64,000 bases of DNA, from contig JBFWPF010000010.1 of NCBI GenBank assembly GCA_050250135.1, positions 780 to 64,779 on the forward strand. Direction: 5' to 3'. The translations under genes and the position numbers were made by a program. Every line of letters begins with the position of its first letter. Positions within the stretch are counted from its first letter, which is position 1. This document shows, piece after piece, positions 1 to 64,000 of the stretch. The stretch comes from Parachlamydiales bacterium (GTDB lineage Bacteria > Chlamydiota > Chlamydiia > Chlamydiales > JAFEGQ01). The notes beneath the pieces are model-generated. The model saw only the letters and a list, made by a program, of their open reading frames with translations. It had not been told where the DNA came from and did no database searches.

Positions 1-588
1 ACAGTTTACAATACCTTGAAAAGGGTGGATCTTGTTTGGATTTCAGGGCGCTCTCAACATCCTAACGCAGATATCGAAGCCCAAGAGAACTTTAAAAAAA
101 ATTCTCAAAGAACGTGATGGAAGTCCTCCCTCCTGGTGTAGAAATGGAAGCTGTCGACATCTGGTTTCAAGACGAAGCCAGGGTAGGTCAAAAGGGGACC
201 GTTACCCGCACTTGGGCAGAGAAGGGAAGTCGGCCTCGCCTACTTCGGCAACAGCAATTTGAGTATGTCTATTTGTTTGGGGCCGTTTGTCCACAGCGAG
301 ACGAAGCTGTAGGGCTCGTCATGCCCGGGGTCAACACGGAAGCGATGCTCCTCCACCTTCAGCTTGTTTCTGCCAAGATTCCAAAGGGGCGTCATGGAGT
401 AATCGTCCTCGACCGAGCGGCTTGGCATACAACTAAGCGCCTCAAGAGATTTCCCAACTTATCTCTGCTGCCTCTCCCCCCGGCTTCCCCAGAGCTGAAT
501 CCAACCGAGCAAGTTTGGCAAGTTTTAAGGGATCGGTTTTTGAGTAACCGCTCATACGAAGGCTATGAGGAGATCGTTAGTGCTTGCT
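1..588 (+). mobile_element. IS630-family insertion sequence, partial copy. The 5' end is off-window and the 3' end is cut off by a nested IS at 589.
   Basis: Frame 1 (1-117) reads ...SGRSQHPNADIEAQENFKKN. Frame 3 continues KKFSKNVMEVLPPGVEMEAVDIWFQDEARVGQKG...LPPASPELNPTEQVWQVLRDRFLSNRSYEGYEEIVSAC, a typical IS630/Tc1-like DDE core. Nt 416-588 look identical to the reverse complement of 63828-64000. Confidence 0.85.
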
Positions 589-1801
589 CAGGGCTAGCGC
601 ATCAAAAATTAACTTTTCATTTTAGGGCCTAGATGGCATGAATTTTACCTTCCCGACCAAAGGAGGTAGAATATGTCGGCCAATGAAAAGACCAGCCCAA
701 GAATTGTGGACCACTTCAGTCTGTGTGATGACCCTCGACGTTGTCGTATCCAACACAAACTCATTGACATCCTAGTCATTATCATCCTCGCTACTATGTG
801 CGGAGAGGAGGGCTGGGAGGGGTTTGTTGATTGGGCAACGGACAAGGAGGAATATCTGCGACGGTTTCTTCCTTTGTCGAATGGCATCCCATCGCCTGAC
901 ACCCTGCGTCGAGTCGTGGAAAGGGTAGACGTAGACCAGTTCCTGTCGGCATTCATTGGGTGGACCGAGGAAGTTAAAGTCCGGATCCCTGGTCAGATGT
1001 GTTTTGATGGAAAAACTCTCCGGAAAGCCGGCAGTCCACTTCATATTGTCTCAGCGTGGTGTGAGGCTAATCGAATGGTATTGGGAGCTGTCCACACGGA
1101 GCAAAAGGGGAAGGAAATCCCAGCTATCGACAAGCTGCTTGACTTGCTCATCCTGCAGGAAGGCGATATCGTGACGATTGATGCCATAGGCTGTCAACAG
1201 CAGATCATCTCAAAGATTGTGGACCAGAAGGCTGACTATGTCATTGCCCTGAAGGGTAACCAGGGCAACCTACATGGGGAAGTCGAGAACTACTTTTTCC
1301 AAGCTGTGAAGGCCCCGGTCGAGGCACATTGTGAAGCTGTAGGTGCCCTGGAGGTACTCCGTGGCCGATCGGATATTCATGAGGTTTGGGTAACGCAGAA
1401 CCTGGACTGGCTCCCTCAGCTAGGCGATTGGCCAGGTCTCCGTAGCCTGATCATGGTGGAGCGACGCTGGGAAGCAGCCGGCAAGAAGCAGCAGGAGCGG
1501 CGATATTATATATCTAGCCTGCGATATTCACCGGAGCAACTGGGCCATCTGATTCGCCGACACTGGTCGATAGAAAACGAATTTCATTGGCATTTGGACG
1601 TGACCATGAAAGAAGACGAGAGCGACATCGGGGCAGCAGCTAACAAGAATCTCCGAGTGGCCCGCACTATTGCGCTGAATTTGCTACGTGAGGACCACAC
1701 CTACAAGCGTGGCCTGAGGGCAAAGATGCGAAGGTGCCATCGCTCAGAAGCGTACCTGGATCAGGTCTTATCAGTAGGAAATTTTTGATGCGCTAGCCCT
1801 G
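589..1801 (+). mobile_element. Complete ISAs1-family insertion sequence (1213 bp) nested in the IS630 copy
   Basis: Perfect 22-bp terminal inverted repeats: CAGGGCTAGCGCATCAAAAATT at 589-610 and its reverse complement at 1780-1801. They enclose a single transposase ORF. The IS630 reading frame is broken exactly at 588/589. Confidence 0.9.
673..1788 (+). CDS. ISAs1-family (H-repeat-associated, DDE) transposase
   Basis: 371 aa. It matches E. coli YhhI-type ISAs1 transposases along its length: HKLIDILVIIILATMCGEEGWEGF, NGIPSPDTLRRV, FDGKTLR, TIDAIGCQ, YVIALKGNQ, YYISSL, IRRHWSIENEFHWHLDVTMKEDE. Confidence 0.9.
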   Translation: MSANEKTSPRIVDHFSLCDDPRRCRIQHKLIDILVIIILATMCGEEGWEGFVDWATDKEEYLRRFLPLSNGIPSPDTLRRVVERVDVDQFLSAFIGWTEEVKVRIPGQMCFDGKTLRKAGSPLHIVSAWCEANRMVLGAVHTEQKGKEIPAIDKLLDLLILQEGDIVTIDAIGCQQQIISKIVDQKADYVIALKGNQGNLHGEVENYFFQAVKAPVEAHCEAVGALEVLRGRSDIHEVWVTQNLDWLPQLGDWPGLRSLIMVERRWEAAGKKQQERRYYISSLRYSPEQLGHLIRRHWSIENEFHWHLDVTMKEDESDIGAAANKNLRVARTIALNLLREDHTYKRGLRAKMRRCHRSEAYLDQVLSVGNF

Positions 1802-1831
1802 CCTTCGACATACGCAGCTTAATTATCCTTA

Positions 1832-2254
1832 TTGTCAATCCTATTATGTGGATGTTCTTGGTTTACGCTACGGGCTCGACAGATTTATTGGTGCGCGACA
1901 GGTACAAATTGGGAGGACATTGACGTGTTACTGCGGCCTCTATTCCTATTTCTATGGCACATGGTTCTCCACTCCTTTGATTGGCTGGCCCCTCACTTGG
2001 CTGGTCTGGGTTTTCATCAACAACTAGCGATCCATGTGGCACTTGGCGGGGCATTGACCCTCCTTGTGGTTGGCCTTGGGGGTTATCTCCTAAATCGAAT
2101 GCTGGGGTGGAGGAGCCTACTGATCCTGCTGGTTACACCTGGGATATGGCTAGTCTTGCTACTCTATACCAACTCTCTCCGCTTGTTTTGGAAGGGTGTC
2201 TCTGTTCCCGTACCGACTACTAGCACAGCAATAGCCAATGCTAGGAGAGATTAG
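1832..2254 (+). CDS. Hypothetical membrane protein; weak call, possibly spurious
   Basis: 140-aa ORF with 2-3 hydrophobic helices (ALGGALTLLVVGLGGYLL, LLILLVTPGIWLVLLLY). No recognisable family and no clear RBS. Confidence 0.25.
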   Translation: MSILLCGCSWFTLRARQIYWCATGTNWEDIDVLLRPLFLFLWHMVLHSFDWLAPHLAGLGFHQQLAIHVALGGALTLLVVGLGGYLLNRMLGWRSLLILLVTPGIWLVLLLYTNSLRLFWKGVSVPVPTTSTAIANARRD

Positions 2255-2299
2255 AGCGCATCATCAATTTTCCCTTCAGACCCTGGTGAAAGGGGTCTC

Positions 2300-3169
2300 T
2301 TACCAGGCGGCTAGGCGGAGAAAGGCCTCGGCTGGCCAACGGAGGGCTCGGTATTCCCACGCCCTTACAACAAGGCCGGGGACGGGGAGGTCGATTGGCC
2401 GACCCACCAGCCGGGAGCCCGAATAGATGACGAGAGCCATCTGGGCCGCCCCCAGCAGAAAACGGGAGGGGTGGTAGGCGATCCGGCGGGGAAGGCCCCC
2501 ATTGATCCCCTGACTCAGGGAACCGAGGATCCCTATCTTGTAAAAGGGGATCTTCTGGTCGGTGACAAGAGCAGATGGCCAGTGAACGGTGTTCTGATAG
2601 TATCCTTCGTAGTCTGCGGGTTCCTTCTCGAGTGGAGAATTAAGGATCCAGGGGTGGAAGTCTAATACCGCAGTCTTATGCCAGTAAGCCTGGTAGGAGT
2701 CATCACGGGGGCGCTGATGAACTTTCACCGTCGGTACCAAAAAGCTCAGGGCAAGGGCCACATACCAGTGCTGATCGAGAAACCCCTTAGAGAGGCCCAC
2801 GTCATGGGATAACCCAAGGCCCGAATAGCTCCTAGGGCCGACGTATTTTATCTGAAGTACCTCTGCAGGATCGAGCTCAGGGCGGCGGCTATCCCGCCAG
2901 ACATTCACCAGCCCTACTGAGGTCTCCTCAACAAGGCCATGCTTTCCCCCGCGATCGGGGTCGGCCCCAAACAGGTGGATCCCCAGGCAGCCCTTTAGAC
3001 CCGTCCCGTGGCGGAGGGTGTCTACCACCAAAAGATGGGATAGAGAACTCTCAAAAAGGTGGTACAGGCAGTAGCCGCTATAGCCCAACCAAGCAGCCCT
3101 AACGGGCCAGGTATTGGCCACCCAACAAGCGGCTTTATAGCAAGATTGTGCACCCGATACAATAAACAT
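2300..3169 (-). CDS. Hypothetical protein
   Basis: 289-aa ORF preceded by an AT-rich promoter-like tract (3170-3235). Ends in ...FLRLAAW. No family recognised. The terminal aromatic residue and alternating pattern hint at an outer-membrane barrel, but this is unproven. Confidence 0.5.
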   Translation of the reverse strand: MFIVSGAQSCYKAACWVANTWPVRAAWLGYSGYCLYHLFESSLSHLLVVDTLRHGTGLKGCLGIHLFGADPDRGGKHGLVEETSVGLVNVWRDSRRPELDPAEVLQIKYVGPRSYSGLGLSHDVGLSKGFLDQHWYVALALSFLVPTVKVHQRPRDDSYQAYWHKTAVLDFHPWILNSPLEKEPADYEGYYQNTVHWPSALVTDQKIPFYKIGILGSLSQGINGGLPRRIAYHPSRFLLGAAQMALVIYSGSRLVGRPIDLPVPGLVVRAWEYRALRWPAEAFLRLAAW

Positions 3170-3223
3170 GCTATAATTATTAATATTTTCCCATTACTTG
3201 TCAATAAACAAAAAAATATATTG

Positions 3224-3826
3224 TCAATTACAGGGGGTGTCGGGGTTCTGGGGGAGATTGGGGGGGACCCGGCGTAAGGGACAGGGGTTCTGGCCGGGGC
3301 GGCTAGTGGCGTAGCCGATAAGGTTGCCCATCTGGTCAAGAACCGCCTGGGCCTGGGGAGCGAGCTCAGGGCTCTCCCGGATGATCAGGGTCAGGGCCGC
3401 CCTATCCTGCTCGAAAAGGAGAGGAAAGGTCCCCTGGACCAGCTGGCGGTAGAGGATCGGGCTGCGCCAGGTATAGGCAAGCTGCTGCTCAAAGCGGCGG
3501 ACCCGGTAGCCCGCCTGGGCGATCTGGGTCTCAAAAAGCTCCCTCTGCAGGCGCTCTGCCCGCTCCTGAAGGCGTCCCGCCTCTACGGCAATGGTGTTGT
3601 AGTCGCGAGCGAACTCCTCCACCCGCCGATCAAATGGGGTAGCACAGGCGGTCTTGTCGAGGGGGCGGTCGGGCCCGGTAAACGGACACAAGGAAGAGCA
3701 GACTAGGAGGAGAACTCCTGCTCGAGCGACGGAAAGAGGGGATCTTTGCGGATAGGGTCGAACTCCTCCCGCTTGAGCGCCTCCTCGATGCCGTCCATCT
3801 TCTCCTGCTTGGCGCACTTGAGCCAC
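3224..3826 (-). CDS. Hypothetical coiled-coil protein; start unresolved
   Basis: The ORF is open from 3913. The region downstream of the M50 stop (3224-3700) encodes a plausible helical protein (EEFARDYNTIAVEAGRLQERAERLQRELFETQIAQAGYR...). The only in-frame starts are ATG 3913 and GTG 3826/3817, all overlapping the upstream gene by more than 110 nt. Confidence 0.35.
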   Translation of the reverse strand: MAQVRQAGEDGRHRGGAQAGGVRPYPQRSPLSVARAGVLLLVCSSLCPFTGPDRPLDKTACATPFDRRVEEFARDYNTIAVEAGRLQERAERLQRELFETQIAQAGYRVRRFEQQLAYTWRSPILYRQLVQGTFPLLFEQDRAALTLIIRESPELAPQAQAVLDQMGNLIGYATSRPGQNPCPLRRVPPNLPQNPDTPCN

Positions 3827-4836
3827 CCCACCGCTGGTCTTACTTCCCGTTTCGCAGCATGGGAGAGCGCGTTGATAAAGGCAATATCCCCACTGGGGAA
3901 GTTCTGGAAACACTCCTTGCCACTCGAGATCGCCTCATCATAGTCCCGGTTCTTGTAGGCAAGCTTCTGGTAGAGGAGGAGGGCCTCAGGGCTGAGCCGC
4001 TTGCGGATCTCCTTGAGGTAGGTATAGGCCTTCCCCTGCTCCCCCTTGTCAGCCCAAAGGGTAGCGGCCGATTCGGTAGCCGCAGCAAAGATCAACCCCT
4101 TACCCGTAGAATTGCGGGCCTGCTCATAGAGGCTTAGGGCCTCATCGGTGTGCCCCTGCTCCCTCATCTCTTCGGCTCGGCGGAAGAGATTCTGTACCTT
4201 CTCATCCACGTCCCGGTCGGTAACGTCGCGGACCGAGCGCCAGCCCCGAAACGACTCGAAGGTGAGGAGGAAAAAGAGGGCCCCCGCTAGGAACCAGCCA
4301 ACGATAAAAAAGGCGATCGTGGCAGCAGCGCCCAAGACCATGCTGGCAATGAGGGCGATCGAGAGGCCGCGGGCCCCAAAGATCCCCTCCAGAATCACCC
4401 GCATGAGGTGCCCCCCGTCAAGAGGGAGGACGGGGAAGAGGTTCAAGAGGGTCCAGATCAGATTGACAAATGCCCCCCCCTTGATGGCGATCTGAGCCAG
4501 AAGGGGCCAGTGGGCGGCCGTTGGAAGGAGGGCATAGCACCCCAAACCGAGGAGAAGGCCAAAAAGGGGGCCGTTAAATATTATAATAAACTCTTTAATT
4601 TTTCCGAGCTTGGGCCCCTCGCGGGCGGTAAGGCCGCCGAACATCATGATCTGGATCCGGACGCTCTGCTTGAAGGCCATTGCAGTGAGGGCGTGGCCGA
4701 GCTCGTGAACGATGATCGAGACGAGGATGACGAGGGCCATGACGATGGTCCCCCAGAGGGACTCGGTATAGAGAAAGCCGATCAGGAGGGCAAAGACCCA
4801 GAAGAGGGGGTGGATCGAGAGGGAAAACCGCTTCAT
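3703..4836 (-). CDS. M50-family (site-2 protease-like) zinc metalloprotease with a C-terminal TPR-like domain
   Basis: HELGH (HExxH) in a TM helix, a second M50 motif [12 protein letters not shown], multiple TM helices, and a C-terminal ~150-aa helical repeat region (ALSLYEQA..., [15 protein letters not shown]). Confidence 0.8.
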
Positions 4837-5702
4837 GCGAGCGCGCTCTTCATCGCCTCGCCCATTTCGGCGGGTGACTTGGCAACGGTGGCGCCCGCCT
4901 TTTGGAGGGCCTTGACCTTGTCGGCTGCGGTCCCCTTGCCGCCTGAGACAATGGCGCCGGCATGGCCCATCCTGCGGCCGGGAGTGGCGGTGGCACCGGC
5001 GATAAAGGCAGCAACCGGTTTGGAGCCCTTTTCCCTAATCCAAGCGGCCGCCTCCTCCTCAGCGCTGCCGCCGATCTCGCCGATCATCAGGATCCCTTCC
5101 GTTTCGGGGTCGCCTTCGAAGAGCTCGAGCATGTCGACAAAGCTGGTCCCGTTGAGGGGATCGCCGCCGATACCGACGCAGGTCGACTGACCAAGGCCAT
5201 TGCGGGTCGTCTGCCAAACCGCTTCGTAGGTGAGGGTTCCCGATCGGGAGACAATCCCAATCTTCCCTCTCTTGTGGATGTAACCGGGCATGATCCCAAT
5301 TTTACACTCGCCGGGGGTAATCACGCCAGGACAGTTGGGGCCGATAAGGCGGCTTTTTGAACCGGCCATGATCCGTTTGACCTCAAGCATATCGCGTACC
5401 GGAATCCCTTCGGTGATGCAGACGATCAGTTCGATGCCGGCGTCCTCGGCCTCAAGGATTGCGTCGGCGGCAAAGGGGGGTGGGACAAAGATCAGGCTGG
5501 CGGTGGGCTGGGTGGCCTTTTTTGCCTCGTGGACGGTGTCAAAGATGGGAAGACCGAGGGTGGTCTGCCCCCCCTTGCCGGGGGTAACCCCTCCGACATA
5601 CTTGGAGCCATACTCGAGCCCCTGCTGGGTGTGGAAGGAGCCAGCATTGCCGGTGATCCCTTGGGTGATGACGCGGGTTGCTTTGTCGATCAGGACAGCC
5701 AT
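4833..5702 (-). CDS. sucD: Succinyl-CoA ligase subunit alpha
   Basis: 289 aa. [16 protein letters not shown] CoA-binding N-terminus, phosphohistidine region [15 protein letters not shown]. Sits immediately downstream of sucC. Confidence 0.95.
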
Positions 5703-5707
5703 GGGAC

Positions 5708-6868
5708 CTACCGGAGGGTAGCGACAACCTTCTCAGCAGCTGAGGCGAGGTCGTCGGCGGTGATGATGTTGAGCTTGGACTCCTTGAGGAGGGCTTTGCC
5801 GTGGGAGACGTTGGTCCCCTCCATCCGGACAACGAGGGGGACGTGGATATCGAGCTCTTTGGCAGCCGCGATCACCCCTTCGGCGATAGTGGCGCAGTTC
5901 ATGATGCCGCCAAAGATGTTGATCAGGATCGCCTTCACCTTGGGATCGGAGAGGATGATCTTAAAGCCGGCAGCAACCTTCTCCTTATCGGCACTCCCGC
6001 CGACATCGAGGAAGTTGGCAGGGCGGCCGCCATAGACAGCGATGATATCCATCGTGGCCATCGCAAGGCCAGCTCCGTTGACCATGCAGCCGATGTTCCC
6101 ATCGAGGGCGATGTAGGCGAGGTCATACTTGGTGGCGGCTACCTCCCCTTCGGGCTGCTGCGTGGGGTCGTAGTACTGGGCAATCTCTTTCTGCCGGAAG
6201 AGGGCGTTGTCGTCGATGGCGAGCTTGGCATCGAGGGCGAGAAGCTCCCCCTTAGGGGTCTCAACCAAGGGGTTGATCTCGAGGAGGGAGGCGTCGGTAT
6301 CGGTAAAGGCCTTGGCCAGCCCGCTCACGATCTTCTTCCCCTGTTTGGCCAGCTCCCCCTTCCATCCCATAAACTTCATCAGCCGGACGAGGTGGAAACC
6401 CCGAACCCGCCCATCAAGCTCGATCGGGACCGTCAGGATCCGCTCAGGGGTCTTGGCGGCGACCTCCTCGATCTCCATCCCCCCTTCAGGGGAGGCAATA
6501 ATGGTCGGAGTGGCGCTCTCCCGGTCGATGATGCAGCCGATGTAGTACTCCTTGGCGATGTCGACCGGATCGGAGATAAGCACCTGATGGGCGGTGACCC
6601 CTTCGGGCCCCGTCTGGTGGGTCACCAGGTGCATCCCGATCATCCCCTTGCAGAGGGAGAGGATCTCGTCAGGAGTCTTGCCGAATTTCACACCCCCCGC
6701 CTTCCCCCGCCCGCCCGCATGGACCTGGACCTTGACCACGCCGGCCTTCAATCCGCTCTCTTTAAGAAATTTGCGAGCCTCCTCAACGGAGCTGGCGACC
6801 CCATAGCGGGGGATGGGGATCCCATACTTAGCCAGGATCTCTTTGGCTTGGTACTCGTGGGTGTTCAT
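5708..6868 (-). CDS. sucC: Succinyl-CoA ligase subunit beta
   Basis: 386 aa. [21 protein letters not shown]-grasp N-terminus and C-terminal ligase-CoA domain (NIFGGIM...). Confidence 0.95.
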
Positions 6869-6938
6869 ACCCCCCGTCTAGCTTAACTAAAATTTTTTCT
6901 CCATAGAATTCATTCCCTCCCCTCTTTACAATGGCTCC

Positions 6939-7805
6939 ATGTTTAAGCTCGCCCGTTCATTTGGTAAAAAAATCGCCGGGATCTTTTCCACCGAGGTGGA
7001 TGAGGAGGCGCTAGAGTCCTTTGAGGAGCTTCTCGTCACCGCCGATCTGGGGATGGAGACGGCAACCGAGCTCTCCTCTTTGATCCGCAAAGGGATGCGG
7101 CGGGGGAAGACCACCGCAGAGGCGATCCTTCAGGAGATCCGGGCTGCCCTCCTCACTACCCTCCAGCAGCAGAGCCCTGAGCTCTCGACCGCTAAGCCGA
7201 CGGTCCTCTTTATCGTCGGGGTTAATGGGAATGGGAAGACCACCACGTGCGCCAAGCTGGCCCACTACTTTCAGCGGCGGGGGGAGTCGGTTCTTTTGGG
7301 CGCTGCCGACACCTTTCGAGCCGCGGCGATCGAGCAGCTTACCCTGTGGGCCGAGCGGCTAGATATCCCCCTCGTCAAGCATAAGGCGGGGAGCGATCCG
7401 GCAGCGGTCGTTTTCGACACCGTCTCAGCTGGCCTTTCCCGCGGCATCGACCGGATCATTATCGACACGGCGGGGCGCCTCCACAATAAGAGCGATCTGA
7501 TGGGAGAGCTGGCCAAGATGCAACGGGTAGCGGGCAAGGTCCTGCCCGACAGTCCCCATGAAACCCTTCTCGTACTCGATGCAACCACCGGCCAAAATGC
7601 GATCGACCAAGCGAAGGCCTTCCATGCCTCTACTCCCCTAACGGGTGTCATCCTGACCAAGCTTGATGGGAGCGCTAAAGGGGGGATGGCGGTGGCGATC
7701 CAGAAGCAGCTTGGCCTTCCGATTAAATTTGTGGGCACCGGTGAGGGGGCAGGCGATCTTGCCCCCTTTAGCGCCGAGGCCTTTGTAGAAGCCCTATTGA
7801 GGTAA
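6939..7805 (+). CDS. ftsY: Signal recognition particle receptor FtsY (short form)
   Basis: SRP-GTPase motifs GVNGNGKTTT, DTAGRLHNK and LTKLDGSAKGG. Confidence 0.9.
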   Translation: MFKLARSFGKKIAGIFSTEVDEEALESFEELLVTADLGMETATELSSLIRKGMRRGKTTAEAILQEIRAALLTTLQQQSPELSTAKPTVLFIVGVNGNGKTTTCAKLAHYFQRRGESVLLGAADTFRAAAIEQLTLWAERLDIPLVKHKAGSDPAAVVFDTVSAGLSRGIDRIIIDTAGRLHNKSDLMGELAKMQRVAGKVLPDSPHETLLVLDATTGQNAIDQAKAFHASTPLTGVILTKLDGSAKGGMAVAIQKQLGLPIKFVGTGEGAGDLAPFSAEAFVEALLR

Positions 7806-7809
7806 CATT

Positions 7810-8154
7810 ATGCACCGTCAAGGGATCCAGCGAACCGATGAGCTATGGGCAATGGGAGCGGTGGCTGCCGGAGGGACCGCCGCCGTGTTGGGGGTCGTCT
7901 CGATCGGCTCGCTCCTCATCCCCGCTCTCCGAATGGGGCCGGGTATTATCTTCTACGACCCAAGCCCTATTGGCGTCGTTATCCTTCTAGGCAAGCTGGT
8001 CGTCTACTATACCTTGGGGGCCCTCCTTCAAGCGCTGACAGGGGGAATTCCGGCCTCCACCTTCTTGAAAACGGCCCTCTACACGGGTCTCGGGGCGGTA
8101 GGCTCAGGGATCGCCTGCTGGTACTGCATCACCAAGGCTGACAAATGTCGATGA
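7810..8154 (+). CDS. Small hydrophobic membrane protein, lineage-specific
   Basis: 114 aa with three hydrophobic segments. Starts 4 nt after the ftsY stop and overlaps the next ORF by 10 nt, suggesting translational coupling. Confidence 0.55.
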   Translation: MHRQGIQRTDELWAMGAVAAGGTAAVLGVVSIGSLLIPALRMGPGIIFYDPSPIGVVILLGKLVVYYTLGALLQALTGGIPASTFLKTALYTGLGAVGSGIACWYCITKADKCR

Positions 8155-17071: not shown

Positions 17072-17551
17072 TTTACCCCTCCCCCTTCGCTAAGAAAAAG
17101 CCCATTTTCTCCTCTTAGAAGCGGGAAGTCAAGCTAGGAAAGAGGCCTTTTTTTCAGATTTTTTCGGGAATTCGTTGCGCGAAATCGGCTAGTTGATTAA
17201 AACATCAGTTAATAACTCGTCGCTCGGTTTAGTTGAGCGAGATTTAACGGGATCCGGAAGGTAGGTCCTGAGAAAGTTAGGGCAGGTGGCCTCTTGGCGA
17301 ATCGAGCCAGATTGTTGAAATCGCGACGACACCCATAGCCAAAGCGCTATGGGTAAGGAGCGAGATCATCAAGGTGGCCGATGCAGCAAGAGGATGACGC
17401 CATAACTTTTTAAGGGCGTACCTTGGAGGGAACGAATGCCCCCTGAAAGCCGGGGGGCATGGGGTACGGTTGTGCCCACGTCACCCCAGATGGGTCCCAT
17501 AACCCTAAATTGTGGGCTGTGCCCACCTAACGCAACAAAAGGTGTGATTCC

Positions 17552-18082
17552 ATGAGTGGAGAACAAACAAAGAGCCGCCAGGCCCTTGAAGCAACCATTG
17601 CCCGTGCAATTGCCAAAGTAAAGGGCTCCAAAGAGAACGACTTATGCAAGTACCTCCCTGCCGAGGATGAGGGCTACATGCACCACTTTACCCTCCGCAA
17701 GATGAAAAGTGAGGAGCCCAAGAAGCTCAGCGAAATGATTGACCAGCATATTCTTAAGGTAGAGAAGCCGATGCGGCTCCGCCACAAGCCCCGCCGCCCC
17801 CGTGGCACCCGGAAGAAGCACGATGTGATCGCCCTCACCCGAGGGGAGCTCGAGCAACTGATGCACCACCTCAGCCGAGTAGGCGACGAGGGGATGCTGA
17901 ACAAATTCAGCCGCCGCCAGTCGCTTGCGATGATCAAAAAACAGTTGATAGCCGCTATCCGTAAGCACCAGATCGACCACGACCTTTGGGCCGCCTATGT
18001 CGACACGGTTAAGCTTCATAACCCTAGCGCTGACCCCCATCCGACCACCCCTGGTCAGGTGATGATGACCGTCCATCCCTAG
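17552..18082 (+). CDS. euo: Euo-like chlamydial early-gene DNA-binding regulator
   Basis: 176 aa. AIAKVKGSKENDLCKYLP...GYMHHFTLRKMKSEEPKKLSEMIDQHILKVEKPMRLRHKPR matches my memory of Chlamydia Euo. It has a long upstream non-coding region and a strong terminator downstream. Confidence 0.65.
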   Translation: MSGEQTKSRQALEATIARAIAKVKGSKENDLCKYLPAEDEGYMHHFTLRKMKSEEPKKLSEMIDQHILKVEKPMRLRHKPRRPRGTRKKHDVIALTRGELEQLMHHLSRVGDEGMLNKFSRRQSLAMIKKQLIAAIRKHQIDHDLWAAYVDTVKLHNPSADPHPTTPGQVMMTVHP

Positions 18083-18109
18083 GGGAGGCCGAATTTAATC
18101 TCGCGGAAA

Positions 18110-18145
18110 GGGGGCTAGCAAGGGACTGCTAGCCCCCTTTTTTTT
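18110..18145 (+). terminator. Rho-independent terminator after euo
   Basis: Perfect 11-bp stem GGGGGCTAGCA / TGCTAGCCCCC with a 6-nt loop, followed by T8. Confidence 0.85.
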
Positions 18146-18270
18146 GCTTGCACAACTTAACCGAAAGGCGTATCCTTTCCCTCTTCGCTGGCGGTCGTCG
18201 CCCACAAATAGTTGACGACTGGCCCGAACTTTGGCATTACTTACGTTTTAAAACCTCACTGAGGAAATCC

Positions 18271-19830
18271 ATGTCTCAAGCTACAACTCAAGAATTTGGC
18301 AAATGGCGCACCCGTTTTTGGCCCATCCATGGCTGGGAACTAAAGAAAGTAGTTCCTATGATGCTGATGTGCTTTTTGATCCTTTTCAACTACACCATCC
18401 TCCGCGACATCAAGGATGTACTGATCGTTGGCGGGTGCAGCGCCGCTGCGATCCCCTTTATTAAGTTCTGGGGAACCGTTCCCATGGCGGTCGTCTTCAT
18501 GGTCCTCTACTCAAAAATGAGTAACATCCTGTCGAAGCCGGGCCTCTTCTATGCCGCTATCCTCCCTTTTGCGGTCTTCTTCCCAGTTTTTGCTTACATC
18601 CTCTACCCCAACTTCCATGCGATAGCGCCCCATGCCCTTGCCGATTGGCTGGTAGGGAACCTCCCGGCCAACCTAGCGGTTCTCGGTGAGGTCGCCCGAA
18701 GCTGGCCCTTTGCCATCTTCTACATCTTTGCCGAGCTGTGGGGCAGCGTAGCCCTCTCCCTCCTCTTCTGGGGCTTTGCCAACGATGTGACGGGGGTCAC
18801 CGAGGCCAAACGGGCCTACCCCGTCTTTACCCTCTTTGGCAACCTTGCCCTCGTCGTTTCGGGTGAGGTGATCATCCACTGCTCCGGCCTCGGAAGTGGA
18901 GAAGATCGAGCCGCCTTCGGAACCACCCTTAACTACCTGATGGGTGTGGTCACCTTGGGTATTGGTGTTGTGGTTGGCCTCTACGCCTACCTGCAAGCCA
19001 AGGTCCTTAAGGATCCTAAATTCCTACCTGCGGCCGATCAGAAGAAGAAGAAGAAGGAAAAGCCCAAGATGGGCCTTATGGAGAGCTTTGCCTACCTGGC
19101 CAAATCGAAGTATATCCTTTGCCTAGCTATCCTAGTTCTCGGCTACGGGATCTCGATCAACCTCGTTGAGGTGACTTGGAAGGGGCAGCTCAAGCTCCAG
19201 TACCCCGCCATGGTCGACTACATGCGGTTTATGGGGAAATTCTCCCGAGCGACCGGCTACTTCTCGATTGCGATGATCCTTCTGATCAGCGGTAACTTTA
19301 TCCGCCGCTTCGGATGGGGACCCTCGGCGATCTTCACCCCTGTTGTCCTCCTGATCACAGGATTGGGCTTCTTTGCCTTTATCCTCTTCAAGGGCTCCCT
19401 GGGCGGACTCGTCGCGATGTTTGGCGCCACTCCCCTCTTCTTTGGGGTGATTTTCGGGGCGATCCAGAACATCTTCAGCAAGTCCTCCAAGTACTCCCTC
19501 TTCGACCCGACCAAGGAGATGGCCTACATCCCCCTTGATCAGGAGCAGAAGGTGAAGGGTAAGGCAGCGATCGACGTCGTCGGCGCCCGTCTCGGGAAGT
19601 CGGGTGGTTCGATCATCCAGCAGTTCCTTATCGCCGTCGTCGGCTTTGGAGCAATTGTCCCTTACGTGGCAGCCATCGTCACCGTCGTGATTGTCGGCTG
19701 GATCATTGCGGCGGGATCCCTTAGCCGTCAGTTTGCCAAGCTCTCCGCTCAGCGGGCTCAAGAGGCTATCGAAGCGGCAGAAGAGGCCCGTGCAGAAACC
19801 GAAGCCCAAGTGGCTCCAGCTGCCAGCTAA
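18271..19830 (+). CDS. npt1: ATP/ADP translocase (nucleotide transport protein, TLC family)
   Basis: 519 aa polytopic protein. N-terminus FGKWRTRFWPIHGWELKKVVPMMLM..FNYTILRDIKD is typical of chlamydial/rickettsial Npt/Tlc carriers. A GAGGA Shine-Dalgarno lies upstream of ATG 18271. The ORF-track start at 18148 is an upstream TTG. Confidence 0.9.
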   Translation: MSQATTQEFGKWRTRFWPIHGWELKKVVPMMLMCFLILFNYTILRDIKDVLIVGGCSAAAIPFIKFWGTVPMAVVFMVLYSKMSNILSKPGLFYAAILPFAVFFPVFAYILYPNFHAIAPHALADWLVGNLPANLAVLGEVARSWPFAIFYIFAELWGSVALSLLFWGFANDVTGVTEAKRAYPVFTLFGNLALVVSGEVIIHCSGLGSGEDRAAFGTTLNYLMGVVTLGIGVVVGLYAYLQAKVLKDPKFLPAADQKKKKKEKPKMGLMESFAYLAKSKYILCLAILVLGYGISINLVEVTWKGQLKLQYPAMVDYMRFMGKFSRATGYFSIAMILLISGNFIRRFGWGPSAIFTPVVLLITGLGFFAFILFKGSLGGLVAMFGATPLFFGVIFGAIQNIFSKSSKYSLFDPTKEMAYIPLDQEQKVKGKAAIDVVGARLGKSGGSIIQQFLIAVVGFGAIVPYVAAIVTVVIVGWIIAAGSLSRQFAKLSAQRAQEAIEAAEEARAETEAQVAPAAS

Positions 19831-19854
19831 GGCGATTGCCACCTGTGGCAAAAA

Positions 19855-19887
19855 GGGCCGTGGGGTTCGCCCCACGGCCCTTTTTTT
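19855..19887 (+). terminator. Rho-independent terminator after npt1
   Basis: Perfect 11-bp stem GGGCCGTGGGG / CCCCACGGCCC, loop TTCG, T7. An upstream A-run makes it potentially bidirectional. Confidence 0.85.
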
Positions 19888-19981
19888 AGCTTATGTTAAG
19901 TCACTTGCAGCAATTAAAGGGGGTCGGTATACCGGTCAGGATGCTGGTATCCAGCGTTAACCCAACCCTAGGAGGTTTCCT

Positions 19982-20113
19982 ATGAAACGACTACTACTTG
20001 CCCTACTCTTTACGGCGACAATCCCCCTCATGGCTGACGGAGACGAGGAGACCCCTATCGAGCAGGTCTCTGACGCCGATGTAGAGGATCAGGCGCCCGA
20101 CACAGCTGAATAA
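19982..20113 (+). CDS. Small (43-aa) putative secreted acidic peptide
   Basis: AGGAGG lies 6 nt upstream of the ATG. Sequence is MKRLLLALLFTATIPLMADGDEETPIEQVSDADVEDQAPDTAE: a signal-peptide-like N-terminus then an acidic tail. Followed by a 12-bp hairpin. Below the ORF-track size cutoff. Confidence 0.4.
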   Translation: MKRLLLALLFTATIPLMADGDEETPIEQVSDADVEDQAPDTAE

Positions 20114-20118
20114 GCCTT

Positions 20119-20160
20119 AGGCCCCTCCCCCGAGGTACCCCCTCACGAGGGGAGGGGCCT
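20119..20160 (+). terminator. Stem-loop downstream of the small ORF; weak terminator candidate
   Basis: Perfect 12-bp stem AGGCCCCTCCCC / GGGGAGGGGCCT with an 18-nt loop. Only a short T tract follows. Confidence 0.3.
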
Positions 20161-20254
20161 TTCCTATACCGAATTCGGCGATATCCCCCTACAAGGACTC
20201 CAAGAGACCGAGGGGTGGAAAACCCTGTACGCCCTTTACGACAGCGCCGAAACG

Positions 20255-20545
20255 ATGGCCCCTGTGCAGGAACAGCTCGTCCGCAAGATGATGAAGGGGG
20301 CCACCAGACTCCCCCGCTCCAAGAACCCCTTCCACTATGAACAGGAGCAGGAGAAGGGGACCTGTGCGACACAGGGGCCCATGGCCTTCATTCGCCACCG
20401 ATTCCTGAGAGAGGCCGAGTACAAGTTGTTCAAAGCCCACTTGGATAGCAAGGCGATATCGATCCATCGCCGATGGGCCAATCTCGAAATCCAGGAGCTT
20501 CTACGCACCCCATTTGGTAAGCAGGAGGGGGAATTAGCGATCTAA
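20255..20545 (+). CDS. Hypothetical protein
   Basis: 96-aa ORF with no recognisable family, in a repeat-rich intergenic zone. Confidence 0.3.
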   Translation: MAPVQEQLVRKMMKGATRLPRSKNPFHYEQEQEKGTCATQGPMAFIRHRFLREAEYKLFKAHLDSKAISIHRRWANLEIQELLRTPFGKQEGELAI

Positions 20546-20647
20546 CGCATAGCCGATAATCCTAAGCGCTACCCCACGATGGCTAAGCAGCTCTCCGACC
20601 AGCTGGATGATACATTTGAGAATCTGCTCGTTAGAAGCGCTCTTCAA

Positions 20648-20804
20648 CCCCTGATTGCGACCTATCGTCCGGGGGGCGTGGCAGATGGTGGTCAGATAGT
20701 GTACATCGTGACGAGGCCAGGTCTTTAGACCTGGGTGAGGAGGGATGTACACTAAATGGCCGCCAGCTGTCGATGCCGTCTAGACGATAGGTCGCAATCA
20801 GGGG
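20648..20804. repeat. 157-bp foldback MITE-like element, copy 1
   Basis: Terminal inverted repeats CCCCTGATTGCGACCTATCGTC... / ...GACGATAGGTCGCAATCAGGGG. Internal nested palindromes AGTGTACATC/GATGTACACT and CCAGGTCT-TT-AGACCTGG. Near-identical in length and sequence to 36516-36672. Confidence 0.85.
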
Positions 20805-20809
20805 TTTAA

Positions 20810-20850
20810 CCCCTGATTATGACCTATCGTCCAGAGGGCATCTGCATGGG
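20810..20850. repeat. Solo end (half copy) of the 157-bp MITE family
   Basis: CCCCTGATTATGACCTATCGTCCAGAGGGCATCTGCA matches the reverse complement of the right end of copy 2 (TGTAGATGCCCTCTGGGCGATAGGTCGCAATCAGGGG). Confidence 0.6.
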
Positions 20851-20872
20851 CTAGCTCAAGTTGTTGTAGAGA

Positions 20873-21160
20873 TTTTTACCACAGAGGGGCACAGAGGCGG
20901 CTTTATTCCTCCGGAATAAAACCGCATGCCTGCTCCCCAGGGGGAAGGCCCCTGGGGAGCAAGCCCAACATTCCCATCGGACATCTGTTTCTGCACTAAC
21001 GTTAGAAGGGGCATTTTGTCCCCCCCGGGCTATCCTAGGGGGGGACAGGCTGTTAGGCCGATTCCGTAGGAATGGGTCTAAGCTAGGGATAGCGCTAGGT
21101 CTATTGACCTCTCCCTTTCTTTTCCCCCTCTGTGCTTCTCTGTGCTCTCTGTGGTAAAAA
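20873..21160. repeat. 288-bp hairpin-rich foldback element with ACCACAGAG termini
   Basis: 14-bp perfect terminal IR TTTTTACCACAGAG (20873-20886) / CTCTGTGGTAAAAA (21147-21160), with CACAGAG reiterated at both ends. Internal stems: perfect 13-bp (20931-20961), perfect 10-bp (21017-21047) and 12/13-bp (20897-20925). Confidence 0.75.
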
Positions 21161-21197
21161 AAATCCTAACTATGTTTGAGCCCACCTGATCGGTGGG

Positions 21198-23003
21198 CTA
21201 ATCGGCCTTAAGAATGGCCATAAAGGCGCTCTGGGGGATGTTCACCTTGCCAAACTGGCGCATCTTGAGTTTCCCCTTTTTCTGCTTCTCCCACAGTTTG
21301 CGCTTTCGAGTGATATCGCCACCGTAACACTTGGCGGTGACGTTTTTGGCAAGGGCACCGATCGTCTCGCGGGCCACAATCTTCCCTCCAATGGCCGCCT
21401 GAAGGGGGATCTTAAAGAGCTGCTTGGGGATCACCTCCTTCAGCTTCTCACAAATCGCCCTCCCCTTCTGCTCCGCCTTCGAGCGGTGAACAAGGCATGA
21501 GAAGGCATCGACCGGCTCCTCGTTGACCCGGATCTCCAGTTTGATAATGTCACTCTTCTGGTAGGACTCAAACTCATAGTCAAAGGAGCCATACCCCTTA
21601 GTAAACGACTTCAGTTTGTCGTTAAAATCGATGATGATCTCGTTGAGAGGGAACCGGTAGGTGAGGAGGAGGCGACGGGAGTCGGCCGTGTCGGTATCGA
21701 GCGGCTCTCCCCGCTTCTCCTTGGCTAGGTTCATCACCGCTCCAAGGTAGTCAGAGGGAACCAGGATATGGCAGGTCACATAGGGCTCCTGCACCTCCCG
21801 AATGAGGGTCGGATCGGGGAAATGGGCGGGGTTATCGACCTCTATCGTCCTCCCATCCTGCAAAAGCAGTTTGTAGACCACACTAGGAGCCGTTGTGAGG
21901 ATATCGAGGTCATACTCGCGGGAGAGGCGCTCAAAGATGATCTCGAGGTGGAGGAGGCCAAGAAAGCCGCACCGAAACCCAAAACCGAGGGCAAGGCTAC
22001 TCTCCTGCTCGACATGGAGGGCCGAGTCGTTCAGCTGGAGCTTGGTGAGGGCATCCCGAAGGGCCTCAAAGTCCCCCGAATCGACCGGGTAGATCCCGGC
22101 ATAGACGACCGGCTGCATCACCTTAAAACCCGGGAGGGGTCCAGGAGCGGGCCGCTTGGTCAGGGTCATGGTGTCACCAATCTTCACATCATTTGTGTTC
22201 TTGATATTGGCCACCACATACCCCACCTCTCCTGGCCGAAGGATCTCAACCGATTTCTCTTTCGGGGTAAAGATCCCCACGTCGAGAACCTCAAAGGTCT
22301 TCCCCGTTGCCATCATCTTGATCGACAAACCCTTCCGAACCTCTCCGCTCACTACGCGGACATAGGCCATTGCCCCCCGGTAGGGGTCGTAGTGGGAGTC
22401 AAAGATAAGGGCCCTCAGCAGCTCATCCTCGGGCTCTTTGGGTGGGGGGATCAGGTAGACAATCTGCTCCAGGATCTCGGGGATTCCCACCCCTGTCTTT
22501 CCCGAGCAGCCGACCACATCGCCGACGGGGAGCCCAATAATATCCCGAATTTGCTCCTTGACCCCTTCGAAATCGGCTGCGGGCAGGTCGACCTTGTTGA
22601 TCACGGGGATGATCTCCAAATTCCGCTCAATGGCCATATGAACGTTGGCCAGGCTCTGCGCTTGAACTCCTTGCGTTGCATCAATCACGAGGAGCGCCCC
22701 CTCGCAAGCGGCCAGGGAGCGGGAGACCTCATAGGAGAAGTCGACGTGGCCCGGGGTGTCGACAAAGTTAATCTTATAGGTCACCCCGTCGGAGGCCTCG
22801 TAGAGCATCGTGACCGGCTTGGCCTTAATGGTGATCCCCTTTTCCTTCTCTAGCTCCATCGCGTCTAAGAGCTGCTCCTCCATATCCCGCGCCTCAACGG
22901 TATGGGTAAGCTCCAGGAGGCGGTCGGCGATCGTCGACTTGCCGTGGTCGATGTGGGCGATTATAGAAAAATTTCGAATCCGCTTGGGGGAGTATTCAAA
23001 CAT
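21198..23003 (-). CDS. lepA: Elongation factor 4 (LepA)
   Basis: 601 aa. [24 protein letters not shown] and NKVD GTPase motifs plus the LepA-specific C-terminal domain (...[18 protein letters not shown]). Confidence 0.95.
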
Positions 23004-23109
23004 AGGGGGGCGAGCATTCTCCTCTCAGAGCGGCTAATCGATTGCACGCCCTAGTCTACCTGAAGTGGGGCACCGCGATCAACGGTAGGTCCTTAGAAAG
23101 TTAGGGCAG

Positions 23110-23151
23110 CCCACTGCCGATGCCCTAGGAATGATAGGTTGCAATCAGGGG
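23110..23151. repeat. Partial (right-end) copy of the 157-bp MITE family overlapping the htpG stop
   Basis: ...GATGCCCTAGGAATGATAGGTTGCAATCAGGGG aligns with ...GATGCCCTCTGGGCGATAGGTCGCAATCAGGGG of copy 2. Confidence 0.55.
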
Positions 23152-24947
23152 CGTACCGCCAACGCAAGCTTTTGGAGGAGGGCGCTTGAGCGGGCCAGGA
23201 AGGCGTCGAGGTGGGAGGGGTCCATCTCCCGCTGGCTGAGAAGGGCCTGGTCATAGGCGTGCTGGACCAACTCCTTGGCCAGGGTCGGATCGCGTCCATG
23301 AAGGTCGGGAAGGGCCCCCATCAGGGGGTTATTGGTGTTCACCACAAAGGTCCGCCGCCCGATAAACTCGGTAGGCCCCTTCTTGGAGCTGTTTACGGCA
23401 AGGATATCTCGCATCCGGCGGGCCTGCTCATCGAGGAGGAGGAAAGAGGGGAGCTTGTCGGAGGCGAGGCTCTTTGCCTCCACTTCGACCCCCTCAGGGA
23501 GAAGGGCTTTGACCAGCTCGGCAAGGCGGGTAGCGGGGGTCTTCCCTTCCGCATCGAGGAGCCCCTGCTCCCGCCCCTTGTCGAGGAGGGCCTCATCGAG
23601 GGCCCCGTCGATCCGCTGCAACTTAGTCCCTGAGAGCTTCTTCTCAAGGAAGGGGATCAGGTGGGCATCGATCGCCCCCCCCGTTTGGAGGACCTTGCAC
23701 CCCCTCTCCTTGTAGGCCTCTACGATGGGGCACCCCTCCCTTTCCTCACCGGTGTAAAAGACCGTCCCTTCGGCCTCTTTTAGGGTCGTCCACTCCCCGT
23801 CGGTCGTCTTGAAGATGAGGGCGTCGGCGACCCGCTCATAGAACTTCTCATCCTGAAGGGCCCCGAGCTTAACGATCAGCTCGAGATCCTCCCAGCAGCT
23901 GAGGTAGCGCTCCCTCTCGGTCGCATGGAGGGAGGCAAGCTTGTCGGCGACCTTCTTGGAGATATGGGCCGAAAGCTGCCGCACCGTCCGGTCGACCTGG
24001 AGGGTGGAGCGGGAGACGTTAAGGGGGATATCGGGGCTGTCGATCACCCCCCGAAGCATGGTGAGGTAATCGGGTAGTAGCTCCTTGCAACTATCGGCGA
24101 CAAAGACCCGGTTGCAGAAGAGGCGGACCGTCTCCTTCTTGAAATCGAAGTCCCGCCTCAGGCGGGGGAAGTAGAGGATCCCCTGGAGGTGGAAGGGGAA
24201 ATCGACGCTGAGGTGGATCCAAAAGAGGGGCTCCTCTTCAAAGGGGTAGAGGGTCCGGTAAAAATGCTTATAGTCTTCGTCGGTGCATTTTGCCGGCGAT
24301 TTGAGCCACAGGGGCTCCTCCTTGTTGAGAAGGGTCTCGCCGAGGAAGATCGGGTAGGGGAGGAAGGCGCAGTAGCGGCCTAAAATAGAGCCGATCCGCT
24401 CCTCACTCAAAAACTCGTCACTGTCGCCATCGAGGTGGAGGGTGATCTGGGTCCCCCGACTCGTTCGACTCCCCTCCTCGAGGGTGTACTCGGAGGAGCC
24501 CTCGCTCTCCCAGCGGACCGGCTTAGCATCGGGCTTGTAGGAGAGGGTCTCGATCACCACCCTCTCTGCCACCATGAAGGCGGAGAAAAAGCCGAGGCCA
24601 AAGTGGCCGATGATCGCCCCATCCGCCGCCTGGTACCGCTTGGCAAACTCCTCGGCACCTGAGAAGGCGACATCGCCGATGTAGCGCTCCACCTCCTCAG
24701 CATCCATCCCAAGGCCGGTGTCGGTAAAAGTAAGGGTCCTCCCCTCTTTGTCGATCGCCACTTCAATGCGAAAGGAGTCGTCGGTAGCTGTGCTCTCCCC
24801 CTGCTCCCTCAGAATTTTCAGCTTAGAAAGGGCATCGGTTCCGTTCGAGACCAGCTCCCGCACAAAGATGTCGCGGTCCGAATAGAGCCACTTTTTGATG
24901 ATGGGCAGGAGGTTTTCGGTGTTGATGCGGAGGGCCTTTGTTGTCAT
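23145..24947 (-). CDS. htpG: Molecular chaperone HtpG (Hsp90)
   Basis: GHKL ATPase N-terminus (LYSDRDIFVRELVSNGTDAL, DTGLGM, IGHFGLGFFS). Start placed at MTTKALRINTENLL (ATG 24945-24947), which overlaps the upstream gene's TGA as ATGA. The ORF-track start at 25046 adds an implausible 33-aa extension. Confidence 0.9.
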   Translation of the reverse strand: MTTKALRINTENLLPIIKKWLYSDRDIFVRELVSNGTDALSKLKILREQGESTATDDSFRIEVAIDKEGRTLTFTDTGLGMDAEEVERYIGDVAFSGAEEFAKRYQAADGAIIGHFGLGFFSAFMVAERVVIETLSYKPDAKPVRWESEGSSEYTLEEGSRTSRGTQITLHLDGDSDEFLSEERIGSILGRYCAFLPYPIFLGETLLNKEEPLWLKSPAKCTDEDYKHFYRTLYPFEEEPLFWIHLSVDFPFHLQGILYFPRLRRDFDFKKETVRLFCNRVFVADSCKELLPDYLTMLRGVIDSPDIPLNVSRSTLQVDRTVRQLSAHISKKVADKLASLHATERERYLSCWEDLELIVKLGALQDEKFYERVADALIFKTTDGEWTTLKEAEGTVFYTGEEREGCPIVEAYKERGCKVLQTGGAIDAHLIPFLEKKLSGTKLQRIDGALDEALLDKGREQGLLDAEGKTPATRLAELVKALLPEGVEVEAKSLASDKLPSFLLLDEQARRMRDILAVNSSKKGPTEFIGRRTFVVNTNNPLMGALPDLHGRDPTLAKELVQHAYDQALLSQREMDPSHLDAFLARSSALLQKLALAVRP

Positions 24948-26299
24948 AGATTGAGCACTCCTGCTGCTTCCAAGATAAAGACGACAATGACGGTAGGCAC
25001 GACATAGCGGATGAGAGCCTTCCACAGGGGGAGGGTCCAGCGCCACTTCACTTGGGAGAGAAACTCCTCATCGCGGATCCCCTTGTCCATCCGCCACCCC
25101 ACAAAGATCGCGGTGAAAAAGCCGGCAATCGGGAGGAACCAGCGATCCCATGTGGTGCTCACCGTGTCGAAGAAATTCTCCCCGTACATCGCCTCCCAGG
25201 AGGGAAAGAGGTGGCCCGAACCGGCCAAAGCGCTCGGAATCCCCACCAAAAAGACGAGCCCCATCGTGAGGAGGGTGGCCCTCTTTCGGGACCAGTTGAA
25301 AAGCTCCATCCCATTCGCCACCAAGTTTTCCAAAAGAGAGACGGTCGAGGTGAGGGCGGTAAACACAAGCAGGAGGAAAAAGACTGTGGAGAGGATCAGG
25401 GTTGCGGGGAGCTGAGAAAAGAGGACGGGGAGGATCTTAAAGACCAAACCAGGCCCCTCAGCGGCTGGAAAGCCAAAGGTAAAGATGATCGGGAAAATAA
25501 TGAGACCAGCCACAACGGAGATCGCCAAGGTCAAGCCCAAGACCGTTAGCGCCGTCTTGGGGATATTCTCCTCCTTGCGCATGTAGCTCCCGTAGGTGAG
25601 GATAATCCCAAAGCCCAACGAGGCGGTAAAAAAGGAGAGCCCCAGGGCGGCCAGCACACCCGACGGTGTGAGGGCACTGAAATCGGGGTAGAGCATAAAA
25701 CGGACTGCCTGCCCAAAGCCGGGTAGGGTGACCGAATAGCACAGTAGCCCTAGCAGCAGGATAAACAGGGCGGGCATCAGGATCTTCGACCAGTGCTCAA
25801 TCCCCTTCTGCACCCCGCCGTAAATGACAGCGCCGGTGATCACCAAAAAGGCGGTCATCCAGAAGATCGAAATATCCCCCGCCCCGACCAGCACATTGAA
25901 GACCCCCTCGATCTGCTCGGCCGACCTCCCTTGTGTGAACTGGGCGAGCGAGAGGAGGACATAGTTGAGGGTCCACCCCGCCACCACGTTGTAGTAGGAG
26001 AAGACGATCAAGGTCGATAAAATGGCCAGCCAGCCGACCAGCCTCCAGTTGCGGGAGTGGGAGAGGTTGGCAAAGGCCCCCACTACCCCCCGCTGCGAGG
26101 CCCGCCCCATGATCAACTCGGCGATAAAGAGGGGGACGCAGATCACCAGGGTAGAAAAAAGATAGAGGATAACAAAGGCCCCACCCCCATTCTGTCCGGT
26201 CACGTAAGGGAACTTCCAGAGGCTCCCCAAACCTATTGCCGAACCGGCCGCTGCAAAGACTAGGCCGAGGTGGCTGCCCCAGTGTTCCCGCGCTTTCAT
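24944..26299 (-). CDS. Sodium-dependent transporter, neurotransmitter:sodium symporter (SNF/NSS) family
   Basis: 451 aa, ~12 TM. N-terminal W.S..G.V.AAAGSAIGLGSLWKFPY signature. Confidence 0.85.
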   Translation of the reverse strand: MKAREHWGSHLGLVFAAAGSAIGLGSLWKFPYVTGQNGGGAFVILYLFSTLVICVPLFIAELIMGRASQRGVVGAFANLSHSRNWRLVGWLAILSTLIVFSYYNVVAGWTLNYVLLSLAQFTQGRSAEQIEGVFNVLVGAGDISIFWMTAFLVITGAVIYGGVQKGIEHWSKILMPALFILLLGLLCYSVTLPGFGQAVRFMLYPDFSALTPSGVLAALGLSFFTASLGFGIILTYGSYMRKEENIPKTALTVLGLTLAISVVAGLIIFPIIFTFGFPAAEGPGLVFKILPVLFSQLPATLILSTVFFLLLVFTALTSTVSLLENLVANGMELFNWSRKRATLLTMGLVFLVGIPSALAGSGHLFPSWEAMYGENFFDTVSTTWDRWFLPIAGFFTAIFVGWRMDKGIRDEEFLSQVKWRWTLPLWKALIRYVVPTVIVVFILEAAGVLNL

Positions 26300-26385
26300 C
26301 TATCCCGCTAATTTCAAATAGGTTCCTGCCACACTAGCCCAACGGAAGACTTGTTGTCAATCGATTTCAAGGGTATACCAAAGGG

Positions 26386-27675
26386 ATGCTTCTCCTCCAA
26401 ACTGAGCCAGGCTTTTGGGATGCTTTTACCCTGATCGCCCTCGCTGCGCTTGCCTTTGTCCTGGTCGGCCTCCTCTTGGCCCTCATGATCCTCTTTGTCC
26501 GGCGCCGCCTGGTTCCCAGCGGCGATGTGAAGATCCATATCAATGATAACGACTCGCTTACCAAAGAGGTTAAGACGGGCCAGACCCTCCTCTCGGCCCT
26601 CACCCTAAACGGTATCCCCATCCCTAGCCCCTGCGGCGGCAAAGCGACCTGCAAGCAGTGCAAGGTCAGGGTCAAGGAGGGGGGCGGCGCGATCCTCGAA
26701 ACCGAAAGGTCGGCCTTCAACAGAAAAGAGATAGCCTCCGGCTGGCGCCTCTCCTGCCAATGTAAAGTAAAAAATGACATTAGCATCGAGGTTCCCGAGG
26801 ATCTGCTCGAGGTGGAGGAGTTTACCGGCACCGTCCTCTCCAACCAAAACGTCGCCACTTTCATCAAGGAGCTGGCTGTCGAGATTCCCCAGCCGATCGA
26901 GTACCGCTCTGGGGGCTACCTCCAGTTTCACATCCCCCGCTTCTCCACCAACACTGAGGAGTGGCGGGCAACCATCGATCCCGAGTACCAGCCCGATTGG
27001 GAGGCTTACCACCTATTTGGTCAGGAGCTCGATTTTGCCCAGATCCCCGACAATTTTGTCCGGGCCTATTCCATGGCCTCCTACCCCGCTGAAGGGAGCC
27101 GGCTCCTCTTCAACATCCGGATCGCTACTCCCCCCAAGTCGGGTCTCCCCTGGGGGGTCGCCTCCAGCTACCTTTTTAGCCTTAAGGCCGGCGACAAGGT
27201 CCAGATGTCGGGCCCTTACGGCGAATCGTTCATGATCCCAGGGGACCAAGAGCTCGTCTTCCTCATCGGAGGGGCCGGCTCCTCATTTGGCCGCAGCCAC
27301 ATCCTCCACCTCTTCCACACCGAAAAGACCGAGCGGAAGGTGACCCTCTGGTATGGGGCCCGCTCCTTGCGCGAGAACATCTATCAAGAGGAATTCGAAG
27401 CGCTCGACAGGGATTTTCCCAACTTCACCTACCATCTCGTCCTCTCTGAGCCCCTTCCCGAGGACCTCGAGTCGGGCTGGCCCAAAGAGGACCCGCTGAA
27501 AACGGGCTTTGTCTTTAAGGCCTTTGAGGAGGGTCAGCTCAAGAAAATGGGGGATCCCGACGAGGCCCTCTACTACGTCTGCGGCCCGCCCCTCCACAAC
27601 AAGGCGGTCATGAAACTCCTCGACGACTACGGCGTCCCCCGCGACAATATCGTCCTGGATGACTTTGGCTCTTAG
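26386..27675 (+). CDS. nqrF: Na+-translocating NADH-quinone reductase subunit F
   Basis: 429 aa. N-terminal TM helix, 2Fe-2S ferredoxin motif CGGKATCKQCKV...C, FAD site RAYSMAS, NAD site GGAGSSF. Stand-alone, as in Chlamydia. Confidence 0.85.
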   Translation: MLLLQTEPGFWDAFTLIALAALAFVLVGLLLALMILFVRRRLVPSGDVKIHINDNDSLTKEVKTGQTLLSALTLNGIPIPSPCGGKATCKQCKVRVKEGGGAILETERSAFNRKEIASGWRLSCQCKVKNDISIEVPEDLLEVEEFTGTVLSNQNVATFIKELAVEIPQPIEYRSGGYLQFHIPRFSTNTEEWRATIDPEYQPDWEAYHLFGQELDFAQIPDNFVRAYSMASYPAEGSRLLFNIRIATPPKSGLPWGVASSYLFSLKAGDKVQMSGPYGESFMIPGDQELVFLIGGAGSSFGRSHILHLFHTEKTERKVTLWYGARSLRENIYQEEFEALDRDFPNFTYHLVLSEPLPEDLESGWPKEDPLKTGFVFKAFEEGQLKKMGDPDEALYYVCGPPLHNKAVMKLLDDYGVPRDNIVLDDFGS

Positions 27676-27690
27676 CGTTAAGGTGGTGAT

Positions 27691-29322
27691 ATGCGGATCT
27701 ATGCTGCCCAGCTCAACCCCACCATCGGCGCCCTTAAGGGCAATACTCAGAAGATCCTCGCTGCGATCGACCGGGGACGGGAGCAGGGGGCCGACCTGAT
27801 CCTTCTCCCCGAGCTGGCCATCTCGGGCTACCCCCCCGAGGACCTCCTCCTCCTCGAGTCCTTTGTCCCTGCCTGCGAGGCGATGCTAGAGCCCATTATC
27901 GAGGCCTCCAAGGGGCTTGCGGTGGTAGTGGGTTTGCCCCGGCGGGCGACCAAGGGGGAGAAGCCCTTCCACAACAGTGCGGCCATCATAGAGGAGGGGA
28001 AGCTCCTTGGTTTTCAGGACAAAACCTGCCTCCCTACCTACGATGTCTTCGACGAGCGGCGCTACTTTGAGCCCTCCCCAAAAAACCAAGTCTGGAAACT
28101 CCGAGGGGAGAGGGTTGCGATCACCATCTGCGAAGATATCTGGGGATGGGAGGAGCCGATTGTGCTGGCCGACTACCGCCGCCACCCGGTCGAGGAGCTG
28201 GCCTCCGCTCGTCCTACCTTCCACCTCAACCTCTCCGCCTCGCCCTACAGCTTTGAGAAATTCCCGATGCGCCTCGAGGCCCTCCAACGGGCCTCCCAGC
28301 ACCTTAAGGTCCCCTCCCTCCTCTGCAACCAGGTCGGCGGCAACGACAGCCTGATATTCGATGGGCACACCTTCCTTATCGACCGGGAGGGGCGGGTGCT
28401 TGCCCGAGCCAAGGGCTTTGCGGAGGATAACCTCCTGATCGACACTCGCAAACTCCCCCCTCCCCTCGTCCTAGAAGAGAACCCTTATGGCGAGCTCTAC
28501 CGTGCCCTGGTGATGGGGGTACGCGATTACTTTGAGAAGAGCGGCTTTAAAACGGCCTGCCTCGGCCTCTCGGGGGGGATCGACTCGGCCCTTGTTGCCG
28601 CCATCGGCGCCGACGCCCTTGGCCCTCAGAACATCCTGGGGCTACTGATGCCCGGCCCCTACAATCCCCCCTCTTCCCTCGAGGATGCACAGCTGCTCGC
28701 CCAAAACCTCGGCATCAAAACCCTTACCCTGCCCATAGGGCCCCTCTACGAGACCTTTCTCACCACCCTCACCCCCCATTTTGAAGGGAAGGCCCCCGAC
28801 ACCACCGAGGAGAACCTCCAGGCGCGGATCCGGGGCATGCTCCTGATGGCGATCTCCAACAAGCATGGGCACATCGTCCTCAGCACTGGAAACAAGAGTG
28901 AGATGGCGACCGGCTATGCGACCCTTTATGGCGATATGTGTGGAGGGCTTGGTGTTCTCAGCGATGTTCCAAAGATGAAGGTCTACGCCCTCTGCAAACA
29001 CCTCAACCGGGAGGGGGAGCGGATCCCCCACAATATCCTGGTCAAGCCCCCGTCGGCCGAGCTTGCCGAGGGGCAGGTCGATGCCGATACCCTCCCCCCC
29101 TACTCGATCGTCGACCAGGTCCTCGAGGATTATGTCCAGCGCCACCTCTCTCCAGAAACGATTGCCGAGAGGCGCTCTCTCCCCTTTCCGATCGTGCTCG
29201 ACCTCGTCAAGCGGATCCACCGAAACGAGTACAAACGGCGGCAGGCTCCCCCCGGCCTTAGGGTCACCGAGAAGGCCTTTAGTGTCGGCCGCCGCTTCCC
29301 CATCGTCCAGAAATGGTCCTAA
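27691..29322 (+). CDS. nadE: Glutamine-dependent NAD+ synthetase (nitrilase domain + NAD synthase domain)
   Basis: 543 aa. N-terminal CN-hydrolase (LPELAISGYPPEDL, ICEDIW) and PP-loop LGLSGGIDSAL. Confidence 0.9.
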   Translation: MRIYAAQLNPTIGALKGNTQKILAAIDRGREQGADLILLPELAISGYPPEDLLLLESFVPACEAMLEPIIEASKGLAVVVGLPRRATKGEKPFHNSAAIIEEGKLLGFQDKTCLPTYDVFDERRYFEPSPKNQVWKLRGERVAITICEDIWGWEEPIVLADYRRHPVEELASARPTFHLNLSASPYSFEKFPMRLEALQRASQHLKVPSLLCNQVGGNDSLIFDGHTFLIDREGRVLARAKGFAEDNLLIDTRKLPPPLVLEENPYGELYRALVMGVRDYFEKSGFKTACLGLSGGIDSALVAAIGADALGPQNILGLLMPGPYNPPSSLEDAQLLAQNLGIKTLTLPIGPLYETFLTTLTPHFEGKAPDTTEENLQARIRGMLLMAISNKHGHIVLSTGNKSEMATGYATLYGDMCGGLGVLSDVPKMKVYALCKHLNREGERIPHNILVKPPSAELAEGQVDADTLPPYSIVDQVLEDYVQRHLSPETIAERRSLPFPIVLDLVKRIHRNEYKRRQAPPGLRVTEKAFSVGRRFPIVQKWS

Positions 29323-29435
29323 TTTCGACCCTATGGAGCGCTCATTTGGCTTGATTTTTGACCATACAGAGCGCCTATTTGCCTTGATTTTTAACCACCT
29401 TAACCTAAAAACAGCCTTGATTTTTAACCATATTT
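29308..29435. repeat. Array of ~4 degenerate tandem 33-34-bp repeats starting in the last codons of nadE
   Basis: Units: CAGAAATGGTCCTAATTTCGACCCTATGGAGCGCT / CATTTGGCTTGATTTTTGACCATACAGAGCGCCT / ATTTGCCTTGATTTTTAACCACCTTAACC... / ...AGCCTTGATTTTTAACCATATT. The first ~60 bp recur at 30921-30979. Confidence 0.8.
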
Positions 29436-29468
29436 TGCATAAGGTGATGAAAAACAGGGGATTGAATC

Positions 29469-30812
29469 GTGAAGCGCCTGATCCATGCCGATTTACGTAA
29501 GTGGAAAGGGAAGCCCAACCGTAAGCCTCTGCTTATCCGTGGCGCTAGACAGGTCGGAAAAACTCACGCAGTACGCACCCTAGCGGAGAGCTTTGAGGAC
29601 TTTGTGGAACTGAACCTGGAGAACGACCCTAAAGCCTGCACAGTCTTCGAGCCCGATCTAAAGGCTGATCGGATTCTCAGGGATTTAACCATCCACCTGA
29701 AGCGTCCCATCACGCCCGGAAAAACACTGCTCTTTATTGATGAAATTCAAGCGGCCCCCAAGGCTATTATTGCCCTCAGGTATCTCTATGAAGAGGTACC
29801 CGACCTGCATGTGATTGCTGCAGGATCGTTGCTGGATTTTGCGATTCAACAGGTCGGCGTCCCCGTTGGGCGGATAGAGTTCCTTTACATGTACCCCCTC
29901 TCCTTTGCAGAATTTCTCGTATCGATGGGCGCAAGTGGCCTATGCGGCCAAGTTCTAGAGCATCCAATCGACACTCCCATGTTCCCCCTGTTCCATGACC
30001 AACTGATTCGAATGCTCGGTGAATATCTGGTCATTGGTGGAATGCCAGAGGTGGTCAAAGGTTGGCGCGACACCCAAGATCCTGAACACTGCTTAACCAT
30101 TCAACATCGCATTCTTACCGCCTACCAGTATGATTTTCCCAAATATGCCAAGCAATTTCAGCTCAAGTATCTCGAGATTTTATTCCGCCAGCTACCGCAC
30201 TGGACTGGACAACGCTTCAAGTACTCCCAAATAGGCGAGGGTTATCGAAAACGGGAATTGGAGCCCTGCTTAGAGCTGCTTCGGACGGCTGGAATGGTTC
30301 ATCAGGTTATGCATACGGCCGGCCAAGGAATTCCTATTGGCTCTGATGTCAGATTTGATATCTTTAAGACCCTATTCCTAGATGTCGGCCTCACCCAAGC
30401 CCAGTTAGGCCTCGATCTAGCCGACTATTTTCTGAATCCCCAGGAAGCGCTTGTGAATAGCGGTGCCATTGCTGAAGCCTACGTAGGACAAGAACTGCTT
30501 GCCTATTCTCCCCCTTATAAAAAAAGTGATCTCTTTTACTGGGAAAGGTTGGTACGGTCCAGCGCAGCAGAGGTCGACTATCTCCACCAAGCGGGTCCGC
30601 ACATCCTACCCATCGAAGTGAAAGGCGGAAGAGGGAACACACTCCGATCACTCCACCGATTCCTCGAAACCCACCCCAAAACCCCCTACGGAGTCCGTTT
30701 TTCTACCCGCAACTACTCGAAGCATGACAACATCCACTCCTATCCCCTCTATGCAGTGATGCAATTCGCCAAATGGGATGGGCAGGAGGCTTGGGAGGCG
30801 CTCCTCAGCTAA
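29469..30812 (+). CDS. AAA+ ATPase with DUF4143-type C-terminal region carrying a PD-(D/E)xK-like motif (COG1373 family), paralogue 1
   Basis: 447 aa, GTG start. Walker A GARQVGKTH, Walker B LLFIDEIQ, C-terminal AEVDYL...ILPIEVKGG (D...ExK). Confidence 0.85.
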   Translation: MKRLIHADLRKWKGKPNRKPLLIRGARQVGKTHAVRTLAESFEDFVELNLENDPKACTVFEPDLKADRILRDLTIHLKRPITPGKTLLFIDEIQAAPKAIIALRYLYEEVPDLHVIAAGSLLDFAIQQVGVPVGRIEFLYMYPLSFAEFLVSMGASGLCGQVLEHPIDTPMFPLFHDQLIRMLGEYLVIGGMPEVVKGWRDTQDPEHCLTIQHRILTAYQYDFPKYAKQFQLKYLEILFRQLPHWTGQRFKYSQIGEGYRKRELEPCLELLRTAGMVHQVMHTAGQGIPIGSDVRFDIFKTLFLDVGLTQAQLGLDLADYFLNPQEALVNSGAIAEAYVGQELLAYSPPYKKSDLFYWERLVRSSAAEVDYLHQAGPHILPIEVKGGRGNTLRSLHRFLETHPKTPYGVRFSTRNYSKHDNIHSYPLYAVMQFAKWDGQEAWEALLS

Positions 30813-30885
30813 GTGGCAGAATTTCTTAGCTTAAACTTGAGGACGTCGCCAAAGCCAACGTCTTCCCAGCCACTACTTCCCCATG

Positions 30886-30979
30886 ACAAAAATGGTCGTG
30901 ATTTCGACCATCTAAGACATCAAAATGGTCGCTTTTTCGACCATATGGAGCATCCATTTGGTTTGATTTTCGACCACAG
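30886..30979. repeat. Array of 3 tandem 33-bp repeats, each with an ATGGTCG-N6-CGACCAT palindrome or its variant
   Basis: ATGGTCG-TGATTT-CGACCAT at 30892-30911 and ATGGTCG-CTTTTT-CGACCAT at 30925-30944 (33-bp period). The third unit is CCATTTGGTTTGATTTTCGACCAC. Confidence 0.85.
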
Positions 30980-31045
30980 ATTCTGCAATATGTTCATATT
31001 TAGAGAATTAGAAATATGGAGTGAGAAGGTATCGGAATGTCACGA

Positions 31046-31876
31046 TCAGCTGAGGACATCGGCGATATCAGAAACACCTAACTTGAGCATCAGGAGGCGG
31101 TCGAAGCCGACGGCGACGCCGCAGCAGTCGGGAAAGGGGCCAAGGGGCATCACCGTTTCGGGATAGACCTCCTTGCCTAGGGCCCCCCTCAGCTGGTTTT
31201 GCTCCAAAAGGCGCCGCTTGTGCTCTACCGGATCGGTCAGCTCATCATAACCATTCGCTAGCTCCATCCCCTGGAAAAAAAGCTCAAACCGCTCACTACC
31301 CCGCTCGCTTACCTTAGCCAGAGCGGCCTGCGAGGGGGGAAAATGGGTCACGATGTAAAAGGGCTCCCCTGATAGCTGCGGCTCAATTTTGGTCGCGAGG
31401 AGGTAGTTCTGCTGCTCTTCCGAAAGGGCGCCAGGGTCGATCCCCGCATGCCTCTGAAAGGCCTCCGAGTAGCTCATCACCTCGAGGGGGCGCTCTCCCA
31501 CAAACAGAGCGGCAAGGGCAGCGGTCTCCTCCCACATCTGCTGCAGGGAAAAGCCGAGGCGGTACCACTCGATCATCGCAAATTCGGGGCGGTGGCGCCT
31601 GCCCGACTCCCCATCTCGGAAGACATGGGAGAGCTGGTAGATGTCGCTAAGGCCCGCTTTTAAGAGGTTCTTCATCCCATATTCGGGCGAGGAGTGGAGG
31701 TACCACCGCTCCCCCATCACCTCGGCAGCAATCAGGTCGATATGGGCGTCGATGGAGGGGTCGGGTGAGAGGGCGGCGCAGTCGACCTCCATCACCCCCC
31801 GCTCATGGAAAAACTCCCGGACGCAGCGGAGCATCCGGGCCCGCTCCTTCAAATTACTTAGAGGAGCGGGAGACAT
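31046..31876 (-). CDS. epmA: Elongation factor P--(R)-beta-lysine ligase (EpmA/PoxA/GenX)
   Basis: Class II aaRS-like core. Aligns with E. coli EpmA from NLKERARMLRCVREFF (E. coli NLLKRAAIMAEIRRFF) to the C-terminal GVAVGFDRLLML. Start chosen at MSPAPL (31876); ATG 31912 is also possible. Sits directly downstream of efp. Confidence 0.85.
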   Translation of the reverse strand: MSPAPLSNLKERARMLRCVREFFHERGVMEVDCAALSPDPSIDAHIDLIAAEVMGERWYLHSSPEYGMKNLLKAGLSDIYQLSHVFRDGESGRRHRPEFAMIEWYRLGFSLQQMWEETAALAALFVGERPLEVMSYSEAFQRHAGIDPGALSEEQQNYLLATKIEPQLSGEPFYIVTHFPPSQAALAKVSERGSERFELFFQGMELANGYDELTDPVEHKRRLLEQNQLRGALGKEVYPETVMPLGPFPDCCGVAVGFDRLLMLKLGVSDIADVLS

Positions 31877-32426
31877 ACTCGCCAGTGCGGGTGTCGATCT
31901 TGACCACCTCATGCTGGTCGATAAAGATGGGCACCTGAACCTTAGCTCCCGTATCGGTAATGGCGGCCTTAAGGACCCGGCCCGACGCCGTATCCCCTTT
32001 GACCCCCGGCTCGGTCTCCACGATCTCCATATCGATGAAGGTAGGGGGGTTGACCAGCACTGGAGCCCCCTTGTAGGAGATCACCTCGTAGAGGAGATCC
32101 TCCTTAAGCCACTGCTCCGAATCGGCGATCACCGCATGGGGGACTGTGAGCTGCTCATAGGTCTGGTCATCCATAAAGACCGCATCCTGCCCATCCCGGT
32201 AGGAGAAGCGCATTTGAGCCTCAGCGACATCGGCTAGCTCGATCTTCTCACCTGACTTGTAGGTCCGCTCAATGACCCGTCCGGTTAGAAGCCCTTTCAG
32301 CTTAACCCGAGTGAAGGCCTGCCCCTTGCCCGGCTTGACAAAGTCGACCCCTACAATGACCCAGGGCTGTCCATCTACCTCGACCTTGAGCCCCGCCTTA
32401 AACTGGTTGGTTGCTATCTGCGCCAT
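31854..32426 (-). CDS. efp: Elongation factor P
   Basis: FVKPGKGQAFTRVKLK loop with the modifiable lysine, and C-terminal KIDTRTGEYVSR. Start at MAQIATNQF. Confidence 0.9.
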   Translation of the reverse strand: MAQIATNQFKAGLKVEVDGQPWVIVGVDFVKPGKGQAFTRVKLKGLLTGRVIERTYKSGEKIELADVAEAQMRFSYRDGQDAVFMDDQTYEQLTVPHAVIADSEQWLKEDLLYEVISYKGAPVLVNPPTFIDMEIVETEPGVKGDTASGRVLKAAITDTGAKVQVPIFIDQHEVVKIDTRTGEYVSRSSK

Positions 32427-32541
32427 CCCCATCCTCCGATTATAAGGGGGAGATCATACCCCCGATTATGACCTCTTGTAAAGAGACGATAGACCCCCAT
32501 CACGACTTGCCCCCATTAGGGCCCGTCGCTAAGATGGGACC

Positions 32542-33357
32542 ATGGATGCCCATAGCCCCGAAATTGCCGCGCATCAGGAGAAGATCGCCCGGGATACCCT
32601 CGAGCGCTACTCGGGCTCCCCGATCAACAAATTTCAAAATTACCTTATCTTAACTAACTTTGGCCGCTACGTCGATTACTTTGCCGATACGCGGGGCCTT
32701 GAGGTTTTCGAGGGGTCGATGTTCAAGGTGGCCCACAGCCCCGAAGAGGACATCAGTGTCCTCGACTTTAAGATTGGCTCCCCGGCGGCAGCCCTGGTTG
32801 TCGACGTTTGCGCCTTCCTCCCCTTCCAAGCGGTTCTCCTCCTCGGGATGTGTGCCGGCCTTCGCCGCCACTACCGGGTCGGCGATTACTTTGTCCCCAT
32901 CGCCGCTATTCGAGGTGATGGGACGAGCGACTTCTACTTTCCCCCTGAGGTTCCGGCCCTTGCCAACTTTGTGGTGCAGAAGGCGGTGACCGATGTCCTC
33001 CAGACCAAGGAGATCGAGTACCACATTGGGATCACCCACACGACCAACAAGCGGTTTTGGGAGTTCAACGACAAGTTCAAGGAGCGGCTGAAGGAGAACC
33101 GGGCCCAGGCCCTTGAGATGGAGTGCGCTACCCTCTTCCTCGCCAGCTACCGCCACAAGCTCCCCCTCGGCGCCCTCCTCCTCGTCTCCGATCTCCCCTT
33201 GGCGCGGGATGGGATCAAGACCAAGGAGAGCAGCAAGTTCGTCTTTGACACCTACATGGCCGATCATGTCGAGATGGGGGTAGAGATCCTCCATAGGACG
33301 AAGAGCATGAAGAAGCGGCATGTCAAGGGGATCCGCCGCGAAGCGATGGATGGGTGA
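32542..33357 (+). CDS. amn: AMP nucleosidase-like protein (PNP/UDP phosphorylase family, short form)
   Basis: 271 aa. GMCAGL, IRGDGTS and LEMECATLF motifs of the nucleoside phosphorylase-I fold. Layout is like the catalytic domain of AMP nucleosidase. Confidence 0.7.
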   Translation: MDAHSPEIAAHQEKIARDTLERYSGSPINKFQNYLILTNFGRYVDYFADTRGLEVFEGSMFKVAHSPEEDISVLDFKIGSPAAALVVDVCAFLPFQAVLLLGMCAGLRRHYRVGDYFVPIAAIRGDGTSDFYFPPEVPALANFVVQKAVTDVLQTKEIEYHIGITHTTNKRFWEFNDKFKERLKENRAQALEMECATLFLASYRHKLPLGALLLVSDLPLARDGIKTKESSKFVFDTYMADHVEMGVEILHRTKSMKKRHVKGIRREAMDG

Positions 33358-34097
33358 ACACCCTACTCTTCCTTATGGTGAGTCTCCATATCCTACCCGG
33401 CACTGGCCCCCGCACCCTCCTCCTCTTCCATGGCTATGGGGGGAGCCAAGAGATTGCCGACCAGATTCGCGCGGCCGATGTCACCGATGCTACCCTTGTT
33501 AGCTTCAACTTTCCCGACCACGACCTTACCGACTATGACCCCGAAAGGGCCACCTTTGGCACCCCAGGTGAGCTGATTCCTGCTCTGGAGGCCCTCACAC
33601 AGCTAATCGTGACCGAGGGCAGGCGCAATGTCGACCTCTACGGCTTTTCAGCAGGGGGCGGCGCCCTCATCAATCTGATCGCCCTGCTCAATAGCGACCG
33701 CTATCAGGTGGCCCACCGACAGGAGCTCCTCGAGGTGATCCAACAAGGTAGTATCTTGCTCGACGCTCCCTTCAAATCGATCGAAGAGATCATCGCCTTT
33801 CGGGGCCCATCGGAGGAGTTTTCCCTAATGGCGGAGCGGTATGCGCGTAACCGGATGAGGCCAATCGACTCCCTGGAGGGGTGGAAGGGGCTAAGATTAA
33901 ATGTGATTATCTATTTCGAGAGGCCCGATGAAGTCCTCTCCAACCGGGACGACTCCCTCTTTGTCGAGCGGCTCCGGCAGGTAAACAAAGACGGAACAAA
34001 CACGATCCTTTTCGGCACCACCGGTGGCCACAACGCCCTCCACCCTGCTCTCTGGAGCGCTTACCGTCAAGCGTCAAAATCTCTATCTCGTTCATAA
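33354..34097 (+). CDS. Alpha/beta-hydrolase fold protein
   Basis: 247 aa. LLLFHGYGG oxyanion region and nucleophile elbow GFSAG. 4-nt overlap with amn. Confidence 0.6.
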   Translation: MNTLLFLMVSLHILPGTGPRTLLLFHGYGGSQEIADQIRAADVTDATLVSFNFPDHDLTDYDPERATFGTPGELIPALEALTQLIVTEGRRNVDLYGFSAGGGALINLIALLNSDRYQVAHRQELLEVIQQGSILLDAPFKSIEEIIAFRGPSEEFSLMAERYARNRMRPIDSLEGWKGLRLNVIIYFERPDEVLSNRDDSLFVERLRQVNKDGTNTILFGTTGGHNALHPALWSAYRQASKSLSRS

Positions 34098-34177
34098 CCA
34101 ACCATTTTTGATTGACCAAAAGACGATCGATCGTAAAATGGTCGCGACCAAAATACGATCCATCGTAAAATGGTCGT
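34098..34177. repeat. Tandem 32-bp repeat x2 (29/32) plus a leading variant unit, ending 3 nt before the ATPase-2 start codon
   Basis: GACCAAAAGACGATCGATCGTAAAATGGTCGC (34114-34145) / GACCAAAATACGATCCATCGTAAAATGGTCGT (34146-34177), preceded by CCATTTTTGATTGACCA. Contains ATGGTCG|CGACCAA at 34137-34150. Confidence 0.85.
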
Positions 34178-34180
34178 AAG

Positions 34181-35389
34181 ATGAGAAGACGAGTCTATAA
34201 CGCTGCTATTGAGGCCCAGTTTGAGGAAGACCGGCAGATGCTCTTCCTAATGGGGCCACGTCAGGTAGGAAAGACGACAGCTAGTTTGCTTTCAGGTCAC
34301 GACGATGAGGACCTGTACTATTTCAATTGGGACGACCTAGAACAAAGAGCTCTATTAACAAAAGGGGCCTCTGCCATTGCTGAGGAGGTCGATCTCGAGG
34401 CGCTCAGAGAGCCCAAGCCTGTGATCATTTTTGATGAAGTTCATAAGGCACCCCATTGGAAAGCCCTTCTTAAGGGGTTTTTCGACCTATATGGAACGCT
34501 AGCCCATATCCTTGTGACCGGCAGTGCCCGCTTAGATGTCTACAAGAAAGGGGGAGATAGCTTGATGGGGCGCTATTTCCGTTACCGCCTTCACCCTTTC
34601 TCGGTTGCCGAACTTGTCAACCCTACACTGCCCAAAGGAGAAATTCGATCGCCAAAATCGCTCCCGAAGGCCGACTGGGAGCGTCTATTGACCTTTGGGG
34701 GATTCCCCGAACCCTATTTGAATGGGACGAGGCGCTTTTACAACCGATGGCGCACCATGCGCAATCACCAGGTCTTCCGCGAGGACTTGCGGGACCTCAG
34801 CCGGGTTCAAGAGCTTTCGCAGATTGAACTCTTAGCTGAACTGATGCGCCTGCAAGCGGGCTCTCTCACCAGCTATCACTCGTGGGCAACTCACGTCCGT
34901 ATCTCCTCCGATACCGTGCGCCGTTGGGTTGAGCTCCTACAATCGGTCTTCTATTGCTTTGCGATCCGCCCTTGGTCAAAAAACGTCGGGCGCTCCCTGC
35001 TGAAGGAACCAAAGTTCTATCTGTATGACTGGTCACTGGTCGATGACGAGGGGGCCCGCTTTGAGAATCTCGTAGCCTCTCACCTCCTAAAAGCGGTCCA
35101 TTTCTGGAGTGACTACGGCTTTGGAGAGTATGGCCTCTTCTATATCCGCACTAAGGAGAAGCGGGAGGTCGATTTTTGCGTCACAAAAGAGGGGAAACCT
35201 TGGATACTCGTCGAGGCCAAGGTGGGAAAGGAGAGGCTCTCTCCGCAGCTGGGCTATTTTCAGGAGAAGTTGGGGTGCCCCTATGCCTTTCAGGTGGTGC
35301 GCGATCTCCCCTATGTCAACAAGGACTGCTTTGCACAAGATCGCCCCCTCATTGTCCCCGCCAGAACATTCCTCTCGCAGCTGATTTAA
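34181..35389 (+). CDS. AAA+ ATPase with DUF4143-type C-terminal PD-(D/E)xK-like motif (COG1373 family), paralogue 2
   Basis: 402 aa. Walker A GPRQVGKTT, Walker B VIIFDEVH, C-terminal REVDFCVTKEGKPWILVEAKVG. Roughly half the residues are identical to paralogue 3. Confidence 0.85.
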   Translation: MRRRVYNAAIEAQFEEDRQMLFLMGPRQVGKTTASLLSGHDDEDLYYFNWDDLEQRALLTKGASAIAEEVDLEALREPKPVIIFDEVHKAPHWKALLKGFFDLYGTLAHILVTGSARLDVYKKGGDSLMGRYFRYRLHPFSVAELVNPTLPKGEIRSPKSLPKADWERLLTFGGFPEPYLNGTRRFYNRWRTMRNHQVFREDLRDLSRVQELSQIELLAELMRLQAGSLTSYHSWATHVRISSDTVRRWVELLQSVFYCFAIRPWSKNVGRSLLKEPKFYLYDWSLVDDEGARFENLVASHLLKAVHFWSDYGFGEYGLFYIRTKEKREVDFCVTKEGKPWILVEAKVGKERLSPQLGYFQEKLGCPYAFQVVRDLPYVNKDCFAQDRPLIVPARTFLSQLI

Positions 35390-35496
35390 CCTCTGATTAC
35401 ACGCTCCCATACACCTTGATCTACAGGTCTGGTCCCTTGCGTGTTATCGACCGGTTGTTAATAATGACTTTCTTAAACCAATGGAGGAATGTCGTT

Positions 35497-36432
35497 ATGG
35501 AGATTCTACCCTCCTCGTCTGAGTCGAGTGTACCCTACCGCACGCTACCGCTCGGCTACCCGGTCTTTAGCGTTGCCTTCAGTCCAGATGGGCTGATCCT
35601 CGCATCGGGAAGCACTGACCACAAGGTCCATCTATGGGACACCATAACATTGGAGGAAAAAGGCTCCCCACTCAGTGGGCACACCGGGACCGTCTGGTGC
35701 CTGGCCTATCACCCGCAAGGAACTCTTCTGGCCTCAGCAAGCGTGGACAAGACGATCCGCCTATGGGATATGGCAAGCAAAAAGGTGACGTTTGTCCTTG
35801 AGGGACACACAAGCTATGTCTACTGTGCGGCCTTCAGCTCCAATGGACAACTCCTCGCCTCTGCAAGTGAGGATAGGACGGTCCGCCTATGGGATACCTC
35901 CACCGGCAAGGAGTTGCCTTTCTCTCCGCTTGAAACGCATGAGAGCCCGGCCTGGAGCGTTGCGTGGGCCCACAACGGGAAGACCCTGGCCTCGGGAACC
36001 GGGATGGGAAAAATCCACCTCTGGGAGGCCGCAACAGGGAAAAAGAAAGGGGCCCCTGTGGAGGGACATACGGCCCCTGTCCAGAGCCTTACGTTCTATT
36101 CGGATGACCATACCCTCGTCTCGGGATCTGGCGACACCACCGTTCGTTTTTGGGATCCCTCCGCAGGGAAGGAGATCCCTCCTCCCATAACCTGGCATAC
36201 ATCTGGGGTCAACAGCATCGCCCTAGGCCATAGCGAAAAGATTCTAGCCTCAGGCAGTAACTATCCGACCATTGGCCTTTGGGACGCTACCACGAGAAAA
36301 GGCAAAAGGACCCTAAGCGGCCACACAGGTAGTGTTCAGTGCGTTGCTTTGAATCCTACAAGCACGACCCTCGCGTCGGCAAGCCTCGACGAAACGATCC
36401 GCCTCTGGGACATCAGCCACCTGCTAATTTAG
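35497..36432 (+). CDS. WD40-repeat protein
   Basis: ~311 aa with about seven repeats of ...LASGS.D.T(V/I)(R/H)LWD.... GGAGG lies 9 nt upstream of ATG 35497 (ATG 35464 is an alternative). The ORF-track start at 35176 overlaps the previous gene and is rejected. Confidence 0.85.
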   Translation: MEILPSSSESSVPYRTLPLGYPVFSVAFSPDGLILASGSTDHKVHLWDTITLEEKGSPLSGHTGTVWCLAYHPQGTLLASASVDKTIRLWDMASKKVTFVLEGHTSYVYCAAFSSNGQLLASASEDRTVRLWDTSTGKELPFSPLETHESPAWSVAWAHNGKTLASGTGMGKIHLWEAATGKKKGAPVEGHTAPVQSLTFYSDDHTLVSGSGDTTVRFWDPSAGKEIPPPITWHTSGVNSIALGHSEKILASGSNYPTIGLWDATTRKGKRTLSGHTGSVQCVALNPTSTTLASASLDETIRLWDISHLLI

Positions 36433-36515
36433 AGCTGTTACAATCTTATCCTGGGGGTGGCTAGTTATTTCCCTTCTTGCCCGACCCTGAGTATCCGTAC
36501 CCGTTAGACCTTTTA

Positions 36516-36672
36516 CCCCTGATTGTGACCTATCGTCCAGGGGGCGCGGCAGATGGTAGTCAGATAGCGCACATCGTGACGAGGCCAGGTCTTTAGACCT
36601 GGGTGAGGAGGGATGTCCGCTAGATGGCCACCAGCTGTAGATGCCCTCTGGGCGATAGGTCGCAATCAGGGG
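36516..36672. repeat. 157-bp foldback MITE-like element, copy 2
   Basis: CCCCTGATTGTGACCTATCGTCC...GGCGATAGGTCGCAATCAGGGG. Same length and internal CCAGGTCTTTAGACCTGG hairpin as 20648-20804. Confidence 0.85.
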
Positions 36673-36685
36673 TTTTATCCTGGGT

Positions 36686-36796
36686 CTAGGAGATCGCCTT
36701 CGTGACGAGCTCTTCGAGGTGGGCAGGGCCCTCGATTTTGGGGAGCATGAGCTCGCGATGGCTCTCCCTCTTCTCAATGGAGAGGGTGAGCTTCTC
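36686..36796 (-). pseudogene. Displaced duplicate of the last ~37 codons of mfd
   Basis: The minus strand reads GEKLTLSIEKRESHRELMLPKIEGPAHLEELVTKAIS*. The intact mfd ends LEKSTLSIEKRESHRKLMLPKIEGPAHLEELVTKAIS*. The central ~62 nt have a single mismatch. There is no upstream mfd sequence. Confidence 0.85.
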
Positions 36797-36908
36797 GCCC
36801 CTGATTGTCCCTGCCAGGTACGTGTTCACGAGGGGGAGTCCTCTCACTAGGGGCGGGGGCTACCCACGTGAATATGTACCCAGCCAGGGCCTTCTTGTCT
36901 CAGTTGGT

Positions 36909-38120
36909 CTAGACCAGTTGAGAGAGAAAGGAGCGGGCGGAGACGATGCGAGGGGTCGGATCAAGAAAGCAGGTCTGGTGACTATAAGGCTGATCAAAGA
37001 CAACCTGGAGGGCATATTGGGGTCTAAGCTGCATTTGAAAGTGCGCAAGTGAGGGGCTGATCTGCCGCGAATTGCCTAGCTTTACCTCGACTAGCATCCA
37101 GGGCTTTCCATTGTACGTGACCAAGAAGTCAACCTCTCGCTTCTCCTTGTCCCGGACATAGTGAAGGGTAAATACCCCCATCCCACAGTCGGTCCAAAAA
37201 TCGGTCGCCTTAAGAAGGAAACAGGCCACCATATTTTCGGCCCTCGCTCCAGGATCACTGAGAAGTGACCAATCGGTCAGGTAGTACTTGGGCTCTTTGA
37301 GAAGAGATCGGGCAACACTATGCGCATAGGGCCTTACCTCAAAACAAACGTAGAGTGAAATGAGGTGTTTGAGCCACTGCATGACAGTGGTATGGCTGAT
37401 CTGTACCTTACGAGCTAGCGAGGCATAGCTGGTCAAAGAACCGACCCCAGCCCGCAACATCTGAATGAGCAACTCCATCTGGGAAATTTCCCGAATTCGG
37501 GTTAGGTCACGCAGGTCCTCATGGAGCAGTTGATCCCACCGGTGGAGCGACCACTGGGTATGGTAGGCCTCTTCCCCTCGTAGGAGGGGATCGGGAAATC
37601 CCCCAAATCGCCAGAGGGCCTCGTAGAGGGAGTCTTCGATTTCACAAGGGGCGGGCCGAACGGCAATGGGTGTTACCTCGGGCTCCACAAGCTCTCTAAT
37701 GGTGAAGGGATGAACGTGGTGGCGAAAGTACCGCCCCATCAAGCTGTCGCCCCCTTTCTGGTAGACATCGAGGCGGGCGCCTCCCGTCACCAAAATATGG
37801 GCTAGGTTAGGATAGAGATCATATAACCCCTTCAAGAAGAGCTTCCACGAGGGATAACGGTGGATCTCATCAAAAATAAGGAGAGGGACCGGCTCTTCCA
37901 TCAGGCCAAGCTTAGCCTCCTGCCCTAGCGCTCTCCCCCCCTGCTGGATCTTGTCACGGTCGTTAGGATCATCCCAGGTATAATAGAGGACTCGAGGCCA
38001 GTCCTCCCCTACGTTGACACCTAGCGTGGTCTTCCCCACCTGCCGAGGCCCCATGACAAAGAGCATCTGCCGGTTTCTCTGGAAGTGGCCGGTAAAGACC
38101 TGGTGGTAAAAGCGGCGCAT
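36909..38120 (-). CDS. AAA+ ATPase with DUF4143-type C-terminal PD-(D/E)xK-like motif (COG1373 family), paralogue 3
   Basis: 403 aa from ATG 38120 (AAGGAG lies 7 nt upstream; the ORF-track TTG at 38141 is less likely). Walker A GPRQVGKTT, Walker B LLIFDEIH, REVDFLVTYNGKPWMLVEVKLG. The stop codon lies inside the palindrome TGGTCTAGACCA. Confidence 0.85.
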   Translation of the reverse strand: MRRFYHQVFTGHFQRNRQMLFVMGPRQVGKTTLGVNVGEDWPRVLYYTWDDPNDRDKIQQGGRALGQEAKLGLMEEPVPLLIFDEIHRYPSWKLFLKGLYDLYPNLAHILVTGGARLDVYQKGGDSLMGRYFRHHVHPFTIRELVEPEVTPIAVRPAPCEIEDSLYEALWRFGGFPDPLLRGEEAYHTQWSLHRWDQLLHEDLRDLTRIREISQMELLIQMLRAGVGSLTSYASLARKVQISHTTVMQWLKHLISLYVCFEVRPYAHSVARSLLKEPKYYLTDWSLLSDPGARAENMVACFLLKATDFWTDCGMGVFTLHYVRDKEKREVDFLVTYNGKPWMLVEVKLGNSRQISPSLAHFQMQLRPQYALQVVFDQPYSHQTCFLDPTPRIVSARSFLSQLV

Positions 38121-38154
38121 AACGGGCTCCTTCACCCACAAGTGTACCAGAAAT

Positions 38155-38316
38155 CTTCATTTGGTCGGATTTTGCCCCAAATGCCGAAATTCCGGGGATT
38201 TTGTCGGGTAATTTCTGACCAAATGAAGGTTTTTTCAGGGTTGATAATCAGCAACTTAATGAATTTTTTTTCCTTTTCCTGACTTTTTGAGTGCCTTGTT
38301 TCATTTGGTCGGATTT
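38155..38316. repeat. Structured spacer between ATPase 3 and mfd: 17-bp direct repeats plus a 12-bp inverted repeat
   Basis: TTCATTTGGTCGGATTT at 38156-38172 and 38300-38316. CTTCATTTGGTC (38155-38166) is inverted as GACCAAATGAAG (38217-38228). Confidence 0.85.
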
Positions 38317-38318
38317 CT

Positions 38319-41300
38319 CTAGGAAATGGCTTTGGTCACCAGCTCTTCGAGGTGGGCAGGGCCCTCGATTTTGGGGAGCATGAGCTTGCGATGGCTCTCC
38401 CTCTTCTCTATGGAAAGGGTCGACTTTTCCAGCTTTAGGGCGGTGATCTGGAAGCGAGAGGCAACGGTGCGGATCCGCATCAGGTGGTAAAACCACAGGG
38501 CCTCCTCTGGGGGCGTGCCGAAACGGTCCTTGAGTTCATCAAAGAGGTCGTCAACATCGGCTTCGGTAGGCGCATCCCCAAAACGGCTGTAGAACTCGAG
38601 GCGGAGGGTCGATTCGGGGATGTAATGCTCGGGAAGGTAGGCGCGCTGAGGGAATTCAAGCTTGACCTCGGTGAGAGTGTGGGGCGTTTTCCCTTGGAGC
38701 GACTGGACCATTCTTTTGAGCATCTTGCAGTAGAGGTTGAAGCCGATGGCGGAAACATGGCCCGACTGCTCCGTGCCCAGGATGGAGCCGCCGCCGCGGA
38801 TCTCAAGGTCGCGCATGGCGACTTTAAAGCCGCCGCCATGAGGGCCTAGCTGCTCGAGGACATCGAGACGCTCCTTTGAGACGGCGCTGGGAGGGCGCTT
38901 TTTGGAGGTGAGGAAGTAGGCATAGGCCCTGCGGTTCCAACGGCCCACTCGGCCGCGCATCTGGTAGAGGTCGGCAAGGCCATGCCGATCGGCCCGCTCA
39001 ACGATAATGGTGTTGGCGTTGGGGACATCAAGGCCGTTTTCAACGAGGGTAGTGGCAACGAGGATCTGAATCTTACCGGTGCGGAAGGCATGGAAGATGG
39101 TGTCGAGCTCATCGCCCGACATCTGCCCATGGGCAACCCCGATGCGGGCTTGCGGGAGGTCTTGCCGGAGGCGGTCGGCCACGCCGTAGATGGTCTCAAC
39201 GCGGTTGTGGATAACGAGCGCCTGGCCATCACGGGCAAGCTCGCGGAGGAGGGCGTTTTTGGTTTTCTCCGCATCCTCCTCGCCAACGTGAGTCTTGATG
39301 GGGAGGCGGTCTTGGGGAGGGGTGGCGATGATCGAGAGGTCGCGACCCCCCATGAGAGCGAGGTAGAGGGTGCGGGGTATGGGCGTTGCCGAGAGGGTGA
39401 GGCAGTCGACCCCTGCTCTAAAAGCCCGGATCTTCTCTTTGACCCGAACGCCAAACCGCTGCTCCTCGTCGACGATAACGAGGCCAAGGTTGGAGAAGTG
39501 GACGTCGCTGCTGATGATGCGGTGGGTGCCGATCAGGATGTCGAGGGAGCCTTCAGCAAGGTGCTTGAGGGTGGCCTTTTGTTCCTTGGGGGTGCGGAAG
39601 CGGGAGAGGACACCGATCCGAACGGGAAAGTTCTCCATCCGCTGGGAGAAGTTATCGAAGTGCTGCATGGCGAGGACGGTGGTGGGGACGAGTATCGCCA
39701 CCTGCTTGCCTCCGTCGATGACCGCCTTAAAGGCGGCCCGCATCGCCACCTCGGTCTTGCCATAGCCGACATCGCCGCAGACGAGGCGGTCCATCGGTTT
39801 GGGCTGCTCCATATCCTGCTTAACGTCGCGGATCGCCTTGAGCTGGTCGGCCGTCTCGACGTAGGGGAATTCCGATTCGAAGAGGAGGGTCTCCTCGCCA
39901 TCGGGTGGGAAGGCAAAGCCGCCGGCAATCTCCCGCTCGGCATGGGCCTTGAGCATCTCTTGAGCGTATTTTCGGATCGCCTCTTCAGTCTGAGCGCGGA
40001 CCCGGGCCCACTTGCCGCTCCCCAGGGTGTGGAGGACCGGTTTCTCCTCTTTGCCGCCAACATATTTGTTGACCAGGTAGGACTGCGCGAGGGGGACAAA
40101 GAGTTTTCCTTTAGAGGCATACTCGATGGCCAGGTACTCGGCGGTGTTCCCGTCGGTGTCATCCTTTTTGACAATGCCGAGGTAGCGGCCGATGCCGTGG
40201 TGGAAGTGGACGACGAGATCGCCGTCGGTGTAGTCGACCATCTCCTGGGGGGCGCTGCTGTAGACCGCCCGCTTTTGCTCGCGGCGGACCTTGTAGTGGT
40301 GGGTCAGCTCTGTGATAGGAAGGAGGGTGAGGCCATCCAAGGTAAAACCGCTTGAGAGGTACCCCTCGTGAACAGCGGCGACCTTGGTAATCCCCATCTG
40401 CTCGAGGAGGGCGCGGAGCCGCTTTTCTTCGCGGGAATTTTCGCAGATGAGATGGAGCTCGGTATTGTCGGGAATCCCCTCCGAGAGGGTGTGGAAGGGG
40501 TTTTTCCACCGGTAGGCCGAGAGGCGCTTGTCGAAGAGGGGGAAGGTGAGCGGATGGGGGGAGGCGCCCGAAGAGTAGTAGTCGACGCCGGGAGGAACTT
40601 CGATGTCACCGAGGGCGTCGATCGGAGTCGCGGGCCAGTAGAGTTTCTGGTAAGGGGCGGCTTTGTCCATCCAGTCGGCGAAGGCCTTGCCTCCGAGGCC
40701 GAGCGCGACGAGGCGGTCTTCAAGAGCGAGGAGGTCATCGAAGGCGATGCAGGTGTTCTCACCGAGGTAGTCGAAGAGGGTGGCGCTCTTGTCGCCGGTA
40801 AACTCATCGACTAGCGTAAGAGTGAGCTCCTTGACCTCGCCAGTTGAGCGCTGACTCCCCGGATCGAAGGGGCGGATCTTCTCTATCTCGTCTCCAAAGA
40901 ACTCGATCCGGTAGGGGGCAAGGCTGCTTAAGGGGAAGAGGTCAACGATCCCGCCGCGCACGGCAAACTCCCCCTTATCGGCGACAACAGGGCGGCGGAC
41001 AAAGCCGGCTCCCCCTAGCTCTTCGATGAGCCACTCGGGAGGGTATTCTTGCCCCACAGTGAGGTGGAGATCCCCCTTCTGGAACTGGTCGGGGGGAATC
41101 ATGGGTTGGAGGGCCGCCTGGACCGGAGCGAGGAGGATCTGAGGGGTCTTGGCCGAAAGGAGGACCTTGAGGACCGAGTAGCGATCCCCGACCACATCGG
41201 GGCTGGGGGCGATCCCCTCAGAAGGGAGGTTCTCCCAAGCGGGAAGCTCGTGGACATTTTTTTGAAAGTAAAGGAGATCCTCATAGAGGCGCCCCTCCCG

Positions 41301-41459
41301 TTCCCCCCCCGTGAGGATCAGGAGGTGCTTGCCGGTTACCTCCTGAAGAGCTCTGGCGAGGACCGCCTTCGGGGCATCCCAGAGCTCCTCCACCAGAAGG
41401 TCGTGGCCAGCGCGGGCGGCCTCTGCGAAGGGCTTTAGGAGGGGTGTGAGGCGATCCAT
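38319..41459 (-). CDS. mfd: Transcription-repair coupling factor
   Basis: 1046 aa. CarD/TRCF RNAP-interaction region and SF2 helicase motifs GDVGYGKTEVA, DEEQRFG, TATPIPRT and QLRGRVGR-like MRGRVGR. Confidence 0.95.
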   Translation of the reverse strand: MDRLTPLLKPFAEAARAGHDLLVEELWDAPKAVLARALQEVTGKHLLILTGGEREGRLYEDLLYFQKNVHELPAWENLPSEGIAPSPDVVGDRYSVLKVLLSAKTPQILLAPVQAALQPMIPPDQFQKGDLHLTVGQEYPPEWLIEELGGAGFVRRPVVADKGEFAVRGGIVDLFPLSSLAPYRIEFFGDEIEKIRPFDPGSQRSTGEVKELTLTLVDEFTGDKSATLFDYLGENTCIAFDDLLALEDRLVALGLGGKAFADWMDKAAPYQKLYWPATPIDALGDIEVPPGVDYYSSGASPHPLTFPLFDKRLSAYRWKNPFHTLSEGIPDNTELHLICENSREEKRLRALLEQMGITKVAAVHEGYLSSGFTLDGLTLLPITELTHHYKVRREQKRAVYSSAPQEMVDYTDGDLVVHFHHGIGRYLGIVKKDDTDGNTAEYLAIEYASKGKLFVPLAQSYLVNKYVGGKEEKPVLHTLGSGKWARVRAQTEEAIRKYAQEMLKAHAEREIAGGFAFPPDGEETLLFESEFPYVETADQLKAIRDVKQDMEQPKPMDRLVCGDVGYGKTEVAMRAAFKAVIDGGKQVAILVPTTVLAMQHFDNFSQRMENFPVRIGVLSRFRTPKEQKATLKHLAEGSLDILIGTHRIISSDVHFSNLGLVIVDEEQRFGVRVKEKIRAFRAGVDCLTLSATPIPRTLYLALMGGRDLSIIATPPQDRLPIKTHVGEEDAEKTKNALLRELARDGQALVIHNRVETIYGVADRLRQDLPQARIGVAHGQMSGDELDTIFHAFRTGKIQILVATTLVENGLDVPNANTIIVERADRHGLADLYQMRGRVGRWNRRAYAYFLTSKKRPPSAVSKERLDVLEQLGPHGGGFKVAMRDLEIRGGGSILGTEQSGHVSAIGFNLYCKMLKRMVQSLQGKTPHTLTEVKLEFPQRAYLPEHYIPESTLRLEFYSRFGDAPTEADVDDLFDELKDRFGTPPEEALWFYHLMRIRTVASRFQITALKLEKSTLSIEKRESHRKLMLPKIEGPAHLEELVTKAIS

Positions 41460-44038
41460 GCGCGTGCTCTCTCTAAGGCTGGTCTAAGGCCCGAGGGATC
41501 CCTCCCCCCTGCCTGGGCAAATCCCCTCTTACCGCCCCCTCCCCCTTTGATGAGGGGGGAGATCTCACTGATGAGCGCTTTGGCATCGTGGGGCACATCC
41601 CCTGCCATACGGGCAACGAGCTGGGCCTTGTCGGCCGCTCCCGATCCCAGGACAATCACCCCTTGCTTGAGGTAGGCGGCAATCTCGTCGGCAAGGGCCT
41701 TCAGGTCCTCCTCCTCTACCTGCTCCACCACGCAAGGGAGCGGGCCAATCGCCGTCGCGTTTTCCGCAAGGGCGAGGGCCTTTGCCTTCAGCTCCCTCTT
41801 CTTAGCCATCTTGATTTCGGCAGCGTAGTGGGTGTTCTCCTCCATCAGCTGTGAGGCCCGTTCCAGAAGGTGAGAGCGCTTGGTTTTGAGGAGGGAGGCG
41901 ATCTCCTCTAGCTGCTCTTCGTGGGCCCGGATATGGTCGATCGCCGCCTGACCGGTCAGCGCCACAATCCGGCGCACACCCGCTGCGATACTCCCCTCTT
42001 CGGTGATCAAAAAGGTCCCGATCCTCCCCGAGCGGGTCGTGTGGGTCCCGCCGCAAAGCTCCTTGGAAAAACCCATGTCGATGACGCGGACCCTCGCCCC
42101 ATATTTGTCGCCAAAAAATTGCTTTATATCCTCCCGCTTCTGAGCCTCAGCGTAGGTGAGCTCGTAGGTCTCTACCGGGCAGTCCTCCCGAATCCTGCTG
42201 TTGACCAGGTCTTCGAGCTGCCGAATCTCCTCCTTGGAGAGGGCCTTGTGGTGGTTGAAGTCGAAGCGGAGCCGCTCGGGAGCGACAACCGATCCCGCCT
42301 GCCCCACCTGCTCACCGAGCATCTGCTGGAGGGCCCAGTGGAGGAGGTGGGTGGCAGTGTGGTTAGCGGCAATCTGATCCCGCCGCTCCTGGTCGACCTC
42401 CCCCTTTACCTCGTCACCGAGCTTAAGGGAGCCGTAGACGACCTGACCGTGATGGGCGATCACCCCGGTATAGGGCGACGTCGTATCCTCAACTGAAAAG
42501 CGGGCCTCTTTGGCGTGGAGGTAGCCGGTGTCCCCCACCTGCCCCCCCTTCTCGGCATAGAAGGGGGTCTGATCGAGCACGACAAGCCCCTCCTCCCCCG
42601 CCTCTAGGACCGCCACAGGAAGGCTATCCCGGTAGAGGGCCATCACCTTCCCCTTGGCCTCAAGCTGCCCATAACCCAAAAACTGGGACTCCCCCGATCG
42701 CTTGACCAGGTCAGCGTAGATCCCCTGATCGACCCGCTGCTCGCTCTTCTTGTGGACCCGCTTGGACCGCTCCCTCGCCTCCTCCTCGAGCGCCTGGTAG
42801 CGGTCGAGATCGACGGTGAGAGAGGCATCCCGAGCCAGAAGGACGATCTCCTCAAGGGGAAGGCCATAGGTGTCCTTGAGCTTAAAGGCGTCGTCGCCCG
42901 AAATTGTCCCCCGCTTCCCTGCCCCCTCTACGATCTGGTTGAGGAGATTGCCCCCCCGCAGGAGGGTCCGGAAGAAGGCCTCCTCCTCGGTTGTCAGCAC
43001 CTCCTCGATCTTCTGCGCGGCCCGCTCCAGTTCGGGGAAGTCAGCCCCCATCGCTCCAATCAGTGTCGGGAGGAGGCGCCCCATAAAAGGCTTAGTGAAG
43101 CCCAGCTGCCGCCCATACCGGACCGCCCGCCGCAGCACTTTACGCAGCACATAGCCCCGATCGACGTTGCTCGGAATCGCCCCATCGGCGATCGCAAAGG
43201 CGAGCATCCTCAGGTGGTCGGCGACCACGTGGAAGGGGGCCCGCTCCTCCCCATACTTTTGCCCCGATAGCTCCTCGACCCGCCCAATGATCGCCTGGAG
43301 AACGTCGGTTTCGAAAACTGAGTGCTTCCCTTGCTTTAGCAGGGCAAGTCGCTCCAGGCCTGCGCCGGTATCGACGCAGGGTTTGGGAAGGGGGCGCATC
43401 TGCCCCGTCCCATCCCGCTCATACTGCATAAAGACCAGGTTCCAAAACTCAAAAAAGCGCTCCCCCTCGGTATCCTCGTAGGGGCTCTTCGCCTTCCCAA
43501 AATCGCCCCCCCGGTCGTAGAGGAGCTCTGAACAGGGGCCGCAGGGACCGGTATCTCCCATCGCCCAGAAATTGTCCCGCTCATCCAGCCGCACGATCCG
43601 CTCAGCGGGAAGGTACTGGCGCCATAGCTCATAGGCCTCATCATCTTCCCGGAAGACCGAGGCCCAGATCCTCCCCCCATCAAGGGAGAAGCCCCCCGTC
43701 GCCAGCTCCCAGGCCATCTCGATCGCCTCGGCCTTGAAGTAGTCCCCAAAGGAGAAGTTCCCCAGCATCTCAAAAAGGGTAAGGTGGCGAGTGGTGTGCC
43801 CTACGTTCTCCAAGTCGTTATGCTTGCCCCCCACCCGGACACACTTTTGGCTGCTCGCTGCCCTCTTGTAGTCGGCTGCCCGCTTGCCCAAAAAAAGATC
43901 CTTAAACTGCACCATCCCCGCGTTGACAAAGAGGAGGGTTGGGTCGTCGTGAGGGACGACCGGCGCTGAGGGGACCCGGGTATGGCCCCGCCCCACAAAG
44001 TAATCTAAAAATTTCTTTCTAATCTGATGACTGAGCAT
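41435..44038 (-). CDS. alaS: Alanine--tRNA ligase
   Basis: 867 aa. N-terminal FFVGRGHTRVPSAPVVP, FEMLGNFSFGDYFK, WNLVFMQYERD, editing domain HTATHLLH, C-terminal DHHA1-like GGGGG. Confidence 0.95.
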   Translation of the reverse strand: MLSHQIRKKFLDYFVGRGHTRVPSAPVVPHDDPTLLFVNAGMVQFKDLFLGKRAADYKRAASSQKCVRVGGKHNDLENVGHTTRHLTLFEMLGNFSFGDYFKAEAIEMAWELATGGFSLDGGRIWASVFREDDEAYELWRQYLPAERIVRLDERDNFWAMGDTGPCGPCSELLYDRGGDFGKAKSPYEDTEGERFFEFWNLVFMQYERDGTGQMRPLPKPCVDTGAGLERLALLKQGKHSVFETDVLQAIIGRVEELSGQKYGEERAPFHVVADHLRMLAFAIADGAIPSNVDRGYVLRKVLRRAVRYGRQLGFTKPFMGRLLPTLIGAMGADFPELERAAQKIEEVLTTEEEAFFRTLLRGGNLLNQIVEGAGKRGTISGDDAFKLKDTYGLPLEEIVLLARDASLTVDLDRYQALEEEARERSKRVHKKSEQRVDQGIYADLVKRSGESQFLGYGQLEAKGKVMALYRDSLPVAVLEAGEEGLVVLDQTPFYAEKGGQVGDTGYLHAKEARFSVEDTTSPYTGVIAHHGQVVYGSLKLGDEVKGEVDQERRDQIAANHTATHLLHWALQQMLGEQVGQAGSVVAPERLRFDFNHHKALSKEEIRQLEDLVNSRIREDCPVETYELTYAEAQKREDIKQFFGDKYGARVRVIDMGFSKELCGGTHTTRSGRIGTFLITEEGSIAAGVRRIVALTGQAAIDHIRAHEEQLEEIASLLKTKRSHLLERASQLMEENTHYAAEIKMAKKRELKAKALALAENATAIGPLPCVVEQVEEEDLKALADEIAAYLKQGVIVLGSGAADKAQLVARMAGDVPHDAKALISEISPLIKGGGGGKRGFAQAGGRDPSGLRPALERARAWIASHPS

Positions 44039-44156
44039 GGCGTAGAGGGGTTAAAGCCACCCATCCTAACCCTCAGGGTCATTCTTGAACATAAGCCATT
44101 GACGCCGATCTTGATTTTTACTTAACATATGCCTGCACCCCAAAACAAAGGAGGAG

Positions 44157-44555
44157 ATGATGTCATTCATCGATGTTCTGCAAAAAACCGGGTCGACCCT
44201 CTGCTACGGCGCTGCCGGACTCAGCACCTGCTCGTGCCTGCTCGTCACTTCTGAGCTTGTACGACGCCTGCTCGCTCAACTACCCGATGTCGTCCAGGAG
44301 CCCGTTACCGGCCCTGCCAACTGGGTGGATGAGAAGATCAATCATGTGGGTTCTGACTTCTGCAAGATTATCTTTCCCAACCGGACGAAGGAGACGAAGC
44401 ACCTAGTCGCAACGGCCCTCGTGACGTGGTTTGCGGCTATCCTCCTCTTTGAGGTGGCTCGCCGCTACATTGGGCAGCCCTACCAAATTCCCAACCCGAC
44501 GATCCTGACCTTCCGAGGGGATAGCATTCTGGCAGCAGCTGGATTGGCTAAATAG
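44157..44555 (+). CDS. Hypothetical protein, lineage-specific
   Basis: 132-aa ORF with AAGGAGGAG upstream of the ATGATG start and one clear hydrophobic helix (ATALVTWFAAILLF). Confidence 0.5.
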   Translation: MMSFIDVLQKTGSTLCYGAAGLSTCSCLLVTSELVRRLLAQLPDVVQEPVTGPANWVDEKINHVGSDFCKIIFPNRTKETKHLVATALVTWFAAILLFEVARRYIGQPYQIPNPTILTFRGDSILAAAGLAK

Positions 44556-45018
44556 CATCCTCAGGGCGGACGATCCGCTCGACCTCTCCTTTCCCGAAGA
44601 GGGGAACCTCATCAAAGGTGATGAGGACCGCCCCACTCTTGACGAGACCGGGAAAGGAGAGGGTCCCCACGCACCGGTTCAGAAAGGCTGCCAGGGTCGG
44701 GTCGTGCCCGACAAACAAGGTCGTTTTTCCCGGTACAATCCGCTGTAGCATCCGCTCGTCATCAAAAGAGGGGCCGAGGCTCTCTTCAGTGTGGAGATCG
44801 CCGCCGAGCGCCTCAACCAAAATCTCCGCTGTCTGAAGTGCCCTGAGCAGGGGTGAGGTATAGGCCATGTCGACCCGTACTCCAAGATCATGAAGGTAGG
44901 CGGCAACAGCCCGCTGTACCTGGCTCCCCTCCTCAGAGAGGGGGCGCAAGGCGTCGTCAGGGTAGTCGGCTGCCGGTTCTGGCTTAGCATGGCGAACCGC
45001 AATGAGTCGTGTGGGCAT
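44548..45018 (-). CDS. Histidine phosphatase family protein (SixA-like)
   Basis: N-terminal LIAVRHAKP (RHG-type catalytic motif), TSPLLRALQTAE, C-terminal VGHDPTL. Start at ATG 45018 or GTG 45024. Confidence 0.7.
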   Translation of the reverse strand: MPTRLIAVRHAKPEPAADYPDDALRPLSEEGSQVQRAVAAYLHDLGVRVDMAYTSPLLRALQTAEILVEALGGDLHTEESLGPSFDDERMLQRIVPGKTTLFVGHDPTLAAFLNRCVGTLSFPGLVKSGAVLITFDEVPLFGKGEVERIVRPEDAI

Positions 45019-45127
45019 CCCCACCGCTATACCTCACCGCTCTCTTTTTCCGCTTGTTAGCAACCAACAAAAAAATACACTTAGCACGGGCAAATATCTG
45101 GCGAAACTATCGGAAATGACCTTTCAT

Positions 45128-45156
45128 TTGCCACAAATTAATGACCCCTTTACAAT
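45128..45156 (+). promoter_or_regulatory. Sigma-70/66-type promoter candidate
   Basis: TTGCCA (45128-45133), 17 nt, TACAAT (45151-45156), ~55 nt upstream of the 45213 ORF. Confidence 0.4.
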
Positions 45157-45212
45157 ACTCGAAGCATCGGAGTGATTTTGAGAGGAAGGAAATCCATTAA
45201 AGGAGAAATTTT

Positions 45213-45746
45213 ATGACAGCACTTACAGCACTACAACACGTGCAGAACGCAGCGCTTACTTTAGGCCTTCGTGGGCCTGCGCTCGCCGCTCAGCTGGCAG
45301 CCGTTGGCGCCGGCCTTGAAGCGGGGATCAAAGTTGCAGGGATTATCGCCAGCCCCATCGGTGGCGAGTACCTCTCCAACTACTTCACAGCCAAATTTGC
45401 AAAAGATCAGGAAGGAAAGTGGGTAATCGACAATACAAACGGTGAGCGCACCCTAGGTGGGCGCGCCTTCGAGGCTATCCATGGCGCAGAGGTGATTGCG
45501 GCGATCCGCCCCTTCAAGGAGAAGAGTATTGCCCACAACCTGCTGACCTTTGCCGGCCTGGGCGTCCTCTCGGTGGGGGCATTGCAACTCGTCCACCTTG
45601 CGGGTGGTCAGCCCCACTGGCTGTACAACTCGATTGCCGAGAAGCTCGGGTTCACCCTCCGGCTTACCGAGGTCTCTCCCTGGAGCCAAATTAAGGTTTC
45701 CATTGGGCAACTGAAAGACCTTTGGAATAGCCGAGCAGCTGCTTAA
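45213..45746 (+). CDS. Hypothetical protein, lineage-specific
   Basis: 177-aa ORF with AAAGGAG upstream, its own promoter-like element and a strong terminator. Ala/Gly-rich N-terminus and one hydrophobic segment (LLTFAGLGVLSVGALQLV). Confidence 0.6.
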   Translation: MTALTALQHVQNAALTLGLRGPALAAQLAAVGAGLEAGIKVAGIIASPIGGEYLSNYFTAKFAKDQEGKWVIDNTNGERTLGGRAFEAIHGAEVIAAIRPFKEKSIAHNLLTFAGLGVLSVGALQLVHLAGGQPHWLYNSIAEKLGFTLRLTEVSPWSQIKVSIGQLKDLWNSRAAA

Positions 45747-45761
45747 GGCTTAGTCGCTGCT

Positions 45762-45797
45762 GCCCCTCACCCCTGTCCGGGTGAGGGGCTTTTTTTT
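45762..45797 (+). terminator. Rho-independent terminator
   Basis: Perfect 10-bp stem GCCCCTCACC / GGTGAGGGGC with an 8-nt loop, followed by T8. Confidence 0.8.
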
Positions 45798-45863
45798 CCC
45801 CGTTTTTTCTTGATAAGATCAAGGGAAGGGCCTAGTTTTCAGAACAACTAGTGGAGGCGGGAA

Positions 45864-47852
45864 ATGGACGACGAACTAAAAAAGAATCTTTATAAGATTG
45901 CAGGGACCATTCGGGGCCTAGCAATGGATGCGGTCCAGAAGGCCAACTCGGGCCATCCGGGTCTCCCCTTGGGCTGCGCTGAGCTTGGCGCCTACCTCTA
46001 CGGCCATGCCCTCCGCCACAACCCGGCTAACTCAAGCTGGCTAAACCGGGACCGCTTTGTCCTTTCTGCTGGCCATGGGTGCATGCTCCAGTATGCCTGC
46101 TGCCACCTGGCCGGCTTTAAGCTGTCGCTCGATGAGATCAAGCGGTTTCGGCAGCTCCACTCCCAGACGCCGGGCCACCCCGAGTTTGGCCACACCGATG
46201 GGATCGAGGTCACAACGGGCCCCCTCGGGCAGGGGGTCGGAAATGCGGTGGGCCTTGCGCTCGGCGGGAAGGTCTTGGCCGCTCAGTTCAATACCCCTAC
46301 CCATGCCCTCTTTGACTACAAGGTCTACTGCCTAGCGGGCGACGGGTGCATCATGGAGGGGGTGAGCGCAGAGGTGTCGTCGCTAGCGGGACACCTCGGC
46401 CTCGACAACCTGATCCTGATCTACGACTACAACCAGATCTGCCTCGACGGCCCCATCTCAGAGTGCCTCTCTGAAGACACGAAAAAGCGGTACGAGGGGT
46501 ATGGCTGGGAGGTCTACGAGATCGACGGCTACGACCTCGACGCAATGGATCAGACCCTGACCCACATCCGGAAGCATCAGAAAAAGCCGGCCCTTGTCCT
46601 CTGCCACACCGTCATCGGAAAGGGCTCTCCCCACAAAGCGGGAAGCCACAAGGCCCACGGCTCTCCTTTGGGTGCCGAAGAGGTTAAGCTGACAAAAGAG
46701 GCTCTGGGGCTCCCTGAGGAGGAGTTTTTTATCCCCCAAGCGGTGCAGAACTTCTTCAAGGCAAAGCAAAAACGGGATGCCGAGGCGGAGGAGCGGTGGC
46801 AGGTCCTTTTCAACGAGTGGTCCAAGGTCAACGGCGACAAGCGGAAGATCTTTGATGCGATGCGGGAAAAGCACCTCCCTGCCGACCTCGAGGAGCAGCT
46901 GAGAAAGCTCCCGATCACTAGCCCGATCGCCGGGCGCAATGCGGCCCAGGAGTGCCTGAATTTCCTCGGCGACGCCCTCCCCCAGTTGATCGGGGGCTCG
47001 GCCGACCTTTCGGGCTCCGACATGACGATGATGAAACACTTTCCGATCATCACCCCCCACGACTTCAAAGGGAAGAACATCAAGTACGGCGTGCGCGAAT
47101 TCGGTATGGCCACGGTCGCCACCGGCTTAGCGCGTACCGGGATGCTCACCCCCTTCATCGGGACCTTCTGCACCTTTTCTGACTACATGCGCAATGCCGT
47201 CCGCCTCGCCTCGCTTGCGCGGATTCAGGTCATCTACCAGTTCACCCATGACTCGATCTTCCTGGGCGAGGATGGCCCGACCCACCAAGCGGTGGAGCAC
47301 TACATGGCGCTCCGGGCGATCCCCCATCTTCACGTGATCCGCCCGGGAGATGCCAACGAGGTAAAGATGGCCTGGCTAGCCGCTTTGCGCTACAAGGGAC
47401 CGACCGCCCTTATCCTCTCCCGCCAAAAGCTCCCGGCCCTCCAGGGCACCGACCTCCCCTACGAAGAGGGGGTGGGGCGGGGTGCCTATATCCTCCGCAA
47501 GGAAAAATCGGGCCCCGACTACACCCTGATCGCCACCGGCTCAGAGCTCCATCTCGCCTCGGACGTGGCCGATGCCCTCGAGAAGATGGGCAAGGGGGTC
47601 AGGGTTATCTCGATGCCCTGCTGGGAGCTCTTCGAGCACCAATCAGAGGACTATAAGAAGGGAATTCTCGGAGGCAACCTGGGCAAGCGGGTTAGCCTTG
47701 AGGCGGGGGTCGACCAGGGGTGGTACAAGTATATCGGTCGCGATGGGATTGCCATCTCCCAGGATGACTTTGGCGCTTCAGCCCCAGCCGACGCCCTGGC
47801 TCAGGAATTTGGCTTCACGACCGAAGCGGTCCTCGAGCGAATCCTCGACTGA
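45864..47852 (+). CDS. tkt: Transketolase
   Basis: 662 aa. SGHPG, GDGCIMEG (TPP binding) and THDSIFLGEDGPTHQ. Confidence 0.95.
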   Translation: MDDELKKNLYKIAGTIRGLAMDAVQKANSGHPGLPLGCAELGAYLYGHALRHNPANSSWLNRDRFVLSAGHGCMLQYACCHLAGFKLSLDEIKRFRQLHSQTPGHPEFGHTDGIEVTTGPLGQGVGNAVGLALGGKVLAAQFNTPTHALFDYKVYCLAGDGCIMEGVSAEVSSLAGHLGLDNLILIYDYNQICLDGPISECLSEDTKKRYEGYGWEVYEIDGYDLDAMDQTLTHIRKHQKKPALVLCHTVIGKGSPHKAGSHKAHGSPLGAEEVKLTKEALGLPEEEFFIPQAVQNFFKAKQKRDAEAEERWQVLFNEWSKVNGDKRKIFDAMREKHLPADLEEQLRKLPITSPIAGRNAAQECLNFLGDALPQLIGGSADLSGSDMTMMKHFPIITPHDFKGKNIKYGVREFGMATVATGLARTGMLTPFIGTFCTFSDYMRNAVRLASLARIQVIYQFTHDSIFLGEDGPTHQAVEHYMALRAIPHLHVIRPGDANEVKMAWLAALRYKGPTALILSRQKLPALQGTDLPYEEGVGRGAYILRKEKSGPDYTLIATGSELHLASDVADALEKMGKGVRVISMPCWELFEHQSEDYKKGILGGNLGKRVSLEAGVDQGWYKYIGRDGIAISQDDFGASAPADALAQEFGFTTEAVLERILD

Positions 47853-48022
47853 TAACGCCTTTTGCCGAGCTTTCCACAGGCGATGGAGCCAAGATTGTGG
47901 TGATCCATCGGGCTCCGCCTACCTGGGACAAGGTCGGGCAGCTCCAGGCTCTCTAGGGGCCTTAAGCCCCCATCAAGGGAAAATGAGTAACAAATTCATT
48001 TAGAGAAACTTATGCACATCGC

Positions 48023-48051
48023 TTGCCTTACTGCCTATATTTCTGCATAAT
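48023..48051 (+). promoter_or_regulatory. Promoter candidate for the abiE pair
   Basis: TTGCCT (48023-48028), 17 nt, CATAAT (48046-48051), 22 nt upstream of ATG 48073. An AT-rich island follows the GC-rich tkt. Confidence 0.35.
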
Positions 48052-48072
48052 CCCTATAAAAACTGAGGTTTT

Positions 48073-48699
48073 ATGAAGCCCCGAGACCGGCTCTACCAGG
48101 TTGCTTACCGCCAGCAGGGCTACTTTACTGCCCGTCAAGCGGCCCTAGCAGGCTATGCTGACAGCGCTCCCGCTTACCACATTGCCGCTGGCAACTGGAT
48201 CCGTGAAGATCGGGGCATCTACCGCCTCGCCCATTTTCCCAACCATCCCGATAGTGACGCCATGGTCTGCTGGCTCTGGACCTCCAACCGTGAGGGCCGA
48301 CCTCTTGGTGTCTTGTCCCATCAGAGCGCACTAGATCTGCATGACCTGTGCGATATTAATCCACGCAAATGGCACATGACTGTTCCAAAGGGCTTTCGCA
48401 GAGCAGTCATACCTGGAACCTTGGTTCTTCATAAGGAAAGCTTGGGCGATGAAGATATCACGAGTTATTCTGGCCTACCCATCACCACCCTTTTCCGCAC
48501 CCTTTATGATCTAATTTGGGAACAATCGGTCGCTCCAGAACAACTCGTCATGGCCATTGATACTGCTCTGAAAAGGGGCCTCCTAGACAAAAAAACCCTT
48601 GCAAAGTTGCGTAACGCGCTCCATCCTAACTCCAAGTTTATCGATTTCCTGCTGGAGAGCTTGGAACATGGAGATCAAGCACTACAAGAGGCCTTGTGA
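48073..48699 (+). CDS. abiEi: AbiEi-family antitoxin / transcriptional regulator (type IV TA)
   Basis: 208 aa. N-terminal GYFTARQAALAGY...AAGNWIREDRGIYRLA winged-helix region typical of AbiEi_4 proteins. Overlaps the partner gene by 32 nt. Confidence 0.8.
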   Translation: MKPRDRLYQVAYRQQGYFTARQAALAGYADSAPAYHIAAGNWIREDRGIYRLAHFPNHPDSDAMVCWLWTSNREGRPLGVLSHQSALDLHDLCDINPRKWHMTVPKGFRRAVIPGTLVLHKESLGDEDITSYSGLPITTLFRTLYDLIWEQSVAPEQLVMAIDTALKRGLLDKKTLAKLRNALHPNSKFIDFLLESLEHGDQALQEAL

Positions 48700-49540
48700 T
48701 TTTCTTGAAGGTCTCAATGCTCGGCTACGGAACATTGCCAAATCGGAAAACCGACCTATCCGTTCTATCCGAAGACAGGTGGCCTTTGATCGGCTATGGG
48801 CCCGCCTGAGTCACTGCCGGCCCAATCCTTGGGTACTCAAGGGGGGACACGCGATGGAACTTCACTATCGCAAAGCCCGCGCGACCCGAGATATGGACCT
48901 AACGGCTGCACCCCCGCGCGGCTCTCAGCCTATAGCCGCTACTGAGGAACTTGCTGCTACCTTTCGGATTCACGATTTGCCTACGATCGATGATCACTTC
49001 CGCTTCCATACCATTGGGCGATGGCAACCTCTTCAAGTCCCTACCATCGGCATCCGCCAGCTCGTCGATGTCTTCATCGCTGATCAACAATTCGACAGAT
49101 TCCACGTTGATCTGACAACCAGCGATGGGCCGATCTCGCCCCTGCTTCACCTCCCAGGGGAAGACTGGCTGGGTTTTGCAGGGATCGCACCCGCACAAAT
49201 TGTCACTCTCAGCAAGGAGCAGCAGGCCGCGGAGAAATTTCACGCCTACACCGCCCCAAGAACAACACCCAATACCCGAGTCAAGGACCTGATCGACCTT
49301 CTGCTGCTCACCCGCGATTCCCAATGTGATCCCTATCAGTTGGTAGAAAAAATGCACTCTCTTTTCAGTAGCCGGGGCTCACACCCGCTGCCAGACTGCC
49401 TGTTTCCTCCTCCAGCTGAATGGGCCCTCCCCTTTCACGAAATGGCACGGGAGTGTGGCTTTCCCCTCTCCCTACAACAAGCCTTTGAAGAGATTGCCGC
49501 CTACTATGACCACCTCCCCCTAGAGGCGGTCCATGCGTGA
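48668..49540 (+). CDS. abiEii: AbiEii/AbiGii-family nucleotidyltransferase toxin (DUF1814)
   Basis: 290 aa from ATG 48668 (MEIKHYKRPCDFLEGLNARLRNIAKSENRPIRSIRRQVAFDRLWARL...VLKGGHAMEL...TRDMDL). Pairing with AbiEi upstream is the canonical arrangement. Confidence 0.8.
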   Translation: MEIKHYKRPCDFLEGLNARLRNIAKSENRPIRSIRRQVAFDRLWARLSHCRPNPWVLKGGHAMELHYRKARATRDMDLTAAPPRGSQPIAATEELAATFRIHDLPTIDDHFRFHTIGRWQPLQVPTIGIRQLVDVFIADQQFDRFHVDLTTSDGPISPLLHLPGEDWLGFAGIAPAQIVTLSKEQQAAEKFHAYTAPRTTPNTRVKDLIDLLLLTRDSQCDPYQLVEKMHSLFSSRGSHPLPDCLFPPPAEWALPFHEMARECGFPLSLQQAFEEIAAYYDHLPLEAVHA

Positions 49541-50750
49541 GAGCTGCCTGGTCCTAGGGGGAGGGATCACGGGGCTGGCGTGCGCTTATGAGCTGCAAAA
49601 ACAGGGAAAGCAGGTCACGCTGCTGGAGGCTTCAGGGCGACTCGGGGGCTGGATCGAGACCGAGCGGGGGGAATTTCTGTTCGAGAAGGGGCCAAAGAGT
49701 GTGTCGGCAGCCGCTCTCCCCTTCATCGAGGAGCTCGATCTTGGCCATGAGGTGATCTGGGCACAAACCCCAAGAAGATACCTATGGTGGAACGGCAGGC
49801 TCCACAAGGTCCCCACCACTCCTCTAGGGGTCATGGTGAGCCCCGTAATGAAGGGGATCCGATTAGCTCTACTCAAAGAGCCCCTTATCGGCCGCTATGA
49901 CAAAGAGGATGAGTCGATCGGTCACTTCCTGATCCGCCGCTTCAACAAGGCTCTACTGGACCGGCTTGTCCACCCCTTCACAATGGCTCTCTATGGGAGT
50001 AGCCCCGCCGAGCTCTCGATCCGCTCTACCCTCCCCCACCTCTGGCAGCTGGAGCAGCAAAAGGGCTCGGTGATCCGAGGGATGGTGGGGCGGAGGCGCC
50101 AGCCACGGTTTTTCTCCTTTAAGCGGGGCCTCTCCCGGCTGGCGGAACGGCTCGGCGAGCGGCTTGAGGCAGAGATCGTGCTGAATTGCCCAGCGGAGAA
50201 GATCCGGTGCCACCGCGATCGGGTCGAGGTCGAAGCGGGAGGGAGGTCTTTTGTTGCCGACCATGCCTACGCTGCCCTCCCGCCGCCAGCCCTGGAGAGG
50301 CTCACCCGGGCACCCAAGGTTAGGGTTGAATCGGTCGGGAGGGTCGACCTGGGGTGGCGCAAAGGGGTGCTGAAAATGGCGGGGTCGGGCTACCTGGTCC
50401 CCTCAAGCGAAGAGGAGAGGATCTGGGGGGCCAGTTGGGACTCGGCGATCTTCCCCGAGCAGAATGGGAGGGCGGGTGAGACCCGGATCACGGTGATGAT
50501 GGCTGAGCCCACTGTTGAGGGTGCGCTAGAGGCGGTGGGGCGCCACCTGGGAATCGATGAGGTGCCCGATTTTGCCTCTGCCTACCGGATCGAGGGGGCG
50601 ATACCGCAGTACGGGTATGGGCATGCCGAAAGGACCCAGCGGATGGAGCGGGATCTGCCCAAAAGACTCACCATTGTCGGCTCCTCTTTCTACGGAGTGT
50701 CGGTAAGCGATTGCATCAGCTCAGCACAAGCGGGTGGGTCCTCTCGTTGA
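49533..50750 (+). CDS. hemY: Protoporphyrinogen/coproporphyrinogen oxidase (HemY family, FAD-dependent)
   Basis: 405 aa. N-terminal Rossmann VLGGGITGLACAYEL...LLEASGRLGGW. Start overlaps the abiEii stop by 8 nt. Confidence 0.8.
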   Translation: MRESCLVLGGGITGLACAYELQKQGKQVTLLEASGRLGGWIETERGEFLFEKGPKSVSAAALPFIEELDLGHEVIWAQTPRRYLWWNGRLHKVPTTPLGVMVSPVMKGIRLALLKEPLIGRYDKEDESIGHFLIRRFNKALLDRLVHPFTMALYGSSPAELSIRSTLPHLWQLEQQKGSVIRGMVGRRRQPRFFSFKRGLSRLAERLGERLEAEIVLNCPAEKIRCHRDRVEVEAGGRSFVADHAYAALPPPALERLTRAPKVRVESVGRVDLGWRKGVLKMAGSGYLVPSSEEERIWGASWDSAIFPEQNGRAGETRITVMMAEPTVEGALEAVGRHLGIDEVPDFASAYRIEGAIPQYGYGHAERTQRMERDLPKRLTIVGSSFYGVSVSDCISSAQAGGSSR

Positions 50751-51207
50751 GCCGGTCCCCATAATCGTATCCCAAAGTCCGCAAAGTGGACCGATAGGGA
50801 TCGCGCCCGTTTCGGGTGTAGACCGCGCCGGCGGTCCCATAGACGACCAAGAGGCCGGGCCCGAGATTGAGAGGGGCTGTCTTAGAAAAGAAGGTGGCCA
50901 CCCCGTTGGGGTCGAGGTGCCACCCCCCCACTACCCCCTGAAAGGCGCTCATCTCTTCCAGCGTAGCCCCCTCCAAAAGGGTGATCCGCTGGTCGTAGAG
51001 GAGGCGCAAGGGGCGGACGGCGATCAGTTGGGTCGCAACCTCAGCTAACTTTTTGCTTTTCACTAAAAGGGCAATCGCCTCATCTCCCCGCCATAGGTCC
51101 CTCCCCTCCCCTTCCGGGAGGACAAAAGGGGTGAAGAGCCCTTCAAAAGCGATAGAGCCGTGCTGCTTGAAATAGTGGTGGTGATCGCTTACGAGGGCAT
51201 AACGCAT
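50716..51207 (-). CDS. Conserved chlamydial hypothetical protein, possibly CT296/DcrA-like
   Basis: 163 aa. N-terminus HHHYFKQHGSIAFEGLF resembles my recollection of C. trachomatis CT296 (HKRYFQNHGHILFEGL). It also sits divergently next to rnc-radA, as CT296 does. Confidence 0.5.
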   Translation of the reverse strand: MRYALVSDHHHYFKQHGSIAFEGLFTPFVLPEGEGRDLWRGDEAIALLVKSKKLAEVATQLIAVRPLRLLYDQRITLLEGATLEEMSAFQGVVGGWHLDPNGVATFFSKTAPLNLGPGLLVVYGTAGAVYTRNGRDPYRSTLRTLGYDYGDRLNERTHPLVLS

Positions 51208-51244
51208 GCTGGGATTATACAGGATGAGTGCGTAAAATGGTGCT

Positions 51245-51958
51245 ATGAATCCTCTGCAGGAATTTCAAAATAATATTGGTGAGATTGAGCGGCGGCTGGG
51301 CTACCTCTTTCACGACAAGCAGCTGCTCGAAATGGCCTTCACCCACCGCTCCTTTATCAACGAGCACAGGGAGCTGACCGCCGTCCACAACGAACGTCTT
51401 GAGTTTTTAGGGGATGCGGTCTTAGGGATGATCATCTCGGCCTACCTCTACGAGTTAGGGCCCCAGATGCCGGAAGGGGAGCTCTCCCTCCTCCGCTCCC
51501 GCCTGGTCGAAGCGGCCGCCTGCGCCGACTACACGGCCGAGCTGGGGGTGGGGGACCACCTCCTCTTGGGTAAGGGGGAGCGGATCCATGCCACTCGGGG
51601 GCGGGACTCGATGCACGCCAACCTTTTTGAGGCGATCGTGGGGGCGATCTACCTCGATGGAGGTCTTGAGGTAACCAAACATTTTCTTTTCACCCACTTT
51701 GGCCCTACCTTTGCCGACCGGATAGCCAATCCTGCCCAAAACTGGAAGGCCGAGCTGCAGGACTATACCCAGAGGACCCACGGGACGACCCCTGAGTACC
51801 GTCTGCTCGCCGAAGAGGGTCCCGACCACGCCAAGACCTTTGTGGTGGCGGTCTTTGTCCAGGGGGAGAAGCTCGGCCAGGGGGAGGGCCCCTCCAAAAA
51901 GGAGGCTCAGCAGCTGGCTGCCAAAGAGGCAATGGAGGAGCTACATGGCAAAGGTTAA
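51245..51958 (+). CDS. rnc: Ribonuclease III
   Basis: 237 aa. Signature NERLEFLGDAVL and a C-terminal dsRBD (KTFVVAVFVQGEKLGQGEGPSKKEAQQLAAKEAM). Confidence 0.9.
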   Translation: MNPLQEFQNNIGEIERRLGYLFHDKQLLEMAFTHRSFINEHRELTAVHNERLEFLGDAVLGMIISAYLYELGPQMPEGELSLLRSRLVEAAACADYTAELGVGDHLLLGKGERIHATRGRDSMHANLFEAIVGAIYLDGGLEVTKHFLFTHFGPTFADRIANPAQNWKAELQDYTQRTHGTTPEYRLLAEEGPDHAKTFVVAVFVQGEKLGQGEGPSKKEAQQLAAKEAMEELHGKG

Positions 51959-53309
51959 AAGCGCTTGGTTCTGTTCCGAGTGTGGTCATCAGCAGGTGAA
52001 ATGGAGTGGGCAGTGCCCCGCTTGCGAGGCGTGGAATACGCTGCAGGAGGAGACTGTGGTGGCAGCGCAGAGCCGCTTTGAGGCACGGGGACCTGAGCCC
52101 TCTAAGCCCATTCAGCTGAAGGAGATCGCCCACCTAGTCACCCCCCGCTATACGACCGGCATGGGAGAGCTCGACCGGATGATGGGGGGCGGTGTGGTAG
52201 TCGGCTCGCTCACCCTGGTGGGGGGTGAGCCGGGGATCGGGAAATCGACCCTGCTGCTGCAGCTCACCCAGGCCTTTGCCGACAAGGGGCTAAAGGTGCT
52301 CTACATTTCGGCCGAAGAGTCGGTCCAGCAAACGGGTGAGCGGGCGGGGCGCCTCGGCGTCGACACCGACAACCTCTACCTCCTCAATGAGACCCACTTT
52401 TCGCTGATTCAAAAGCAGGTCGAGGCCCTCAGGCCCGAGGTGGTGATCGTCGACTCGATCCAGATGATCTACAAGGGGGAGATCCCCTCCGCCCCAGGCT
52501 CGGTCACCCAGGTGCGGGAGTCGGCGATGGAGTTTATGCACCTGGCCAAGCAACGGGGCATTGCCATCTTTTTGGTCGGCCATGTGACCAAGTCGGGAGA
52601 GCTCGCGGGCCCCCGCGTCCTGGAGCACCTGGTCGATACGGTTCTCTATTTTGAGGGGGATAAGCAGCACCACCTGCGGCTAATGCGAGGGGTGAAGAAC
52701 CGGTTCGGGCCAACCGATGAGGTGGCCGTTTTCCAAATGGGCAGCAAAGGGCTCGAGCAGGTGGAGAATCCCTCTGAGCTATTCATTGAGGAGCGCCGCT
52801 CCGATTTGGCAGGCTCGGTTATTGTGCCAACGCTGGAGGGGTCGCGGCCAATCCTGGTTGAGATTCAGGCGCTCGTCACCCGGACCGCCTACTCGACCCC
52901 CTCGCGCCGGTCGATCGGCCTCGACCAGAGCCGCCTGGCCCTGCTGCTAGCGGTCATGGAAAAGAGGCTCAGCTACCCGCTGACCGGCCACGATGTCTTT
53001 GTCTCGGTAGCAGGGGGGATCAAGGTGACCGAACCGAGCACCGACCTGGGGATTTTGCTCGCGGTCGCCTCGAGCTGGCTAGGGACACCGATTCCGTCGG
53101 ACACCCTCGTGGTGGGAGAGGTGGGGCTCGGAGGTGAGGTCAGGACGGTCCGCCGGGTAGAGGCCCGCATTAAGGAGGGCAAACGGATGGGCTTTACCCG
53201 CTTTGTCCTCCCCAAGCGCTCCCTTAAGGGGCTCGATCGAGAGGGGACCCTCCTGGAGGGGGTCGACCTTGTCGAAGAGGCGATACAGGCTCTCTTGCCA
53301 AGTAAATAA
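51945..53309 (+). CDS. radA: DNA repair protein RadA/Sms
   Basis: Start at MAKVKSAWFCSECGHQQVKWSGQCPAC (zinc ribbon). Walker A GEPGIGKST, KNRFG and a Lon-like C-terminal domain. The ORF-track start at 51840 overlaps rnc and is rejected. Confidence 0.9.
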   Translation: MAKVKSAWFCSECGHQQVKWSGQCPACEAWNTLQEETVVAAQSRFEARGPEPSKPIQLKEIAHLVTPRYTTGMGELDRMMGGGVVVGSLTLVGGEPGIGKSTLLLQLTQAFADKGLKVLYISAEESVQQTGERAGRLGVDTDNLYLLNETHFSLIQKQVEALRPEVVIVDSIQMIYKGEIPSAPGSVTQVRESAMEFMHLAKQRGIAIFLVGHVTKSGELAGPRVLEHLVDTVLYFEGDKQHHLRLMRGVKNRFGPTDEVAVFQMGSKGLEQVENPSELFIEERRSDLAGSVIVPTLEGSRPILVEIQALVTRTAYSTPSRRSIGLDQSRLALLLAVMEKRLSYPLTGHDVFVSVAGGIKVTEPSTDLGILLAVASSWLGTPIPSDTLVVGEVGLGGEVRTVRRVEARIKEGKRMGFTRFVLPKRSLKGLDREGTLLEGVDLVEEAIQALLPSK

Positions 53310-53329
53310 TTTATTGACACTTTGGCAGT

Positions 53330-53767
53330 ATGGGAATATTGTCGTGGCAGTGGGCTCGGCTCGGCGAGCTTAGCCTGGATGCTCAGTATGAGCTCCATGA
53401 ATTTCGGGGGGCGGTAGGGAGCCTGGGCCAGGGTATCGGCTACCTCGACACCGATTCGGAGGATCGGGAGGGTTACCATCTGCTTGGGTGGGAGGAGGGG
53501 AACTTGGTCGCCTACCTGCGGGTTCAGGATGAGGGAAAGGAACTTACCCTCGACCGGATGGGGGTGAGGCGAGCCGATCTGTGGCCAGCGTTGATTCGGG
53601 AGGCGCTCGAAGAGATGGGGCGCTCCTACAGGGGGCGCTCCATCACCCTCCAGGTCGATCCTCAGCTGGAGGGGACCTGTCAGGCGATGGGTTTTGTTGC
53701 GGTCAGCTCCCCCTTCAACCTAGAGGGGCGCCCCCACATCGAGATGACTAGCCGGCCCCGTGGCTAA
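53330..53767 (+). CDS. GNAT-family acetyltransferase, ElaA-like
   Basis: 145 aa. The layout W..L..LS...LY.L...R..V...GYLD.D..D....HLLGW....LVAYLRV parallels E. coli ElaA. Confidence 0.55.
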   Translation: MGILSWQWARLGELSLDAQYELHEFRGAVGSLGQGIGYLDTDSEDREGYHLLGWEEGNLVAYLRVQDEGKELTLDRMGVRRADLWPALIREALEEMGRSYRGRSITLQVDPQLEGTCQAMGFVAVSSPFNLEGRPHIEMTSRPRG

Positions 53768-54419
53768 CGGTGCCGATGCCGCGGATCTTCTGGGACACCT
53801 TGGGATTGCCGCGATAGCTGACCGAGCCGGCCCCATTGACCTCAACGTTCAGCCGCTCAGAGGCGCTAACCTCAGCCTTGCCCGTCCCATTGATCTCAAT
53901 ATCGGTGCTCTCGGTCTGCAGATCGAAGGCAAGGTAGCGGCCTGCCCCATTCACCTCCACCTCCTGGTGTTCGACCTGCCCCGCCATATTCACCTGGCCC
54001 GCTCCGTTGATCTCGACCTTCAGCTCGGTGCCCTCGATGGTAAGGTCCGCTTTGCTCGCCCCCTGGATCTCCAGAACCAGCATCTCCGTCGTCAGCGTCC
54101 CGGTATTGCTAAGCATAGCGGCCCCCTCAAGCGAGATCTTTTTGAGCCGCCTCACCCCCACCTCGTAGGTAATGGGTGTTTGCGAACCGATTCCGCGCGG
54201 TGTTTCGATTTTCAAGCTGTTCCCGTCAACGGTGGTTTTAAGCTGCCCAATCACCCCATCATCGGCCGTTACCCTGAGGGTAGCCCCCCCATCTTGGCTG
54301 ATGATCAGGTTCCCAAACCCCTCAAACTCGATCTTCTCAAAATTCTTAACAGGTCGATCTTCACTCTTTGCGAAGAGGGTCATCGAAAGGGTGATTAACA
54401 GAGTAAGCGCAAGTCTCAT
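53748..54419 (-). CDS. Secreted DUF2807-like (GIN-domain, beta-helical) protein
   Basis: 223 aa with a signal peptide MRLALTLLITLSMTLFA. Repeated (V/I)NGAG(x)V beta-solenoid rungs (EINGAGQVNM, EVNGAGRYL, EINGTGKAEV, EVNGAGSVSY). Confidence 0.65.
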   Translation of the reverse strand: MRLALTLLITLSMTLFAKSEDRPVKNFEKIEFEGFGNLIISQDGGATLRVTADDGVIGQLKTTVDGNSLKIETPRGIGSQTPITYEVGVRRLKKISLEGAAMLSNTGTLTTEMLVLEIQGASKADLTIEGTELKVEINGAGQVNMAGQVEHQEVEVNGAGRYLAFDLQTESTDIEINGTGKAEVSASERLNVEVNGAGSVSYRGNPKVSQKIRGIGTVSHGAG

Positions 54420-54513
54420 AATCTACCTCCTAGGTATCTGCCCACCCTAGCCCTTTTGCCGAAATATTGGATAGAGGCTATACCTGGTGGAAAACATGAG
54501 CAAGGAGATCGCC

Positions 54514-55134
54514 ATGCCCGCAACACTGCAACAACAGACCCTTCCCGACCTCGAGTACGACTACAACGCCCTCGAGCCGGTGATCAGCGCCGAAATCATG
54601 GAGCTCCACCACAAAAAGCACCACCAGGCCTACATCAACAACTACAACAAATTGGCCGAGCAACACCACGAGGCCGAAGCCAAAGGGGATGTCGCCAAGA
54701 TGATCGCCCTCCAGTCGGGGCTGAAATTCAACGGGGGGGGCCACGTGAACCACACGATCTTTTGGACCAACCTCGCCCCCCAAAACAAGGGTGGGGGAAA
54801 GGCTCCAAGCGGCCCCCTTGCCGATGCGATCAAAGCCCAGTGGGGCTCCCTGGATGCCTTTATTGAAAAATTTAATGCGCGCACAGCGGCGATTCAAGGG
54901 TCGGGATGGGGATGGCTAGGTTACTGCCCTGAGGATAAACGCCTTGAGATAGCGACCTGCGCAAACCAAGATCCCCTCAGCACCGAAGGGCTAGTCCCCT
55001 TACTCGGGGTCGATGTCTGGGAGCACGCCTACTACCTCCAGTACAAGAATGTCCGCCCCGATTACCTCAAGGCGATCTGGAAAGTGATCAACTGGGCCAA
55101 TGTAGCTGAGCGGTATCAACGCGCTAAGGGTTAG
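54514..55134 (+). CDS. sodA: Fe/Mn superoxide dismutase
   Basis: [28 protein letters not shown] and [17 protein letters not shown] lies 7 nt upstream of ATG 54514, preferred over the ORF-track GTG 54487. Confidence 0.9.
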
Positions 55135-55202
55135 GTTTTTTCTTTACTTGTAATAATTAGGGGAGACCCTATAAAATAGATTATTACAAATAGGGAGCTA
55201 TT

Positions 55203-56126
55203 ATGGGACTCTTTTCCCGAGTGAAGCCAAAGCTGCAGGCGCTGCCTAAAGCCAAAGAGAATTTTAACGGCTGGCAGAAGTGTGAGGGGTGTGAGGAGCT
55301 GATCCACCAGAAGGACCTGGAGAAAAACCTCCAGTGTTGCCCGAAGTGTGACCACCACTACCGCCTTTCGGCTAAGGTCCGGATCGCTACTCTTACCGAC
55401 CCCGACTCTTTTAAGGAGCTGTTCGGGGAGATTCAGCCGGTCGATGCCCTCCACTTTGTCGACACAGAGAGCTACAAGAACCGGATCAAGGCGGCCCAGA
55501 AGCGGTCGGGGGCAAAGGATGCGGTGGTGACGGGGATAGGGATGATCCGCTCCCATCCGGTGGCGCTTGCTGCCCTCGACTTTGATTTTATGGGGGGATC
55601 GATGGGGTCGGTGATGGGGGAAAAACTCACCCGCCTGATCGAGCATGCAGCCGAGAAGGGCTTGCCGCTGGTGATCGTATCGGCCTCAGGCGGAGCGCGG
55701 ATGCAAGAGTCGTTTCTGTCGCTGATGCAGATGGCCAAGACCGCTTCGGCCCTAAACAAGCTGTCGGAGAGGGGGCTCCCCTTTATCTCGGTCCTCACCC
55801 ACCCCACCTCGGGCGGCGTGACCGCCTCTTTTGCAGCGCTTGGCGATGTGATCATCGCTGAGCCTAAAGCGCTCATCTGCTTTGCTGGTCCCCGGGTGAT
55901 CGAGCAGACCATCAAGCAGACCCTCCCCGAGGGGGCACAGCGCTCCGAATTCCTTCTGAAACATGGGATGATCGACCGGATCGTCCCCCGAAGCAAGCTG
56001 CAGGGGACCCTTGCCACCTTACTCGAGTACCTGACGGGAAATGGGAAGCAGGCAACGCGGATCTCCAGCCAAGAGCTGGTCTCTTCACTCAAACAGTTGA
56101 TCAACACTGCCGATGAAAAAAATTAA
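55203..56126 (+). CDS. accD: Acetyl-CoA carboxylase carboxyltransferase subunit beta
   Basis: 307 aa. N-terminal zinc ribbon [13 protein letters not shown]...CPKCDHH, and a carboxyltransferase core with FMGGSMGS. Confidence 0.9.
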
Positions 56127-56553
56127 GATCCCTACCCTTGTACAGGAGGGGGCCGAAGTCCCCACCTACGGTACGCCGGGGGCGGCCGGAGCCGACGTTC
56201 GAGCCCACCTTGAAAAGGGCGTCACCCTTAACCCCGGCCAGCGGATCCTTATCCCGACCGGCCTTAAGATGGCTATCCCTGAGGGGTATGAGATTCAGGT
56301 GAGGCCCCGCTCAGGCCTTGCCCTAAAACAGGGGATCACCGTACTGAATACTCCAGGGACGATTGATTCGGACTACAGGGGGGAGATTGGAGTAATCCTC
56401 ATCCACCTTGGCCAGGAACCCTTTGTGATCGAGCCGGGGATGAGAATTGCCCAGCTGGTCCTAGCGCCGGTCGTCTCGGCTGAGTTTATTGAACATGAGG
56501 AGCTCCTCAGCTCGGCGCGAGGACTGGGGGGCTTTGGCAGCACAGGACAGTAA
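56113..56553 (+). CDS. dut: dUTP diphosphatase
   Basis: 146 aa. [24 protein letters not shown] and a C-terminal [10 protein letters not shown]. Confidence 0.9.
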
Positions 56554-57014
56554 TGACCGATCTGGACAAGGTGATCGACCCAAACACCATCCTCTTCCTC
56601 AAGGTAGAGGAGCGAGATGAGGCGATCAAAGAGCTCGTCGAGTGCCTCCATAGGAGCCATAAACTCAAAGTCCCCGACCCCTTTCTTGCTGCGGTGCTAG
56701 CCCGTGAGACCCTGGTCTCAACCGGTATTGGGATGGGGGTGGCCTTTCCTCACGCTAAACTCCCCGAGCTAAAGCAATTTTTTGTCGCCATTGGGATCCA
56801 AAAGGAGAGGGGAATCGAATGGCACTCCCCTGATCGGACACCGGTCCGGCTGATCTTTTTGATCGGGGGCCCCGACAATCAGCAGAATGCCTACCTTACC
56901 CTCCTTTCCCGCCTCACCGTCGTCCTCAAGGAGGAGGAGTGCCGGAAAAAGCTCCTCAAAGCTGAGAGCGCTGAGGAGGTCGCCGAGTTGATTATCAGCT
57001 ACACACCCGATTGA
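56553..57014 (+). CDS. ptsN: PTS EIIA(Ntr)-like regulatory protein
   Basis: 153 aa. PTS_EIIA type-2 fold with phospho-His region GIGMGVAFPHAK. Confidence 0.75.
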   Translation: MTDLDKVIDPNTILFLKVEERDEAIKELVECLHRSHKLKVPDPFLAAVLARETLVSTGIGMGVAFPHAKLPELKQFFVAIGIQKERGIEWHSPDRTPVRLIFLIGGPDNQQNAYLTLLSRLTVVLKEEECRKKLLKAESAEEVAELIISYTPD

Positions 57015-57062
57015 CGGGAAACGGATCCCTCTCTATACGGGGGTATTGCTTAGGAGGTAGTG

Positions 57063-57749
57063 ATGGACCTAAAGATTGCGGACGTTGCCAAGCTCCTTCA
57101 TGTCTCCGAAGAGGCGATCGAGCGGTTGCTAAAAGAGGAGAAAATCCCCTCCTACCGGATCCAGGATGAGGTCCGTTTTAACCGGAGTGAGGTGGAGGCC
57201 TGGATGATGGAGGTCCAAGTCGACCAGGAGGGGAACTGGATCCTCGGCAGCTCAGCTGAACCCGACAAGGGGATGCACAAGTTTAGCCTCTACCGGGCGC
57301 TCAACAAGGGAGAGGTTTACGACGGGGTTGCCGGCGGGACTAAGGAGGTGCTCATCCGCGCTGCTGTAGCCCAGATGGCGCCCAAGTTTAAGCTCGATGC
57401 TGAAGGGATCTCTGGCCTCCTTCTCGACCGGGAGAGGCTGATGCCGACCGCCCTCAATCACGGCATTGCCTTGCCCCATACCCGCGACTTTCTGCTCGAC
57501 AGCTTTCACGATGTGGTCGCGGTGGTCTATCCGGCAAAGCCGATTGAGTATGGGGCGCTCGACGGCCAGCCGGTTCATACTCTCTTTTTCCTCTTTGCTT
57601 GTTCCGACAAGCGCCACCTCGACCTTCTTTCGAAGGTTGCCCACTTTTGCAACGAGGAGAGCCACCGGCAGCTCCTCCTGACCCGGCCGAATCGGGTCGA
57701 ACTCCTCGCCCGCATCCGAGAATGGGAGGGGGGGCTCAAGCGGCCCTAA
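57063..57749 (+). CDS. Excisionase/MerR-type HTH fused to a PTS EIIA type-2 domain (second PtsN-like regulator)
   Basis: N-terminal [46 protein letters not shown] (HTH_17-like). C-terminal EIIA with [14 protein letters not shown] lies 5 nt upstream of the ATG. Confidence 0.7.
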
Positions 57750-60217
57750 GTGCTAGCCGGGGCGGGTTGTTCGGTGGCGGTAAGGCGCTCCCCTTCCACC
57801 GTAATGAGGAAATGCTTCCCTTCACCTGGATGGCGGAGAATCTGCTCGGAGAGTTCATCTTCGAGGTACTCGCCGATGGCTCGGCGGAGCGGACGGGCAC
57901 CCATCTCAGGTTCATACCCCTTTTCAACTAAGAACCCCTTGGCTGCCTCATCGAGATGGAAGTGAATGTTGCGCTGAGAAAGGCGCTGCTGAACCTTCTT
58001 GACCTCGATCTCGACAATCTTCTCGAGATCGGGTGTCCCAAGCGCCTTAAAGACGACAGTGGCGTCGATCCGGTTGAGGACCTCTGGCTTAAAGGTCTTC
58101 TTTAGCTCAGCCATGATCTTCTCCCGCATAGCCTCGTAGTTGGTTACCCCTTCGGTTGCACCGAAACCGACCTCGGTCGTTTTGCGGATGAGGTTGGCCC
58201 CAACGTTACTGGTCATGATGATAACGGTGTTGCGGAAATCGATCTTGCGGCCAAAGGAGTCGGTTAGCCTCCCCTCTTCAAGGACCTGCAGGAGGAGATC
58301 CATCACATCGGGATGAGCCTTCTCAATCTCGTCAAAGAGGACAACGCTATAGGGCTGCTGCCGGATCTGCTCGGTAAGCTGTCCCCCCTCCTCGTGTCCA
58401 ACATAGCCGGGAGGGGAACCGGTCATCCTCGAGACGGCAAACTTCTCCATGTACTCCGACATGTCGACCTGGATAAGGGCCTCTTCACGGCCGAAGAGGT
58501 GCTCAGCAAGTGAGCGGGCAAGGAGGGTTTTGCCAACACCGGTGGGGCCGAGAAAAAGGAAGGAGCCGGTAGGGCGATTCGGATCCTTAATCCCCGTGCG
58601 GGAGCGGCGGATCGCTTTGCAAACGAGGCGGACCGCCTCCTCTTGACCGATGATATGCTGGGTGAGCTCCTCCTCCATGTTGAGGAGCTTGCTGCTCTCC
58701 TCTTCGGTGAGGCGGGTGACGGGAATATGGGTCTGCTTGGCCACAACAGCGGCAACATCATCCTCATCGACGATCGCCTGGTGCTCATCCTTGTTGGACT
58801 CCCACTCCGACCGCTTATTCTGAAGCTGCTCCTGAAGGGTCTTTTCCTGGTCCCGGAGGCGGGCCGCCTTCTCATACTCCTGAGCGCCGATCGCCTCCTC
58901 TTTGGCGCGCCGGGTCTGGTCGATCTCAAGCTCGAGCTTGCCAAAGTCGGCGGGCTGATCCATCGTCTCAATCCGCTTGCCCGCTCCCGCTTCGTCGAGG
59001 AGGTCGATCGCCTTGTCAGGCAGCTGCCGCCCTTGAATATAGCGGTCGGAGAGGTGGGCAGCCGCCGTAAGGGCCTGGTCGGTGTAGAGGCAGTGGTGGT
59101 GCTCCTGGTACTTTTCCTTCAGGCCCCGGAGAATAACAATCGTATCCTCAACCGAGGGTTCCCCTACGTTAATCTTCTGGAATCGCCGCTCAAGGGCCGC
59201 ATCCTTCTCGATGTGCTTGCGGTACTCGTCGAGGGTGGTGGCACCGATCACCTGAAGCTCACCGCGAGAGAGGGGGGGTTTGAGCATGTTGGAGGCGTCG
59301 ATCGCCCCCTCGGCGGCACCCGCGCCGACCACGGTGTGGATCTCATCGATAAAGAGGAGGACGTTGCCATGCTTGCGGATCTCCTCCATCACCGCCTTAA
59401 GCCGCTCCTCAAACTGACCCCGGTATTTGGTACCGGCGATCATCAGGGCTAGGTCTAGGGTGATCAGCTTTTTCTTCCGCAGGTTCTCAGGGACCTCGCC
59501 CTTAACAATGGCTTGGGCAAGCCCTTCGACGATGGCCGTCTTTCCGACACCCGCCTCGCCGAGGAGGACCGGGTTGTTCTTCCGGCGGCGGCAGAGGATC
59601 AGGATAAGGCGCTCGACCTCCTCCTTCCGGCCGATAACCGGATCCATTTTCCCCTGGCGGCAAGCCTCGGTCAGGTCGTAGCCGTAAGCCTTGAGGGCGG
59701 GGGTCTTCTCCCCACCGGGAACGGCCCGCTCCCCTTTGGTGCCGGCAGTGGGGGCACCGATAGGGGGCAAATGGAGGTTGAAGGTCTCAAGCTCCTTCAG
59801 GACCTCCTTCCGGATCTCCTTGAGATCGACATTGAGGTTCTCCAACACCTGGGTGGCAACCCCGTCGGTCTGACGGAGGAGGCCGAGGAGAAGATGCTCG
59901 GTCCCCACATACTTGTGGTCGAGAGCAAGGGCCTCCTCATTGGCATACTCAAAAACTTTTTTTACCCGCGCGGTCAGAGCGGGATCCCCGTAGACCTGCA
60001 TCTCGGGGCCAAACCCTACCATTTTTTCGACCTCGGCCCGCACCGTCTCAAAATCGAGGTTGAGGTTGCGCAGCACATTGACGGCGACCCCCTGACCCAA
60101 TTTGAGAAGGCCGAGCAGAATATGCTCGGTCCCGAGGTAATTGTGATTCATCCGCTGGGCCTCTTTTTTGGCCAGCTTGATCACCTGTTTGGCGCGGTTG
60201 GTGAATTTGTCGAACAT
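57746..60217 (-). CDS. clpC: ATP-dependent Clp protease ATP-binding subunit ClpC
   Basis: 823 aa. Double Clp-N repeat ([11 protein letters not shown] / [11 protein letters not shown]), two AAA+ modules ([17 protein letters not shown]) and a UVR-like linker ([16 protein letters not shown]). Confidence 0.95.
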
Positions 60218-60329
60218 AGGGCGGTCGGGGTACCTGGTATTTACCCGTGAGGGTAGGGTTGAGATCGTTTTTTTGCAATTGGCGAAATAGGGTGGGGGTG
60301 GGTAAAATCGCTGAAAATAGGAGAGTTAT

Positions 60330-61031
60330 GTGAGGTGGGAATTGTTCGACTCGGGGAAAAGGGGCCCGAGCGAAAATATGGCGCTCGACGCCAACTTACT
60401 CCTAAGCCTTAGAGAGAAACCCCGCCCTATTCTCCATTTGTACGACTGGGAGGGGGATGCGGCAACTTACGGCCATTTTATCAAGCCGGAGGAGCATCTC
60501 AATTTGGAGGGGGCGGCGCGGCGGGGTCTCCAGCTGGCGCGGCGGCCGACGGGGGGAGGGATCACCTTCCATGTGACCGATCTCGCCTTTTCGGTGTTGA
60601 TTCCAGCGGGGCACGAGGGGTTTTCTGACAATACGCTCGAGAACTACCACTGGGTCAACAGCCATCTGCAGCGGGTCCTCTCCCCCTATTTAGAGGGCTC
60701 CTCCCTTCTTTCCACCTCCTCTGTCGGGAGCGGGTCCCCTTTCTCCTTTTGCATGGCAAAGCCGACTGTGTATGATGTGATGGTCTCTGGCCAAAAGGTT
60801 GGGGGGGCAGCGCAGCGGCGGAAGAGCTGGGGCTACCTCCATCAAGGGACGATTTCGATCGCCTCGCTCCCCGAGACCTACTTGGAGGAGGTCCTCCTCC
60901 CTGATATGGGGGTGCTGGAGGCGATGAAGGGCCTTACCTTCCCCCTCCTCCCAGAGGGGTGGAGCCGGGGGGATTTGGAGGAGATGCGGCAGGAGCTGAA
61001 AAAGAGGTTAGCTGAGGTTTTCGTATGCTGA
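60330..61031 (+). CDS. lplA: Lipoate-protein ligase / octanoyltransferase family protein (BPL/LPL catalytic domain)
   Basis: 233 aa. RRPTGGGITFH and GQKVGGAAQRR...LHQGTISI motifs of LplA/LipM-type enzymes. GTG start. Confidence 0.7.
   Translation: MRWELFDSGKRGPSENMALDANLLLSLREKPRPILHLYDWEGDAATYGHFIKPEEHLNLEGAARRGLQLARRPTGGGITFHVTDLAFSVLIPAGHEGFSDNTLENYHWVNSHLQRVLSPYLEGSSLLSTSSVGSGSPFSFCMAKPTVYDVMVSGQKVGGAAQRRKSWGYLHQGTISIASLPETYLEEVLLPDMGVLEAMKGLTFPLLPEGWSRGDLEEMRQELKKRLAEVFVC

Positions 61032-64000: not shown

Follow-up and report, generated by a model that had tools for sequence, protein, structure and literature searches.

A PDC-S01 gene preceded by a 33-bp repeat array, probably integrated as a single-gene cassette at the 3' end of nadE in a Parachlamydiales bacterium

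The window, that is, the whole stretch of 64,000 nucleotides analysed here, contains three paralogous ATPase genes, the first of which (P1) lies between nadE and an epmA-like gene (Table 1). The nadE product ends in ...RRFPIVQKWS, the native terminus conserved in the NadE family, while epmA, convergent to both nadE and P1, forms the right border of a variable interval. A unit of about 1.5 kb (29371-30868) between the two copies of a duplicated segment contains a single ORF, P1. The ATPase genes lie in stretches of lower G+C content, with values of 0.49-0.54 for P1 compared to about 0.59-0.61 in the flanking housekeeping genes. A domain search detected no recombinase or transposase in the genes identified between about 21 and 41 kb, and no DDE, HUH or serine/tyrosine recombinase domains at the locus. 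Searches of the locus for known RNA families and tRNA genes gave no match, and the array had no match in Rfam even at E <= 1.

Table 1. Coordinates of the features discussed, numbered from the first nucleotide of the window.
Feature	Coordinates	Strand	Remarks
nadE, glutamine-dependent NAD+ synthetase	27691..29322	+	Pfam CN_hydrolase + NAD_synthase; host gene, 3' end is the proposed insertion point
Duplicated segment, upstream copy: last 35 bp of nadE, unit U1 and most of U2	29288..29370	+	Alignments, repeat families D1 and D3
Upstream array, four 33-bp units U1-U4	29311..29442	+	Repeat search; similar arrays precede homologues
P1, predicted AAA+ / winged-helix / PD-(D/E)XK protein of the PDC-S01 family, 447 aa, GTG start	29469..30812	+	
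Tail of the putative cassette, from the P1 stop to the downstream duplication copy	30813..30868	+	Boundary set by alignments
Duplicated segment, downstream copy: displaced, decayed nadE terminus (30869-30901) fused to D1-D3	30869..30980	+	
Downstream array, three 33-bp units D1-D3	30890..30988	+	Repeat search, palindrome count
epmA-like lysyl-tRNA-synthetase paralogue	31046..31912	-	Pfam tRNA-synt_2; synteny with loci L128-L130
Pair of 32-bp repeat units with TGGTCGCGACCA, immediately preceding P2	34114..34176	+	
P2, second PDC-S01 paralogue	34181..35389	+	
Displaced mfd 3'-end copy, downstream of P3	36685..36796	-	
P3, third PDC-S01 paralogue	36909..38141	-	
P3 leader, repeated CATTTGGTC..CGACCAAATG motifs	38142..38317	-	
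Live mfd 3' end, active copy of the 112-bp duplication	38318..38429	-	

P1 matches the PDC-S01 profile PDLC04788 of PADLOC-DB v2 (E = 9.2e-136) over residues 1-434 of 447, and its Pfam domains are AAA_14 (82.3 bits, cut-off 27) followed by DUF4143 (85.2 bits, cut-off 28.1). PDC-S01 is an abundant single-gene phage-defence candidate (Pfam AAA_14 + DUF4143, COG1373), with about 39,000 copies in one survey (PMC12988326). Its architecture of ATPase plus PD-(D/E)XK nuclease is as given in PMC12988326 and PMC3424549, the latter listing the AAA_14 + DUF4143 family as PD-(D/E)XK no. 100. The AF2 model of P1 (pLDDT 93.9) comprises an AAA+ core, a helical lid, a winged helix (helix 261-273, hairpin 277-283 / 294-303) and an alpha/beta nuclease core; judging from this model, the first three features make P1 an ORC/Cdc6-like protein. 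The nearest solved folds are the archaeal AAA+ structures 2qen and 2fna, then ORC, Cdc6 and RFC, while a sequence search of the PDB with P1 returned noise only. D370, E383 and K385 (D...ExK) are invariant in 138 sequences, and in the model these catalytic motif residues are found on strands 368-375 and 378-384. This arrangement corresponds to the PD-(D/E)XK motif, D ... (D/E)-x-K on consecutive beta strands, and P1 is accordingly a predicted nuclease. The literature found on the PDC-S01 family makes no mention of an upstream 33-bp array, flanking duplications or cassette-like mobility, and nothing useful was found in that on AAA_14 and DUF234; a family-wide array combined with discrete movement between contexts appears to be undescribed so far.

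The initial annotation had proposed that direct repeats of ~60 bp bracket the ATPase gene, and both stretches are indeed present as quoted. Local alignment of 29311-29370 with 30923-30980 gave 50 identical columns out of 61, with a score of 62 compared to 16.7 +/- 2.2 (maximum 27) in 300 shuffles; the four-fifths identity first estimated by eye is thus confirmed, with three small gaps in place of the single indel. The repeats belong to one family spaced at 33 bp, with units starting at 29311, 29344, (29377, 29410) and 30890, 30923, (30956), in agreement with the 3-4-unit tandem arrays described for each copy: there are four units upstream and three downstream. Identity among the units of the arrays at this locus is 39-76%, U1 being closer to D2 (0.76) than to D1 (0.64). 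The motif ATGGTCG-N6-CGACCAT occurs three times in the 64-kb window, always within the P1 arrays (0.19 occurrences expected), and D1 and D2 are perfect palindromes of this type. Read on the minus strand, both are hairpins followed by a T-run, so they are terminator-like for epmA and could have been kept as its terminators.

Homology between the flanks continues 23-35 bp into nadE; 29295-29333 aligns with 30876-30914 at a score of 41 (13.4 +/- 2.3, maximum 22, in 500 shuffles). A decayed old nadE end is preserved at 30876-30901: the sequence CAA AAA TGG TCG TGA at 30887-30901 encodes Q-K-W-S-stop with codons synonymous with the live nadE end, and it is preceded by TTC CCC AT, with a 2-nt deletion. 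As this terminus copy pairs with the first downstream unit, the duplicated segment has the approximate limits listed in Table 1, its downstream copy holding one unit more than the upstream copy. The nadE codons reported earlier within the repeat are therefore truly duplicated, albeit in a different register: their partner is the first downstream unit and not the stretch starting at 30921. The notion of an inserted unit with duplicated flanks likewise survives in part, for there is a unit of about 1.5 kb at the nadE 3' end, but the arrays are not simply duplicated target.

The paralogues P2 and P3 match the PADLOC-DB v2 profile PDLC04790 (E about 5e-46). The repeats upstream of P2 were detected by TRF with a period of 32, 2.0 copies and 93% matches; no flanking duplication was found at P2, whose flank-to-flank score of 18 equals the null. 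For P3, the start is probably the ATG at 38120. The parallel drawn by the initial annotation between nadE and mfd holds: the mfd 3' end is duplicated over 112 bp and synonymously recoded, the last six sense codons of the live and displaced copies differing synonymously only. Throughout the 64-kb window, the repeat motifs were found exclusively beside the three ATPase genes.

In relatives with a nadE about 60% identical, the synteny nadE...epmA-efp...mfd is kept, and both the ATPase gene and the arrays are absent after nadE. Since the motif is not scattered in the window and the relatives are without arrays, neither of the observations named beforehand as speaking against a link with the ATPase gene, REP-like scatter or arrays in ATPase-free relatives, was made. 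The predicted direct junction of nadE with epmA across a single array was not seen in relatives, the three contexts compared carrying other cargo between the two genes. A protein search with nadE retrieved at most 62% identity, and a scan of genome contigs nothing above 52% and no chlamydiae; as no close relative was found, no true empty site was seen.

In 37 out of 65 metagenomic homologue loci, the gene is immediately preceded by an array of three to four units with a 33-bp period; such an array was inside the gene in none of the loci and downstream in one, the P1 locus. A second repeat tool confirmed the upstream array in all seven loci tested, including that of a cultured Criblamydia plasmid. 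Upstream of the gene, the coding strand is about 18-fold enriched in the oriented core YTTG-N-HWTTT, whose successive hits are 33 bp apart in 24 out of 29 cases; at P1, the family core GCCTTGATTTTTAACCA is present in U3 and U4. Units combine a short shared core with free spacers, are 60-94% identical within arrays, and the last one ends 10-60 nt before the start codon. Their dyad symmetry is only mildly enriched, and strong palindromy was discarded as a general property of the units. The data did not support units acting as tandem sigma-70 promoters (0.54 promoter-like sites per 200 bp versus 0.39 in shuffled sequences, with no 33-bp spacing), and we rejected a requirement for read-through from a co-directional upstream gene (only 32 out of 50 upstream neighbours are co-directional); a promoter scan of the window found none in the P1 arrays. 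Unit sequence co-varies with protein identity (Spearman 0.30, reached by none of 300 permutations), which we give little weight, because shared descent alone could produce it. Given that the array is conserved upstream in dozens of unrelated loci, most of the upstream 'flank' belongs to the cassette. On these sequence comparisons, we would regard the arrays as the PDC-S01 genes' own cis element, not mere insertion scars.

Flanking direct repeats of 40-182 bp were found in 9 out of 68 homologue loci, compared to 3 out of 391 control ORFs (Fisher p = 3e-6), a set consisting mostly of core genes, so that the enrichment could reflect recent acquisition in general. In most cases, the repeats duplicate the terminal part of an adjacent gene. 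At mfd and at two homologue loci (L067 and L135) this is the 3' end of the upstream gene, at L048 the upstream gene's stop-to-terminator segment, and at L119 the 5' end of the downstream gene. All eight other repeat-flanked loci have their repeat outside the array, whereas at P1 the duplicated segment includes array units. Five cassette pairs are 79-91% identical over leader and gene only, with unrelated flanks (no tblastx similarity), and the similarity stops -6 to +23 nt from the stop codon; at the other repeat-flanked homologue loci, the tail measures 0-253 bp. A 2016-bp contig containing array and gene only self-closes via a 101-bp overlap into a circle of 1.9 kb, an ambiguous case. Identical proteins were found in identical contexts only and never in differing ones, which gives no indication of very recent hopping. 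Relatives were present in 58 out of 72,556 plasmids, all of them 24 kb or larger and with other replicon types aboard, while viral contigs searched with an alignment of P2 and P3 yielded none. When filled and empty sites were compared for Vibrio and Acinetobacter plasmid loci, related records either carried the gene or lacked the whole region.

We consider it probable that 29371-30868 is a horizontally acquired PDC-S01 single-gene cassette, integrated at the nadE 3' end with duplication of the target. Such a cassette would comprise a leader with the 33-bp direct-repeat array, followed by the gene for the ORC/Cdc6-like AAA+, winged-helix and PD-(D/E)XK protein. On its integration, an 85-110-bp segment comprising the nadE terminus and the first array units would have come to exist in two copies, of which the upstream one keeps nadE intact and the downstream one represents the decaying old terminus. 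Because the duplication holds both the nadE end and array units, the '~60-bp repeats' would be partly integration duplication and partly family cis element. The array, phased at three helical turns, may serve the winged-helix domain of the protein encoded in the cassette as a binding platform, with a putative role in autoregulation and/or in marking the left end of the cassette. A circular copy equipped with a surrogate host-gene end might have integrated by a single crossover, or integration might have resulted from a long staggered nuclease cut and subsequent exchange between strains. The atypical duplication at P1 fits site re-use or inter-array recombination as well as it fits simple insertion. 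More tentatively, and with considerable doubt, we suggest that PDC-S01 genes, counted as the fourth most common prokaryotic 'defence system', are autonomous mobile cassettes whose protein assembles on its own left-end array and drives insertion. Autonomous cassettes of this sort would insert at host-gene ends, generate long target duplications of 40-180 bp and leave the host gene intact.

A local rearrangement without mobility, by tandem duplication of nadE end, array and ATPase gene or by unequal crossing-over between two arrays, and later loss of the second gene copy, would also leave an orphan array and a nadE pseudo-terminus. It would account for the cassette-type units, plus one extra, in the downstream copy, for a downstream array unique to this locus (1/65) and for the closer match of U1 to D2. 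We nevertheless find it unlikely: it needs the full and precise loss of a 1.3-kb gene with epmA intact only 57 bp past D3, and unrelated loci show this flanked architecture as well, with a repeat that consists purely of host sequence. Moreover, synonymous differences in the nadE terminus, as at mfd, are expected of alleles that diverged as working genes and not of a young local duplicate. Direct repeats that hold the 3' end of a target gene left intact are a hallmark of genomic islands, favouring a conventional tyrosine or serine site-specific recombinase acting in trans, for which the repeats would be attL and attR with the target 3' end; the variation of repeat length by lineage points the same way. 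This seems quite improbable to us, given that no such enzyme is encoded in the 1.5-kb unit or the identified neighbouring genes and that the association is with one gene family. Cassettes that are 79-91% identical also occupy unrelated sites with unrelated repeats, so that a recombinase in trans would need a new specificity each time.

Little probability also attaches to an array acting as RNA, transcribed and bound by the nuclease to keep it inactive, as in type III toxin-antitoxin systems. The layout does resemble that of ToxIN-type loci, in which tandem repeats of 30-40 nt directly precede a nuclease gene in a defence setting, and the core motif is strictly strand-specific, as such a role would favour. 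However, the units share a short core with free spacers, unlike near-identical RNA antitoxin units, the upstream array has no RNA structure signal (z = -0.28) in addition to lacking an Rfam match, and the fold of the protein is ORC-like and includes a winged helix. No terminator separates array and gene, because the arrays end so close to the start codon, and the upstream neighbour is divergent in 18 out of 50 loci, so transcription would have to begin inside the array. A generic origin of the repeats, as REP-like or terminator elements of the genome that have nothing to do with the ATPase, is largely refuted and has next to no credibility left. D1 and D2 do resemble epmA terminators on the minus strand and the genome holds a separate palindromic repeat family, but within 64 kb the motifs accompany only the three ATPase genes, relatives do not have them after nadE, and homologous arrays lie beside the gene in unrelated organisms.

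The strictly phased, family-wide array offers an experimental handle, as a candidate binding site, operator or assembly platform, and the cassette behaviour suggests spread as a discrete unit that is aimed at the ends of genes and independent of any known recombinase. Should insertion be carried out by the protein itself, these genes would form a novel kind of mobile element, one lacking any DDE, HUH, tyrosine or serine recombinase; their embedding in defence loci would then reflect insertion behaviour at least as much as a defence role, and defence functions predicted from 'guilt by embedding' would call for caution. Otherwise, the array would still be an undescribed regulatory element common to thousands of genes. 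For chlamydial genomics, nadE-epmA and PNP-mfd are marked as variable hot spots.

As for known systems, an integron gene cassette was rejected, since the repeats in this family lie 5' of the gene, not at the 3' end as attC, and no integrase is found among the identified neighbours. The same applies to an insertion sequence or transposon: the duplications vary between 40 and 182 bp instead of having a short fixed length, no transposase domain was found, and in several loci the right end of the cassette falls on the stop codon, where a transposon right-end site would have no space. REP/BIME-like dispersed repeats do not fit motifs that, in the 64-kb window, occur only next to three ATPase genes. 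Type III toxin-antitoxin systems (ToxIN-like) share with P1 the 30-40 nt tandem repeats directly upstream of a nuclease gene; they were discarded because P1 is not of the ToxN/AbiQ type, its units are not near-identical, a terminator is absent and the fold z is -0.28.

Archaeal Orc1/Cdc6 initiators resemble P1 in combining AAA+ and winged-helix domains beside repeated short DNA elements (origin recognition boxes). P1 differs in its C-terminal PD-(D/E)XK nuclease and in its direct repeats of strict 33-bp period, which in Orc1/Cdc6 are inverted around an unwinding element; P1-P3 differ further in being clustered, as three copies, in 10 kb of the same chromosome. Among the 72,556 plasmids, nothing pointed to a replicon function for PDC-S01 relatives. 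Iteron replicons share the phased direct repeats directly upstream of a gene for a winged-helix protein and a plausible role in autoregulation, but their period is about 22 bp, compared to 33 bp in the P1 array, and their protein has another fold. Unlike Rep, the PDC-S01 gene is never the sole gene of a small plasmid in that set, and a mini-replicon with the array as iterons and the gene as Rep was ruled out, relatives occurring only on large plasmids.

Genomic islands at gene 3' ends come close to P1, as in both the repeats comprise the target 3' end, the target gene is preserved and its displaced end degenerates. Of the features of an integrase-borne island, the P1 unit has the repeats of the target 3' end and lacks an integrase within the element; it also departs from islands in its size of only about 1.5 kb, its single gene and the unrelated repeats of related PDC-S01 cassettes. 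Homing, for its part, leaves no flanking duplications, which the P1 locus has, and perfect copies of the putative recognition palindrome persist beside P1, unlike at a homing site. A likeness to free-standing homing endonuclease genes lies in the lone predicted nuclease gene between conserved genes and in the synonymous recoding of host coding sequence at the junction, as at mfd.

An acquired cassette of the PDC-S01 family occupies 29371-30868 at the nadE 3′ end, in a window that derives from a Parachlamydiales metagenome-assembled genome. The initial annotation had described direct repeats of ~60 bp, starting at the nadE stop codon and bracketing P1, the ATPase-nuclease paralogue that adjoins nadE. 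Both stretches are present in the sequence as quoted, and a formal local alignment matched 29311-29370 with 30923-30980 at 50 of 61 columns (score 62; shuffled sequences 16.7 +/- 2.2, maximum 27). The tandem arrays of three to four units noted there were recovered by a repeat search as one family with 33-bp spacing, comprising four units upstream of P1 (U1-U4) and three downstream (D1-D3). The nadE end is also duplicated, as 29295-29333 aligns with 30876-30914 (score 41; 13.4 +/- 2.3, maximum 22, in 500 shuffles). In the downstream copy the sequence is TTC CCC AT(2-nt gap) CAA AAA TGG TCG TGA, which translates as F P .. Q K W S stop in codons synonymous with those of the live end (CAG AAA TGG TCC TAA). 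Because of this reading, and because the native C-terminus ...PIVQKW is conserved across the nadE enzyme family, we interpret the copy, on sequence grounds, as a displaced, decaying nadE terminus. The proposed recurrence of nadE codons downstream of P1 was therefore borne out, but not its register at the 30921 stretch, since the true partner is unit D1. A segment of 85-110 bp, made up of the nadE terminus and the first array units, is found on both sides of the cassette.

Features of the region around the three ATPase-nuclease paralogues (window positions)
Feature	Position	Strand	Remarks
nadE	27691-29322		
U1-U4	starts 29311, 29344, 29377, 29410		33-bp spacing
P1	29469-30812		AAA_14 + DUF4143
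D1-D3	starts 30890, 30923, 30956		33-bp spacing
epmA-like gene and efp			after P1; convergent
PNP_UDP_1 gene			between efp and P2
Hydrolase gene			follows PNP_UDP_1 gene, before P2
P2	34181-35389		AAA_14 + DUF4143
WD40 gene			between P2 and P3
Palindromic element	36490-36680		between WD40 gene and displaced mfd end
Displaced mfd end	36685-36796		112 bp
P3	36909-38141	minus	AAA_14 + DUF4143
Live mfd end	38318-38429		112 bp
mfd			beyond P3, last in region map

The stretches of P1, P2 and P3 have a lower G+C content than their neighbours. The parallel drawn earlier with the mfd locus was confirmed, as the 3′ end of mfd, which P3 adjoins, is likewise duplicated. The last eight encoded residues, ELVTKAIS*, are the same in both mfd ends; six consecutive final codons each differ by a synonymous change at the third position alone, and the 23 codons before these are nearly the same. 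A GACCAAA motif resembling those in the P3 leader also arises in the live mfd end. Database copies of P3 begin at ATG 38120 (403 aa), not at TTG 38141, and an identical protein is filed under a 'Candidatus Obscuribacterales' metagenome-assembled genome, which suggests a binning conflict or a transfer. The palindromic element is a near-perfect hairpin of ~160 nt (RNA fold -107.7 kcal/mol, z = -7.8), whose 20-nt terminal arms recur as inverted pairs at 20648/20785 (20648-20829), 20810 and about 23132. These palindromic, MITE- or REP-like repeats form a family of their own in this genome and have no relation to the ATPase arrays.

In the closest relative (L128, nadE 62% identical), the gene order HSP90, SNF, Fer2-reductase, nadE ... 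epmA, efp, PNP, mfd is kept, with two unrelated minus-strand genes in the nadE-epmA interval. Its PNP gene directly adjoins the mfd 3′ end, so that L128 lacks the window block 33354-38318 (hydrolase, P2, WD40, palindromic element and P3), a second variable hot spot. Protochlamydia has still other cargo after nadE, and the nadE neighbourhood of Parachlamydia is different. Neither the 33-bp array nor the palindrome was found after nadE in these three. The relatives thus lack the array, and the predicted arrangement, nadE directly abutting epmA with a single array, was not seen, L128 and Protochlamydia carrying other cargo there.

For each gene in the metagenomic homologue loci, the 400 bp before it and the 400 bp after it were aligned to each other, with a score of at least 40 as the threshold. 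Flanking repeats were detected in 9 out of 68 homologues versus 3 out of 391 control ORFs (other ORFs of at least 300 aa in the same loci; Fisher p = 3e-6), one of the three positive controls being P1 on its Logan contig. The remaining two (L094 7495-8874 and L051 6585-8552) are non-ATPase, low-complexity proteins rich in proline or glutamine. In the eight clearest loci, the repeats measure 40-182 bp, bear no relation between loci and enclose a unit of 1.47-1.76 kb, with the upstream copy stopping 128-219 bp before the start codon, just beyond the array. As at the mfd locus, the repeated segment is a neighbouring gene's terminus in L067 (139 bp from the upstream ORF's 3′ end), L135 (an aminotransferase 3′ end; the 11 new codons that now close this gene extend into the first array unit) and L119 (first 16 codons of the downstream gene); that of L048 is the stop-to-terminator segment of the upstream gene. 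Five cassette pairs are 79-91% identical in DNA across the leader (73-136 bp) and the gene, and their similarity ends -6 to +23 nt from the stop codon; their flanks have nothing in common, even by tblastx. L065 and L114 share 90% identity over a stretch that starts 107 nt into the gene and ends 23 nt beyond its stop codon, with the leader and the first 107 nt of the gene unrelated; the array and N-terminus may be exchanged as a module. The two ends of one 2016-bp contig (L083, VAOZ01125806.1) overlap exactly over 101 bp, which implies a 1915-bp assembly path, circular or tandem; its sole contents are a 33-bp array, a gene of the P1 type and ~340 bp of DNA that looks non-coding.

In itself, the array is a cis element of the gene family, not just a duplicated target. 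We sampled 80 metagenomic loci with P1 homologues (37-58% identical) and searched the 260 bp before the start codon. A qualifying repeat pair was present in 66 out of 72 upstream regions, with a dominant direct-repeat spacing of 33 bp in 46 loci and of 32 or 34 bp in 7 more. Under a stricter periodicity score, 37 out of 65 loci had an upstream array, none had one inside the gene and only the window's own P1 locus had one downstream. A repeat finder confirmed arrays in all seven loci tested: six have three units spaced 33 bp apart, and the plasmid locus of cultured Criblamydia sequanensis (CRIB-18; homologue at NZ_LK031773.1, 54775-56061) has three spaced 32 bp apart. Unit sequence varies among loci, although many have in common an oriented core, YTTG-N-HWTTT, the P1 version of which is GCCTTGATTTTT. 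As this core was picked by eye from the same data, only contrasts count: on the coding strand upstream, it is ~18-fold enriched versus the other strand, shuffles, the gene interior and downstream sequence. Successive matches are spaced by 33 bp in 24 out of 29 cases. The P2/P3 subfamily has a similar leader pattern, with GACCA(T/A)TTG motifs at 32-bp spacing. Arrays end 10-60 nt short of the start codon. A further PDC-S01 gene from the same sequencing project (L136 / L137; 56% identical to P3), downstream of fumarase and a 137-aa ORF, has a single palindrome, GACAATTTGAG-N8-CTCAAATTGTC, ahead of it in place of an array.

Live and displaced ends differ synonymously at nadE, mfd and L119, which argues that the copies diverged as parts of working genes. 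Such divergence would fit one crossover by a circular copy that brings in a surrogate gene end, or a post-insertion exchange between strains. By contrast, related cassettes occupy unrelated sites and have unrelated repeats, which argues that the target gives rise to the repeat during insertion, for example through cuts staggered by a wide margin. The two explanations may also apply one after the other. The nadE locus is atypical, since its repeat includes array units and one extra unit, suggesting that a previously occupied site was re-used or that arrays recombined. Local duplication with deletion, and the action of a trans-acting integrase, were both rated below the acquisition of a cassette.

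Two further alternatives concern the arrays themselves, and we also rated them lower. One is that the array acts as RNA, like a type III antitoxin; folding gave no structure signal for the arrays, and no Rfam family matched them. The other is that the units are generic REP-like or terminator repeats. D1 and D2 speak for it, forming on the minus strand (30890-30944) 7-bp-stem hairpins followed by T-runs; they look like terminators for the convergent epmA-efp operon, which may be why they are still perfect palindromes. Across the 64 kb, the palindrome ATGGTCG-N6-CGACCAT occurs three times, always at the P1 arrays (0.19 expected), and AAATGGTCG is confined to these arrays and the region ahead of P2. 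In general, the arrays are not promoter-like.

All three paralogues match the PADLOC candidate PDC-S01 (P1, E = 9e-136); P2 and P3 share 52% identity, and P1 has only ~20% with either. PDC-S01, an ATPase fused to a PD-(D/E)XK domain, is the fourth commonest predicted defence gene of prokaryotes and is experimentally unvalidated (PMC12988326; PMC3424549; preprint 10.1101/2024.01.29.577857). The gene family itself is already known; in the papers searched, neither the 33-bp array nor the duplicated gene ends nor the sharp limits of the cassette were mentioned. A structure model of P1 built from 138 sequences (pLDDT 93.9) predicts four parts: an AAA+ core, a helical lid, a winged helix (helix 261-273, hairpin 277-303) and an alpha/beta nuclease core carrying D370, E383 and K385, all invariant in these sequences. 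We infer that the array is a phased platform to which the cassette's own winged-helix domain binds, with the role of an operator and/or of a nucleoprotein complex that marks the end. Three features point this way: the conservation of a short oriented core amid drifting spacers, a period fixed at three helical turns, and the ORC-like character of the protein. Among solved structures, the P1 model most resembles two archaeal AAA+ proteins (2qen and 2fna), and after them ORC/Cdc6, RFC and STAND ATPases.

Follow-up and report, generated by a model that had tools for sequence, protein, structure and literature searches.

The window, that is, the whole 64-kb stretch of DNA analysed here, carries three genes for AAA_14/DUF4143 ATPases, each with repeat arrays beside it. 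The features of the three loci are listed below.

29311–29442, plus strand: array A, four 33-bp type I units (starts at 29311, 29344, 29377 and 29410) directly 5' of ATPase 1
29469–30812, plus strand: ATPase 1, 447 aa, AAA_14 and DUF4143, PDC-S01 type I (Pfam, PADLOC)
30890–30976, plus strand: array B, three 33-bp type I units (30890, 30923 and 30956), the first two being perfect ATGGTCG-N6-CGACCAT palindromes
30990–31028, plus strand: putative stub, 13 codons long (MFIFRELEIWSEK), left by a second type I ATPase gene after its deletion (N-terminus resemblance, ATG spacing)
34112–34180, plus strand: array C, predicted type II operator/promoter (repeats, promoter hexamers, type II model score), with TTGACC (−35-like) at 34112–34117, palindromic unit 1 at 34114–34143, a GC junction and palindromic unit 2 at 34146–34175
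34181–35389, plus strand: ATPase 2, 402 aa, PDC-S01 type II (Pfam, PADLOC, AlphaFold2)
36685–36796, minus strand: displaced duplicate of the last 36 codons and stop of mfd (repeat search)
36909–38120, minus strand: ATPase 3, 403 aa, PDC-S01 type II (Pfam, PADLOC)
38151–38232, minus strand: proximal part of array D, with the site CCGACCAAATGAAG (38156–38172, minus strand) beside the promoter and an inverted copy at 38217–38228
38300–38316, minus strand: distal site of array D, a 17-mer identical (100%) to 38156–38172 and 144 bp farther upstream
38318–38429, minus strand: in-frame 3' end of the functional mfd (Mfd/TRCF domains), the other copy of the direct repeat

The repeats beside the three ATPase genes are far from chance. 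WWWTGGTC octamers occur 17 times on both strands of the window, and 11 of them sit in four patches of ~400 bp in total (29311; 30890/30923/30939; 34114/34136/34146/34168; 38159/38217/38303), where the expectation for the whole window by Markov shuffle is 10.5 ± 3.3. The perfect ATGGTCG-N6-CGACCAT palindromes were confirmed at 30892–30911 and 30925–30944, with 33 bp between the copies, and the degenerate palindrome at 29313–29332 is a copy with two mismatches. The spacerless ATGGTCG/CGACCAA and the extra half-site of the earlier note are also present, one nucleotide away from where they had been placed: the former at 34138–34151 (ATGGTCG at 34138–34144) instead of 34137–34150, and the latter at 34170–34176 instead of 34169–34175. 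CATTTGG cores were found as described at 29343, 30955, 38158 and 38302 on the plus strand and, inverted, at 38219 on the minus strand; one additional core, previously unlisted, lies at 38177 on the minus strand. The palindrome TGGTCTAGACCA at the ATPase 3 stop exists as well (36905–36916, not 36906–36917), but it was rejected as a member of the repeat family. It consists of the codons of the conserved C-terminus QLV-stop (CAA CTG GTC TAG), identical in the homologue L167, plus four chance bases. The motif copy claimed at 10958–11011 proved to be a coincidence, as 10953–11000 is a 24-bp tandem repeat at the 3' end of a DUF6119 ORF.

These repeats had been taken for a single shared family. Instead, they fall into two architectures whose only common element is the WWWTGGTC/GACCA half-site. 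The type I architecture (ATPase 1) has three to four direct units with a 33-bp period, and the type II architecture (ATPase 2) has two abutting 30-bp palindromes, 32 bp apart, that contain the −35 and −10 boxes. Dyad symmetry is present in type II and in the chlamydial/Dependentiae clade. The majority of type I units are stemless direct repeats.

At the ATPase 1 locus, the repeat search returned a 54-nt repeat family whose members are spaced 33 bp apart in arrays A and B, with units B2–B3 81% identical to units A1–A2 over 54 nt. Family position weight matrix (PWM) scores were 18.7 bits (29346), 16.2 bits (29379) and 23.0 bits (29412) in array A, and 14.8 bits at 30958 in array B. Unit 1 of array A overlaps the nadE stop codon (29320–29322), and the native nadE 3' end (K-W-S-stop, AAATGGTCCTAA) coincides with an operator half-site. 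A consensus scan of the window gave no convincing sigma-70 promoter for type I. Homologues of ATPase 1 share at most 56% identity with it and occur in Dependentiae, Legionellaceae and Parachlamydiales. The ATG of the stub that follows array B lies 27 nt past the last TTG core, and in the closest homologues (L002, L003 and L007) 25–28 nt separate the last unit from the ATG. The stub also resembles N-termini of the family (RELEKWKSE and RELEKWGKS in L025 and L028), and its reading continues into the convergent epmA 3' end at 31046. Array B is the apparent orphan operator/promoter left behind, with the first 13 codons, by a deleted second type I gene.

Array C was recovered as a 2 × 32 bp repeat of 93–94% identity by both TRF and the repeat search. 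It scores 68 against the type II family model (69 loci) at a spacing of exactly 32 bp, contains the promoter hexamers TTGACC-16 nt-TAAAAT, and its unit 2 ends 5 nt short of the ATPase 2 ATG (34181). ATPase 3 is 52% identical to ATPase 2 and 100% identical to P0001; its true start is the ATG at 38120 and not the TTG at 38141. Array D lacks regularity and is a poor match to the type II consensus (score −13). Its proximal site and the inverted copy form 27-nt arms that are 81% complementary, and the closest homologues of ATPase 3 (L165 and L166) have GACCATTTG sites arranged in the same way, with distal copies about 110–120 bp upstream. The distal site of array D adjoins both the stop codon of mfd and the junction of the cassette. 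The mfd direct repeat (112 nt, 88% identity between copies) brackets the 1.5-kb ATPase 3 cassette.

All three ATPases contain AAA_14 and DUF4143 (Pfam, E = 1e-23 to 1e-25 for both domains) and match the PADLOC PDC-S01 HMMs (E = 9e-136, 5e-46 and 1e-45 for ATPases 1, 2 and 3, respectively). Published accounts of PDC-S01/COG1373 depict a very abundant fusion of an ATPase with a PD-(D/E)XK domain that has frequently moved between domains of life (PMC12988326, PMC3424549), and AAA_14/DUF4143 is listed among the PD-(D/E)XK families (PMC3424549). In one survey it was the fourth commonest prokaryotic defence candidate (~39,000 loci); its role in anti-phage defence has candidate status, with validation pending (PMC12988326). 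The literature found on PDC-S01/COG1373 covers the protein and its abundance; it does not mention repeat arrays upstream of the gene, a winged helix, leaderless promoters or duplicated flanks.

The AlphaFold2 model of ATPase 2 (pLDDT 90.5) comprises an AAA+ core, a lid, a putative winged helix and a PD-(D/E)XK domain (residues 290–373). The DNA-binding module that had been proposed for these proteins finds a counterpart in a modelled helix-helix-helix-strand-strand element (residues 212–281), read here as a winged helix and located between the AAA+ lid and the nuclease. The modelled nuclease domain has an alpha-beta-beta-beta-alpha-beta core. Residues D331, E345 and K347 of this domain do not vary among 59 type II sequences, and the D..ExK motif is kept in all three window ATPases. 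The best PDB fold matches of the model are the AAA+ proteins RuvB, RFC, ORC/Cdc6 and MuB.

Arrays were then compared across ~160 relatives from many phyla (79 GTDB loci for type I and 80 metagenome loci for type II). Two to four binding-site-like repeats, exactly 32–33 bp apart, lie on the gene's own predicted promoter; about 15–30% of the homologue loci have no array detectable by the PWM or type II models. For type I, the best upstream autocorrelation period was 33 bp in 44 of 79 loci and 32 bp in 9 of 79. When the analysis was rerun with control segments taken 400–1200 bp farther upstream, a 32/33-bp best period was found in 53 of 78 proximal segments, compared with 2–4 of 66–71 controls. 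The same period was best in 39 of 78 type II loci, and over both types 2–7 of 52–71 control segments showed it. The type I PWM gave 117 plus-strand matches within 200 bp upstream of the start, as opposed to ~1–2 per 100-bp bin elsewhere (508 kb). Neighbouring matches were spaced 33 bp apart in 41 of 57 cases and 32 bp in 8 of 57, and the last unit lay at a variable distance from the start codon (19–70 nt and beyond).

In type II, the tandem pair of 30-bp palindromes was found at exactly 32 bp in 69 of 80 loci, with TTGACY at the junction, TAAAAT/TATAAT at the unit end and a 16-nt spacer between them. The gap between unit 2 and the ATG is bimodal: it is 0–9 nt (mode 2) in 39 loci, which places the A of the ATG 7 nt after the −10 box, and 24–48 nt in ~25 loci, with an SD evident in several of these. 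Type II arrays coincide with promoter hexamers, and transcription is predicted to start at the array end or beyond it. The motifs are clade-specific and the phasing is kept, also on plasmids of cultured organisms: TTTATCC is spaced 32 and 32 bp on a Criblamydia plasmid, TTGAAAA 32 and 33 bp on a Glaesserella plasmid, and GTGCGGA 66 bp on a B. fragilis plasmid. Genes flanking the ATPase differ among loci, the hosts belong to many phyla, and only the ATPase accompanies the sites. No phased array was found downstream or elsewhere within ±3 kb at any of the scanned homologue loci; the window is the sole exception. The arrays are gene-specific, with position and spacing conserved across phyla and a sequence that diverges with the protein. 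Because the 32/33-bp spacing is conserved exactly while the sequence diverges freely, the arrays suggest a fixed oligomer geometry on the DNA.

The divergence of the motif follows, to a modest degree, the predicted recognition helix. Type II proteins and motifs pair as DTIRR with ACGAT, PTLQ/TR with AACAT, ENTIRS with CCGCAG and HTT with GACCATTTG. The top mutual-information column in type II corresponds to residue 244, with which helix 3 (the predicted recognition helix in the model) begins, and the putative winged helix holds 9 of the 20 top columns, compared with 20% of the variable columns. Among 33 type I loci, four of the top six columns (259, 262, 270 and 287) fall in the stretch of ATPase 1 at about residues 245–295, which we take from the alignment alone to be helix 3 and the wing. 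This apparent covariation is a modest enrichment, with statistics confounded by phylogeny.

Taken together, these observations make it probable that the gene is a self-contained unit, that the repeats are operators bound by the encoded ATPase for self-repression, and that array B is the leftover of a deleted type I gene. This operator reading is supported because the arrays accompany the gene across phyla, occupy its predicted promoter, keep the 32–33-bp spacing, are dyad-symmetric in type II and in the chlamydial/Dependentiae clade, and change with the predicted recognition helix. We infer that the ATPase itself binds the sites, and we assume, purely from their position, that their occupation leads to repression and not to activation or some other use of the bound protein. 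The earlier note had offered operators or iterons for the adjacent ATPases; of these, iterons in the replication sense lack support, as the housekeeping-gene context showed nothing origin-like. The unit would consist of its own promoter-operator array followed by an AAA+/winged-helix/PD-(D/E)XK protein (COG1373, PDC-S01). The half-site read by the winged helix would combine conserved GACCA/TGGTC bases with a clade-specific portion. With two to four such sites spaced by exactly three turns of the helix (32 or 33 bp), the protomers filling them would share one face of the DNA. Since the sites would cover the −35/−10 region, RNA polymerase would be blocked by their occupancy and the amount of nuclease kept low and self-buffered. 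The final site of a type II array would end 0–5 nt before a leaderless ATG.

Binding could instead serve mainly as a platform for assembly, loading or recombination in cassette mobility (homing-like or by integration/excision), with regulation secondary. The PD-(D/E)XK motif is intact, and direct repeats of 19–297 bp bracket 21 of 134 distinct loci, about 16%, compared with 3 of 134 for inverted repeats and 2 of 50 for control pseudo-cassettes. Moreover, the bracketing repeat overlaps a neighbouring gene at its 3' end in several examined loci and at ATPase 3, the array adjoins the left junction in L114, ATPase 3 and ATPase 1, and the nadE 3' end matches a half-site as described above. However, flanking duplications are absent in ~84% of the tested loci, no junction motif is common to 14 bracketed cassettes, and the sites overlap promoter hexamers and the leaderless start as operators do. 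The arrays also lie on the upstream side only, the one downstream array of the window being accounted for by the gene stub. We consider this platform unlikely. For the same reason of position, the suggestion that the repeats are recombination or cleavage sites defining the cassettes did not hold; the visible cassette boundaries are duplicated host-gene 3' ends. There is a slim chance that PDC-S01 is an autonomous single-gene mobile cassette, whose protein would be both its own repressor, acting at the phased sites, and the enzyme that inserts it at host-gene 3' ends, leaving target-end duplications of 20–300 bp that keep the host gene intact. If true, this would be a new kind of selfish element, instead of or besides a defence gene.

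The units contain TTGATT/TTGACC-like hexamers and AT-rich tracts, and weak PWM matches occur 5' of two unrelated window genes (at 48018 and 3193), as would be expected if the repeats were promoter architecture or host-factor sites (reiterated −35/UP-like AT-rich elements) and not sites for the ATPase. This is improbable, given that exact 32/33-bp phasing and dyad symmetry are foreign to promoters, that the clade-specific motif appears to follow the predicted recognition helix of the ATPase, and that the hosts (Bacteroidota, Chlamydiota, Pseudomonadota and others) have different promoter types and no common host factor. That the repeats act as RNA (5'-leader hairpins or a small RNA) is very hard to credit, even though units can fold, 30925–30944 was called terminator-like (minus strand) and the ATPase 3 inverted pair gave a sub-threshold miRNA-like match: G:T and A:C mismatches in the palindromes are about equal (112 vs 104), leaving no RNA-hairpin signature, and Rfam gave no relevant match in the window region or in 20 loci, which together point to action at the DNA level, most type I units lack stems, and the predicted type II transcription start falls no earlier than the array end.

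The operator reading would give PDC-S01 its first concrete molecular property, that of sequence-specific DNA-binding ATPase-nucleases that are probably self-repressing, and the arrays would be ready cognate DNA substrates for biochemical and structural work. It also calls for caution in defence surveys, as the abundance of PDC-S01 may partly reflect selfish, self-regulated, mobile cassettes.

One of the closest parallels among known systems is that of the C-protein/C-box elements (C.PvuII, C.AhdI and C.Esp1396I), in which restriction-modification is controlled by a small Xre-type HTH controller encoded with the R-M pair. Traits that the present loci would share with them are two adjacent dyad-symmetric operators over the regulator's own promoter, leaderless transcripts, and an autoregulated, nuclease-encoding, horizontally mobile unit whose operator co-diverges with the regulator. 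In contrast to C-proteins, the regulator here would be the AAA+/nuclease protein acting through its internal winged helix, without a separate regulator gene; the cassettes hold a single ~400-aa gene with no HTH_3 match (Pfam). Type I also differs in having three to four direct units at 33 bp instead of two palindromes. The AbiEi antitoxin of abiE operons, a winged-helix protein of a defence module, represses its own promoter by binding paired repeats there, much as proposed here for the ATPases. Unlike the present proteins, AbiEi is a separate small regulator that uses two inverted repeats, without an ATPase/nuclease fusion or a 32/33-bp array. Plasmid iterons (pPS10 RepA, F RepE and R6K pi) are ~17–22 bp long and belong to replicon origins that also contain DnaA boxes and an AT-rich unwinding element. 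They resemble the arrays as helically phased direct repeats beside the gene of an autoregulating (here predicted) winged-helix binder. The arrays, however, have a 32–33-bp unit and lie among chromosomal housekeeping genes (nadE, epmA, efp and mfd), such arrays recur in ~160 unrelated chromosomal settings, and the protein is AAA_14/DUF4143 with an AAA+ core and nuclease, not a Rep family member. Archaeal Orc1/Cdc6 with ORB elements and DnaA with the DnaA boxes in the dnaA promoter offer a further parallel: an AAA+ ATPase whose C-terminal part has a DNA-binding fold, and whose gene lies directly beside multiple cognate (here predicted) sites. The fold match to Orc1/Cdc6 is only distant (E about 1e-5 to 1e-6, TM about 0.25–0.3), and, compared with both Orc1/Cdc6 and DnaA, the ATPases of the window show no origin context and carry an extra PD-(D/E)XK domain.

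The three ATPase genes of the window lie in a region of 27.7-41.5 kb that opens with nadE and closes with mfd. All three proteins carry AAA_14 and DUF4143 domains and match the PADLOC candidate defence system PDC-S01, and none has an NCBIfam match. ATPases 2 and 3 share 52% identity, whereas ATPase 1 is only ~20% identical to either of them. The source contig is a metagenome-assembled genome labelled Parachlamydiales. Its NadE has a best homologue of ~62% identity, so this genome has no close relative in the collections. The genes and repeats are, in order:

nadE, first gene of the region, upstream of ATPase 1
29311-29442, array A, four 33-bp units, 5' of ATPase 1
29469-30812, + strand, ATPase 1, after nadE
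30890-30976, array B, three 33-bp units, 3' of ATPase 1
epmA and efp, between ATPases 1 and 2, convergent with ATPase 1
nucleoside phosphorylase-family gene, after efp in gene order, before ATPase 2
alpha/beta-hydrolase gene (weak match), before ATPase 2
34114-34175, array C, two 30-bp palindromes GACCAAAA(G/T)ACGATNNATCGTAAAATGGTC with GC between them, ending 5 nt 5' of the ATPase 2 ATG
34181-35389, + strand, ATPase 2, after the hydrolase gene
35497-36432, WD40 protein of 311 aa, between ATPase 2 and the ATPase 3 cassette
36685-36796 and 38318-38429, copies of the mfd 3' end, bracketing the ATPase 3 cassette
36909-38120, - strand, ATPase 3, real start at ATG 38120
38156-38172 and 38300-38316 (direct copies) and 38217-38228 (inverted copy), array D, a 17-mer 5' of ATPase 3
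mfd, last gene of the region, after ATPase 3

The 311-aa protein consists of WD40 repeats only; eukaryote-like repeat proteins such as the WD40 type have been reported from amoeba-associated bacteria.

Every repeat instance listed in the earlier note was present, although three were displaced by 1 bp, and two of the three units of array B were perfect ATGGTCG-N6-CGACCAT palindromes. The octamer WWWTGGTC occurred 17 times in the 64-kb window, with 11 occurrences confined to the ~400 bp of arrays A-D. The type I (33-bp direct unit) position weight matrix (PWM) matched the window at 29346, 29379, 29412 and 30958, and otherwise only at two weak sites, 48018 and 3193, which were rejected as arrays because they are AT-rich, promoter-like sequence. 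The match at 48018 lies ~32 bp 5' of an AbiEi-type antitoxin/regulator gene (48073-48699). Two sequences that the earlier note had assigned to the motif family have to be removed from it. The palindrome at the ATPase 3 stop, TGGTCTAGACCA, is coding sequence, namely the codons CAA CTG GTC TAG of a conserved C-terminus, which are identical in the homologue locus L167, with no palindrome after them. The supposed instance at 10958-11011 is really a tandem repeat at 10953-11000 (24 bp, 2 copies, 91% identical), unrelated to the arrays; it is coding sequence at the 3' end of a 957-aa DUF6119 ORF and includes CGACCGAAAATC.

Type I arrays were examined in 80 loci with ATPase 1 homologues (37-56% identity), obtained by scanning one genome per GTDB species. 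The hosts were Dependentiae, Legionellaceae, Parachlamydiales, Bacteroidota, Desulfobacterota, Verrucomicrobiota and others. When the upstream regions were read, most showed 2-4 direct repeats right before the start codon, with CCTTGATTTTTGACCAWA as their core among the nearer relatives. Autocorrelation over the 160 bp upstream peaked at a period of 33 bp in 44 of 79 loci and at 32 bp in another 9. In a rerun with controls, 53/78 proximal segments had a best period of 32 or 33 bp, compared with 4/71 at 400 bp, 2/67 at 800 bp and 4/66 at 1200 bp further upstream. A site-trained PWM gave 117 plus-strand matches within 200 bp before the start, against a background of about one to two matches per 100-bp bin in the remaining 508 kb. 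Successive matches were spaced by 33 bp in 41 of 57 cases and by 32 bp in 8.

The closest ATPase 1 homologues (49-56% identity; L002-L013) were spread over Dependentiae/Babeliales, Legionellaceae and Parachlamydiales, which are protist-associated lineages. This scatter suggests that the ATPase 1 cassette and its operator motif were exchanged together within the protist-associated niche. At two type I loci a tRNA gene precedes the ATPase start by ~100-200 bp (L013, by eye; L047, by Rfam), which would fit island-like insertion beside tRNA genes. Of note, the Walker B codons (F-I-D-E-I-Q), read as their reverse complement (e.g., CTTGAATTTCATCAATAAAGAGCA), scored at least 10 bits by the type I operator PWM in 23/79 loci, at +200 to +300; the corresponding match in the window (29732-29755, minus strand) scored 7.7 bits. 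Although consistent across loci, this resemblance is probably a compositional coincidence.

For type II, a metagenome scan with the ATPase 2/3 alignment gave 80 loci. Tandem 30-bp imperfect palindromes, exactly 32 bp apart, were present in 69 of 82 upstream regions (78 scan loci plus the window's two type II genes, near-duplicates counted), with the consensus GACYA-W4-ACGAT-NN-ATCGT-W4-TRGTC. The inter-unit junction was commonly TTGACY, and 16 nt further on unit 2 ended in TAAAAT/TATAAT. The gap between unit 2 and the start codon was bimodal. In the short-gap class (0-9 nt, 39 loci, mode 2), the modal spacing places the A of the ATG 7 nt past the -10 hexamer, an arrangement from which a leaderless mRNA would be predicted. 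In the long-gap class the distance was 24-48 nt (~25 loci), and several loci had an evident Shine-Dalgarno sequence. Given these hexamers and the short distance to the ATG, unit 2 is read as the predicted core promoter. No promoter was found in a sigma-70 scan of arrays A and B. Array C is a canonical type II member (model score 68), and the region upstream of ATPase 3 fitted the type II model poorly (score -13). The closest ATPase 3 homologues, at L165 and L166, have an array layout identical in kind to that of ATPase 3, consisting of GACCATTTG-type half-sites, two of them proximal and 32 bp apart and one ~110-120 bp upstream.

Plasmids of cultured organisms carry more distant homologues, in which the motif was different and the spacing was kept: TTTATCC at 32 and 32 bp in Criblamydia sequanensis, TTGAAAA at 32 and 33 bp in Glaesserella parasuis, and GTGCGGA at 66 bp in Bacteroides fragilis. 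Examples of ATPase genes in cultured carriers are HXH92_RS00260 on the C. sequanensis plasmid, J1G47_RS11625 in G. parasuis and I6J55_RS21165 in B. fragilis. Neighbouring genes vary between loci, and the host phyla have different promoter types. Because the ATPase is the sole protein constantly present beside the sites, we infer that the ATPase itself binds them; this constant association is our main argument.

The earlier note had also proposed a DNA-binding module in COG1373/DUF4143 proteins, and the AlphaFold2 model of ATPase 2 (alignment of 59 sequences, mean pLDDT 90.5) bears this out at the level of prediction. An AAA+ core (residues 1-146) and a helical lid (163-206) are followed by three helices and two strands (H212-224, H232-239, H243-255, E259-264, and E278-281), which we read as a predicted winged helix. 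The model also contains an alpha-beta-beta-beta-alpha-beta domain that carries the invariant residues D331, E345, and K347; DUF4143 is catalogued as PD-(D/E)XK (PMC3424549). The best solved folds for ATPase 2 were distant AAA+ proteins (RuvB, RFC, ORC/Cdc6, and MuB), and no sequence-level relative was found in the PDB.

Among type II proteins, the first residues of helix 3 varied together with the operator centre: DTIRR with ACGAT, PTLQ/TR with AACAT, ENTIRS with CCGCAG, and HTT with the GACCATTTG half-sites. Among 288 variable columns, normalised mutual information with operator positions peaked at residue 244, which lies at the helix 3 N-terminus, and the winged helix supplied 9 of the 20 top columns vs 20% of the variable columns. 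In ATPase 1, we take residues ~245-295, from the alignment alone, as the putative helix 3 and wing. Four of the six top type I columns (259, 262, 270, and 287) were found there, in a set of 33 loci that is weakly informative. The statistics ignore phylogeny, and the co-variation of recognition helix and operator in both types is suggestive only.

The repeats are predicted to act at the level of DNA and not of RNA. About 60% of the positions of type II palindromes are complementary, and the non-complementary positions comprise 104 A:C vs 112 G:T. A single-strand RNA hairpin should favour G:U, yet A:C was as frequent as G:T, which argues against such a hairpin. For type II genes of the short-gap class, transcription is predicted to start at the array end. 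Rfam searches of the window region (E <= 1) and of 20 homologue loci returned no matching family, only a chance miRNA match and tRNAs. Double type I units and type II junction patterns were sought in viral contigs, and none was found. The single 16-mer CCTTGATTTTTGACCA had 52 matches there; none adjoined an ATPase homologue, so these single copies are attributed to chance.

Array B lies 3' of ATPase 1, and the earlier note had considered that the repeats might define the cassettes. ATG 30990 follows array B, 27 nt past its last TTG core; in the closest homologues this distance is 25-28 nt. This ATG starts a 13-codon stretch, MFIFRELEIWSEK, similar to N-termini of the family (e.g., RELEKWKSE in L025), and the frame continues into the convergent epmA end. 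On account of this spacing and these codons, array B is best read as an orphan operator/promoter with the 5' stub of a deleted second type I gene. In the 79 homologue loci, phased arrays were found only upstream of the gene; therefore, the repeats do not mark both cassette ends. Arrays flanking the cassette were ruled out, array B belonging to the deleted second gene.

The final 112 bp of mfd are present on both sides of the ATPase 3 cassette (~1.5 kb), as direct copies with 88% identity. Direct repeats of 19-297 bp (77-100% identity) bracketed 21 of 134 distinct cassettes (e.g., L021, L062, L081, L100, L114, L129, L142, L152, L155, and L161), inverted matches were present at 3/134, and 2/50 control pseudo-cassettes had direct repeats. 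In five cases, L129, L062, L081, L021 and L155, the duplicated stretch overlaps an adjacent open frame at its 3' end region and leaves that frame intact. The DNA between the duplicate copies measures 1.4-2.4 kb, which corresponds to one gene. Several short, 100%-identical repeats could be assembly artefacts; those of 86-97% identity cannot. The cassettes contain no recombinase, and the duplications resemble a recurring mark of insertion. No common junction motif was found among the bracketed cassettes. A role of the PDC-S01 protein in mobility, which we regard as unlikely, would draw on the ATPase 1 junction, which may fall within an 8-bp microhomology at the nadE stop. The stop region AAATGGTCCTAA (29311-29322) encodes K-W-S-stop (native NadE consensus Q-K/R/G-W-V/S in 120 homologues) and coincides with an operator half-site, and unit B1 of array B, AAATGGTCGTGA (30890-30901), would likewise encode K-W-S-stop. 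Separately, a palindromic element of ~160 bp at 36515-36673 and 20647-20807 (partial copy at 20805-20843) looks like a MITE, with 31-nt terminal inverted repeats (ACCCCTGATTGYGACCTATCGTCC...) and 91% identity between the two copies. At precisely this element a second public assembly, GCA_050174135.1 (locus L083), parts from the window and leads into an AbiEii gene.

The window proteins are members of PDC-S01/COG1373, a very abundant family of ~40,000 loci that is hardly characterised, which is why putative self-operator arrays in it matter. In the searchable literature we found no functional or regulatory study of DUF4143, COG1373 or PDC-S01, and no description of upstream arrays, a winged helix or promoter organisation for PDC-S01/COG1373. 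Three known systems are close functional analogues. The C-box operators of restriction-modification controller proteins are one, but the arrays described here have no Xre-type controller. Iteron/Rep pairs are another, but origin-like features were not seen in the context of these arrays. The third is Orc1/Cdc6 or DnaA with adjacent sites, to which the fold similarity is merely distant. Because the defining feature of each class fails, the arrays are not members of these classes. We classify them as putative self-operator arrays, which are of a known sort but new for an AAA+/nuclease fusion with fixed three-turn phasing.

Follow-up and report, generated by a model that had tools for sequence, protein, structure and literature searches.

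Three predicted ATPase genes and their products

The window, that is, the whole 64,000-nucleotide stretch of DNA analysed, contains three intact open reading frames of one family, at 29469..30812 (+ strand), 34181..35389 (+ strand) and 36909..38120 (- strand). These encode P1, a 447-aa protein with AAA_14, wHTH and DUF4143 regions, and the PDC-S01 proteins P2 (402 aa) and P3 (403 aa). All three were assigned through Pfam and PADLOC, and P2 also through its orthologue in the sister genome L196. The start of P1 is that of the identical NCBI protein P0121, and the P3 ATG at 38120 is backed by full-length homologues. Each product matches AAA_14 (E 4e-23 to 1e-25) and DUF4143 (E 4e-25 to 6e-24). 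Among the PADLOC HMMs, P1 matches PDLC04788 (E 9e-136), placing it in the long PDC-S01 subfamily, while P2 and P3 match PDLC04790 (E about 5e-46). These matches bear out the initial annotation's assignment to the COG1373 predicted ATPases, a family that is the PADLOC candidate PDC-S01 and is already classed as PD-(D/E)xK. It is very common in bacteria yet uncharacterised, and its role as an ATP-driven DNA-binding nuclease is a prediction.

No family copies or fragments other than these three were found in the 64-kb window. Neither the cassettes nor the 9-kb region holds a transposase or integrase, as the description of a transposase-free module had it. The neighbours of the three genes in the window are housekeeping genes, not defence genes. 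The closest EF-P sequences come from Chlamydiae MAGs, and an obligate-intracellular-type genome is a plausible reading for the contig, which belongs to a chlamydia-like bacterium. Across the family, multiple divergent copies per genome and a patchy distribution between related genomes are seen.

The Walker A motif reported as common to the three is present as GARQVGKT in P1 and GPRQVGKT in P2 and P3. The accompanying Walker B form, xFDE, fits P2 (IIFDEV) and P3 (LIFDEI) but not P1 (LLFIDEI), the general form being hhhhDE. All three also share the C-terminal motif EVD(Y/F)...E(V/A)K. P2 and P3 are 52% identical over their full length, and P1 is 24–26% identical to either in the ATPase domain only, much as had been estimated. 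In P3 numbering, D331, E345 and K347 are unchanged across 31 relatives, as are the Walker residues.

The AF2 model of P3 (pLDDT 83) resembles Orc1/Cdc6, DnaA, IstB and Apaf-1 in structure comparison. The whole chain shares an AAA+ domain, helical lid and winged helix with Orc1/Cdc6, DnaA and the IstB helper ATPase, and the family gene likewise adjoins repeated, phased DNA boxes. Phased boxes beside a gene are analogous to origin or iteron boxes. Unlike these proteins, the family has an additional C-terminal nuclease domain; a replication role is not implied, and no membership of these groups was found at the sequence level. The C-terminal model (pLDDT 94) has an alpha-beta-beta-beta-alpha-beta topology, and its best PDB matches by Foldseek are McrC, Bax1, YaeQ, VRR_NUC, Bse634I, SfsA and MGME1, these matches to solved nucleases being weak (best E 1e-2). 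The model and its matches agree with the nuclease fold anticipated in the initial annotation. Each protein is thus modelled as an AAA+ ATPase of Orc1/Cdc6 type with a winged-helix region and, at the C-terminus, a PD-(D/E)xK nuclease domain. McrBC-type and other NTPase-coupled restriction nucleases likewise join an AAA+ NTPase to a PD-(D/E)xK nuclease, and McrC is the best structural match of the C-terminal domain. Here, however, both are in one polypeptide, the ATPase is Orc1/Cdc6-like rather than McrB-like, and a winged-helix region is present with no N-terminal reader of modified DNA. Sequence similarity between the McrBC-type nucleases and the family protein is undetectable.

The mfd, P2 and nadE loci

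P3 lies downstream of mfd, between the arms of a 112-nt direct repeat. The functional mfd 3' end (38318..38429, - strand) forms the attL-like arm and has foreign sequence in its last 8 codons. A displaced copy of the last 36 mfd codons and stop (36685..36796, - strand) is attR-like, with an ancestral or native 3' tail. The P3 stop is separated from the displaced copy by a 112-nt spacer (36797..36908, - strand), the 3' part of the cassette, the end of which matches the terminus of the neighbouring palindromic repeat over 11 nt. The region upstream of P3 (38142..38318, - strand) has three AAATCCGACCAAATG boxes, two in the same orientation (38158-38172 and 38302-38316) and one inverted (38211-38225), and is homologous to a gene-less spacer after mfd in L196.

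Of the codon changes between the mfd arms, 9 are synonymous and 2 non-synonymous (dN 0.037, dS 0.59, dN/dS 0.06), a pattern that has P = 5.5e-5 if the model is neutral and 3e-3 if it is mixed. The differences flank a central block in which the arms are identical. Of 6 tail variants, the displaced copy has 5 in common with L196 and the functional mfd tail none. In L196, whose Mfd is 83% identical, mfd is followed by convergent P2 without P3. The hybrid pattern of the repeat points to reciprocal recombination in which the partner was a circular, foreign cassette. Loss of P3 in L196, instead of gain here, is possible for the gene itself because L196 has a P3-type promoter region without P3, but not for the foreign mfd tail.

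An origin of the flanking repeats in misassembly, through strain mixture in the metagenome, is very improbable. The source is a MAG contig, Logan contigs from the same sample break near the repeat regions, and a second NCBI assembly diverges at the palindromic repeat beside the scar. That assembly is nevertheless 100% identical over 3,019 nt covering both mfd repeat copies. Furthermore, the displaced copy begins mid-gene and so cannot stem from chimeric joining with a second, complete mfd allele, and similar repeats surround relatives from unrelated metagenomes.

The P2 promoter/operator (34112..34176, + strand) consists of two 32-nt tandem units (GACCAAAA-N14-TAAAATGGTC). It includes a -35/-10-like pair, and the last -10-like hexamer stops 9 nt before the ATG. 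The same architecture is seen upstream of P0070, which encodes a 69% identical protein, and L196 holds a 97%-identical copy of the boxes. Flanking direct repeats are absent at P2, which has only the tandem 2 x 32-nt box pair upstream. The pair is no insertion scar but a promoter/operator feature conserved in the family. The claim that each copy carries insertion scars is thus correct for P1 and P3, which have true flanking direct repeats, but not for P2. Because an 84% identical P2 orthologue adjoins mfd in L196 and dN in that comparison equals that of mfd (0.106 vs 0.109), P2 is read as an older resident, vertically inherited and under purifying selection. It had been proposed that the genes spread rather than being simply inherited vertically; this fits P1 and P3, apparently acquired as cassettes, and not P2.

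The slow evolution of P2, matching that of mfd, together with the Orc1/Cdc6/DnaA-like fold, the conserved phased boxes and the housekeeping neighbours, would suit host-domesticated DNA-binding regulators or chromosome-maintenance factors with a cellular role, as opposed to conflict systems. This is unlikely given the patchy presence and absence among related genomes, the several divergent copies per genome, the conserved nuclease triad, the 272 records of family members on plasmids and the discovery of the family embedded in BREX, DISARM and type I RM loci.

At P1 the left direct repeat (29288..29398, + strand) combines the final 35 nt of nadE with boxes. In the right repeat (30869..30987, + strand) the nadE 3' end recurs in degenerate form, together with three box units that have no gene behind them. 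The left repeat aligns with 30869-30977 over 111 nt and is 67% identical to it, rising to 81% in a 54-nt core. Four 33-nt units, each with the subfamily box CCTTGA-N5-RACCA, lie upstream of P1 (29310..29441, + strand), and the first overlaps the nadE stop codon (29320-29322). P1-type genes in L200, L201 and L202 have the same box array upstream, and among 203 loci scanned the pattern is restricted to P1-type loci.

Relationships, repeats and boxes across the family

Tandem or segmental duplication of a local gene followed by divergence would account for three family members within 9 kb, but is contradicted. In all 100 bootstraps of a neighbour-joining tree of 55 leaves, P2 and P3 failed to group as sisters, and no clade with fewer than 12 leaves held both. 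Closer relatives of each are found in other genomes (P0070 at 69% for P2, P0002/P0003 at 61–64% for P3), P1 belongs to a different PADLOC subfamily, and L196 has P2 without P3. All three genes are absent from the syntenic mfd...amn-efp-epmA-nadE region of the distant chlamydial MAGs L002 and L005. On these relationships the three are separate acquisitions, not local duplicates, and the suggestion that three copies propagated themselves locally fails.

Direct repeats of 40 nt or more flank 9 of 60 family loci (only about 15%), compared with 1 of 321 control ORFs (mechanical ORFs from mixed taxa; P = 3e-7). At the nine loci they are 42–170 nt long, imperfect and variable in length; L201 is one further case. 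Neighbour-gene 3' ends are part of the repeats in L083, L130 and L201, and the genes whose 3' ends are abutted or entered are mfd, nadE, an aminotransferase and a LuxR-type gene. Phased boxes occur at 26 of 71 family loci against 30 of 1399 controls (P = 1e-21). Their spacing is 32 nt in 23 of 33 cases, and box type follows protein subfamily. These subfamily-specific boxes, 32–33 nt apart over the gene's own promoter, are probably autoregulatory operators. The suggestion that the family protein binds them rests on co-occurrence of boxes and protein. In the PDC-S01 papers found there is no mention of flanking-repeat scars or phased operator boxes.

Proposed cassette integration and possible function

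The favoured explanation, with a probability of about 0.55, is that P1, P2 and P3 are independently acquired single-gene PDC-S01 cassettes, P3 and likely P1 through Campbell-type integration, with P2 older and vertically inherited. A circular cassette that carried a duplicate of the neighbouring housekeeping gene's 3' end would recombine reciprocally with the resident gene end, restoring that gene and leaving the displaced copy downstream. The catalyst could be RecA of the host, a recombinase supplied in trans or the cassette's own protein. As read from its repeat arms, P3 can be shown to have arrived by circular-cassette integration, and P1 likely did the same. The Campbell model is based on P3 as its single well-resolved case and on a single outgroup genome, and it leaves the first duplication at a new site unexplained. 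Each gene would move with its own promoter, overlapped by subfamily-specific boxes 32–33 nt apart, to which the protein may bind via its winged helix and so repress itself. Otherwise the protein may take part in genetic conflict through ATP-gated DNA nuclease activity, as a defence or addiction module.

Prophage and island insertions such as those of phage 21 and e14 in icd provide the target gene with a replacement 3' end. P3 resembles these insertions and integrase-less CIMEs in its duplicated gene 3' end, its hybrid attL/attR-like arms and an element-borne mfd copy that differs mainly at synonymous sites. It is unlike them in that the cassette is about 1.6 kb and encodes no integrase, and that family members differ in target. 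The likeness raises the possibility that the genes are integrase-less, cis-mobilisable, CIME-like cassettes with repeats serving as att sites for a tyrosine or serine recombinase whose gene lies at another place in the genome or on a helper element, since both the hybrid arms and the cassette-supplied mfd 3' end match integrase insertion into gene 3' ends. This is doubtful, however: targets that vary by locus would require many integrases, the repeats are long (42–170 nt) and imperfect, and no recombinase was found in the flanks of the inspected loci.

Slightly less doubtful, though still improbable, is that the encoded AAA+/nuclease cuts a target and drives its own copying or insertion, by homing, as initially proposed, or by a new transposase-free mechanism. 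The lack of transposase and integrase genes would suit this, as would the enrichment of locus-specific direct repeats of 40–170 nt around family members, insertion at the 3' ends of different genes, and the gene-less box remnants in L196 and downstream of P1 that suggest repeated use of sites. Classical homing, however, leaves the target unduplicated, and the P3 scar fits reciprocal recombination of a circular cassette between diverged homologous segments, for which a special nuclease is unnecessary. There are no near-identical copies in the genome (52% and about 25% identity), P2 has kept one locus at a housekeeping dN, and a nuclease target and terminal inverted repeats were sought without being found. 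Mobility of the cassettes is supported by the comparisons, with self-driven homing only a candidate reading of it.

A parallel among recombinase-free elements is found in Neisseria, where minimal mobile elements are cassettes swapped by homologous recombination between conserved flanking genes. These too lie between conserved genes, with content at the same locus varying among relatives. Their double-crossover exchange leaves no duplication, whereas the arrangement here points to one reciprocal crossover with a circle.

A defence role, the other possibility in the initial annotation, agrees with the literature, which already lists PDC-S01 as a candidate, and less well with the housekeeping surroundings. 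PDC-S01 is a guilt-by-embedding candidate, its members having been found within BREX, DISARM and type I RM loci. The genes described here have the same domain architecture (COG1373; AAA_14 with DUF4143), match its HMMs strongly and are likewise single-gene, multi-copy and patchily distributed, but they stand among housekeeping genes and not inside a defence system. Single-gene PDCs in general have been reported to be enriched in host-dependent bacteria, including Chlamydiota (PMC12988326).

Three members of the PDC-S01 family

The genes P1 (29469–30812, + strand, 447 aa), P2 (34181–35389, + strand, 402 aa) and P3 (36909–38120, − strand, 403 aa) are intact open reading frames and add three members to COG1373/PDC-S01, a known family that is both abundant and uncharacterised. 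A TTG codon seven codons upstream was considered as an alternative start for P3, but the homologues give it no support. Each protein has an N-terminal AAA_14 domain (Pfam E 4e-23 to 1e-25, far over threshold) and a C-terminal DUF4143 domain (E 4e-25 to 6e-24). All three have the Walker A sequence G(A/P)RQVGKT, a Walker B motif consisting of a hydrophobic run followed by DE, and the C-terminal motif EVD(F/Y)...E(V/A)K; the PD-(D/E)xK signature, D...(D/E)xK on strands 2 and 3, is present in each. Residues D331, E345 and K347 (P3 numbering), together with the Walker residues, are invariant across 31 relatives. Identity between P2 and P3 is 52% along the entire protein, and P1 is 24–26% identical to them in the ATPase domain alone. 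There is no further copy or fragment of the family within the 64-kb window. The initial annotation had described three AAA+/PD-(D/E)xK paralogues, and the reading frames, Pfam domains, motifs and identities bear this out, small motif details excepted.

Seven PADLOC PDC-S01 HMMs are matched by each of the three proteins, with best E values of 9e-136 (P1), 5e-46 (P2) and 6e-46 (P3). These models place P1 in one subfamily and P2 and P3 in another. DUF4143/COG1373 has been listed among the PD-(D/E)XK families of unknown function (PMC3424549), and PDC-S01 was proposed through 'guilt by embedding' in BREX, DISARM and type I RM loci (bioRxiv 10.1101/2024.01.29.577857). It is reported to be the fourth most common prokaryotic defence candidate, an ATPase fused to a PD-(D/E)xK domain for which experimental validation is pending, and single-gene candidates are reported to be enriched in host-dependent bacteria such as the Chlamydiota (PMC12988326).

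Structure prediction agrees with this picture of an ATPase joined to a PD-(D/E)xK domain. In the AlphaFold2 model of P3 (pLDDT 83) the ATPase, lid and winged-helix parts resemble Orc1/Cdc6, DnaA, IstB and Apaf-1. The last 122 residues, modelled separately (pLDDT 94), are predicted to form an alpha-beta-beta-beta-alpha-beta nuclease core (H9-30, E36-42, E48-55, E58-66, H75-84, E88-93). The top PDB matches of this model are McrC, Bax1, YaeQ, VRR_NUC, Bse634I, SfsA and MGME1, all of them weak (E ~1e-2 at best). A sequence search of the PDB returned nothing meaningful, and none of the solved structures is a sequence relative. The nuclease fold that had been supposed from the C-terminal motif is what the model predicts, a core of PD-(D/E)xK type in which the D, E and K residues are those invariant in the 31 relatives.

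The window comes from a 64,974-nt MAG contig that NCBI labels Parachlamydiales, and the sequences nearest to the EF-P encoded in the window, at no more than 63%, belong to Chlamydiae MAGs. The three copies are separated and flanked by nqrF, nadE, epmA, efp, a PNP_UDP_1-family gene (referred to as amn in gene orders), an alpha/beta hydrolase gene, a WD40 protein gene and mfd. No recombinase is found among these genes, and the neighbours of P1, P2 and P3 in the window are housekeeping genes, a hydrolase and the WD40 protein. P1, P2 and P3 themselves contain AAA_14 and DUF4143 only and no transposase of DDE, HUH, serine or tyrosine type, the intervening genes being housekeeping or WD40. A tRNA or ncRNA integration site was considered and rejected, the window having no tRNA gene and its single Rfam match being a sub-threshold chance match. 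On the − strand, the longest open reading frames of epmA (31046–31912) and efp (31854–32432) have 59 nt in common, at 31854–31912, and epmA probably begins at a start codon further downstream.

Promoter boxes and the origins of the three genes

The region upstream of family members has a promoter-like unit, over which short boxes recur in the same direction. An 11-mer recurring at 31–34 nt was found at 26 of 71 family loci, against 30 of 1399 control upstream regions (P = 1e-21), and a spacing of precisely 32 nt was seen in 23 of 33 cases. The sequence of the boxes follows the clade, being of the GACCA type in the chlamydial P2/P3 relatives and of the GACTATT or GACAATAT type elsewhere. The box of the P1 subfamily, CCTTGA-N5-RACCA, is present three or four times in each array, at 33-nt intervals, and, among 203 loci, occurs only in those of P1 type. 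The last -10-like hexamer usually ends 6–10 nt ahead of the start codon, leaving little or no leader. Boxes at both ends are not a general terminal-repeat structure, since a downstream box is present at only 3 of 28 loci, with P1 and the P2 orthologue of the sister genome as exceptions.

The boxes accompany a single gene, which encodes a protein with a winged helix. This suggests that the protein binds the boxes and regulates itself. From a conserved element of subfamily-specific boxes, with a 32–33-nt phase over a promoter almost without leader, it is predicted that the protein recognises specific DNA sequences and controls its own expression; it may act as an ATP-gated nuclease in defence or addiction.

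The proximity of the three genes had been taken in the initial annotation to suggest that they propagate themselves. Local multiplication does not hold. In a neighbour-joining tree of 55 leaves with P1 as its root, P2 and P3 are sisters in 0 of 100 bootstraps, and the smallest clade containing both has at least 12 of the 55 leaves. The nearest relatives of P3 (P0002 and P0003, 61–64% identical) and of P2 (P0070, 69%) are proteins from one other chlamydia-like assembly, where they are encoded in three unrelated housekeeping neighbourhoods. The tree and these neighbours in other genomes rule out a local duplication, and the three genes are of independent origin. In the chlamydia-like assembly GCA_041166445.1 (loci L082, L083 and L195) at least three copies of the P2/P3 clade lie in three unrelated housekeeping settings, cpn60/pantothenate kinase, dapB-asd-aminotransferase and ribonucleotide reductase/signal peptidase, none of which is at the window's positions.

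Two more distant chlamydial MAGs retain the order mfd ... amn-efp-epmA-nadE and have no homologue of P1, P2 or P3 there. In the sister genome L196 (GCA_021772495.1), whose Mfd is 83% identical to that of the window, a convergent P2 orthologue with 84% amino acid identity lies 465 nt beyond mfd; both P3 and the WD40 gene are absent after mfd. The dN to L196 is 0.106 for P2 and 0.109 for mfd, with dS saturated. Since P2 has the same dN as mfd, it has been inherited vertically and retained under strong constraint. Such retention in an intracellular bacterium, under purifying selection equal in strength to that on mfd, speaks for a gene that is useful to its carrier.

The spacer between mfd and P2 in L196 contains a 36-nt box 97% identical to the P2 promoter box. 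A further stretch is homologous to the P3 upstream region and shares with it an identical 16-nt box; no gene follows it, so that in this one sister genome P3 is absent, yet its type of promoter remains. With remnants of both P2-type and P3-type boxes present, turnover of cassettes (a gene with its boxes) at the site is evident, and the boxes look like remnants of earlier cassettes at one docking site. The boxes in the spacer (L196 8159–8623) comprise one of P2 type, a pair of GACTATT type at a distance of 32 nt, and one of P3 type; no gene follows any of them in their orientation. Look-ups with the WD40 and NadE proteins of the window for strain-level empty sites returned the same organism only. 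The WD40 protein (35497–36432, 311 aa), a eukaryote-like beta-propeller (Pfam WD40 E 1e-68), is encoded between P2 and the P3 cassette. As its gene is not in the mfd–P2 interval of L196, it too looks like an insertion into a variable spot.

Flanking repeats and the scar at P3

The last 36 codons and stop of mfd (38318–38429) are repeated downstream of P3 at 36685–36796, as 112 nt with 88% identity. Both copies lie within 3,019 nt that a second NCBI assembly reproduces with 100% identity, and the displaced copy begins mid-gene; taken together, these two findings speak against an assembly artefact. The two arms differ by 9 synonymous and 2 non-synonymous codon changes (dN 0.037, dS 0.59). In a three-way alignment with L196, the differences flank an identical central block on both sides. 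Within the last eight mfd codons, the displaced copy has 5 of 6 variants in common with L196 and the functional copy has 0 of 6.

Plain decay of one copy of an initially identical target-site duplication is a very unlikely source of these substitutions (P = 5.5e-5 with a neutral model and 3e-3 with a mixed one). Most of the changes are synonymous, they are clustered, and it is the functional tail that is derived; this explanation was therefore rejected. Homology-facilitated illegitimate recombination with one anchor was likewise rejected, as it predicts differences on one side and both sides differ. Hybrid arms with differences on both sides are what a single reciprocal crossover would produce if a circular molecule recombined with the resident end of mfd. 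The P3 cassette has been gained by reciprocal recombination with a foreign allele. The transfer intermediate would be a circle of ~1.63 kb in which P3 and the boxes were accompanied by a diverged mfd end and by a spacer of 112 nt. A diverged mfd end on the circle would mean that the cassette earlier sat behind mfd in another, related lineage.

P1 is flanked by direct repeats of 111 nt at 29288–29398 and 30869–30977, which are 67% identical overall and 81% identical in a 54-nt core. The left arm has the genuine nadE 3' end and box units, and the right arm has a degenerate, frame-shifted copy of the nadE end and three box units without a gene behind them. P2 has no flanking repeat. The insertion scars that had been attributed to every copy are therefore present as direct repeats at P1 and P3 and not at P2.

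At 60 family loci, from the window and from metagenomic and genomic relatives, direct repeats on either side of the gene were sought with a minimum length of 40 nt. They were found at 9 of these, compared with 1 of 321 size-matched control ORFs (Fisher P = 3e-7), and are 42–170 nt long and 67–96% identical. One of four further loci, L201, also has a flanking repeat. A neighbouring gene's 3' end lies inside the repeat at L083, L130 and L201, and at L083 the first box of the cassette gives an aminotransferase a new 8-codon tail. Flanking repeats and phased boxes are thus both enriched across the family. The flanking repeats are locus-specific and have no mobile sequence in common. A genome-wide dispersed family was rejected as their source, the box motifs adjoining only the three family genes in the window and the P1 box being confined, among 203 loci, to those of its own type.

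A palindromic, MITE-like dispersed repeat of ~160 nt is present at 36515–36673 and 20646–20805, with partial copies at 20805–20846 and 23105–23151. Inverted arms of 31 nt (ACCCCTGATTGTGACCTATCG...) form its ends, and its two copies are 89% identical, one of them adjoining the displaced mfd fragment. Its terminal 11-mer (CCCCTGATTGT) recurs at 36799–36809, a few bases from the junction between the P3 spacer and the mfd copy (36796/36797). A Logan contig and the second NCBI assembly break or diverge at this repeat beside the P3 scar. In locus L198 (GCA_050174135.1, contig JBFXKE010000260.1, 3519–4385) the mfd-P3-mfd' segment is identical to that of the window, and past the palindromic repeat an AbiEii toxin gene (Pfam E 4e-28) is found in place of WD40-P2. 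The difference reflects either a variant defence island of this strain or chimeric joining at the repeat. The P3 protein of this assembly is labelled 'Candidatus Obscuribacterales', which suggests mis-binning.

Class of mobility and carriage

The signature of mobility in this family is a recombinase-free cassette between 40–170-nt repeats of local sequence, often a neighbouring gene's 3' end, and in one case, that of P3, the detail suffices to demonstrate reciprocal exchange with an allele of foreign origin. A homing endonuclease gene enters its own recognition site without target duplication, usually in an intron, an intein or a target gene. P1 and P3, in contrast, are free-standing and intergenic, with direct repeats of 54–112 nt. 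The homing mechanism put forward in the initial annotation therefore fits poorly, since homing leaves no duplication and the copies here are neither alike nor all mobile. Insertion sequences and transposons generate target duplications of 2–15 bp and near-identical copies, whereas the repeats of the family are direct and 42–170 nt long, and the copies in the 64-kb window are only 52% and 24–26% identical. No terminal inverted repeats bracket P1, P2 or P3.

As in integrative elements with att sites, including integrase-less CIMEs, the direct repeats include the 3' end of the target gene (112 nt of mfd at P3; 111 nt with the nadE end at P1), and the arms at P3 are hybrids resembling attL and attR, with resident and element sequence swapped across a common core. 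There is no site-specific recombinase in the P1–P3 cassettes or in the flanks inspected. An integrase acting in trans could possibly move the cassettes, although the diversity of targets makes this unattractive.

PDC-S01 might instead be a new minimal mobile element of one gene and phased boxes. Its protein would bind the boxes and promote its own excision as a circle, followed by insertion at or inside gene 3' ends, creating target duplications of ~40–170 bp without a transposase or integrase. This is unlikely, with a chance of roughly one in eight. Such a self-moving element would explain the rank of PDC-S01 among the most abundant prokaryotic 'defence candidates'. If the protein catalyses its own movement, this is a new class of mobile element; if it does not, this is an ordinary yet informative exchange of cassettes between chlamydia-like symbionts. 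No description of this cassette anatomy, phased operators with recombinase-free repeats containing the 3' ends of neighbouring genes, was found in the literature searched. The anatomy is what is added here, and it makes the biology of the family directly testable.

Family members are rare in phage records. INPHARED has 9 matches among 50,697 GenBank phage records, all of them metagenome-derived 'Bacteriophage sp.' from human faeces, and the relatives in IMG/VR are only 22–27% identical. Plasmids carry family members on 272 of 72,556 records, including plasmids of Rhabdochlamydia and Bandiella. On the plasmid of Candidatus Bandiella numerosa, a Rickettsiales symbiont, a relative 47% identical to P3 is present (NZ_CP104165.1, 72184–73385). 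It is annotated as two genes, an AAA family ATPase and a DUF4143 protein, and is matched in two pieces, and may be a split or decaying copy.

What the first reader, a model, noticed from the sequence alone, without database searches (positions are those of the whole stretch)
36686..38430. Single-gene ATPase-nuclease cassette embedded in a duplicated, synonymously recoded 3' end of mfd
Seen directly:
- The last ~111 nt of the intact mfd (38319-38430) recur at 36686-36796, about 1.6 kb downstream.
- Between the two copies lies only one gene, ATPase paralogue 3 (36909-38120), plus structured spacers.
- The central ~62 nt of the duplication differ at one position.
- In the final codons, copy A reads gag ctc gtc acg aag gcg atc tcc tag and copy B reads gag ctg gtg acc aaa gcc att tcc tag. 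That is six consecutive third-position changes and zero amino-acid changes (ELVTKAIS* in both).

Inference:
- Both versions evolved as coding sequence in different histories. The inserted DNA therefore brought its own replacement mfd tail and displaced the resident one.
- That is the signature of integrative elements that target the 3' ends of conserved genes.
- Yet the insert carries no integrase, transposase or tRNA. Its only protein is an AAA+ ATPase with a PD-(D/E)xK-like motif.
- The inner boundary of the displaced copy (36797/36798) is CCCCTGATTG, the terminal motif of the local 157-bp MITE family.
Basis: partly seen in the sequence, partly recalled or inferred. Interest (0 to 1): 0.85.

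Follow-up and report, generated by a model that had tools for sequence, protein, structure and literature searches.

The report
Nuclease gene cassette duplicating mfd's tail
A single ATPase-nuclease gene of a very common but uncharacterised "defence candidate" family sits just after the DNA-repair gene mfd of an environmental chlamydia, between two diverged copies of mfd's last 36 codons; one copy is foreign, so the gene arrived from a related lineage by a recombination that kept mfd intact.

Summary
Window 36685-36796 and 38318-38429 are a 112-nt direct repeat (88% identical) of the last 36 codons of mfd. Between them lies one gene, a 403-aa AAA_14 + DUF4143 protein (PADLOC candidate PDC-S01).

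- **Coding history:** ten of 13 differences are third-position and only 2 residues change (0 of 100,000 random-substitution simulations do as well).
- **Mosaic:** both arms are strongly diverged and the centre is nearly identical (P = 5e-5).
- **Polarity:** the sister genome (Mfd 83% identical) has one tail and no such gene. Its synonymous states match the displaced copy. The displaced tail is therefore resident and the tail attached to mfd is foreign.
- **Second case:** the closest homologue (64% identical, another chlamydial MAG) is embedded the same way in a duplicated dapL tail, with the same motif at the right junction.
- **No mobility genes:** no integrase, transposase or tRNA lies in the insert or within about 15 kb.

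The best fit is "insertion with long target duplication", known for restriction-modification units, followed by spread through homologous recombination in the repeat. The enzyme that defines the cassette ends is unknown. Self-mobilisation by the nuclease is not excluded. I rate it a new variant of a known kind, of moderate interest.

The parts
38319..41459 (-). mfd (transcription-repair coupling factor), intact, 1046 aa
   Evidence: TIGR00580 921 bits, plus Pfam UvrB_inter, CarD_TRCF_RID, DEAD, Helicase_C and TRCF. Same length as its 83%-identical orthologue P0121.
38318..38429 (-). Repeat copy B: the last 36 codons and stop of the functional mfd. Its 3' arm (38325-38342) carries six consecutive synonymous variants that are foreign to this lineage.
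   Evidence: At four of the six differing final codons sister genome L066 has copy A's codon and never copy B's. Reproduced in Logan contig L065.
38121..38318 (-). Left (promoter-proximal) end of the cassette. It holds three copies of an operator-like motif, TTCATTTGGTCGGATTT on the plus strand, at 38300-38316, 38156-38172 and inverted at 38211-38227. The first copy starts 4 nt after the mfd stop.
   Evidence: 4 matches against 0.14 expected. Related GACnAWWTGA repeats lie upstream of all clade members examined. AATCCGACCA is identical at the left junction of L068.
36909..38120 (-). ATPase3: 403-aa AAA_14 + DUF4143 ATPase-nuclease (PADLOC PDC-S01 candidate), the only gene of the insert
   Evidence: Pfam. 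PADLOC PDC-S01 E = 1e-45. Exact protein P0001. Walker A GPRQVGKT, Walker B DE, and D331/E345/K347 invariant in 26 homologues. AF2 pLDDT 83 for the whole protein and 93 for the C-terminal domain. Fold hits Bax1, McrC, VRR_NUC, Bse634I at weak E-values.
36797..36908 (-). Right end of the cassette (112 nt). 36798-36807 is CCCCTGATTG on the plus strand, so CAATCAGGGG abuts the displaced tail. 36798-36817 matches the 3' coding end of paralogue 2 at 18/20.
   Evidence: The same motif (CAATGAGGAG) abuts the displaced tail in L068, and only these 2 of 83 loci have it within 200 nt downstream. The fold is not significant, z = -1.4.
36686..36796 (-). Repeat copy A: displaced resident mfd tail (36 codons and stop), no longer attached to a gene body
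   Evidence: At four of the six differing final codons it has exactly sister L066's codon (ctc, gtc, gcg, atc). Called as a 47-aa ORF only on contig L064.
36515..36675 (.). MITE copy (31-nt terminal inverted repeats, termini CCCCTGATTG) inserted about 10 nt downstream of the displaced tail. It is a neighbour, not part of the cassette.
   Evidence: Inverted repeat I1. 91% identical copy at 20647-20807. Flanks shown.
34114..35389 (+). Paralogue 2 cassette: two 31-nt palindromic operators (34114-34176) and a 402-aa AAA_14 + DUF4143 gene (34181-35389), 52% identical to ATPase3 and convergent with mfd. No flanking repeat.
   Evidence: An orthologue lies convergent to mfd in L066.

Best explanation
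**What it is.** ATPase3, with its own operator and promoter region, is a discrete accessory cassette of about 1.5 kb. It has conserved ends: AATCCGACCAWWTG on the left and CAATSAGGRG on the right. It entered this lineage at the 3' end of mfd with a long (112-bp) target duplication.

**Shown.**
- The insert is absent from the sister lineage.
- The two tail copies have separate coding histories.
- The displaced copy keeps the resident 3' arm, and the mfd-attached copy carries a foreign 3' arm.
- The centre of the repeat is homogenised.

**Inferred, step 1.** The present mosaic was made by RecA-type homologous recombination inside the mfd-tail homology. There are two possible routes. One is a single Campbell-type crossover of a circularised cassette that carried an mfd tail captured from a closely related donor. 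The other is a double crossover with donor DNA that already had the arrangement mfd-tail / cassette / tail. In the second route the left arm pairs with mfd and the right arm pairs with the recipient's own tail. The near-identical 62-68-nt centre is the crossover or heteroduplex-conversion tract.

**Inferred, step 2.** The duplication keeps mfd intact. It gives the cassette two portable homology arms for spreading among relatives whatever lies downstream. It also allows precise loss by repeat-repeat recombination.

**Inferred, step 3.** The rarer move to a new target (mfd here, dapL in L068) must use an end-specific reaction, because both ends are conserved at two unrelated targets. Its enzyme is not identified.

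**The protein.** It is an ATP-dependent DNA nuclease with a helical DNA-binding region. It probably binds the GACnAWWTGA operators to autoregulate. Its cellular role (defence or selfish maintenance) is untested.
For: - **Repeat, frame and differences:**
- **Synonymous bias and mosaic statistics:**
- **Outgroup polarity:** at four of the six differing final codons L066 has copy A's codon (a fifth shares only A's third base); its Arg-Lys codon pair agrees with copy B.
- **Empty sites:** L066 has a single tail and no ATPase3. L067 has mfd abutting PNP. Synteny alaS-mfd...PNP-efp is kept.
- **No recombinase or tRNA nearby:**
- **Second instance:** L068, ATPase 64% identical, lies between 56-nt repeats (82% identical) of the dapL 3' end. 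The second copy continues as an intact alternative tail.
- **Shared junction motifs:**
- **Tight placement:** cassettes of the clade start 4-35 nt after the upstream stop codon and end at the convergent gene, as expected once displaced tails decay.
- **Precedent:** nuclease-encoding RM units inserted with 30-420-bp target duplications and no mobility gene, often overlapping gene 3' ends (PMC2853133).
Against: - Homologous recombination alone does not explain why both cassette ends are conserved at two different targets.
- No donor genome with mfd-tail B next to ATPase3 was found.
- Support for the 5' side of the reciprocal mosaic rests on one informative site.
- Only 2 of 87 family loci show a displaced tail, so generality is limited to the closest subclade.
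- The right junction is documented only by the window contig and L064, which may come from the same data. The Logan contig stops 27 nt short of it.
- In L068 the differences are half non-synonymous, and outgroups were too distant to polarise them.
Confidence: 0.5

Rival explanations
1. Autonomous homing-type cassette. The ATPase-nuclease cuts naive target tails. The break is repaired from an occupied allele, whose two tail copies supply both homology arms. The synonymous changes in the attached tail make occupied sites immune to re-cutting.
For: - Nuclease and ATPase active sites are strictly conserved, with a PD-(D/E)xK fold.
- The unit is compact and carries its own promoter and operators.
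- The same end motifs occur at two independent junctions.
- Six consecutive synonymous changes lie next to the insertion point.
- No other mobility gene is present.
Against: - Related proteins (50-64% identical) sit next to unrelated genes: mfd, dapL, an MFS transporter, an M50 peptidase, a HAD hydrolase.
- Only 2 of 87 loci show the signature.
- Each cassette type is single-copy.
- The 5' arm is as diverged as the 3' arm, so the changes look like ordinary saturated divergence, not targeted recoding.
- No cleavage data exist. One PDC-S01 gene tested elsewhere gave no phage protection, and nothing is known of its substrates.
Confidence: 0.15
2. Site-specific integration by a tyrosine or serine recombinase supplied in trans (host Xer-like, or from another element). 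The 62-68-nt near-identical centre would be the att core, and the cassette would be a minimal integrative module carrying a replacement tail.
For: - The architecture is diverged arm, identical core, diverged arm.
- The element-side tail restores the gene. The resident tail is displaced, as at attR of islands in tRNA or protein genes.
- The ends are defined.
Against: - No integrase lies in the insert or within about 15 kb.
- The two cases have unrelated repeat sequences (mfd vs dapL) and different repeat lengths (112 vs 56 nt), so there is no common core.
- Homology extends on both sides of any possible crossover point, which integrase sites do not need.
Confidence: 0.12
3. Transposase-assisted (one-ended) mobilisation. 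The right end of the cassette is a terminus recognised by the transposase that moves the local MITE family, and this reaction created the junction with mfd codon -36.
For: CCCCTGATTG(T) at 36798-36808 equals the MITE terminus at 36516-36526 (11/11). The motif is over-represented in the window: 11 matches against 3.2 expected. An analogous motif sits at the L068 junction.
Against: - Only 11 nt match, and the rest of the 31-nt terminal repeat is absent.
- There is no inverted partner at the left end and no short target-site duplication.
- The same 20 nt match the conserved PLIVPAR-coding end of ATPase paralogues better, at 18/20.
- No transposase was found among the genes scanned within about 15 kb of the insert.
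Confidence: 0.06
4. Assembly artefact. Two strains, one with mfd-tail B-ATPase3 and one with mfd-tail A-MITE, were threaded into one contig through the shared core.
For: - The sequence is a metagenome assembly.
- The Logan contig begins inside the shared core and ends before the right junction.
- Contig L064 diverges from the window at the MITE.
Against: - Upstream of codon -36, copy A joins non-mfd sequence with no shared k-mer that could cause a false join.
- The same junctions occur in contig L064.
- No second mfd more than 83% identical appears in the protein collection.
- An analogous structure exists in an unrelated MAG.
Confidence: 0.05
5. In-situ tandem duplication of the tail followed by drift, with no foreign DNA involved.
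For: Direct repeats flanking an insert can arise from staggered breaks (precedent in PMC2853133).
Against: - The displaced copy would drift at all codon positions. Observed amino-acid changes number 2, against more than 2 in every one of 100,000 simulations.
- The differences are clustered in the arms (P = 5e-5).
- The derived states are in the functional copy, not the displaced one.
Confidence: 0.01

Closest known systems
Insertion with long target duplication of restriction-modification gene units (Nobusato/Kobayashi; Furuta et al. 2010, PMC2853133)
   Same: A nuclease-encoding accessory unit with no integrase or transposase. It is flanked by direct repeats longer than 30 bp that correspond to a single-copy target in an empty-site relative. 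The repeat often overlaps the 3' end of a gene, and the insert's GC content differs from that of the host.
   Different: - The cargo is not an RM system. It is one AAA_14-DUF4143 (PDC-S01) gene.
- The repeats here are 12% diverged in a synonymous, mosaic pattern, which shows that one copy came from another lineage.
- Both cassette ends carry motifs conserved between two events.
Integrase-borne genomic islands and prophages that integrate into the 3' ends of tRNA or protein genes (established knowledge)
   Same: The element supplies a replacement 3' end, the resident end is displaced downstream, and an identity block is flanked by diverged sequence.
   Different: No recombinase gene is present. 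The unit is only 1.5 kb with one gene. Homology extends on both sides of the putative crossover. There is no common core between the two cases.
Free-standing homing endonuclease genes, for example seg/mob genes of T-even phages (established knowledge)
   Same: A single nuclease gene lies between conserved genes. Flanking markers are co-converted from the donor. Sequence differences occur at the putative target next to the gene.
   Different: Homing replaces the target and does not duplicate it. The family is not a recognised homing-endonuclease family. No cleavage specificity is known. Relatives occupy unrelated sites.
C-terminal displacement in Rhs/CdiA toxin loci ('orphan' modules) (established knowledge)
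   Same: Incoming DNA recombines through homology with the gene body, and the old 3' end stays downstream as an orphan fragment.
   Different: Here the new and old tails encode the same peptide. The payload is a separate gene, not a new toxin tip.
PDC-S01 / COG1373 AAA_14-DUF4143 proteins; functionally analogous to McrBC (AAA+ plus PD-(D/E)xK)
   Same: Domain order, motifs and HMM matches all fit. PDC-S01 is described as the fourth most common defence candidate, an ATPase fused to PD-(D/E)xK (PMC12988326).
   Different: No function has been shown for the family. One member tested against T4, T5 and T7 was not among the protective candidates (bioRxiv 10.1101/2024.09.26.614923). The papers found here do not report mobility with target duplication.

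Membership tests
PDC-S01 / AAA_14-DUF4143 (COG1373) ATPase-nuclease family | N-terminal AAA_14 P-loop domain with Walker A and B | tested here: met
   PF13173 E = 8.7e-24. GPRQVGKT and DE are invariant in 26 homologues. AAA+ fold hits include RuvB, ORC/Cdc6, RFC and MuB.
PDC-S01 / AAA_14-DUF4143 (COG1373) ATPase-nuclease family | C-terminal DUF4143 domain of the PD-(D/E)xK superfamily with D...(D/E)xK | tested here: met
   PF13635 E = 1.2e-24. D331, E345 and K347 are invariant. Topology is alpha-beta-beta-beta-alpha-beta at pLDDT 93. The top Foldseek hits are PD-(D/E)xK nucleases, but only at E = 0.013-0.15. The family is listed in the superfamily by PMC3424549.
PDC-S01 / AAA_14-DUF4143 (COG1373) ATPase-nuclease family | Match to the PADLOC PDC-S01 models | tested here: met
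   PDLC04790 E = 1e-45, covering residues 16-375.
PDC-S01 / AAA_14-DUF4143 (COG1373) ATPase-nuclease family | Anti-phage activity | not testable with these tools
   The literature calls it an unvalidated candidate. One tested member was not among the protective ones.
Insertion with long target duplication (Furuta et al. 2010 criteria) | Flanking direct repeats longer than 30 bp that align to a single copy in a genome without the insert | tested here: met
   112-nt repeats. L066 has one copy only.
Insertion with long target duplication (Furuta et al. 2010 criteria) | Insert shorter than 20 kb with no mobility-related gene | tested here: met
   The insert is 1.52 kb with one gene. There is no tRNA, and no integrase or transposase among the genes scanned within 15 kb.
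Insertion with long target duplication (Furuta et al. 2010 criteria) | Insert contains both R and M genes of a restriction-modification system | tested here: not met
   The only gene is AAA_14 + DUF4143, with no methyltransferase. It works like this class but is not an RM unit.
Integrase-mediated integrative element at a gene 3' end | Element-encoded tyrosine or serine recombinase | tested here: not met
   No such ORF or domain lies in 36797-38318 or in the neighbouring genes scanned.
Integrase-mediated integrative element at a gene 3' end | attL/attR direct repeats with an identity core, and an element-borne replacement of the target's 3' end | tested here: met
   The core of 62-68 nt has 1 difference. 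The attached 3' arm is foreign and the displaced arm is resident.
Free-standing homing endonuclease gene | Sequence-specific cleavage of the empty target allele, with the occupied allele immune | not testable with these tools
   Only indirect evidence: synonymous differences next to the insertion point.
Free-standing homing endonuclease gene | Close relatives occupy the same target in other genomes | tested here: not met
   The nearest homologues lie next to dapL, an IF-2B-family gene, an MFS transporter, an M50 peptidase, a HAD hydrolase and a kinase.
TIR transposon / MITE | Terminal inverted repeats at both ends and a short target-site duplication | tested here: not met
   No inverted repeat joins the cassette ends. 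Only an 11-nt one-sided match to the MITE terminus exists.

The most novel reading that the evidence does not exclude
AAA_14-DUF4143 (PDC-S01) genes, counted as the fourth most common 'defence system' of prokaryotes, would at least in this chlamydial subclade be self-mobilising single-gene elements. The ATPase-nuclease would recognise its own end motifs and a target at the 3' end of a conserved gene. It would insert with a long target duplication that supplies a replacement tail, and the duplicated tails would then serve as homology arms for homing into relatives. That would be a new class of minimal mobile element with no integrase or transposase. It would also mean that part of the 'defence' census counts selfish DNA.
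Probability: 0.15. Interest if true: 0.85.

Novelty: new variant of a known kind. Interest (0 to 1): 0.55.

Why it matters
PDC-S01 proteins number in the tens of thousands in genome surveys (PMC12988326), yet no function or behaviour has been shown for them. This locus gives a clean natural experiment:
- a dated, polarised insertion, with a resident and a foreign tail and an empty sister site;
- a second parallel event at another gene;
- conserved cassette ends.

It shows that such genes move between related intracellular bacteria as 1.5-kb single-gene units without disrupting an essential neighbour. It extends the little-understood "long target duplication" mode beyond restriction-modification systems. 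It also offers concrete substrates for testing what the ATPase-nuclease does: the A and B tails, the operator motif and the end motifs. If the protein proved to drive the insertion, it would define a new kind of mobile element.

Tried and rejected
**Searches for close relatives.**
- The exact look-up of Mfd found nothing.
- The genome-contig scan found no close Mfd relative (best about 52%). The useful sister (83%) came only from the protein search.

**Broad flank-repeat screen.**
- Ten of 71 loci had flanking repeats, against 4 of 209 mismatched controls.
- Most distant-family hits proved heterogeneous: low-complexity repeats (L101), duplicated operators (L072), epimerase tail fragments with no intact gene (L084), a hairpin (L114).
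- Repeats in L099 and L125 looked like tRNA 3' halves, but ARAGORN called no tRNA there.
- The protein-level screen kept only the window and L068.

**Polarising the L068 repeats.** DapL outgroups were at most 55% identical and uninformative.

**Breakpoint inside mfd.** GC3 along mfd showed none.

**'Structured spacers'.** Fold z-scores were -1.4 and -1.7. Rfam gave only chance miRNA hits. No promoter-like site and one terminator-like site were found, which is below chance.

**The spacer as a hidden MITE.** Only 11 nt match.

**Structure searches.**
- The PDB sequence search with the family profile gave no hit.
- The full-length fold search returned only AAA+ proteins, so the C-terminal domain was modelled separately.

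**In-situ duplication plus drift.** Rejected by simulation.

**Plasmid or phage carriage.** Rare: 7 plasmid and 3 phage records.

Full report
**1. Observation.**

The claimed duplication is real. The repeat finder reports one outstanding direct repeat, 36685-36796 vs 38318-38429: 112 nt, 88% identical, 1633 nt apart. Self-BLAST gives E = 2e-36.

On the minus strand both copies translate to the same 36-residue peptide ending ...LPKIEGPAHLEELVTKAIS*. They differ at two residues, L/S and E/K.

Copy B is the genuine end of a full-length mfd, 38319-41459 (TIGR00580, 921 bits). Upstream of codon -36, copy A abuts unrelated sequence.

The 13 nucleotide differences fall at codon positions 1/2/3 = 2/1/10. 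Nine codons change synonymously, including six consecutive ones just before the last sense codon.

In 100,000 simulations of 13 random substitutions, none gave as few as 2 amino-acid changes. The distribution is also mosaic. Third-position differences hit codons 1, 3, 5, 7 and 30-35, leaving 22 codons untouched (P = 5e-5). So both arms are close to synonymous saturation, while the central 62-68 nt are almost identical.

**2. What lies between the copies.**

The only credible gene is 36909-38120 on the minus strand. It encodes 403 aa with AAA_14 (E = 8.7e-24) and DUF4143 (E = 1.2e-24) domains. It matches the PADLOC candidate PDC-S01 (E = 1e-45).
- Walker A (GPRQVGKT), Walker B (DE) and a D331...E345-x-K347 triad are invariant across 26 homologues.
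- An AlphaFold model (pLDDT 83) shows an AAA+ core, a helical middle region and a C-terminal alpha-beta-beta-beta-alpha-beta domain.
- Modelled alone, that domain reaches pLDDT 93.
- Its best Foldseek matches are PD-(D/E)xK nucleases: Bax1, McrC, YaeQ, VRR_NUC and Bse634I. The E-values are weak, 0.013-0.15.
- DUF4143 is listed in that superfamily (PMC3424549).

The 198-nt upstream spacer carries three copies of TTCATTTGGTCGGATTT, two direct and one inverted (4 matches against 0.14 expected).

Neither spacer folds better than shuffled sequence (z = -1.4 and -1.7). Rfam finds nothing real. The motifs therefore read as protein-binding operators, not as RNA structure.

There is no tRNA in the window. 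The genes scanned within about 15 kb are housekeeping: lepA, htpG, an SNF-family symporter, nadE, efp, PNP, alaS and an ATP/ADP translocase. None is an integrase or transposase.

**3. Source and assemblies.**

Mfd's best hits are Chlamydiota at 51-56% identity, and the window encodes a TLC ATP/ADP transporter.

The exact ATPase (P0001) occurs on NCBI MAG contig JBFXKE010000260.1 (L064). That contig is 100% identical to window 39532-36514 and includes both tails. It then diverges exactly at the outer end of the neighbouring MITE.

A Logan contig of run SRR27751816 (L065) equals 38386-36824. It independently confirms the recoded tail B and its junction with the cassette. It ends 27 nt before the right junction, for unknown reasons.

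**4. Empty sites and polarity.**

One close relative exists: P0121, 83% identical and also 1046 aa. Its contig L066 keeps alaS-mfd. It has a single mfd tail and no ATPase3. Downstream it has 466 nt of spacer and then a convergent orthologue of the window's paralogue 2.

A more distant relative, L067 (55% identical), has mfd directly overlapping the convergent PNP gene. In the window about 5 kb separates PNP and mfd. It holds a hydrolase, the paralogue 2 cassette, a WD40 gene, a MITE, tail A and the ATPase3 cassette.

L066's final codons are gag ctc gtc gtt agg gcg atc tcc. At four of the six codons where A and B differ, L066 has exactly copy A's codon (ctc, gtc, gcg, atc). A fifth (agg vs aag) shares only copy A's third base. 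None matches copy B. At the E/K site L066 has copy B's Lys codon.

The displaced copy A therefore carries the resident 3' arm, and the mfd-attached copy B carries a foreign one. The single informative 5' site is consistent with a reciprocal mosaic.

The donor must have been a closer relative than L066. Its peptide is identical over the last 21 residues, whereas L066 differs from the window's tail at about a third of positions.

**5. A second, independent case.**

The closest homologue, P0003 (64% identical), lies in another chlamydial MAG (L068), downstream of dapL.
- It is flanked by a 56-nt direct repeat, 5669-5724 vs 7196-7251, 82% identical, spacing 1527 nt.
- The first copy is the 3' end of dapL.
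- The second copy, just after the ATPase, continues in frame as an alternative DapL tail: HLRLSAFAPGKQILAPCERIQTKTATPC* (tblastn E = 3.5e-9).
- Half of the codon differences are non-synonymous.
- DapL outgroups (at most 55% identical) could not show which copy is resident.

The junctions are alike in the two cases.
- Left: AATCCGACCA(WW)TG begins 4 nt after the mfd stop in the window. In L068 it lies inside the new DapL tail.
- Right: CAATCAGGGG in the window and CAATGAGGAG in L068 abut the displaced tail.
- Of 83 family loci, only these two have that motif within 200 nt downstream.
- My own estimate of the chance of such a match at a fixed junction is about 3e-4.

**6. How general is it?**

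In 71 usable loci from metagenomes and MAGs, 10 had flanking direct repeats, against 4 of 209 mismatched controls. The distant cases are heterogeneous. A protein-level screen for displaced tails in 87 loci retained only the window and L068.

Other members of the clade (L069, L150-L154, paralogue 2) are single genes wedged between housekeeping genes. Typically they start 4-35 nt after a co-oriented upstream stop codon, with their own variant of a GACnAWWTGA operator. They end at the stop of a convergent gene. This is what older insertions would look like after the displaced tail has decayed.

The family is rare on plasmids and phages: 7 and 3 records. One is a Rhabdochlamydia plasmid.

**7. Mechanism.**

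In-situ duplication followed by drift is excluded (and the outgroup comparison).

A cassette-encoded integrase or transposase is excluded: no such gene and no terminal inverted repeats.

The best-supported reading has two steps.
- **Insertion.** The cassette inserted with a long target duplication.
- **Recombination within the mfd-tail homology.** This was either a Campbell-type single crossover of a circle carrying a captured donor tail, or a double crossover with donor DNA that already had the tail / cassette / tail layout. It produced the arms-diverged, core-identical mosaic.

The repeat preserves mfd and provides portable homology arms. It also permits precise excision.

Conserved ends at two unrelated targets imply an additional end-specific step whose enzyme is unknown.

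The candidates for that step, each weakly supported, are:
- the ATPase-nuclease itself (the homing-like model);
- a recombinase acting in trans;
- the transposase of the local MITE family, whose terminus CCCCTGATTG equals the right-end motif over 11 nt.

The same 20 nt also match the conserved PLIVPAR-coding 3' end of paralogue 2 at 18/20. That link is therefore unresolved.

An assembly chimera is unlikely: there is no shared k-mer at the copy-A junction, the same junctions occur in L064, and a parallel structure exists in another MAG. It still needs read-level confirmation.

**8. Comparison with what is known.**

The closest described phenomenon is 'insertion with long target duplication' of restriction-modification units. 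These are nuclease-bearing units without mobility genes, flanked by 30-420-bp repeats that are single-copy in empty genomes, often overlapping gene 3' ends (PMC2853133).

This locus meets those criteria except that the cargo is not an RM system.

It resembles att-site integration in supplying a replacement tail, but it lacks a recombinase. It resembles free-standing homing endonuclease genes in flank co-conversion, but it duplicates the target instead of replacing it.

PDC-S01 itself is reported as the fourth most common defence candidate and as unvalidated (PMC12988326). One member tested against T4, T5 and T7 was not among the protective systems. The papers found here do not report mobility for the family.

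**9. Verdict.**

I rate it a new variant of a known kind, with moderate interest (0.55). The novel reading, a self-mobilising single-gene element, keeps about 15% probability.

Noticed in passing
window 29469-30812 (+): A third, distant AAA_14/DUF4143-type gene (447 aa; PADLOC PDC-S01 models E = 9e-136; only 26% identical to ATPase3 over the N-terminus). It lies between nadE and the epmA-efp pair. At that place relative L067 has three Legionella_OMP genes instead. This would be another single-gene insertion or substitution of the same broad family in one 64-kb window.
   Followed up: partly
window 36515-36675, 20647-20807 (with adjacent partial copy 20808-20846), and about 23120-23151: A MITE family of about 160 nt with 31-nt terminal inverted repeats ending CCCCTGATTG. 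Two full copies are 91% identical, and there are partial copies. One copy sits about 10 nt after the displaced mfd tail. No transposase turned up among the genes scanned in the window.
   Followed up: partly
L064 3020-4665 vs window 36514 leftwards: NCBI contig JBFXKE010000260.1 is 100% identical to the window up to the outer end of the MITE. It then continues into an AbiEii gene and a Na/H-antiporter gene instead of the WD40 gene. This is either a repeat-induced assembly join or a real structural polymorphism. The same sequence is binned under two taxon labels, Obscuribacterales and Parachlamydiales.
   Followed up: partly
L066 8169-8204 and 8387-8402: The sister genome lacks ATPase3. Ten nt after its mfd stop it has a copy of the 31-nt palindromic operator that precedes paralogue 2 in the window (34114-34176; 35/36 identical). 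About 229 nt after the stop it has a 16/16 match to the proximal ATPase3 operator. These may be relics of earlier cassettes, which would make the mfd 3' end a recurrent insertion site.
   Followed up: partly
window 38121-38318 and 34114-34176; L068 5730-5913; L069 5825-5952; L150, L151, L152, L154 upstream regions: Every cassette of the clade has its own variant of a repeated or palindromic GACnAWWTGA motif, lying between the upstream stop codon and the ATG. Motif and gene vary together, which suggests autoregulation by the protein's own DNA-binding region.
   Followed up: partly
L065 end = window 36824: The Logan contig from SRR27751816 stops 27 nt before the right junction, at a point where no long repeat is evident. 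This could mean an alternative continuation in the reads (another junction or an excised form), or just a coverage gap.
   Followed up: no
window 35176-36432 (+); L066 593-2353: Eukaryote-like repeat proteins flank the locus. A WD40 beta-propeller gene lies between paralogue 2 and the MITE in the window and is absent from the equivalent place in L066. A BTB-domain protein lies next to alaS in L066.
   Followed up: no
L099 3276-3433 / 4851-4997; L125 2462-2505 / 4188-4231: Two distant family members (45% identical) are flanked by direct repeats (84-89% identical, spacing 1.6-1.7 kb) that look like tRNA 3' halves. ARAGORN calls no tRNA in either locus. These may be integration scars or a tRNA-derived repeat element.
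   Followed up: partly
plasmids NZ_CP075588.1 (Ca. Rhabdochlamydia oedothoracis) and NZ_CP104165.1 (Ca. Bandiella numerosa): Homologues of ATPase3 (39% and 47% identical) are carried on plasmids of intracellular symbionts. Such plasmids are a possible vehicle for transfer between such bacteria.
   Followed up: no
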